The position numbers were made by a program, and so were the translations under genes. From Tubiluchus corallicola (Eukaryota; Animalia; Priapulida), in assembly GCA_030141605.1 (NCBI GenBank), contig JAQGDQ010000009.1, positions 1,054,001 to 1,118,000 on the forward strand: a DNA stretch of 64,000 nucleotides, given 5' to 3'. A model generated the notes under the pieces. The model was given only the letters and a program-made list of their open reading frames with translations, was not told where the DNA came from and made no database searches. How positions within the stretch are numbered: the stretch's first letter is position 1; each line of letters opens with the position of its first letter. This document shows, in pieces, positions 1 to 64,000 of this stretch.

Positions 1-65
1 TATATTTCTAAAGTGACAATCCACATTAATTCTTAGAAAATTTATTGAAAAAATGTGTTTTTCAG

Positions 66-3000
66 TGCCAGATGCTCCAGATCAATTTAAAGCTTTTGTT
101 GGATCCAGAAGGATTACTTTAAGTTGGGATAAACCTCCTGAAGATAATGGACCCATTCTTGGCTACAGGATTAGATATTACAGAGCAAATGACAGTGAAG
201 ATTTTAGTGAATTACACGTCCCATCTACACAGGAACATGAGAGTAAAATGATTATGGGTTTAGAACCTTGTTCAGCATACAATTTCTCCATTGCCGCTAA
301 CACATCTGCTGGATATGGACCTGAAGCATATGCACTGTCAGACAAAACGGATCCTGAAAGTATGTAAAACACTTTTACACTAAATCTACTTTTTCTTAAG
401 GATACCCGAAAATTTTTGCACTTTTGTGCAGCAAATTGTGCTTAACTTAACACTGCAAAAGTTAAAAAGTAAAATGAAAACAGAAAACAATTAAAACTAA
501 AATGAAAACTTAAAAAAATGTATAAATTCAGTTTTTGAGCAACTAGGTGGCTTCATTGGTAAGAGTTATATACTTGAACTTAAGTAAGTTTTCTCTTTAT
601 GCTTTTATTTAACTTTCTGTTTATGCATAAAAATTCTTCAATTAGTTACTGTTTATCTGTATAGAAGTTGATTGACCTTTCCATAAATCTGCCTGCATGT
701 TCTCTTACATAATTAAAAGCATTTTTGCAGCACTACCTAAGGAGCAGAAGTGACTTAATCTAAGTTTATTAGTACATCTAGTATTTTATTTTAGTTACCA
801 AATATTGCTCAGTATCCTATTATTGTGTTCAATGCTGTTTTATTGACTTTTTTCAGTTAGATCGTACAAGTTTTACTATAACTTACTGTCGTTGGCTTAG
901 CAACTGTATTTGTAACAGGCATGAAAATCTGTGTGTATTTATATATATATGATATATATATATCATATTACAAGTAAATGTGTTTTTAATATATATATTT
1001 CTCCATTTAATTGATATTTTCAGGAAACATTATTAACTTTAAGTATATGCTGAAGTTCTATGCATTTTCTTAAATGTCTTTTCTGTTTCCTAATGTGTTA
1101 CTAAGTTGCGCGTGATTGAAAATATTTCATAAAAAGAGTACAGTGCTGGTATCTGTATTAGCATGAAGGTCTGTTCCAAAATTTTTGAATTTCCAAGTGT
1201 GGAATTTAGAAATTTGATTTCCACAATAGAAACAAAGAAATTACACCCAACAGTAATTATTTGTGGCCTATTACAATTGTTTTATAGTATTATATTTTGT
1301 GATTGCCGTGAGTTAGCGTAGTGCTCAGTAGATGGTGCAAAGATGCAACTTTCTAGCTTTGAGTGTGCTTGCGAATCTGCATCGTTTTGCTAGTGTCGTT
1401 CTTCATTCTGCTTTGAGGTTATGGACGAAGCAAATGCACTCGTGGCTGGTCAAAGTCGCTGACAACATTGATAAATTTTAACTGCATTTTAATGAAATTA
1501 TATTATTAATAAACGTTCTTTGTACTTCATTCTGCATTGAAAACGTCAAACGAGTCATCGGAATGCAGGTCATTTATAACATTAACGAATTTAGCAGTTA
1601 GTGGCCCATCAACTGTTCTAATTGAGAAAACAATGCAAAGCATTCATGTTTATCTGTTATTCTTTACAGCTCATGAAGCACCTGCTAATGTTACAATGTT
1701 TAGTTCTGATGCTTTCAATGTAACTGTAACTTGGGATCCACCGCCAGAGCCTAAATACTGTGAAGTGGTTGAGTACGAGATCAGTTATCAAACTCATCAG
1801 AATTATAGTTATGATGGTGACATCCCTGATTCTGGCACAGTATACACCACAGATCTTAGTTCAAGTAAGTGAACTTGCAAAAAACACCTGAAGTTTGATG
1901 TTGTGGTTGCTGTAAAATCTTTACTTGCTCTGCATACTGTATTGGTTAAATGAACAGAGCCGTCTTCATTTATTTATATCTTTTCTCCAAGATTATGATG
2001 ATATAAAACAACTTTAATAATTGTGTGTGTTTTTTTGTACATTCCTAGTATAGCTTTATTTAGTTTTGAAACAGTAACAATGATTCTAAACCACAATATA
2101 TAGTCATAATTACTTGGTTAGTTTTAAGTAAATATCCTTAAAATGTACTATCTATAAAAATATAATATAATAATTCATTTTAATTTTGCATATGAAAATC
2201 TTATTCTAGTCTGAAAAGTTGATTAAATGAACTTTGCTTAATTGTGAAAAACAACTTAATATTTGTGGGTTTATTTCATTCATAATGTTTTAACTTTTTA
2301 CCTGTGAGAGCGATTCTGCAGCTTTATATCGAAAAGTTCAAATAGTGTTAATTTCCACTTGGATTTATCTAATCTATTTGAAATTATAGCTGTTTTTACA
2401 TATTGGTACAACTATGTAAAAGCAAGTTAAGGAGTGATTGTTTGGTTATTGGTCTGATAAAACTTAGCTGATGTAGTTAAATTTGCCTGCTTTTAGTTGG
2501 GCTAATTAAAATTTCAGTTTTATGTAATAATTTTGGTATCAGTTAGTATCTTGGTTTGACATTGAAATAATGTTAACTTTTGATTTAAGTGTGTTGGATT
2601 TGACTTGGTTTATAGGTATTGAGGTTCCTGCTGAAAGCAAAGTTTATGTTACTATAAAGGCAAAAAATACTGAAGGTGAATCGGGAGAGTCCTCAGATGA
2701 AATATGTACTTGGACGAATGCATCTTGTAAGTTAACGATTTGTTGATTTTAAAGGGAAATTCTGCTCGTTTTCTGTACTTTAAAATGCAGTGTTTAAAAA
2801 CAGCCTGTAATATTAACTCAAATTTATAAGTACTTGACTTTTTATCACAATAATCTATTTAATTCTACCTCTTATAGTTATGAATTTTGTTGCTTTTGAG
2901 TGGGCAGTCATTTGAGGAACTAAATGAAAATAGGACACTGGACATCTAACTGTAGGGACTGTAAAATTCAACTCGTGGCAAAATGCGTCTCCTGTTAAAC

Positions 3001-6000
3001 AAGTGAAATGATGTGGAAGTTTGTCAAGCTATAGGTTATGTAGTGACTTGCCTTAATAAATTAATTAAAGAACCTAAATTTAACTTGTGCATAATAACAT
3101 TGGCTATTAGTACCTGATCAAATTAGATTTCTGCAATGCACAGCTACTTGTGACTTCTATTATCTTGTTATTATGGAGATGTAAAGAAGTTTGAACATGA
3201 GATGCCTGGGCTTTTTTTAAGATCCGTCACAGCAGAATCTTCTTGATTTAGCCCTGGCTTTTCCTTTTGTTTTTTTTAACACGCACATGTAGAGAGCTAT
3301 GGTCAGAAAACTCACAGAGCACATTCCCCTGGTAGTGTAAATTTTACGAGAGAAGTCACTCCTTGAAGGTCATGGAATGGGTGGGGCTTCCTTCTTTGTT
3401 ATTCTATTGATTTTGAAAAAGAGCCACAATTTTTGATTTTTGCCTGGATGGGTTAAGATATGATGGATTAAGCTAGTGCGAGGTCTTTAGCTTACATTAT
3501 ATTAGATATCCAATCTTCTTCACCTAACCAATTCTTCTCCCATTTTCAAAATCAATAGCTAACAAAAGATAAATGATACATAAAATCTTGGTATATTGAT
3601 AAGGATCCACTAGGAGCTAAAGTTTAAAAATAGTAGGTTGTGTGTTACAAATACCTAATGTTTAAATACCATCCAATTCTATGAAGATCATCAAACCTGA
3701 ATTTCACACAAGATAATTTTCAAATCGAATTCAGTATTTAAGTTATAGGGATTACATCATATACCACTACTTAATGCTATTACACATAATTTACCCAAGA
3801 AAAAACATGCCAGTCGTCAGTATGATGGAAGAGATGCTCATTTGGTGGTGCTTAACTTAAAATTAAAGAAATTAAATTAAAATTAAAGCTTACAAAAAGC
3901 CCTGCTTTATAACATTCATTAATTTAAATCAAGCCATTCTTTTCTGCATAATTTTTTGTTCAAAATCTTAGATCCGTCAGACCCAACTGATTTTACGGCA
4001 CATCTAATTGAACCTCATGGATTAACCTTAACATGGAATGAACCGGCGGAGCAAAATGGAGTCATTTACGGATATCGAGTTACGTACAGTCTATCAGATG
4101 GTACTTCCATTGCGGAGGACGCTGAAGCTGGTGATAGACAAATGATACTAGAAGACTTAGAACCATGTGTTGTATACAATCTGTCTATATCTGCAAAGAC
4201 TGCGGCTGGATATGGTGATGAAGCTGATGTACAAGCACCGAAAACAGAATCAGATTGTATGTTTAAATTTCTTTCATTTAATTTTATATCAATATTTTTT
4301 ACTAATCATTAATAGAGATCATTTACAGGCAATTTTACTGCATTTTTGTCCATTTAGGTATTTAACTATACCGTTCTGATATTTAGTCTGATGTTTGACT
4401 GTGTCTATTGGTATGTAATATTGACAGCTCACTATGTCTGATGAAACTAGTTTTTTGCAGCATTAAGCTTGTCACAAAGGAAATTTATTAAAGGCCATAT
4501 TATTACTACTTTAGTGCTTTAGGAAATGGCAATAATGCTATACTGAATTCATTCTGCAATGTTATGTTGTTATGTCTTTATGATTACACACTGGTACATG
4601 GCCTCCAGTTCTCAAAAAAGAGAGTCGGGAGAGTCAGCTCCAAAAATTAAAGGTCACGAAATGCTTTGCGATATTGCACAATTTACAATTATAATACACC
4701 TTTGATTTTTTTCTGCAAGAGCGGTATATAGTAAATGTTGTCTAAAAATGCCAAATGTTTAGGAACTGTTACCTTGTCATTGTCGTTGGTAGAGTCTAAA
4801 AGTAGATCACTCCTTAACAATTTTAGTTTCTTTGTGAAAAACATCTTTACATATGTGAACAAAATATTACTGTACAGGAATTTTTGAAGAAATTTGTTCA
4901 GTGTCGAGTTTCTGCTGCCGGATGCTATGTGAAATTTAGTGAATAAAATTATCAGAGCATTGTTAATTGACTTCATGAAATGTAAATATATGATAGTTAT
5001 TAAGCTTAGTCTGTTGGTGACATTTTCTAAATCAGGAAGATAATCTGAAGGTTTTAAGGTCACACTATAAACAAATTTTTAGTTTACCTGCAATAAAGCT
5101 ATTATTATAAAGTGATAACTTGTGTAGCAAAGACTCTTGAGTGAATTGTAACTTCAATACGACCATCTTCTTGAAACTGTAAAACATGGTGCAGTTAGTG
5201 AGTGAAACAGTAAATTAAACTGAAATAAAATGGTAAGTGGCCACTAGCTTAATAATATTAGTAAAATACGTACTATAGACTATATTTGTCACAGATTAGC
5301 AGTTACTGCAATGAAAAAAAATCATCAAATTTTGAAGTGACACTGATAACAACATTTTTATCGTTTTTCATTATTTTTATTTTAGCACCTTCAGTTCCCC
5401 TTGATATACAAATGAGCAGTGCAGATCCATTTTATGTCAACATTTCGTGGGAGAGACCATCTTATCCTGAAAACTGTGACATAACTGCATACTATATAGA
5501 GTATAAAACTACTCAAAATTACATATATAATGGTGACATTCCCGATAGCGGAAACTACAACTTTTCATCAACTTCATATGGTAAGTTTTTCTGATTAATT
5601 TTCATTTTTTGCAATCATTTTGAATGATGCTGAATGTATGCATGGCTATTTTGTAAGTACAGTATACCAAATAAGTATAAGTAAATTACTTTTGATATTG
5701 TAATAATTACAGTGTGTTTTATGGAAGCTAAAAAGAAAGAAATTAAGAATTACATGCAATTAAAAAGATTTGCACAGATTTATTTGCAGCCACCCAATTT
5801 ATGTACTTGATAATACTAAGCAAGTTTATTGTAATAATAAAACAAAGGTAATGAATGAATCAGACCTGTATGAAAATTGTACAGGGACCTACACCGGTTA
5901 GAAGGTTGGTAGGGAGCAGTATAAGGTTTCGAGGAGAACTGCAGAGGAGGCATAACTTGAAATGCATTTCCTGCATTCTGGACATTTCAGGAAGTTTTAA

Positions 6001-9000
6001 ATGAAGCACTAAATCAATATCTTTTGGATGTTTATTTTTTCTGGATATTTTAGTTTATCATAAGTAGTTATTTCAAACTATTCGTATAAGTATTTAATAA
6101 ACAATTATTAAAAATCGGGTTTCTCAGTTTTTGATGCCAATTATCAATTTGGTAGTTTGCGCTCAGTTAAACATAAAATACTTGCTATTCAGCAATAAAA
6201 TATTCTAGAACAGCGTAAAATGGTGGTAGTGCACAACACGTTTTTTAACTCTAGAGCATTGAAATATTCACAACAAAATATTTTACTCTAATGACCTAAT
6301 CTTAGCTTTGAGACTATTATCGCTAGATAGACTAGTAATTATTAATTTATGTAATTTAACATGGCTAGAAAGAAATTTAAATGTCAAAACATTAGAATTG
6401 CTTATATATGTTAAAGTCACGTTTCAAATCCAATCTCAGGTCACAGATCTTTCATGTTTTCTTTCTTTTCTTGCGCGTTTCCTTCTTTTTATTACAGGAG
6501 GTGCCACTTAATAGACTCACGGTTAATAGACTCAATCACTTAATTGACTAAAAAACGCCTGGAACGGGCCGCTTCTATTCAAATCTACATAAAAACTATC
6601 GGTAAATGACTCAAATAACTTTGCTTAATTGGCTCAATATTTTTCCTTTACGTACTTGAAATAAGACATTTATATGTGCTCAAACAGCCTCTCCTACTTT
6701 TATGTCGTCTTTACTTCCCTTTTGTGCATTATATATGTAGAAACAACCATGTTTAGTACCGTTTTGTTTGTAAACATGTACATTTATCATGTGCTAATAT
6801 GCTAGCTTAGCTGTTTTGCTTTGAATCTGTTACCCGCTCACCCACTGCAATTAACCTCGTGACCCAAAGAATTTCTGGAAGCTAAACATTTAATCACTTG
6901 CCTAGTGGTTTCATTTTGGTGCTGCTGACTTTGTAGGGATTTTGTAATTTTTGCAAATAAAAAGAAAAGTCTGTGATTTAGAAAAGTATACTTTTTATCT
7001 TATTACTAATTCACTTATATAAATTAATATTTTAAAATGTTTCTTCTAATTTTTAACTGCATAAACAAATTTAGGGATTAATTCATTTCTAAAATACATT
7101 AAAAGTCTTTGCAGTACATAGCAAGCTGATGGCTCATACTTCTGTGCCAGTAATACGACACCCATCGGTTAATAGGTTCAGTTGGTTAATTGGGTCAAAA
7201 CACGTCGGTTCTAAAGTGAGTTTATTAAGCGGCACCTACTGTATTTGCGTTTCAAAAATTTATGCTAATACCTCTCTTAAGTTCTTTCGTTACGCAATGC
7301 AAAATAAGTTAAGCACCAGCAGAATTAGGAGTGATTAAAAGTGTGTTCGCGATAAATAGTGTAAGAGTGATTGTAAATGTGAACACTCTGCAGATAGTAT
7401 GCAACTTTATGTATCTTTATTCCATCGAAAATTTGTAAAAATTTAGGTATTTTAATCTTCCAGATAGAAAATTACTGCTCAAAACAATGAAACTTCATTT
7501 CTTTAGTTTTTCCCAATACGCATTACTCCAATAATGAATTTGTCGCAAAAGTGAATTGCATTGAATGTGTAGAACCAGACTGTAGGCCTATATGCATGAG
7601 CCTGTTGAGACATTGGTTTATGTAGTAAATCACCCCAAACTTGTTAGAAAAAAACATATTGAGTGGGTAGTAACATTACTGAAGCAGTGGTAGTACAGCA
7701 GAGGTCGCTTAATAAATGCGGGGATAGTAAATTCATTTGCTTGTTCTGGCCACTGCAGCTGGAACAGAACCTTATAATGCTTTAACCTAGTAAAATCCAC
7801 CAATTTTTAATTCCAAACTTTGGTTTATAAATCCACTTGAAGACAACAAAATTGTGTATGACTACTATACACTATTGTCCCATGTCCCCTAGGTCAGAGC
7901 ATCTTTGTTCTAATTACATTTTACACCTTGCCATTTTTTCCACTTAATTATTTGTTTTTTTCTGTCTAATTTAGAAGCATTAGTCAAGCACGAGATCAGT
8001 GATTTGATTAGGTTAAACTAATATGCATATTCTTCGGAGAAACCATTGTGCACATGGGGTCAATGATTAAAACAACTGAATCAATGATGAATGCTGAATC
8101 AATGTTGATATTAAAGCTGCACGTATTACATTTTTTAGTTTTGCAAATGGCTTGTTACATAAAAAGGGTAATGGCACGATAGACAAACAATATACATACT
8201 TTACACGAGTTACACACGTCACAAATGCATTGCACATGAAAAATTTTCACCAACTATTCACCAAGTAAGTGAGAAAAGAGTTTTGGCTTCACAAAAATAG
8301 GAAACGCTGCTTAATAGGGCTCTTCAGTTGATTAAATCCAACCACTTGATAAATCCATTTAGATTTGCACCAAGGTGGATTTATTAAGCGAAGTATGCTA
8401 TAGTATAATGCACTCAACATAAATTTGCCAGCTAAATCCTTGAGTAGACAACTCAAAAAAATGTATTAGACTGGTTTGCTCATTACAGGATAATTAAGTG
8501 CATATCATTAATAATATGTCATTAAGCATGTTAATAAGCAAAAAGCCATAGTGGAATAAGTTAAACTGTAAGGGACTAAAAACTGGTTTCTAACAACTCT
8601 GGAAAACACTTTGTGATTGTACGATCAGAAAGCAGCACGTTAAAGATTAACAAACTTGCCGAATTTAGATACTAGGGGGCGTGATTGAGACGTGCATGTT
8701 AAACGATTTAATATCAAGGGTGCTAGAATTGTCTTGAAATGTCTTCTGCACCACATGTTAAATCAGCCTTGCATGTCTCTAACAAACTAATTTTTTCTAA
8801 TGTTTATAATTGTAAAAAGACGACTTGTACTTGAATATATTAGGTCTTTACAACACTAGTGTAGTTCAGTTGCTGACCAACTAGTCAACACATTTTTTTT
8901 ATTGCAGATGTGAATGTTCGTGCCGAAAGTCGTGTTTGTGTCACGTTGACAGCAAAGACTGAAGTTGACTGGGGCGAGACAACAGATGAAAAGTGCACTG

Positions 9001-12000
9001 AAACGGATGCATCTTGTACGTGTTTTATACATATAAAGAAAACATACTGCTTTTTTACTACAAATAACTAGTTTACTTTTATTTACTGCAAAATATTCCA
9101 CTTGTTACTAAAAAAAACAAAGAAGAACTTTAGAGCACTAAAATTAAAATCAGAAGGCTAAGATGGGTTGGACACTTAATCAGATTGTCAGAAATAGCAA
9201 CAGTAAGATTAGCATTAAATGAGGTAGTGAAACCTACTAAACGACCTCCAGGCAAAATCAAAATCAATTGGGATATCAAGAATTAATGTAGATTTACAAC
9301 AGCTGAGGCCAAACTTAACAATAGTGTCTGAAGAGTTGAAAATCTTAGCTGCAGACTAGAATCGTTGAGGTGTGCTAATAAGGGATGAATGTTTAATCTC
9401 TACAATACATGTTTAGAGCAACAGAAGCAGAAAAAACCCAAAAAACAATTTTTTTTCATTACCTTGCAGAATTTGTATTGTACAATAACATGTATTTATT
9501 GTAAGTTGCCTTCTTCAAAAATATTCTTTGCGGTAAAATTTACAGCTACCTGTCATGTTGTTAAATTTATATAACGAAGCTATGGTTTTTCCTTTTACAG
9601 ATTAATTTGTTGTTGTCATGTTAGTAACAAAATTTTTCCTTGTTCTTTCTTCTCACATGTTATTTTACTATTTTTTTTTTCATGTTTTGTTTGTCATCTA
9701 CAGAAGTGTAAAAGATCTGTTACAAGCCTTTGGTGATGCATACTTAACTGGTTTTTAAATTTTCTTTGTCCTAGTAAAATGTTTTTTGTTTGTAAACATT
9801 TGTACTCTTATTTCAGATTCATCAGAGCCAAATTTGCTAAATATCACTAGTATAAATACAAGAGATGTAGAGTTACATTGGGAAGTGCCTGTAGAAATGA
9901 ATGGGCAAATTGAAACTTACTTAATCACGTACACAGACCATGATGGTACAACTGTAGAGCTAGATTCTGAGAATGCAACAGAGTACACTGTATCTGATTT
10001 AGTCCCATGTCAGGATTACAAATTCACTGTACAGGCTAAAAATGCAGCTGGACTTGGAGCTGTTGCAGATGTCAATGGGACAACAATAGTGGAAGGTTAG
10101 TAAATATTTCATTTTTTAGTTAAAATATCAATTGTAAATCTTCATCTTCTAAGTAATACAGCATCCATTTATTGTGCAAACAATATTGATCCTAAAATGC
10201 ATTTTCTTGTCATTTGAAATGTGAGAATTAACATTTGCTTAACTGAAACAAGCATGAACACATGCGTACTTTTATATTTATGCAACTTAGAGTGAAATTT
10301 GAGTTAATAAATATGACGTACATACTGCTGTTTTAATATTTACAATCCCAGTCTGTTATTTTGAGAAAAGGCATAAGTAAGTGTATAATTTGGCATACTT
10401 TGCCTAAGATCATTGCAAACTTTGAATTTATACATATCATTTGTAATTCTTAATGTCTCTTTGTATCCTGTGTTGAATTAATTGACTAAATTAATTATTT
10501 ATCTTTGTTACAATAGTGACTCTTTAGTAAATTTGGGCAGCAAAAATACAAATCATGACTAAGATAATGCATTTTTTTGCTGTTTTTTTGAGTCTTATTG
10601 CGTTTCCTATCATACAACAGGATTTTTGTCAAATTTATTTACTTTTCTAATCTGCATTCTAATGACTTTGAACAAAATCAGGAAAAAATTGCTAACTAAA
10701 TTTGTTTTTTTGTGATACACTTGCAGTTTAATTAGTTAGTTTAGTTAACAATTGCCAAAAGTAAGTATCATGTTGGTATCTTTGCTTCTGTTAAACTACA
10801 TTGTTATTGTTACTTGTTTTCTCTGAGTGAGAGAATAGGATGATACATTATTTGTTACTTATTACACACTTTGTACTATTCGTTTTTTGTGATACACTTG
10901 CAGTTTAATTAGTTAGTTTAGTTAACAATTGCCAAAAGTAAGTATCATGTTGGTATCTTTGCTTCTGTTAAACTACATTGTTATTGTTACTTGTTTTCTC
11001 TGAGTGAGAGAATAGGATGATACATTATTTGTTACTTATTACACACTTTGTACTATTTGTGTATGTTATTACATACTACACACTTGTGCTTTTGTGAATG
11101 AATGTAGCATGTGTAACGCTACCCAGTTTTCTTTACTAGTTACTGAGTTTGATTTAGTTCTCTAGTTCTTTCAGTTAGTAAAGTCATAGCTTATAAATTA
11201 TGTAGCTCTCATATTCAAGATACGTATCAAGATAAGCTCTTGTATGTCACAGTACACACATGTAAGTAATTAAGTATGTTTAAGTAGCTGCATTCATTAT
11301 TATTATTTATTTTGCAACGATAAAGCTTTACAAATAGTATCTATTACTCTTTATAAGCAAATTATTATACTTTGAAAGTACTTGGTTGAATTTGTATATT
11401 TCTATGAAAAAGCTGTAATTTGTGAGAGCATTGAAGTCATACTGCATTTTCTGCTTCTAAGTGTGAATTCTCTTAAATTCACTAATTCAATTAATAACTG
11501 TTGTTTGCTTGTGTAGAAGCTGGGATCCCGTTGGATGTAAATCCACAGTTATCAGATGATGACAAGTACCACACAGTTATTGTTGATTGGAAGGAGCCCG
11601 CAAATGCAAAGTTTTGTCAAGTTCTGAATTATAGATTAGAAGTTACTCAAACTAGAGAAGGCATTTTATATGAAAGCCAAACCTTTTATAGCACTGAAAC
11701 TTCTCACAGACTGAACGGTAACTTTTTTAAAAAATGTTGTCAACTAATTATCTTGCACTTTTTACTGATTTAATTTACTGATTTAACTTTGTGTTTATAA
11801 TAATATAGTTAAATAAATAATTCTTTATACATATTATTTGTAAAGCTATTGGAACATTCATAATTATATTTAGAAATTGAACTTTTTATCATACTGTTTG
11901 CAGATGTAAAAAAATTAAATTGAAGCTTTGAAAGATTAAAAACAGGTAGTTAAGACGAAATAACCTTTGGTTTTAATGCCATACAAAGTACTATTTCTAA

Positions 12001-15000
12001 CTATAGTTAATAATTCGCATTTATAACATATGACATTTATAACGACCTTTCAACACATTTTCACATATGTATCGTAGGTTAACATAAATTTAAATGGAAT
12101 AGATGTCAAATTAGAGAAGGCAATGGCAAAAATTTCATTTAGCAAACAAGTAAGGTGCTTGTTTATTTAAGTATTCTGAGAAGTAACACCATTAATATGA
12201 TATGTACTGAATTAACATTTATTATAATTAATCCACAAAAAAATTGAAACGTAACAAATTGGGAACTAGAGAAACTTTGAATTATACGCCTTAAATTACT
12301 CATAGCGCTACTTTCTCCAAATCACTTAAACATTTAAAAACTGAAAATTTTTATTTTGCAAAATCTTTTATTAAAAACTTCAAGTGAAATAGTATTGCAG
12401 TGTGATTTCCTTTCATATACATTCACCATTGTAAGTCCATGTAATATAAGAATAAACTTCATATATATCTCAATTTATGAAGCTAGTGAAAGTCTTCCTT
12501 ATATCTCAAGATGGCATAGATAGTCAAAGATTTTTCACTTTTGTACGAAATGTTTAGTACACTGGAAAGCTAATGAGTCTGTTTATTTTTTATCTCATGT
12601 AGCTCTTTGACAAAGTGCTTATATAAATTTTATAGCTAAGCACCTCATAAGCCATGGATAATGTAAAATTACATGTAAAGCTAATCTAATGACAATTATC
12701 ACCATGTTGCTAGATAAATAATATTTTAAAGGAGGTGTCAGTATTTGAACTTGAATACTGCTATGCTATCTGGTTGCTAGAAGATTGTATTAGTAATAAT
12801 GAAATGCTCAATACAAAATGTAAAGAACTTCACATCTTTGCAATTGTTTATATTCCATGTTGCTTTCTTGCTGTAGTATTGAAAATCTTAGAGAGGATTG
12901 GCATGTCAGCAGCTGCCTAAGTTGTAGTTAAATACCTAGGTTCTAAATAAAGGATTTTTACTCAAAACTAAAATATAGAGCTACTTTAGAATAGACTCAT
13001 TATTAGTAATGTTGAAATTTTCGCAAAAACCGAGTATTATAAAATTCACTATACTATGTTTCCTACCATTTATTGTTGCATATTTTTATCAAAGCTTGAC
13101 TAAGTTTTTATGTCATGTTTTTAGTTTCAGCAGAAATGAATGTTTCAGTTAAAATTGCTGCTGAAAATGAAGCAGGGTTTGGTGAATTTTCAGATGAAAT
13201 GTCTATTACATCAGAAGCTGATGGTAGGTATATTATCAGTATTAAGGACTTGTATATAGTTTTACCACTGCGCTTTCTTGTATGTTAGTACTGGTACTTT
13301 GTTGCATTTTGAAAAGAAGTATATAATGTAATTGTTGTATGACGTGTATTAAATACATATTTCCAATCTTAATGTATTGCTCCTGTATTTTTTTGAGTTT
13401 TTAATTTTTATATATTCTTAACATTTAGCTCTTAGATGTATGAACTTTATTCGCTATTTTCACTTGTTTAGTGCCAGATGTTCCTAGAAATCTAGAACTG
13501 CATGAAATCTCATCGTCGTTTACAATGGTATATGAGAACACTGCTTGGCATACTGTTCAAGTCACCTGGGATGAGCCATTAAATAGTGATTGGTTAGGAT
13601 TGACACGAGGTTACAATCTGCAGTGGAAGTATAGTGGTCTTGAAGACTGGAATCCTGTATCTGAAGTCGTGGACACAACTTATAATATAAGTGAGTGTGT
13701 TGTACATAGTTATCTACCTGGAAGACAAATTTTATATTATTAACATTTTTCTGATAAGCCAGTAACAAATGAAATGTTTGGCTAATTAAATATGCTAATT
13801 GGGCAAAATCAGTTATTAAATGGGTAGGGACAATTTCATAAGTACATATGCAAATCTAAAAAACTGCTGAAAAATTCAGATTTGAATGTTGGATTCCAGC
13901 CATGAAGCTGTTAAACAATCAAGGAAAAACATTATTACTTGTACCTGGTGATGATGTTGTCCTCTGCTAAAATCACAATAACAAAATAGTATAGCCTGTA
14001 CAATAATAAACTCAATTTTTGAGATGTTTATGTATTACTAATAATTGCTATGGGAAAGAATTAAACTGGAATGGAAACCAATGAAAGCAAAAAAAAGAGA
14101 CTGTAATAAGTACGCAAAAAGGAAGGAAAGAAAGGAAAATACGGGCATACAAGAACAAATTAAAGATGACAGACAGACAGCATGTGGACCAGAGAAGGAA
14201 GGATAAGACAGAAAAAGATATTAATTTTGGCTCCTTAGACCCATTTACCTCTTAGAGAGAGAGCTGAGAGGGACCTCAATAATGAGCCTTTTTGAGACGA
14301 TGTTGGCATCTCACTGACGACATCTACTAAATCAACCTGTATCAGACTATCAAATTAAATGATAAATATTTTTAAGTAGGACTTCATCCCAATTTTATAC
14401 GATACTGCAAATTTGAGAACAAGTATTTTTCTAAAATCTGTTTCAAATGACTTTATGATCTTTAATACTTATTGTTGTCAGTTTGCAAATCTAAGTTAAT
14501 GCTTTACTCTGACAAGTGTGCTGGTCTAGTGAAATGTAGGTCAGCCCATCATTGTAGAAATTTGGGAATGGGTAGTCAGGTCTTGGGAAAAATATGGTTA
14601 TGCTTTCATTCACACTGTCTGCCACTTTTTTAACCTCCAAAAGTATGTGCCCAATTGAGGTGATATTTGGTGTTGCGATTAGTTAGGATGTCCTTGATTC
14701 AAAGTAAATTATTTGTAACATTTCGTTTATTAGTTAGATTTGTTTGATGAATTATTTTTAAACTGGTTCAATTCCAAAAATGTTTATCTATTTATCCAAT
14801 TGAGTTGAAATTTAGCATTATGATTACTTAGGATGTCCGTGGTTCTAAACAAAAAATTCTAACTCTTTGTTAGTTAATTACTCAGAACTGTTTAATTAAT
14901 TCATATAAATTTATATGAATGCGAATTAATATGCCAATTCCAATGAAGTTTAAATATGCTGCAGAGAACAGAAGATCCACTGTAATGTATAAGACTTAAG

Positions 15001-18000
15001 TTTCAAAGACTGTTACCAATATTTTTGTTTTAGCTGAACTCGAAGGTAGTGAAACCATTTTAGTGAAAGTCCAGCTTTTACTAAGAACCCCGATCTAGGC
15101 ATCAGACCCTGAAGAGTTCGATAGAAAGTAAAGGCAGGAAAAACAAATGAGAAAACTAAACAAAGAAAAGTGGTCATGAGATTAAAAAAAGAACAAATTT
15201 GAACTTTGTTGAAATAAAATAAAGTAAAATCTTCTCAGTTTTTGTCTCTTGAAATGCTTACGAGAAAACGTTTGTGAAGAGTTACTGACTGAAATGTTGA
15301 TGACATAACAGACAATGAATTGCAATTTTTAAAATTCAGTGCCTAATGCCAGCAGTTGTTTACACTTTGTATACTGCATCATTGAAAGTATGTTTTCGTA
15401 AATCTAAATAACAGAAACTCGATTTCAAATCTGTATTAAAACTCTCTTACTGATATTGCTGGTGTTAAATTCTAACTAAAAAAGGCTAAAGTTATTTTGT
15501 CTTAGTTGATCAGAGGGAATATTGGAAGAAATCCCTGCGACTGCAACTAGTGTAATTACCAAGTTTCATTGTTGTGCCTGACTAACTTGCTGGCCATTGA
15601 AAAATTTCACTTTTTTACGCAATATTTGTTAATTCTGTTACAATGAGTATATGCAGGTATAAACAGCCAACGAATCTATTAGGAGAGTTTCTTAAGCTTT
15701 GTAATGATCACATTTTTGTGTCAAGATCAATGTGCATTTTTGGTAAATTTTCAGTGTTTTATGCTGTTTTGTTCAGTAAATAACGTGTTTTTCATGGGGT
15801 ACCGACAGATTTTTCTCAAATAGTTTAATTATTTGCTTACTTAAACAAAAATAGCCAACATCTTCAAATAGTTAATGAAATATAATGAATTTGAAATCTG
15901 TATTAAAATTTAAAAACTGGGAAAAATTATCACCAGCAGAAATGTAAGCCATGCGTTCATTTCAAACAGCAACTTTTATGCAGTTTGCACTTTACAGTGC
16001 CTGCATTCTTTCAGACTACTATAGCAGTATTTGTGTTTGTGTAAACTTCAAAACAAATAAATATATAAATTTTTCAGTGTATGTATTACTTCGACATTTG
16101 AAAAATATTTTTTTGAAAACAATTTAGAATCCTTTATATGATCAATGGTTAACTGACCTGGTTTTGGTTAGTTTTTGATTGGTAGAATAACATCCAACAG
16201 GGTTATCACATGAGATTATGTCGATGTCTCCCTGACAGATTCTGAACCAGGCAGTATCACATTATCAAATTAAGTGAAAAGATTTCTATGTATGACTACA
16301 TCCCCATTATGTATGACTATAGCAAGTTTTAGCAGAGCAAGTATTTTTCTAACGTCCATTTTAAATGACAGTGGTTTTTAATAGTTCTTATTTTTATTTT
16401 GGTCATCTAAGTTAATGCTACAGCCAGTTTTAAAAGAGCAAGTACTTTTCAAATATCCATTTTAAATGACAATGGTTTTCCATAGTTGTTGTTGTTATTT
16501 TGGTCATCTAACTCAATGCTCTACTCTGGCAAGTGTGCTGTTCTTGTAAAATCTAAGCCAGCCATTCATTTTAGAAATTCACAAGCGTTAGCTCAAGTCT
16601 TAGAAAAAATACAGTTATGCATTCATTTGCTCTATCCATCACTTTTTCCAGCTCCAGAAAATATTTTTTTCTTGGTAATTAATTAGATGTCCTTTCTTCA
16701 AAGTAAAAAAATTTGTAGCAATTTGTTTGTTAGTTAGAGTTGTTTGATTAATTAATTTTAAATTGATTCAATTCCAAAGATGTTTATCTACTCTAGTTGA
16801 AATTTAGTATTATGATTACCTAGGATATCAGTGTTGCAAAACAAAAAAATTGCAGCTCTTCGTTAGTTAGTTACCTTAGAACTGTTTAATATATAATGTG
16901 AATTTATATGAATATGAATGAATATGCTAAATCCAATGAAGTTTAAATATGCTGCAGATAACAGAAAATCCATTGTAATACGTAAGACTGAAGGTTCAAA
17001 GACTGTCAATATTTTGTTTTAGCTGAACTCAAGAGCAATGAAACCATATTGGTGAAAGTCCAGGCTTTTACAAATAATCCCGATGCAGGCAAATTTACAG
17101 AGCCAGAACAACTTGATATTTCTTCAGGCAGTAAGTAATGTTGCTGTTATCACTGAATAATTAAGATTTGTTATCTAAGTTAGTTATTCTTTTAAACTAC
17201 ATTACTTTATTTAGAATGCACTATTCAACTTTCCTGGAATTGTGTGTGAAATCTACAAAGAAGCATGTTCCCACTGAAGGTGACTAGCCTAAATGAGTTT
17301 AAAGAGCATTTTTAAAATCCTAAGAAATTTTCAAATATCATTTGTTCGCACATATTCTATTTTCAAATAATTAATGAAGATTTTTCTTCCTCAGTCAAAA
17401 CACCAAAACGTGTATGAGGCAAGTGCATTATCAAATAGCTCAAAAACACCTGAAATATTTTAAAACAGTAATTTTGATTCCATAAGATCCTTAATATAAA
17501 ATAAAGAGATGCATATAGGTAACAAATTTCCATTTTCGAGAGTAGAACTGTGTTTTTAAATTGTTTTTTCGACTGCTGTGCCATCTTAATTATCTCTTAA
17601 TTAATGCTGTCAAGTCATCTATTTTTTAAACCGGGTCAATACTCACAGAAAAGTTTTTTTCAGATTTTAAATGCTGGGCTGCTTGTGATTTGCTTCCGTC
17701 ATTCGTAATTGGTGCTTTGCATATTTTTACAATTCAGCTGGGTGTAACATGATTTATCTTTTCTATATATCATGAGTACAATTTGACATGCTTTTCCAAT
17801 ATAATGCAATCAGCAGCTCTATTGCAAAGGTGCATTGGTAGACAATTATTATAAAATTGCTTATAGTTTTAAAAAAGATATTCACTATTTCATACTATTA
17901 TTGTATTCTTACAGAACCAAACCCTCCTACAGATCTTGCCTGTGAAACTCAAAGCTATAATAGTGTGAGTTGCACATGGAAAAGACCAGATGTTACAAAT

Positions 18001-21000
18001 GGCCCAATTTATAGCTACACAGTAAGATTTACAATGGACAACTGGGAAACTTACGATGATCTTACGACAATAGATGACTTTACATTTGCAACTTTAAGTA
18101 TGGCATTTTACTGTGGAAACAATTTTTGCTTTTCTTTAATAATTAGTTGATAGACTTATGTTTATACACTCATATCTTGGTTTCCGGACCTCACTTTTAT
18201 AGATATCAGAAAAATCGGACAAAATCTGCACCGTTAAAATCCCACATACTACGGACACGGTCCATTGTTTCGCGAGCTGCCCGCTAGTTGTTGGGCCGTC
18301 ACTTTGTTTGCGTCTTTACATCAGTGCACCTAGCACTGTGTAACGGCATGTGTGTAGCTTGCATGGCAGGAGCCACCCATACTAGACGTTTTTGAGACAG
18401 CTAGGTTATTGATTCTGTGTTACCGTGAATCTAATAGACAGGACCTACTGTATTAACATAGTATCTGTAAATACAGACATTCAGCAAATTCGGACCGACG
18501 TCTACAGTCCGGCAAAGCAGGATGTGAGTGTATACCCTGGTCACTTAAATTGTTTTCGTAACAATTGTGTAACGGCATGTGTGTAGCTTGCATGGCAGGA
18601 GCCACCCATACTAGACGTTTTTGAGACAGCTAGGTTATTGATTCTGTGTTACCGTGAATCTAATAGACAGGACCTACTGTATTAACATAGTATCTGTAAA
18701 TACAGACATTCAGCAAATTCGGACCGACGTCTACAGTCCGGCAAAGCAGGATGTGAGTGTATACCCTGGTCACTTAAATTGTTTTCGTGAGCATAGAAAA
18801 CTTTGTAAACTACTTGTACAGTTTTACAGGAAAACATTTTTTAGGATGCACAACAAGTTAAAACTTTTGTCAGCTTTAGTAACTAACGTTCTGCCATTTC
18901 TCATTTAACAATGTTGTCTATTTAGTATTGTCTGTTTAATATATTCACAGACTGTTTTCTGTCAAATTAGTAATAATTATTAATTGTTTTTTAATGCAAT
19001 TTGTTATGTAGCTGTGAATGGCGACAAGACAATAAAAATTAAAGTTGCTGCAAATGGTTATGTGAGGAGCGATTTTTCAGAGGAAGTGGAAGCCATTACA
19101 CCTGTTGGGCCACGTAAGTTAAACTCTTCTGTCATTACATTTTAATTTTAGACGGCCTTGTAACTTTTTATTAGCCCTAGCTCATTCGTATTTGTATATT
19201 TTACTGTCTTTTCCACAACCTGATTACCGCACTGCACTATTATTTCCTTACTTTTTGTTCTTCTAGAGAAAATGTACAACTCAGTAAAACTAAATGCAGA
19301 AGATGTTCATTTAGACTTAGAGGTAGTCGTAAAAACTGAAACTCTTTGAAACACATTTTATATTCTTCAAATGCAGTGCCAAACCTGGAATTCGGTTATT
19401 TGAAAAATATCGGAGATTGTTACATTTGCAGAGCATTAGGTGGAATTTGGGAAGGTGTTTGTATTCAACTGAACAGCGAAATTATTTTATTGAGCAACAT
19501 CCTGATCAAGCTTTTACTTTTTTTATTTTCATTTATTTTAAACTAATTTGTACTACAACTGAAAATAAATTCAACTGCCCATCTAGTTTTTAGTCAGAGT
19601 TACAATACATCTTATACTACTAAGTCTGGAGTTGTTAATTATGAAATATCATAAATTATTTAGCTTGGTAGTTTGTTTAGGTAGGTAATATTAAGTATTA
19701 CTGATTTTTTTTATGTGACTTTGTTATAACTTTGTTGAACTTTCTAAATTTGTAGCTCCATCAGTTGATTCTGGTGATGTACTATCAGCTTCGTCTGACA
19801 ACAAAAAATCTGTGACTATAGAAATACCATCCAATTACTTCAAAAATGATAATGGAGAAATAACCAGTTATGCAATCCTGGTAGCAAATAAGGAGTATGA
19901 GAGTCAGCTTGGTAAGTATTTGTTATCAAAATTTATTAATTGAAAGTTTGTTACAATGAATGATGACATTCTAATAAATTTCCAACGGGGAGTGTAATTT
20001 AGATATCTTTTACATAGTAGAAACCAGTAAATAAATATTTGTTCATGAAAGATATTAGTATATGTACTTAGAGTTGCAACTTATTTATAAGAGATTTTAG
20101 TCAACACAACTTTTCAGCAACTTACATAAATGCTCTACAGAAGTTGTTGATGAATGAGCACAGATAGTATTTTTCTTCATTGGTCTTCTTACTGACCATT
20201 TTTATTAAAAAGGGAAAAAGCTACTTTTTTATTTAGCTGTTTTATTGCCATTAAATAGCCCATTTTATTTCTGTCTTCATAGTTCATACATAGTGCAACA
20301 CGACATTGGACGTGAATAACAGCATTTCTCTTTTACCTTGTTTTTTTATGATATTAGTTGGTATTTTTGCTGGTCTTTAAATGTAATAAGTACGAAAGCA
20401 TTAGTGTTAAATCTGCTTATATTTTGCTCTAGTTTCTTTATTTATTGGGTATTCTAATGTAAAACATCTTTGCCATGATTTTATAATGTCATTACCTAAG
20501 TGTTAATGATACAATGCTTTAGTTACTATTGTTTACATTGTTTTTGAAAACTACATTTTTAGCTTTCTGTCAGTTTATTGTGGGCATTGTTATCAATACA
20601 AATTTTATGGACTGCCTTCTATTAATATTATAATTTTTGTATAACTTGCACAATTCCCAATGTGTAGAAATTTTATAACAACATATCCTTGTGCTATTGC
20701 AAAATTAAGATTTCATACATGATCTATGTAATTATTTTAACTGTATATTACTTATAATACTACATATCCGTTCTACAGTTATGTAAATAAATAGTCACAG
20801 TGGAATACCACATTTCTGAAGAACTAAGAAAAAATGTTGCAAGTATTGCAATTGTTACTGGTGTAACTGCTGATTTATTCATGCAGCTTCTGTTGTATTT
20901 TGTTCAATGAATAAGTAAACCTAATTCAATTATACTTAATTTTACTTATTAATGAGTGCTTACGCAGTTATTTGGCATTTCTGATTTTAGTAAACAATGT

Positions 21001-22975
21001 CTTCATGATGAAACTGTTATTATTAGTATTAAATAGAATAACTTATGTTAATTATCTTCTTAAACTTGCTGATATTTTGTCTCATACAGTTCCTGTTGAT
21101 AAACCCCAAGAATGTGAAAACTGTGCAGAAATTGTGAGACTGAACACATGGGCCTGGGCCGTAAATGCTAATGCTAAGATTTTCAGACCTTATCAGGCTT
21201 CTAGACCTGGAAAAAACCCATTCAATGCACAGAGTAAAATCTACACGGATAATCTTGTATCAGAAAATGCACCAGAAGCTCGCGGAGGATGGAAATACAG
21301 TTTATCTGCCGGCAAGTACCTATTTTATCTAATTAAGAATGTTTACTGATTTTTGTTACACCTGTTTTATATGATTGAGTCTTTGTGTTTAAGTTCTGTA
21401 GTTGCTGCTCTTACTGATATTGCTGGTGTTAAATTCTAACTAAACAAGGCTAAAGTTATTTTGTCTTAATTTATTAGAGCAATATTAGAAGAACTCCCTG
21501 CGACTACAACTAGGGCAATTGCAAGTTTCACTGTTGTGCCCGATTAACTTGCTGGTCATTGAAAAATTTCTCTTTTTACACTATTCGTTAATTTTGTTAC
21601 AATGAATATTTGCAGTTATAAACAGCCAATGGATCTATTAGGAGAGTTTCTTAAGCTTTGTAATGATCACATTTTTGTGTCATAATCGTTCTTAGATTTT
21701 GTGCATTTACATTCATTGTCCTGCTGTAGCTTCTAACATAACACTGTCGGAATGGGCATTACAGAAGTTGATATTGCTATAGCGACTGAGTAATCTTTCG
21801 TCTGCTGTCTAGGGTCGAGTTAAAAAAAACAGTGCAATTGTGTAATTGCAATACTTGCATTTGTATGTCTTTACACCTTGACGGAACACTATTTAATATA
21901 ATTTATTATATGCTTAACTTTCATCCATAAAATATTATATTTGGCCACTAGGTTATAGAACAAAGCGAAATACAAAGCTAATATATACAATTGGTGCAAA
22001 TGAGGATTGCGATAAGAATGCACTTGCCGTATACTGCAATGGTCCACTTAAAGATGGCCAAGAATACGTGTAAGTAAGATTAGTTATCAGCACGTTTGCA
22101 AGTATCATTTGTTCAGTAATATATAAAATATCTATATGCTTTACACTAATTGTGTTTTTATTAACTGAAAAATTAAAAATCAAAAACCGCTTACTATCAC
22201 AGTTACCATCAGATGAAGAAAGTTAGGTGTGAAGTGCTAAAAAAGTTAGAAAAATTAGAATTAGCTGAACTTTAATACATTATGCTTTACGTTAGACACA
22301 GAAATAAAGGTTTGAATTCTTTGTCCACAATACCACAGACTGCTATTGCCTTGCAAATGAGGACAGGAGGATTGATAGGAAACTTTGGTCTGTTAGAAAT
22401 TATGTTAAAAATTCTGCAAATTGCTCTGTTCAGTTGGGTGGGTTGAGTGCAAAGTGCCACCACATTTACTGTGGGTACTGGTGCAGTGCACTTTAGAAGA
22501 TTTACATGAATGTCAAATAAACTAATGGGGTTCATGCAGATGGATTTCACGAGAAGAGATAGTGGACAGTAGCTAAAAATCGGCTTGTGTGGTGACAGAA
22601 GGTAGACAGTTATATTTCGTTAAACCAGGAAAGCCCAGATAATTGTAAATTTTCCAAGTTAACAATTGAAGTGGGGAAAAAAAGACAGTTTCTATTTTTC
22701 TAATATTGTGAGTAAAATTGTCAATATGGGAGGTAGCCATGGAGAAGAACTGCTTACCATTTACACCGTTTGTATATTTTAACTCGATAAGGTTATTTGT
22801 TTGTATTATTTTGTTGTGCTGTTTCCATATGTTTTGCCTAAATTACATAAGGGTGTTAATTTTACTATGTTGTTTATTTTGAAGAATATATTGTTTGTTT
22901 TATGTTGTAGGATAAAAGTTAGAGCTTTCACTGCAGGAGGATATGTTGATTCACACTTAATTCCTGCTAAAATTT
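66..22975 (+). CDS. Gene A ectodomain exons: eight FN3 domains plus the membrane-proximal FN3-like (PTPRJ-type) region
   Basis: W-x-x-P...NG-x-I-x-x-Y and L-x-P-x-x-x-Y...A-x-N/T-x-x-G-x-G FN3 signatures; exons are phase 1-1 through 21311; YTIGANEDC...YCNGPLKDGQEY and IKVRAFT precede the TM. Confidence 0.88.
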
Positions 22976-25900
22976 GTAAGTTCGTTTAATAGCATTGAAA
23001 TTCTCTGTGATATTTAAATACTGACGAGTGTTTGTGCTACCCTTAATAATCTTATTTTTGCAGCAGACCCAGGTATTTAACGACGTTTCTCAACCTTGCT
23101 TTAATTAGTGTGATTACAGCGTTTTGTGGTATTTTTACAAATTTGTCCAAGGTTTTTCTGGTGCATGTTATCATTTATTTTTCAGCTTCCAAATTGTTAT
23201 GGCTTGTTGGTCTTGCAGCAGGCATATTGCCATTATGTGCACTGATCATTATTGCTCTAATGTACATCAAGCGGTCTAAAAAATCGTAAGTATACCGTAT
23301 GTGAGGGAAATAAATCTCTACTCATGCTTAAGACATTTGTAGCTACAGTTGTGGTCATTTGATTTCAGGATATCAATCTTTTTATTGTCCATTTTTTAAG
23401 TCACTGATGAAATCTCAATTTCTTTTGTTATCAATTTTAGTTGAGAGTTTCAATTTTAGATCAGTATTAAGTGGCCAGTTCTTCAGTTTGGGTAATTATT
23501 TGTAATTGTTATTTACGTTAAGGCCTAAATAGAACCATATCTGAATGCTGATAAGCTGTATGAATCTTCACCTGTTAACCGTTATATTTCTTTATTATTC
23601 AGAAAAAGTATTAATGAGGAAGATCTAGTAGAGCTGCATAAATTGGATGAGTGTATCTATGAGGACATTAGCAAACATTTTCGTAAAAGGTAGGACTATA
23701 TAAGTAATTGAAGACATTTTGAATTCAGAATCATCAGAAAGACATAATTATTGATAATTTTATGCAAATTACTTTTTTACATTTTTTAATTTTGCTAAGC
23801 CTTCATACCTAATGATGTTGGCGTAGCTGCATTGTTTGTTTTGTGCTTGGCTTCCTGAAATTTGTCAAAAAGGTGGAACAGTTATACATTATAGTGTATT
23901 TGTCATTATGCAGTACAGTAGTCACCGCTTAATAGACTCAAAAATGCCTGGAACGGGCCGCTTCTATTCAAATATACATAAAAACTATCGGTAACTTCCC
24001 TTATTTGTATGTGCCCAAACAGCCTTTCCTACTTTTATGTCATCTTTACTTTCCTTTTGTGGATTATATATGTAGAAACAATCATGTTAAGTACCGTTTT
24101 GTTTGGAAACAGGTACGTTTATCATGCGCTAATACGTTATTGTAGCGGTTTTGCTTTGAATCTGTTACCCGCTCGCCTACTGCAATTAATCTGGAAGCTA
24201 AACTTGCCTAGTGGTTTCTTTTTGATGCTCTTGTTGTAAATCATGCTTTCAGGCTTAATGAATTAACAGTCAAAGATGCAGGTACAGTATAATCAGCCGG
24301 TATTCCTTGTGACTTACGAGAGTGAACATCATACAGAAAATAAGGGCATATAGTTAAGCAGTTTGAAAAATGGAGCATAAGCATAAAGATCTAACAGTTA
24401 AGGAGAAACTGAAAATTTTAGAGCAGTACGATAGGCTTCCAAAGATGGGGCAGAGGTGTGCAGCAGCGCAGTTGAAAATTTCCCAAATACTCTCGGCAGA
24501 ATATTGAAAAAAACAATCTGAAATTGAGCAGTCAGCAAGCCAAAATGAGAATCTAGCATCTAAGAGGCGACACACAGGAAAAGACTGTGAAGTGGAGTCA
24601 GCGTTAAAAGTGTGGTTTACAAACACAAGAGAAAAAGATGCTCAAGTGAACGCTACTTTAATGCGACAGAAAGCAGAAGATTTGGCAAAGAAAATGCCCA
24701 AGCACGCCAAGCGCTAAATGTTTTATGAAAATACGTGCATCACACAGCAACAGATTTTCAACGTTTTTATAATTACGAGAACTTTGTGAGCCAACTTCTT
24801 CGCGAGAAAATGAAGCAGCCAACTTTGAAGAAATTTTTGTAATTTTTGCAAATAAACAGACTTGTGTGATCTAGAAAAGTAACTGCACAAAGGAATTTAG
24901 GCATAACTTCATTTCTAAAATTGATTAACTGCTTTTGCAGTGCGTAAGCTTATGACTCAAACTTCTATAGCAGTAATACTACACCCATAGGTTAATAGGT
25001 TCACTCAGTTAATTGGGTCAAAACACGTCGGTCCCAAAGTGAGTCTATTAAGCGTCGACTACTGTAGCTAAGAATAATGCTGGTTAAGCAGCTATAAATA
25101 GTGTTTCTGAATTCATAACATTTTGCTTTTAGACCTGTACCAGTTTCCAAGTTTGCTGATTATGTACGATATGTTGGCGAAAGGAAAATACTTCGAGCCG
25201 AGTTTAAGGTATTTTGTTTCTCAAAACTTTTCTTTAACCTGTAAATAATAGATTTGACTTTAATCGCTCCAGCTTTCTTGTACAAAGCAGTTGATTTGTG
25301 TAATTAAGTTGTTAGTAAATTCCTTTCTTTATGTTTGTTTATTTGAATTGTAAAAGAAATTAGAGTCATTGAAATTAATGCTAGTTTTCATTGCATATCA
25401 GGAGCTGATAGACATGAGCCCAAAACACTGTACAACGGTTGGACAAATGCCGGAAAATTTGTTAGCTCAAAAGAATCGGTTTGCAGAAATTGTGCCATGT
25501 ACGTCTGTGCATTTGCTAGATCTCACTTTTGTAGTCCTCACTGACATACCGTGTATGCGTGTGCATTTGCTAGATGTCGCTTTAGTAGTCCTGTCAAACG
25601 TATCATGTACGCGTGTGCATTTGCTAAATCTCGCTTTTGTAGCCTCACTGACATACCGTGTACAGTGTGCATTTGCACAACCTTGCTTTAGTAATTGTCT
25701 CAAACGTATCATGTATGTGTGTGCATTTTCTAAATCTCGCTTTAGTACTCCTCTCAAACATACCTAGTGCATATGTGGATTTGTTAAATCTTGCTTTAGC
25801 ACTCTCAAACGTACCATAATCACTTTTACTACCAAATATTATTGTTACCAAAATGTATTTATTACGTGTGTGTCAAGCCAAATAATTAAACAGACGCACT

Positions 25901-28900
25901 GAACAAACAGCTTTCTGTTACCTGCACAAATCATGCAGATGAAACATGGATCTGTGTTAGCAGTGTTGCTTCACTTGCATGTTTGCAGAACTATTTTACA
26001 TACTTAAGCGTTTATTATTAACTGTGATTATGAATTATTATCCTGTGGTTATTAGTCTTTGATGTAGAATATCACACTTCCTCGGGTGAACATACAAGCC
26101 TAGCACCCACATAAAGTGCGACATTGCAAATGTCTTGTGTAAATAATGAATTTAATTTGATTAGTTTGTGGAACTGCCATTCACTAGAACATGCCACATA
26201 TTAACTCAGAATTAAATGATGAATTTAATAAAATACAATTATCTTTTTCTAAAAATTCTCTTTGCATTTTGTTTTTAGATGATCATTCTCGAGTCACTTT
26301 ACTTCCTATCAGTGGTGATACCTCGTCGGATTATATCAATGCTAGTTTTGTGAAGGTATTTTTACATACATATCACTAGTGACAATGCAATAATGCTGAA
26401 TCGGAACTCTTGCAAATGCATATATGCACAATACAAGAATCAGCTAAATCACTCTGTTTTGCTGTAATTACAAGATATGATGAAACTATATGTTCTTAAT
26501 TTGTTTGCTCCAGTTCAATGGACTGTAAAAAAGTTAACGTAAAGTTCGATTTATTTAAATCCTAGATTTAAATGCCATGCACATACAAGAAAGAGATTGT
26601 TAACTTCGTGTAAATTATGACTGCTTTGGAATTATGGACGCAAGTAAGTTAAATGATTTAGTGATACTGATGTGTATTGCTATAACATAGTGTTCTATAG
26701 CAAGAAAACTAACCGGCTCTAAAATTTTCTGGTGCCCACTAGTGATTTTCCAGTAGACTTATGAAGCCAAGTTTGATGCTTCCAAAATTCTCATGAATCT
26801 TAGACTCAGCAGCCAAATTGTCATGTGGTTCCTCTTGTAATTAATATTTCAGTAAACTTTTAAAAATAATGAGGGACCTATGACAACTCCTTGTGTTGAA
26901 ATAGACGCCTAACATAAGAATCGGCATTATCAAAGTTAAATCGATAAGTATTATTCTATACTGTACATTTTATATTGCAATGCAGGTTTACATAACCTTA
27001 TGTTGTAAAATTTCGATGTGGGCTTAATACATTATGCATAAAATTGCCTGACCGTATATTAAGAAAAACATGGTTTTTGGTTCAACGGTTCAGCTTAGTG
27101 AACCTTTACTCTCAGTCTTAGCTGTCTGTCTATGATCTGAGACCGCTGATCCGATTCAAACCAAACTGGTGGGGTCTGAACTCTAACTGTGCAGTAGAAA
27201 TTGATTACCATGGTAACCATGGTTGCTTTGCAACGCATGATTATCTTCTAAAATTTGTACTTCACGGCTTTAAAAATTATCTCCTCCAAAATTGCTGATA
27301 TAGTGAAGGTGTGACTTGGTATTGTGGTACCTCTAATAATTATCTGAAACATGTCTGAGTGGAAGTTTAGAAATTTTATCTGTCTGTCTGTCTGCTTGTG
27401 TTTCCTCATTATTTCTCCAAGATCGCTGATTCTATTCCAACCAAACTTGTACAACAGGTGAGATCCATTTGGAACAAAGTTGCCTAGCAATGTCCGAAAA
27501 ACTTAAATTTCTAAAACTGGTACTTTTCTAGCAACTTTACTTATAACTTCAAAGCTGCTGAGGTAGTGAAGACGAAACCCTGTACTGTGATTCGAGGTAT
27601 AATTATCGAAAGTTCTAAGCATTTGCTGTTTTGAAATATGAGCACCATTATGACACCATAGTTATTTCAGGATTTATAATATCCATTATTTCTGGCCAAC
27701 TGGCTTGCATATTTTGAGTTGATTTATGTACAATTAATTTCACCCAAATTTACCATTATTCACTTTTAATAAGTTATAACAGGCACATTGTTGTATTTCT
27801 AAACTTTGCAATAGGGCCGAAGCTTCATTCGATTTTCTGCAGTGATGACTTTACAACAATCAACTTAGAGGAAAAAAACAGATGACAAGGTTACTGTGCA
27901 ATATTTGATGTTAGCTTAATTTTGACTGCTCCATTTTTAGGGTAATGACTCCCCTAGGGAATACATTGTAGCACAGTCACCCATGAAATCTACAGTGAAT
28001 GAATGGTGGAGGATGATTTGGGAGAACAATGTTGACATTGTTTTAATGCTTGAACAACTTGTGGAGAAAAATCAGGTACCGAATTTACTTGCTTTTTACT
28101 ACAAATACTTATGCCATGCAACAATTAGCAGAATATTTCCAAAATTTAAGTAATTTGATACCAGTTACACCCAGCTAGATAAGCTGTTTTATTAGCAAAA
28201 GTCTGCATATTGTGAGATTTAGTGTATATTGGTTATCAGAGCAGTTCACTTTTCTGACAAATTTTCTAGCTGACAAAAACAACAAATTGCAAATACAGTA
28301 GGTACTGTTTAGTAGACTCACGGTTAATAGACTCAGTCGTTTAATTTACTCAGAAACACCTGGAAAGGCCGCTTCTATTCAAATGTATATAAAAACTGTC
28401 GGTAATTGACTCAAATAGCTCCGCATAATTGTCTCAATTTTATTACTTCAGGCACTTAAAATAAGATGCTTATGTGTGACCAAAGAGCTTTTACTGTTTT
28501 TACATCTTCTTTACATGGATTTTGTGCACTATAATATATGTAAAAACAGTGATATGCACAGCTTTGTTTGTAAGTTGGTGAAGTACATTTATCACATGCA
28601 CTAATATGTTAGCTTAGTGGTAATGCTTTGAATCTGCCACATGCTTGTCCACTGCAGTTAACCTCATTGTTTGTGGAAGCTAAACATTTAATCACTTGCT
28701 CAAATGCAGCTCAAGCACTAGGTGACTAGGTGTTCTGCGTGAACATGTACAGCATACAGCAACAGATTTTCGACGTTTTTATCATTATGAAAATTTCATA
28801 AACCAACTTTTTCGTGAAGAAGTGAAGCAACCGACCGTCCATGAATTTTTGTAATTTTTAGCAACAATAATCAGTTTTTTGGAATTTTTTCTTTTTTTGT

Positions 28901-31900
28901 TAGTTCACTTATATAAATTATGCTTCTTATTAGTTCACTTACATAAATGATTGCACATACGTATTTTTGACATTAATTAGTTCTGCAAATTCATTTAAAG
29001 CCTTTGCAATGCATACTAAGATGAGTGTTGACTCATACTTATATGGTAGTAATATACTAAACCTGTTGGCTGATTGACTCAGTCGGCTAATTGGGTCAAA
29101 ACACTTCCATCCCAAAGTGTGTCTATTAAGCGGTGCCTACAGTTGTTCATAGATTTAGTTAAAAGTTAGTGTGATCATATTATTAACTTATTATATTAAC
29201 TTAAATGATGCATCTTTGGTGAGTTAGATGATTTGGTTTGTTTTGTACGACAAATATCGATTAGCTATATTTTATTTTATTATCTTCTTCTCACTTGATT
29301 TTTACCCATTTTGCACCATTTCCTCAGAAGTATTGAAGTGAATAATTTTTTCTAGGAAAGATGCTATAAATATTGGCCTTCACATTGTAGTCAATTGGTT
29401 TTTGGCAATATTCAAGTTACTGTGACTTTTGAAAGTCATAGTGAAAATTACTATATTCGCCTTATGGATGTAAGATCAGTAAGTATATTCAAAGATTCAA
29501 TTATTCCCCACTTTTTTGATTATGCCATGTTTTGGTCATGCAAAATACTAGTAATATAATCACGTGTAATTATGCAGTTATCATCATCTTATTTTTTATT
29601 TGTTTTTCTTTAATTTTTACCATTTAATTTTTGCTAATAGAACTACTCTATCAGATGTCAAGAATTCCAGCAATGTTGCATAATTTATTTGCTTGTATTA
29701 CTAGAAGAAATGACTGATGTTCATTGTAAGTTCAATTTTTTCTGAACAATTTGCAAGGTTGTATGACAGTAGGTATCTATTTTTTGGTAGTTAACAATGA
29801 TAATGACGATACTGAGGTTGATGGTAGTAGTAATGATGTGATGTGTAGCTTTTTATTAAAAACATATCTTATCCGTTATGGGTTGATAAACTAGTTCTGA
29901 ATACTACATGCACTTAGATTATTATGGTACATTTGAGTTCATGGGGCTCTAATGTGTTATCCTAATACATAAATTAATGTATGGATTGTGCAAAAATGTA
30001 TTCGGGTATAGGTTGCTCGGCATAATGAATTTTGCCTTTATGAATTTCATAAATCCGGCATTTATTGGTGGTTTTGTACGGCAAAGCCGACTTTTGTGTA
30101 AAAAAGGATATTAATAGTGCCGATGACAACTACGTCTTAATCACAATGTTAGTAGTGATGTTAACGATGATGAAAGGTAATGGTGATTTGTAGTAGTAGT
30201 AGTAGTAGTAGTAGTAAAATCTTTATTTGCCATTTTAAAACATTGACCATCATAATAGAAGACGGACAACCAGTGTTAGTTCATATAAAAAAAACATACA
30301 CTGTTCTGGGCAAATGCGTCTGGTAGTGATGGTGGTGACTGCGGCAGTGACATTGAATATTGGGATAGATGATGATGATGATGATTTTGTTACAGCAAGA
30401 AGAGCAACGAACATTAACACAGATACAGTTTTTTGGATATGTGGATGACATGTGCCCAGAAGACACATCAGCTTTTTTGTCTATACCACCAGTTGTTCAT
30501 ATACAACGAGGTGCTAATAATAGCTCACCAGTTCTTGTACATTGCAGGTAAATGACAAGTATTGTGTTATTTGCTTGATTCTTCACACATACACATGATG
30601 ATAAAAAAACTGTTAACGAAGTTTTCTAGTCAAATGGATTTACTTTTGGTATTTTGCTTGTATTTGATATTAAATAATGGTAAATTATGCGCTGCACAGT
30701 TTTAGACCGATAATTGCTACATTCTCATTTTTATTATATATCGAATTGAGGGTGAAACCAACTAGTTTTTCTTACTAGAAAGCCTTTTTTGAGTCAAACA
30801 TTTTGCTGCTAATATGCTATCAACAAGTCACAGTCTAGATTAACAATTTATAAACTATATACAAATAGGTAATATTATACCTGCTCTCATTAACATGTGT
30901 ACCAAGTTCATTAGTGTTTAACTTTCATACACTCTGTGACCGCTCATTTTTTGGCTATTGACTAAACAGAGAACAGCTCATAAAGAGTCATTGCAATTAA
31001 TATAAATATGCATAATATTTATTTGTAGTAGTGGATCCGGTAGGACTGGGTCATATGTGTGTGTCGACCGCTTAGTAAAATCCATTCAACAAGGAGCTGA
31101 TACTATTGATGTGTTTGGGCTTGTACTGCAACTGTTAGAGTATAGAATAAAAATTATCCAGACTGAGGTAAAGAAATTAAATTGGTAAATTGAACTTTTG
31201 TCACAAACATGTTAATTACTAGCCTTCTTGCTTGTAATATTATTCAGCAAATAATGCATTCGAATGACGCTTAATGTATTTGTTGATGTTCTGATGTAAT
31301 TCTGATGAAATAATCTAATCGATGATTTTAGTAGTGAATTTCTTTATTACTGTTATAGGCTGAGTACATGTTTATACATAGATGCATTAGAGATATGCTG
31401 GCCAAGCAGTCTGGTGATGCAGTCAATGAAATTACATGTAGGTATCCACATATTGGTATACTCTATGTTTACTGCCATTCCAGTGCGATAACTACACACC
31501 AGCATGCCTCGTAGGTGAAGGGGGTGGGGATAAGTGTTAGAGGGGGCCATTGTCGTAAAAAAAGCCAACATGGGCACCAACAATAATTACATTTGTCAGA
31601 CACGTTGCAAGGTTGTATGACAATAGGTATCTATTTTTGGTAGTTCATAATGATAATGACGATACTGAGGTTGATGGTAGTGGTAATGATGTGATGTGTA
31701 GCTTTTTATTAAAAACATACCTTGTCCGTTATGGGTCGATAAACTAGTTCTGGTTACTGCATGCACTTAGATTATTAGCGTACATTTGAGTTCATGGGGC
31801 TCTAATGTGTTATCCTAATACATTAATTAATGTATGGATTGTGCAAAAATGTATTTGGGTATAGGTTGCTCGGCATAATGAATTTTGCCTTTATGAATTT

Positions 31901-33007
31901 CATATATCCGGCATTTATTGGTGATTTTGTATGGCAGAGCCAACTTTTGTGTAAAAAAAGGATATTAATAGTGCTGATGACAACTACGTTTTAATCATAA
32001 TGTTATTAGTGATGTTGACGATGATGAAAGGTGATGGTGATTTGTGATATTGGTGGTGGTGACTGCGGCAGTGACATTGAATATTGGGATAGATGATGAT
32101 GATGATTTTGTTACAGCAAGAAGAGCAACGAACATTAACACAGATAGTTTTTTGGATATGTGGATGACACATATGTTGGCTTTTTTTCATAAATCATTTT
32201 TAAAATTGTAGCACATCAGTAAGCTGTAAAAAATGTGCATTGAATAATAAGAGTAGATCATTTTGCAGGGGTCTCCGAAGCGTAGGTATGCTGCTGTGCT
32301 GTTTTCGACTATTAGCAGCCATTTTACCTCCTAATGGGAAAATTAAACTTAGCTTGTATAACCACAAGTTTATGTTTTAAAAAGATGACACATTAAATGT
32401 ATCTAAATAGACAGGCTGATCTTACATATACCAAACGAAGTACTTCAGTAGCAAAGTTATCAAAATTTTAAAAAATTCTATAAAGTGTTACAAAAATTAA
32501 TTTATCAAAAAAGAGTGTAGATCTGGTGAACCATGGTTTTTTGGACGTTCCATAAAGTGAATAGAATATCTATTTTTATCTACATCACTTTATGCATTAT
32601 TAGATTATTTCAGAACTAGTTTGTTTTGTAAGTTTGCATTAGCAGATGCTCATTTTAAGCTTTACTCTTTGGTATTTAAAATAAAATTTCAATACCTTTT
32701 CATATTTTCAGAATTTAGACAAAATTTTGTTCTTGGTGGTTCTATATTTCTTTGAACGTGTTTTAGTATTTCTCTGTGTTTTATTCCTTGTTTTTCTTGT
32801 ACCAGATGCTGATCTTACATTGTATTCTGGAACAGTGCTGAATTTTTTGGTTATTTCTGCTTATCGCATTTTCTTTTTTGCGTAGTCTGTAACTCTTTTT
32901 TGTTCATTCACGTTTACGGCATTTTTTAAAATTATTTAACTTATTTTTCAGATGAAGTTCCGATTTCACCTTCTACCCTGGTTAGTGCAAACAAAAACAT
33001 TAGCTAA
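66..33007 (+). CDS. Gene A: R3/PTP10D-like receptor protein tyrosine phosphatase with degenerate catalytic motifs (5'-partial, 28 exons in window)
   Basis: Phase-consistent exon chain: 66-359, 1670-1864, 2616-2726, 3972-4256, 5386-5580, 8908-9015, 9817-10095, 11517-11717, 13125-13223, 13472-13690, 17023-17130, 17915-18097, 19012-19113, 19756-19911, 21090-21311 (GC donor), 21952-22069, 22911-22975, 23186-23285 (TM), 23603-23689, 25133-25208, 25402-25498, 26279-26355, 27941-28075, 29356-29478, 30396-30547, 31029-31167, 31359-31437, 32952-33007 (TAA). It encodes FN3 repeats, a YCNGPLK membrane-proximal domain, a TM segment and PTP motifs KNRF, DYINAS, WRMIWE, YWP, VHCSSGSGRTG. Confidence 0.9.
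6495..7241 (+). mobile_element. Non-autonomous Tigger/pogo-like DNA transposon
   Basis: TA|CAGGAGGTGCCACTTAATAGACTCAC ... GTGAGTTTATTAAGCGGCACCTACTG|TA terminal inverted repeats; body similar to the copies at 23916, 28296 and 52372. Confidence 0.8.
9140..9375 (+). mobile_element. 3' remnant of an RTE-like LINE
   Basis: Reads KIKIRRLRWVGHLIRL...KRPPGKIKINW then a decayed AAD*NR*R, matching the RRLRWxGH / RPxGRP / AxDRxxW C-terminus of RTE-clade ORF2. Confidence 0.65.
10706..11057. repeat. Tandem duplication, 2 x about 175 bp (period 177)
   Basis: tgtgatacacttgcag...ctttgtactatt starts at 10711 and again at 10888; the matching gene B intron (about 62615-62790) has one copy. Confidence 0.9.
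15034..15095 (+). pseudogene. Truncated, frameshifted pseudo-exon copy of the 108-nt half-FN3 exon
   Basis: Intact acceptor, then ctgaactcgaaggtagtgaaacc...gtccagctttt (1 nt shorter than gene B gtccaagctttt); similarity ends near gatctaggca and there is no donor. Confidence 0.8.
15444..15723 (+). repeat. Dispersed copy of intron segment 21408-21682
   Basis: ctcttactgatattgctggtg...gatcacatttttgtgtca is present at both places with scattered substitutions. Confidence 0.85.
18163..18534. mobile_element. MITE with about 28-bp imperfect TIRs at a TA site
   Basis: TATACACTCATATCTTGGTTTCCGGAC (left) vs GTCCGGCAAAGCAGGATGTGAGTGTATA (right); the paralogous gene B intron (near 56750) lacks it. Confidence 0.7.
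18337..18788. repeat. Tandem duplication 2 x 223 bp with a 6-bp spacer
   Basis: 18337-18559 and 18566-18788 look identical and are separated by aacaat; the duplication copies the MITE right end. Confidence 0.92.
23186..23285 (+). CDS. Gene A transmembrane exon
   Basis: ttttcag acceptor and gtaagt donor; translates SKLLWLVGLAAGILPLCALIIIALMYIKRSKK, a hydrophobic span followed by a basic stop-transfer. Confidence 0.88.
23916..25064 (+). mobile_element. Tigger/pogo DNA transposon deletion derivative with transposase N-terminal remnant
   Basis: TA|CAGTAGTCACCGCTTAATAGACTCA ... TGAGTCTATTAAGCGTCGACTACTG|TA. From ATG 24370 it reads MEHKHKDLTVKEKLKILEQYD..., then after a frameshift ...VESALKVWFTNTREKDAQVNATLMRQKAEDLAKK (Psq-like and CENP-B-like HTHs). 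No DDE domain. Confidence 0.85.
25133..31437 (+). CDS. Gene A PTP-domain exons (atypical / candidate pseudophosphatase)
   Basis: Exon sizes 76, 97, 77, 135, 123, 152, 139, 79 match gene B (82, 91, 77, 135, 123, 152, 136, 64). Motifs read YIVAQSP, GYVDDMCP, HCSSGSGRTG, IIQTEAEY. Confidence 0.88.
25499..25815. repeat. About 54-bp minisatellite, about 6 units, starting at a splice donor
   Basis: Unit gtacg/gtatg..gtgcatttgcta.atc.cgcttt.gtag.cct...; GT positions 25499, 25553, 25607, 25660, 25713; A/B subtypes alternate in the first four units. Confidence 0.85.
27120..27620. repeat. Degenerate interspersed repeat, DINE-1/Helentron-associated-like
   Basis: Two imperfect blocks of (TGTC)n followed by gctgat.c.att.caaccaaact; family assignment is from resemblance only. 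Confidence 0.35.
28296..29142 (+). mobile_element. Non-autonomous Tigger/pogo-like element (same family as 6495 and 23916)
   Basis: TA|CAGTAGGTACTGTTTAGTAGACTCACGG ... GTGTGTCTATTAAGCGGTGCCTACAG; shared internal ggccgcttctattcaaat and aattgggtcaaaacac. Confidence 0.78.
30190..30320 (-). mobile_element. Short retroposed 3' tail (AATAAA plus (TAC)n)
   Basis: Minus strand reads caAATAAAgatttt(act)n; the segment is absent from the duplicate at about 32040. Confidence 0.45.
31605..32169 (+). pseudogene. Duplicate of 29751-30450 carrying a truncated WPD-loop pseudo-exon (32117-32169)
   Basis: Near-identical intron plus acceptor ttttgttacag|caagaagagcaacg; 2-nt deletion (cagatagttt vs cagatacagttt); ends at gatgaca. 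Confidence 0.88.
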
Positions 33008-33589
33008 GAGCAAAAGCAAAAACCAGAAAGTGTGTTGCATTCTGTTTCCGGATGTGCTGAGTGACCATTTATAGTGACCAGATATTCTTTACAAAGTGAG
33101 AATATGACTAAAAAAATAAGTTTTGATTCTCTGGACTATGAAGCTAACCTACAAACAGAGCATTTTAGATTGCACAGTTTTGGTAATTACTGCATTACGA
33201 TGTAATGTAAAGATTTCTGTAACTTTCTTACAAGTCTTTATACTATCTTTGTTTGTCGTTACTTCTAATATATTTCATTATTACTACTCTACCTACTTCT
33301 TAACTTGTGTAGTGATTTCACTGTATTTTTAAACTTGTTCAGAATTTTACTAATTTTTATACTTTTGCTTCACTTCAATAATTTTTAGCATGTATTTAAG
33401 TGTTTAAGATGTAAAAATTTATTGCTTTTACAAAAATGATCTAATCTAATGTAGCATTCATCCTAGACAGTTGCTCACTTCTATTTTAGAAGTTTCTCTT
33501 CATTCACAGGGTTAAAATTCATACTTGAGAGTTTCTACATTTCACACGTATAGAAAATTCTGGAATGCATGCTCTGTTTACTTTGTATT

Positions 33590-33595
33590 AATAAA
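33590..33595 (+). promoter_or_regulatory. Candidate poly(A) signal of gene A
   Basis: AATAAA about 580 nt after the stop, followed by T/GT-rich sequence. Confidence 0.45.
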
Positions 33596-35583
33596 AAACA
33601 TTTTTGTTAAATTTTTTTGTTGCATGTTAATTTACAACTCGTTCATTGTTATTCTTCTTTTTAAACAGGAATGCGTGTTCTCTTAATTCTTTTATACTAA
33701 TTAAAATCGTCAATTGTTTTCACTTGTTGAATGTTAGTTATCATAATTATTAGCCATATCTTGATATTGTTTAGCATTAATTTTTTTTTCCAATGCTGCT
33801 TTTGTCTCTGTTAATATGAGCAATTAGACTTCACACATGAGTGTCTAGGTGTCTAGTTTCCTGACCACTAATTACAATGTGCATTAGTTAATTTCTATAA
33901 AAGGTCTGACCCAAAAACACTTCTCAGGTGCACCTGTTGAGTACCTGGTTTGGTTATGTCATTCATTTCAACTTGTTTTACCATGACAGAGATTTCTAGG
34001 AGGTCTCTAAGTGTGTGTAAGCTTGAGCTTTTTGAGTGCTAAAAAGCAGAGTACTACAGAAAAACTTATGCACCACATTTACGATTGGCTGGAAAAGTGA
34101 CAACAATCAGGGTGGAATTTAGAACTCAAAAGCCTTAATTTATGAAATTCTGTATAAAGTTACCAGTTCTTTAAAAGTCCTCTTCATATTCTTTAACTGC
34201 TTCAAAGCAAATTATAATTATGTTGCAGAGGCTGTATATGCAAAACCTTTGGAATGAATGCCAGCCGAGAGTTAGTACAAATAATTTGCAGACAATGCTT
34301 TAATTTTTTTAACTAATTTAGTCAGTTGTTATGCATGGAGCATTAATAGGAATAGTTGTTTGCAAAAAATCGTGATAACTGCAACTTTTGGTAATTAAAA
34401 TAAAAATAAAATTAAAGTAATATTCCAGAATTACCAAGCACAAAGCCACCTATTACCTTATTAAATCACATAAAAATTATACTTGATACATGTTCACGCA
34501 AAGCGTTATGGTTTTTCTTGCTAATGTATATGGAACATTCACAATATTCCCCAACGTTTTAAGATGGCATAGAGTTCTGATTACATGGCAGTCATCTTGT
34601 TAGGCTAATTCATTGATGGATAATTCATCAATGGAGAATTCATTAATCTCTATGTCAGTTTTAGGCTCGTTTTTCAGGTGGGAACCATACAGATTGAAAT
34701 TGTCTTTGCTTGCCTTCTTCAAATGATGATATTTCTCCAACTCAGCTTTTGGGCGACGAAGACGAAACAAGTCTTGAACAGATTTACAGAAAATACAAGT
34801 TTTGTAAAATGTGACTCGCTGTTTTTAAGGCGCGATTCAAGCTTGCTTAAAAGTGTAGAAGTGGTTTGTTCAGCTACAAATATTGTCAGACATGGAATTT
34901 ATATGGTAAACCATAAAATAAATACATGTGGAAATGTCTGCAGGGTGACACAAAAATTTCCAGTGCGTAAATTACTCTAAAAGTTTAACTGCCTTAGCAT
35001 CATATATTGCACGTTGTGTTAGAGATCAGCAAATGAAAGGTGTGTGACTTTTATTTTTTTTCTTATTACTGAGCACGTGTTCATTGCGCAATTAAACATC
35101 AAAGTCAATAATTATAAATGCAAATGTTGAGATCAAATTGCCTTTATTTGGCATGCAGACAGTGTTATTTTGATTTACGCTTTTAATTTTGTTAACAATT
35201 ACATAGTTGCTTAACCTGTACATAGTTGCTCAACCCATAGTAAATTATTTTAGAGGTGACAAACAACCAATTAATATCTTTAAACCTTTTTACTTAAGTT
35301 TCTACATCATCTACATCTGTGACAGCGGCACTTAAATTTGTAGGTTCTTATGTACAATGCTAAATACAGACATTATTATTTATCATAACACAATACTTTG
35401 TACCGTTAAACAGTGTCTCTTACAGATGAAATGAAGCTGTAACTTTCTGTCAATTTTCCACATTATTCGTATGGAATGGTGCATCAGAAAAATGTCACTT
35501 CGCAAACAAGTCTTCGAAGCTTAATTTGCAAAAAATTTAGCTTACACATTTAAGGTTTACTTTAGTTGATTGTAAAGAGTCTG

Positions 35584-36618
35584 TCAGTTAGTAATAATGA
35601 CTTCCACTAGTGCATTTCCTTCTGTACTGCTTTCGGCTTGACAACTTAGGATTCTCTTAGCTGCCTTTCTGAATTCTCGATAACGGATAGTATAAATTAA
35701 AGGATTGATCAGAGAATTGACCATATTCAGGGGTCCAACTGCAGAAATTGATATGATCTCAGTCCCCCGGTACGAATTCAGCAATAAAGCTATCTGCATC
35801 GGTGTCCAGCATATTATCAAAGATATGAGGAGGAGTATGATCGTTCTTGCGACTGTTATCTCACTTTTAATAGACGTATCTTGTGGACTTGATACTTGAT
35901 TATTTTGCGTGTTTATTGCACGGATGTGCCGACGTGCAACAGTGAACACTCTGCTGTATAAGCATGTGATAATTAAGAGAGGAAGGAAAAACTGTACGAT
36001 AGTAAGAGCGGTGTAGTACTCAATGCTGAAGATTTTGTTATCATCGCAAACAGTGAATGTATCTGCATCGCCTATGCCCATCATAGGAAAGAGAGAAAAT
36101 ACTGATGCAAAGATGACGATACCTGCTGTCATGATACGTGCCTTCTGTTTAGAAATTAGGTAATGGTATTGAAATGGATGAACGACGGCAACATACTGAT
36201 TAAATGCAACCGCTAAGAGACAGAATGTAGAGATGATGGCTGACATAATCACGGTAGAATACGACCAAAGACAGAAATTCCTGCTTGCGTCAACTCTAGC
36301 ATCCGAATATTTAAGAAAACTGAATGCTATATACAGTGTTGAATAAAATACATCCGATGCAGAGAGCAGGGATAAAAAGAAATACTTGACATCTTTGAAA
36401 TCTGTATACCTTTTTTTGAAAAACACAGCAAGTACTAAGCTGTTAAGGATGATCACAATACTAGACAAAAAACATCTTGATAGAATATCTTTGACACTCC
36501 ATATGTGAGTGAGTGTTGTAATCAGATAAGTATCATTGCAGCCGCTCTCTTTTGATTCATTGCAATTCATCTTTATCAACGACTGACTACGTCTATTTCT
36601 GAAATTTGGAAAATGCAT
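35584..36618 (-). CDS. Intronless class A (rhodopsin-like) orphan GPCR, 344 aa
   Basis: Seven hydrophobic segments; TM2 LSASD, TM3 Cys and FNQYVAVVHP (DRY position), TM5 FLP..LY..ARRH, TM6 CWTP, TM7 NSLINPLIY, helix 8 EFRKA, N-terminal sequons NES and NDT. The second Met may be the real start. Confidence 0.93.
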   Translation of the reverse strand: MHFPNFRNRRSQSLIKMNCNESKESGCNDTYLITTLTHIWSVKDILSRCFLSSIVIILNSLVLAVFFKKRYTDFKDVKYFFLSLLSASDVFYSTLYIAFSFLKYSDARVDASRNFCLWSYSTVIMSAIISTFCLLAVAFNQYVAVVHPFQYHYLISKQKARIMTAGIVIFASVFSLFPMMGIGDADTFTVCDDNKIFSIEYYTALTIVQFFLPLLIITCLYSRVFTVARRHIRAINTQNNQVSSPQDTSIKSEITVARTIILLLISLIICWTPMQIALLLNSYRGTEIISISAVGPLNMVNSLINPLIYTIRYREFRKAAKRILSCQAESSTEGNALVEVIITN

Positions 36619-36676
36619 CCAAATAAGTGTCTTGAAAAGTATTTAAGTATTTTCTCTTTGAAGTCTCCTTTACTCC

Positions 36677-36683
36677 TTATATA
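36677..36683 (-). promoter_or_regulatory. Candidate TATA box for the GPCR
   Basis: TATATAAGG on the minus strand about 60 nt upstream of the first ATG; weak evidence in an AT-rich background. Confidence 0.3.
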
Positions 36684-37012
36684 TCCTAATTTAATTTACT
36701 TATTAATAAAAATAATAATGAAATTAATTTTGTAATTGCTCCTTCAAATAAAACTTTAAAACTTAAAAATGTCATAATTACAATTACATATTTAAGAAAA
36801 TGCCATACAATTAAAATTATTTAAAATTTTCACACAAAACGTACAAATTACATGCAGGCAAAGAAATTGCATTCAAAAAAGTAGGTAGTTATTAAAGTTT
36901 TCAACTTTTTACATAATAACTTTAAAGTGATGTGTCTTCAATTGTTTTGCCTGGCATAATTTAATCTTGTTAGTCAGCTTTTATTGTTGGTTGTAACTGA
37001 TCTGATTTAGTT

Positions 37013-37217
37013 ACTGTAGTAGTAGTGGTAGTGGTAGTGGTAGTGGTAGTGGTAGTGGTAGTGGCAGTGGCAGTGGCAGTGGCAGTGGCAGTGGCAGTGG
37101 CAGTGGCAGCGGCAGCAGCAGCAGCAGTAACACCACCACCAGCAGTAGCAGCAGTACTAGTTGCTGTTGCTGTTGTTGCTGCTGCTGCTGATTCTGTTGT
37201 AGTAGTAGTAGTTGTTA
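37013..37217. repeat. Compound tri/hexanucleotide microsatellite
   Basis: (GTA)n(GTAGTG)n(GCAGTG)n(GCA)n...(GCT/GTT)n(GTA)n. Confidence 0.95.
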
Positions 37218-40200
37218 CGAGTAGACTGTGCATGAGTTGGAAACTTAAAAAGTGTTATATTGAGCACTCACCTTTATTAATGTTCTAAATCATTTGCTTG
37301 ATTCCTGAGCTACTGCTGATGTTGCATTTGTTACTTGCAACTGTTCCAGCCATGGAGAAGCTCCATTAGTGAATGGAGAAATGGACTGTTAACTTCATTT
37401 CGCACTCAGTCAGATCATGTGCACTGACTTCTGATATCCCATTGCTAATTGTCAGATTGATGTAGCCTGTGGCACAATTCTCATCTTGCCATTCGTGTAA
37501 TTCAAAAGGTTGTGTTAATGTACATGCAAAGGGTAAAATAACAAAAATGCTGATGTCAGTAGCTCGTCGTTCTTTTTGTTGGTCTAATGGTGTTTTTGGT
37601 TTTGTGTAGGTTCTATAGGAGATCAAGATCTTTTTCTTCCTCCAGGCTGTGTAGAAAAGTTAGAGGTGTTTGAAATCTTTCAGACAGTGTGCCATAAATG
37701 GAAATGTGACTGATCATTTCAAATTCATTTCTTTATTGTTTATTAAATTGTTTTAGATTATTTAATAGTGTACTATTAGAAGTTTTTAATAAAAGAAAAT
37801 AATTTAAAACAATTTGCTAATTTATTTCTTTTCACTAATAAGGAGGCAGTTTAAGAGCAAAGCCTTTAGTTGTCCTGTGTCTCTAGCTTTTTTGTGGCCA
37901 CTTAAACATTTTGTTATATTTTTTACTTTTGTTTATCAAAAATTAGAAAACATAGAAGTGAGATGTGCCTTAATTTTTTATATACTCCAAGGTAAAAAAG
38001 GAAATTTTTTGGTATTATCTTGAAATTGTTGGAAATTAAAAATGGTTAAATTGTCAGAGCAATTTTTGACTTAAATGTATTATTTGCTAAACTGTTGATA
38101 TGTAGTAACGCTAAGGAATATGTTATAAGTGTAAAATCAGTTTGCTAGAAGTAAAAATAATTGTCGCTCTCAAACATTTTGCAGCTGAGTAGTAAAGTCG
38201 AAATGATAAAGTACTTTTAATATTTTACCTATTTAATACATAATTACATTCCATGTTGAACCTTAGATAGGTGTTGTCCTTTAGATAATGTTGGGAAAAA
38301 CGACTTTAAAATGTGTATCTTGTTTGTTATTATAGTGGACAAATTTAAAATTGTTTAATGTTATCTCAATGCTCAAGTGTGCATTTGTAACTTGTATATG
38401 ACCAATATATATGCTAGGCAACGTTTATCTTCTTTATGATGTGTATTGATACAAATAAAAAAATATTTCAGTTGCAATTTTACAAGTATTGGCTAACTGG
38501 TACTTTAAGTACGTGTTATGAGCACTTCACTGTTATGAGCATGCTGGATGACATTACTCAAGACATTTTTGCTGATTTTATATGAATAGTGTTTAATTAT
38601 TAAAGTTGAGATAATCTGCTTTTAAATATCATTGACAGTATATCTACTAGACTACTTGTAAGATTGTAAGAATAGAGTGACATCAACATTGCTTTTGAAT
38701 GAAGTGCAGAGTATGTGATGATGGTTATAATATGGGGTGTCTCATAAGTCGCTATGCAGTTTGATGATATGAAATTTCGAATTATAAAAACTAGAATTGA
38801 TATCTTGACACCTTTTGTATTATTTATTTCAGCTCTGAGTTTTGTTTTGTGTGGCTTGTTCAGTAAAACTTTTGAAACTACTCAAGCTGATTTTAATATA
38901 CTTTTGTATTTTTAGAAAGACTGCAATTTCATATACAAATTCAGCAATGACCTGCTTGATAAGCACAATGTACATCAATGTAAGTGACATAATGCAAATA
39001 TCTAATTGATTAAATTGTTTGATTGACTCAAAGTTAGTTTAGTAGAAAATGCATCCATTTGTAAAGGACTGGGATTTGTCATTCAACTCAGATTTTCTGA
39101 GTAAGCTTGCTGTGCCGTAATTACATAAAATTTTAATGCTAAGAATGATTATGTATTACGTATTTAGCTTTTTATTTACGTCATTACTCTAACTATGATT
39201 CTTAATTGATTTTTCAGGAAGAAATTCTATTGCTACGGTTGTTACTGTGGACGACTTGCTATTCTGCGCTGTGCAGAGTGCTTTTACATGCAAAGTATGC
39301 AGCTGTGAGTATTATATTAAAGGTCTTTCACATAGTAATTAATTTTTTTGTATTCTATCTACATCATTTTTAGAATAAACTTATTTAAAAAAAATGTGTG
39401 GGCATGCATTTTATTTGAGAAATTCTAGTTATTTAAATAGCATTTGAGGTGCATTAATTATTATCATTATCACTGTCACTTTTCATCAGTGTTAACAATT
39501 TTTGTTGTCCAAAATACAAAATCTCTGGGTGTTTGACTGGCCTTTGATAAGTTATGACAAATAATTAATAATTTTTAGGTATGTTGCCATGTTGCTTCTA
39601 TAATAAATGTTAAAAGTACAAGCTTTCAATAGATTTTCTTGTAAGTGATCTGATTTTATGTCGCACAGTATTTACTCACAGTCATGTGCCTCAGTTTGGA
39701 TAAAATGGAAAAATGCAATGAAAGCAAATATGCCACATAAAAATTATAAACAATTTATTATAATTTAACATTAATAACCACCAAAGCACCACATTACCAA
39801 CCAGCTGCCTTTCTTTCTTAATCAAAACTAAATAAATTAATCTTTATTCCAACAAACCATCAAAATAGCACCAAATATATATATTTAGCAACGCTATCAA
39901 AATTACATAGTTTATAGTACATATCAAAATTAATGATATTTTTTCTTTGGTCCGTATATTATCACAATTTGTACAAAGATAATAACTGGTACCTTTTTAT
40001 AGAAATACCAAATATTATATATGAAAATACTTTGTGAATATGTTAATCACATTATTTTTATATCGCAGAAATACAGAGCAAAATTAACTATTAAGACTAA
40101 ACATTAAACAGACTAATTTAATGACCTACCTATGATTCCAAACTATCGGAACAATCATATTTTACAATGCTTATAAAATATACGTAATGATTAAAGAATC

Positions 40201-40874
40201 TGACATTCAACGTCATTAGAGTCCTGTAATATTACGACTAATTTTTAGTCTTATATGCGAATTTTGACAATGACTACTTTGGCTTAACAATAATAATGGC
40301 TGCAATTACTTATCTGCACAAATCTTCCAGCGATTTTTATCATTTCTACTAATACACCGACAAGTGATGCATTACTGAATAGTATTTTGTGTAATGAACA
40401 GGACATGTTTCCTTTCACAAGAAACGTGCATCATATTATCGGTTTACAGCAAGCAAAACAACAGTAGATGTCACAGCATTGCACTATGACATACTTATTT
40501 GAGGTACAGCAGAAACAATTTCATTGCAGCATTTTCCAATCCTGCAAGCCTCAATTAAGCAACAATGTTGATACAATTTTTCACTTCAAGTATTGTGCAC
40601 TAATGACATGGTCCAAAAAACTTGCACTAGTGAACAAAATAACTTGAACGTATAATTATCATTATTATTAGCAGATGTTTTACTATTCGGGAATTTTACA
40701 ATGTAACACTGTCATCAATTACAGAACTCTTAACTAATGAAAGCGGACTGATAAAAACCTGAACTCTGAAAGAATGCAATATTATTCAAGACGTTATTCT
40801 CTAAATTTGTATGCTGCTCCTAGCACTTGTTCAAGTTTTGACAGTTTCGGCTTTCACTTCCTGTTATTACATTA

Positions 40875-40954
40875 TTCAAAATGTGTCGTTGCTGCATGGA
40901 ATTAAATTATCTAGTTCAAAATGTGTCGTTGCTGCATGGAATTAAATTATCTAG
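40875..40954. repeat. Perfect 2 x 40-bp tandem repeat
   Basis: ttcaaaatgtgtcgttgctgcatggaattaaattatctag occurs twice. Confidence 0.95.
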
Positions 40955-41681
40955 TACTCATATTATACAAGTCTTAAAATTATATGAAGAATAAGGGCAC
41001 TAGCTGCGATTTACAAAACCCGTCACTTCATGATTATATTAACAGGATACATGGAGGTTCTTTTTGACAAACTCACCAAACTCAGTTTTGATATTATACA
41101 TTTCAACAAAATGACAGCAGTAATAACCTAAATTCCTAATTGAGATAAGATTTTCCAACAATCAACATTCTAATTTCTGATTTCCTAATTGAGCAACTCG
41201 TGTTACGTAACATAAAAATGTCTGTTTAATTGCCTTCAAATAATTATGTACAAATGCTATAGTTCCACCAATAACAACTACTGAAGGTACAAAATGTAAT
41301 ACTGAAGATTAATATAAGTATCATCAATTGACTGACTAGGAAGGATCACCTCAGTAACTGCCAAGTATAGTGTTTGTGTGCTTTCTGCTTATAATAAAAA
41401 ACCATTTTGTTGTATCTGGTATATTAAACTGATTTGTTAAATCGAAAAAATAAATAAAATTAGTTAACAACATTTCTATGGATGTTTAAATCATCATGAT
41501 TATCTGTCACCTAATTAGGCACTCTATGTATCTAATTAAGTAAACATCTATGAGTCTAACATTTGTACAGTTCTGATTTTATATTTATATTGTAAGTTCA
41601 CTTAAATGTCTTTAGCGTAATTACATATACGAGATATATCACTACTGGCAGATGTTACTTCTGAATTGTAACTAGGTATAT

Positions 41682-41754
41682 TCAGAGGTTTGTCGCAATC
41701 ACCAGATCCGCAGTACTTTTGTCACCATTGATCTGAATTAGAGGAACATCTTCC
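41682..41754 (-). CDS. Candidate distal terminal exon of gene B
   Basis: ctttag acceptor; the phase-2 frame reads EDVPLIQINGDKSTADLVIATNL*; joins in frame to a TT|gtaaca donor at 43161. Confidence 0.5.
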
Positions 41755-41846
41755 CTAAAGATTAATTCCATAAAGGCATGAGTAGACAGTATTAGCTAGC
41801 AAAAATTATAACAAATATCTCACAGAAGCGTACTGACAACATTAAC

Positions 41847-42445
41847 CAGTGGCGGCTCGTGTATAATTACTGTGAAACTGCAACACCCCGTTTTCACTCA
41901 TTATTATCAATAAAATTTCAATATTATAAGTATTTTTCCTTTAGTTCTTTTTTTATACTTGTGCGGAACCGGAGCATATGAGGGAAGTACAATTTGCTTC
42001 ACAGCCCAAGCAACGTGATGTTTTGCTGTTCTGCACATGCGGTCATTCGCACAAGTCTGAGATAATATGCTGTACGCTAGCCTCTGCTGCTAGGTAAAAA
42101 AGTACTGTTTCTAACCCAGCAACAACTGCCACGTGCTTATCATATTCTTCGACGTGATGAAGTGTAGATTTAGCGTGTGTGCTTAAAACATAAATTATTT
42201 TATAATGGACGCCTTGCATCTTCAACAAATAAGTTCTGTGAGTATAAGTGAACTACTACAGCTTAATTTTTCACATTTGCACGAGAAAGTTACAGTTAAG
42301 AAAAGAGGCCGTTTAACACCTGATCTTCAAATATAACTACAAAATTAAAATTACATATGTTTGTTACGCTTCACACAATATTAAAACAATGGCTAAAATT
42401 TTCTGAAAAAGCACTCCCGCTAATTTTAGCTATGAGCCGCCACTG
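41847..42445. mobile_element. Non-autonomous hAT element
   Basis: Perfect 12-bp TIRs CAGTGGCGGCTC / GAGCCGCCACTG with an exact 8-bp target-site duplication ACATTAAC (41839-41846, 42446-42453). Confidence 0.92.
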
Positions 42446-43157
42446 ACATTAACAGTAGTAAATCTGTTTGTGCCTGAAATGCAATCTCTTTTATCAGATC
42501 CAAACTTTCTAATAATAAATTTATACCTTATAAGAATAAAATGATTCACTTATAAATGGCACATATTTCAAAAACAAAGAAATGTGTGTATAAAACATGT
42601 TGCCATACGAAAATATCTTCTTAAGAGGCACCAGCTGCCATTTACATGCAAAAATCATAAATTATACAAAACTATTTCCACCCTAAAGTTTATAATACAA
42701 AGCCCAGTCAGTTAACTTTATCTTACATGCACAGACAGAACTGATTTGCTAAGTGCTGAAAAGGTTAGTCATCCAATTATAAAGGAAATTACATCAGCTA
42801 GAAAAAGTTTAACTACACGTTAAACTAGAGAAGCCATTATGTGAATGTGAAGCAATGACATGTGCATATATAGTTATCATTGCCATATAGTTATCGTTGA
42901 TATCAAACCAGTATCAGATGAAAAACTACAGTGCAAATTTATTCATAAACAATGTGAATTATAGCATTAAAATCAAGTGTGTTAGCAAAAATCGAGCCAT
43001 GCAACAATTGCATTAACATTTTAAAATAAAAATTAAATCAGATGTGATGTACTGTGTTAGTAAGTTCACATGCGGTTGGTGCAATAAAACAATCAATGGC
43101 ATTCTAGTACAGTAAACAAATAATAATGCAGTGCAAAATATCAACAATGACAAGTTG

Positions 43158-63680
<20,523 letters not shown>

Positions 63681-64000
63681 CTGAAATAAGAGTACAAATG
63701 TTTACAAACAAAAAACATTTTACTAGGACAAAGAAAATTTAAAAACCAGTTAAGTATGCATCACCAAAGGCTTGTAACAGATCTTTTACACTTCTGTAGA
63801 TGACAAACAAAACATGAAAAAAAATAGTAAAATAACACGTGAGAAGAAAGAACAAGGAAAAATTTTGTTACTAACATGACAACATCAAATTAATCTGTAA
63901 AAAGTAAAAACCCATAGCTTTACGTTATATATATTTAACAACACGACAGCTACCTGTAAATTTTACCGCAAAGGAGATTTTTGAAGGCAGCTTACAATAA

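Follow-up and report, generated by a model that had tools for sequence, protein, structure and literature searches.

A receptor tyrosine phosphatase with a predicted near-inactive domain and an ectodomain matched to its canonical inverted neighbor in Tubiluchus corallicola

The window, i.e. the whole analyzed stretch of 64,000 nucleotides from T. corallicola, contains an intact receptor tyrosine phosphatase gene of the R3 type with a single PTP domain (gene A, 66-33008, + strand) and its tail-to-tail paralog, gene B, which is canonical at the motifs altered in A. We assign a probability of about 0.55 to the reading that gene A combines an old, predicted near-inactive phosphatase domain with an ectodomain matched to that of B by gene conversion, and that A likely serves as a decoy of B.

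Gene A starts left of the window, and its N-terminus lies outside the 64-kb stretch. Within the window, the 17 ectodomain exons (66..22975) encode FN3 repeats and a long juxtamembrane FN3 unit that contains the sequences YCNGPL and RAFT, as read from the translation. They are followed by a transmembrane exon (23186..23285) and by the juxtamembrane and first phosphatase exons (23603..26355), comprising 23603-23689 with IYEDI, 25133-25208, 25402-25498 with KNRFAEIVP, and 26279-26355. The further PTP exons are 27941..28075 (AQSP, EWW, MLE), 29356..29478 (ERCYKYWP), 30396..30547 (YVD in place of WPD, and the catalytic Cys), 31029..31167 (remainder of the P-loop, SGSGRTG, with Ser at position C+2, up to QTE), and 31359..31437 (AEY). 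A probable final coding exon with the tail ITYEVP was placed at 32952..33008 from phase and stop. All these exons are on the + strand. One transmembrane helix and one PTP domain are encoded; tblastn found no second PTP domain in gene A, a search for a second live WPD exon in this gene found none, and Pfam gave no match to its two juxtamembrane exons alone. A dead, partial copy of the WPD exon is located near 32117-32169.

Gene B is encoded on the − strand. Its ectodomain exons (53610..63680) form an inverted near-copy of positions 9817-22975 of A, introns included, and its transmembrane segment and canonical PTP domain follow at 43160..52166. The first-pass annotation had described exons, phases and splice sites of the gene A domain as intact and free of premature stops, and this proved correct: the five exons named there (135, 123, 152, 139 and 79 nt) all have AG/GT ends, and the joined gene A exons contain a single, terminal stop. 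The matching gene B exons measure 135, 123, 152, 136 and 64 nt with phases identical to gene A, and one GC-AG intron, after 21311 in gene A, is common to both genes.

With the R3 phosphatases PTPRB, PTPRJ, PTPRH, PTPRO and Ptp10D, gene A shares the ectodomain consisting only of FN3 units in the window, the long juxtamembrane FN3 unit, one helix and one PTP domain; the best structural matches of its exon 31030-31167 were PTPRJ, PTPRO and PTPRB. In contrast to these enzymes, gene A has neither WPD nor the Ala of the P-loop nor a YxN tail, all of which are present in gene B. The C-terminal YxN is absent from gene A, whose last exon is a predicted one, and occurs twice in gene B (YQNV and YENV).

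All seven motif changes listed previously were recovered in the sequence of gene A. Relative to the consensus, AQGP is changed to AQSP (27971-27982), DFW to EWW (28001-28009), MLT to MLE (28046-28054), and GRVKC to NQERC, which spans the 28075/29356 exon junction. YVD is found at 30438-30446, as counted from the exon start, and aligns gap-free with WPD against PTPN4; the P-loop reads HCSSGSGRTG (30540-30547 and 31029-31050) instead of HCSAGxGR, and QTEDQY is changed to QTEAEY (31159-31167 and 31359-31367). The pTyr loop is altered too (KNRFAE). Cys, Arg and loop Asp are all retained, as had been claimed, and so are the Q-loop Gln and the E-loop Glu. The word "systematically" for this de-tuning had to be dropped: gene A keeps 15/24 invariant catalytic or substrate-loop columns vs 25/37 other invariant columns, i.e. 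changes are no more frequent in the catalytic loops than elsewhere among the conserved columns, and an enrichment in these loops was rejected (Fisher p 0.78).

Gene A is likely a pseudophosphatase, nearly inactive on phosphotyrosine, because Ser at C+2 and a Trp-to-Tyr exchange at the hinge each cripple other PTPs. The precedent cited earlier for the P-loop Ala-to-Ser change is correct: in HD-PTP/PTPN23, activity is lost with Ser at C+2 and regained upon reversion (PMC2661844, part covered here). In a hinge Trp-to-Tyr variant of another PTP the loop is held quasi-open (a secondary report in the covered part of PMC10536487). Kinetic numbers are absent from the covered parts of PMC8031367, PMC12905499 and PMC8297725. 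In gene A, Ser at C+2 would distort the cradle that holds the phosphate, and without the hinge Trp-Pro the Asp loop would fail to close, so that catalysis might be very slow though Cys, Arg and Asp remain. HD-PTP and IA-2 resemble gene A in having a residue other than Ala at C+2 while keeping Cys and Arg. HD-PTP, which also has Ser there, is cytosolic and has WPE, unlike the receptor gene A with YVD; IA-2 has Asp at C+2 instead of Ser, and its ectodomain differs from that of gene A. Substrate trapping by gene A, suggested earlier, is less likely, since classical substrate traps lose Cys or Asp and the pTyr loop of A is changed. Cys, Arg, Asp and the E-loop Glu have been kept over a long branch, which residual catalysis would explain as well.

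Alternatively, gene A may encode a genuine enzyme with slow turnover that acts selectively on a single phosphotyrosine protein or on a substrate other than protein, e.g. a phosphoinositide; we regard this as quite unlikely. Retention of Cys, Arg and Asp would fit such an enzyme, and several features recall PTPRQ, an R3 member which likewise has an altered WPD loop: by eye, both have RC and VFG, both lack YxN, and gene A has the 12-residue FN3 B-C loops, a code tied to PTPRQ in the covered part of PMC5336234 and present in gene B as well. However, PTPRQ has WPE and keeps the canonical P-loop (HCSAGVGR), neither of which is found in gene A with its YVD and C+2 Ser. PTPRQ also scored below other R3 structures for three gene A exons (32.1 vs 39.5, 14.2 vs 16.1 and 20.7 vs 29.7 bits) and was absent from the structure matches of the fourth exon scored. 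By these exon scores against solved structures, a close relationship of gene A to PTPRQ was rejected. The proposal of a PTPRQ-like lipid phosphatase was not supported, as gene A keeps the Asp and PTPRQ was never the closest solved structure for its exons; HD-PTP and PTPRU are inactive on lipids as well.

Judged from its sequence, the gene A domain is old and maintained, because synonymous sites vs B are saturated in the PTP half (pS 0.78; amino-acid identity 39%, 264 PTP codons) yet the frame is whole. In a neutral-drift simulation using an assumed indel rate, the chance that the cytoplasmic frame of 963 nt stayed intact together with its splice sites was ~3.5e-4 at only 0.05 substitutions per site. 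A equals B at 40/61 columns invariant in canonical domains vs 71/218 other columns (p 6e-6), invariant columns being defined on 12 canonical single or D1 domains with both gene B forms included; these 40/61 kept columns place A between LAR-type D2 (49-50) and PTPRG/Z D2 domains (29-37). The gene A branch is long (1.22 changes per column), and a faster rate than that of B reaches significance with 3/8 outgroups and not with the other 5.

Sequencing runs agree with the assembled gene. Run X1, which may be the source itself, showed no difference from gene A at 30396-31550, with flat, single-copy depth. Run X4, from a second study, had no differences at 30844-31042, which includes the P-loop Ser codons, and at 31227-31450, and 3 differences, their places unlisted, at 30396-30597. 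In a relative ~89% alike, contig 26 of run X6, a presumed RNA run although none of the matching runs is recorded as RNA, connects 26353 directly to 27939, i.e. spliced; this contig supports splicing of the earlier PTP exons, and the missing cover of X6 over the later ones counts as no evidence. Of the coding differences in X6, which number at least 25, five were listed; none of these five lies in the YVD or P-loop exons, four are synonymous and the fifth is a V>A change toward the consensus. The Ser of AQSP is kept via a synonymous change. A loose end at 25465 in the relative shows several amino-acid changes directly before KNRF (by eye), which suggests that the gene A domain evolves fast. The earlier view of a maintained, not decayed, domain is supported by the whole frame, the spliced contig and the low neutral survival.

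These data also bear on the idea that gene A is a recent pseudogene or results from misassembly, which is already largely refuted and retains very little probability. Dead exon copies in A (15034-15127 and the partial WPD copy near 32117-32169) could be taken for signs of decay, and searches of protein and contig collections found no gene A ortholog. In detail, the YVD exon and the juxtamembrane exon had none among proteins of up to 2000 aa, the three matches of the YVD exon to 50% representatives were proteins of low complexity or with repeats, judged to be unrelated, two metagenome scans yielded no orthologs or orthologous loci, and the juxtamembrane exon had no ortholog in Atlas. However, a frame that is intact while synonymous sites are saturated, the spliced contig of the relative, the flat single-copy depth in X1 and the matching contigs from the second study all speak against this idea.

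Outside the membrane, A and B are far more similar: the ectodomain exons and all 10 ectodomain introns are common to both genes and 76-98% identical. This similarity breaks off sharply at the transmembrane exon, where the pS of exons rises from 0.31 to 0.58-0.88. All 10 ectodomain introns align (scores 89-2347 vs shuffled maxima of 25-35), whereas the 11 introns that follow from the membrane inward reach scores of 21-32 vs 24-29 when shuffled, and synonymous differences amount to 58/399 outside vs 180/238 from the membrane inward (p 3e-55). Along the ectodomain, dS is heterogeneous (0.08 distal, 0.19 middle, 0.23 proximal; p 0.01), and identity falls toward the center of the inverted pair, from 0.96-0.98 distal to 0.76-0.95 proximal. 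A frameshifted extra FN3 exon copy in A (15034..15127, + strand) has 4 differences and 1 gap in 69 nt vs the gene B exon, compared with 11 differences in 69 nt for the live A copy (17023-17130); this dead copy is evidently the footprint of a recent exchange with B. The ectodomains of A and B are likely kept matched by repeated gene conversion, as deduced from one genome. Earlier work had recognized the blunted domain correctly and included neither this homogenization with B nor the known blunted R3 type.

Conversion between inverted neighbors can be neutral. Gene A might accordingly be a maintained pseudophosphatase scaffold with a role of its own, its ectodomain likeness being a by-product of neutral conversion or of one partial duplication that put a B ectodomain on an older tail, a reading we hold to be unlikely. 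The steady fall of identity toward the pair center fits passive exchange from arm to arm, and introns are homogenized to the same degree as exons. Against passive exchange stands the abrupt stop at the transmembrane exon, which the introns share; uneven ages along the arm and the pair of an old and a new exon copy speak against a single event. A possible alternative to gene conversion is a single partial duplication whose product was joined to an older tail.

As to origin, the gene A domain may derive from an ancient blunted lineage, either a divergent R3 gene of the Ciona type or a D2 domain, rather than from a duplicate of B; we consider this somewhat unlikely, and it is compatible with the function proposed in our preferred reading. 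Blunted R3 domains are already described in invertebrate deuterostomes in the covered part of PMC5336234, with WPQ and WSV in Ciona, WPI in acorn worm, and WVD and WTD in sea urchin. They share the altered WPD loop and the absence of a YxN tail with gene A, and by eye the P-loop and Q-loop of the Ciona form resemble those of A (QTP, RC, CSNGSGR, QTLxEY vs QSP, RC, CSSGSGR, QTEAEY). A tree forcing A with D2 domains was not rejected either (p-AU 0.18). However, the best tree, without Ciona or PTPRQ sequences, places A beside B (90/88, not starred), similar states have arisen independently in D2 domains (AQAP, SAGSGR), and RKRPVPV and all intron phases are common to A and B. In this thinly sampled tree, A and B together join a PTPRH-like domain at 83/87. 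The divergent deuterostome domains keep the Trp, which by eye is present in 31/31 rows of the first R3 matrix of PMC5336234 S2, whereas gene A loses Trp and Pro and keeps Asp. This Trp-Pro loss is new relative to the published matrix; otherwise, the blunted domain alone would add one more member to a described, unassayed invertebrate R3 set.

The A/B pair matters more than the blunted domain alone. A homogenized ectodomain with a sharp boundary at the membrane corresponds, by comparison, to the gene-conversion signature of paired immune receptors, the same pattern being reported for leukocyte paired receptors in the covered part of PMC3210942. In KLRC, Ly49, PIR, Siglec-11/16 and CD300A/C, ectodomains are homogenized and cytoplasmic parts distinct, as in A and B; these vertebrate immune-cell pairs differ in ITIM vs ITAM-type signaling, whereas A and B would oppose a blunted to an active enzyme domain. 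PTPRU, an R2B receptor pseudophosphatase, is likewise a receptor with the catalytic Cys kept and a proposed decoy for an active paralog; it has two PTP domains and another ectodomain, and the inactivity of gene A is a prediction.

According to the preferred reading of A as a decoy, selection would keep the gene A fold as a scaffold, the inverted arrangement would let the arms exchange sequence, and exchange would be tolerated only outside the membrane. A and B might then share a ligand or bind to one another, and A could dampen B by ligand uptake, dimerization or substrate holding, in the manner proposed for PTPRU and PTPRK. The docking output of A would also differ from that of B, since A lacks the YxN tail motifs of B. 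More tentatively, conversion backed by selection may maintain a common ligand-binding ectodomain on an active enzyme and on a pseudoenzyme, the A:B ratio setting the signal. If true, the paired-receptor principle would extend from vertebrate immune receptors to an invertebrate enzyme-linked receptor. Ligands and regulation of R3 phosphatases are poorly understood, and an active/inactive pair on one ectodomain would be a built-in control for the role of the ectodomain and for the tuning of a paralog by a pseudophosphatase. In immune receptors, ectodomain homogenization marks a fast-evolving shared ligand; speculatively, the pair may point to a role in self- or pathogen-recognition. The covered part of PMC5336234 mentions no divergent R3 ectodomain that is homogenized with that of a canonical paralog, and a search of open-access full text, requiring several exact phrases together, found no paper joining these ideas for receptor phosphatases.

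The PTP domain of gene B contains two alternative WPD exons of 152 nt each (46245-46396 and 45266-45417, − strand); a phrase for mutually exclusive PTP exons occurred in none of the matches listed by a literature search. A GPCR gene neighbors the locus.

Two receptor phosphatase genes lie tail-to-tail in this AT-rich window of animal DNA (GC 0.28–0.37). With splice sites fixed from sequence reading, gene A (66–33008, + strand) comprises 28 exons encoding 1352 residues within the window, and gene B (63680–43160, − strand) encodes 970 residues within it. Both proteins have the R3 architecture set out in PMC5336234: FN3 repeats, a long FN3 unit next to the membrane, a single transmembrane helix and a single PTP domain; no second PTP domain was detected by tblastn for either gene in the window. 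The two genes have a GC-AG intron in common (21311 on the + strand and 54467 on the − strand). Between them lies an intronless rhodopsin-family GPCR gene (35584–36642, −), and the interval from there to gene B contains exon-like pieces (36970–37660, −, and 38918–39310, +), namely a frame of Thr/Ala-rich repeats and some short exons rich in Cys. Introns at 28294–29143, 6493–7248, 23926–25066 and 52365–53076 harbor a high-copy small transposon family, of which the copy near 24370–24700 presumably retains, judged by eye, a decayed pogo/Tigger-type transposase fragment. The juxtamembrane part of gene A contains IYEDI (23655–23669, +), absent from gene B at that place, which we take to resemble a Src-family SH2 site.

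All motif changes listed for the gene A phosphatase domain in the first-pass annotation were found in the sequence, as were the retained Cys, Arg and Asp and intact exon phases identical to those of gene B. Also lost are the WPD Pro, the Gly of the loop, Val at C+4 and the second Gln of the Q-loop. YVD, the gene A version of the WPD loop, aligns with that of PTPN4 without gaps, and the Ser codons of the P-loop (HCSSGSGRTG) agree with the window in contigs from both X1, a run possibly used for the assembly, and X4, a run from a second study, which differs from the window at three non-itemised positions in 30396–30597. Downstream, 31605–32169 (+) is a recent local duplicate (94%) of 29751–30450 with a truncated, frameshifted copy of the YVD exon start.

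The domain had been read as maintained rather than decayed, and several results bear this out. Amino-acid identity between A and B is 39% across 264 PTP codons and synonymous sites are saturated (pS 0.78), yet the whole frame persists. When neutral drift was simulated with an assumed indel rate, the 963-nt cytoplasmic frame and its splice sites survived with a probability of 3.5e-4 at 0.05 substitutions per site; at 0.1, none of 5000 runs preserved them. Of 61 columns that do not vary among 12 canonical domains (single or first, D1; the set contains B and many fish PTPRG/Z domains), A equals B at 40, vs 71 of the 218 other columns. A contig (~89% alike) from X6, a run guessed to be RNA and bearing the same species label, passes from 26353 straight to 27939, as predicted for gene A splicing. 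Across its three listed exon pieces X6 shows at least 25 differences; the five listed, none from the YVD or P-loop exons, are four synonymous changes and one V>A toward the consensus. The AQSP Ser is kept in X6 through a synonymous change also present in X5. Against upkeep counts the loose end of X6 at 25465, with several amino-acid changes directly before KNRF (by eye). X5 and X6 differ by ~10–15% from the window over gene A despite the species label of X1, which points to a cryptic species or to loose labelling.

Regarding catalysis, the C+2 Ser of the gene A P-loop is shared with HD-PTP, where it abolishes activity on DiFMUP and back-mutation reverses the effect, supporting the precedent invoked earlier; IA-2 has Asp at C+2 (PMC2661844). 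According to a secondary report (PMC10536487), a bacterial PTP whose hinge Trp was changed to Tyr has a loop that is quasi-open and not catalytically competent. The 40/61 of gene A lies between the values for second (D2) domains of LAR type (49–50) and of PTPRG/Z (29–37). From this analysis, phosphotyrosine activity of the gene A domain is predicted to be negligible, with a probability of about 0.75. A systematic de-tuning was not borne out: catalytic-loop columns were kept at 15/24 and others at 25/37 (p 0.78), although the loop set includes more radical changes (negative BLOSUM62 scores in 3/9 vs 2/12). The sequence pattern is one of general relaxation with the fold preserved.

The alternative of a PTPRQ-like phosphoinositide phosphatase draws on RC, VFG, the missing YxN tail motif and 12-residue FN3 loops, the last present in gene B too. 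The PTPRQ switch, however, combines WPE with a canonical P-loop (PMC5336234), and gene A has neither. Among structure matches of gene A exons, PTPRQ was never on top: for three exons it was outscored by other R3 structures, and for the YVD exon it was absent. A lipid phosphatase thus appears unlikely. The initial interpretation therefore holds for the maintained domain and the HD-PTP precedent, but neither for "systematically" nor for lipid activity.

A maintained, probably near-inactive R3 domain is of an already known kind. Invertebrate deuterostome R3 proteins with WPQ, WSV, WPI, WVD and WTD have been described, as has a divergent R3 type with the YxN tail missing (PMC5336234), and Ciona R3 proteins resemble A by eye (QTP, RC, CSNGSGR, QTLxEY). 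Since Trp is kept in all 31 rows of the first R3 matrix of that paper (by eye), YVD goes further than these published changes. In a tree of 19 rows, from which 8 of 27 extracted domains, mostly near-redundant PTPRG/Z, were omitted and in which Ciona and PTPRQ are absent, A joins B (90/88) on a long branch (1.22); placement among D2 domains was not rejected (p-AU 0.18). A evolves faster than B with 3/8 outgroups.

The ectodomains show a different pattern. A 9496–22990 and B 64000–53595 are inverted copies, introns included, with identities per 500 bases of 0.96–0.98 distally and 0.76–0.95 closer to the membrane. Synonymous divergence along the ectodomain is 0.08, 0.19 and 0.23 and is saturated from the transmembrane exon on (differing sites 58/399 vs 180/238); all 10 ectodomain introns align strongly, and the 11 from the membrane on are at shuffle level. 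Because divergence along the arm is uneven (p 0.01) and a frameshifted exon copy in A is B-like (over 69 nt, 4 differences plus a gap, vs 11 differences for the adjacent live copy), repeated exchange over an older paralog fits better than one duplication. This likeness of the A and B ectodomains had been overlooked in the first-pass annotation.

The same ectodomain-only homogenisation occurs in paired leukocyte receptors, where it is restricted to the ligand-binding part (PMC3210942); Siglec-11/16 and CD300 are further examples, and PTPRU is a receptor pseudophosphatase proposed as decoy for active paralogs. Together with the A/B pattern, these cases lead to a model in which one ectodomain would be presented on two tails: B would dephosphorylate and dock via YQNV and YENV, both carried by its tail, and A, which has neither, would bind without catalysis. 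We infer a common ligand, co-expression and selection for homogenisation; passive gene conversion is a real rival explanation of the ectodomain likeness. What is new in the proposed two-tail arrangement is that a converted ectodomain would link a probably blunted R3 domain to its canonical paralog, for which no printed precedent was found in open-access full text when several exact phrases were required together.

In gene B, the segment with the WPD loop and the catalytic Cys is encoded twice, by 152-nt exons at 46245–46396 and 45266–45417 (−); both are canonical, with 48% protein identity and saturated synonymous sites. As including both in one transcript shifts the frame, they are likely to be mutually exclusive.
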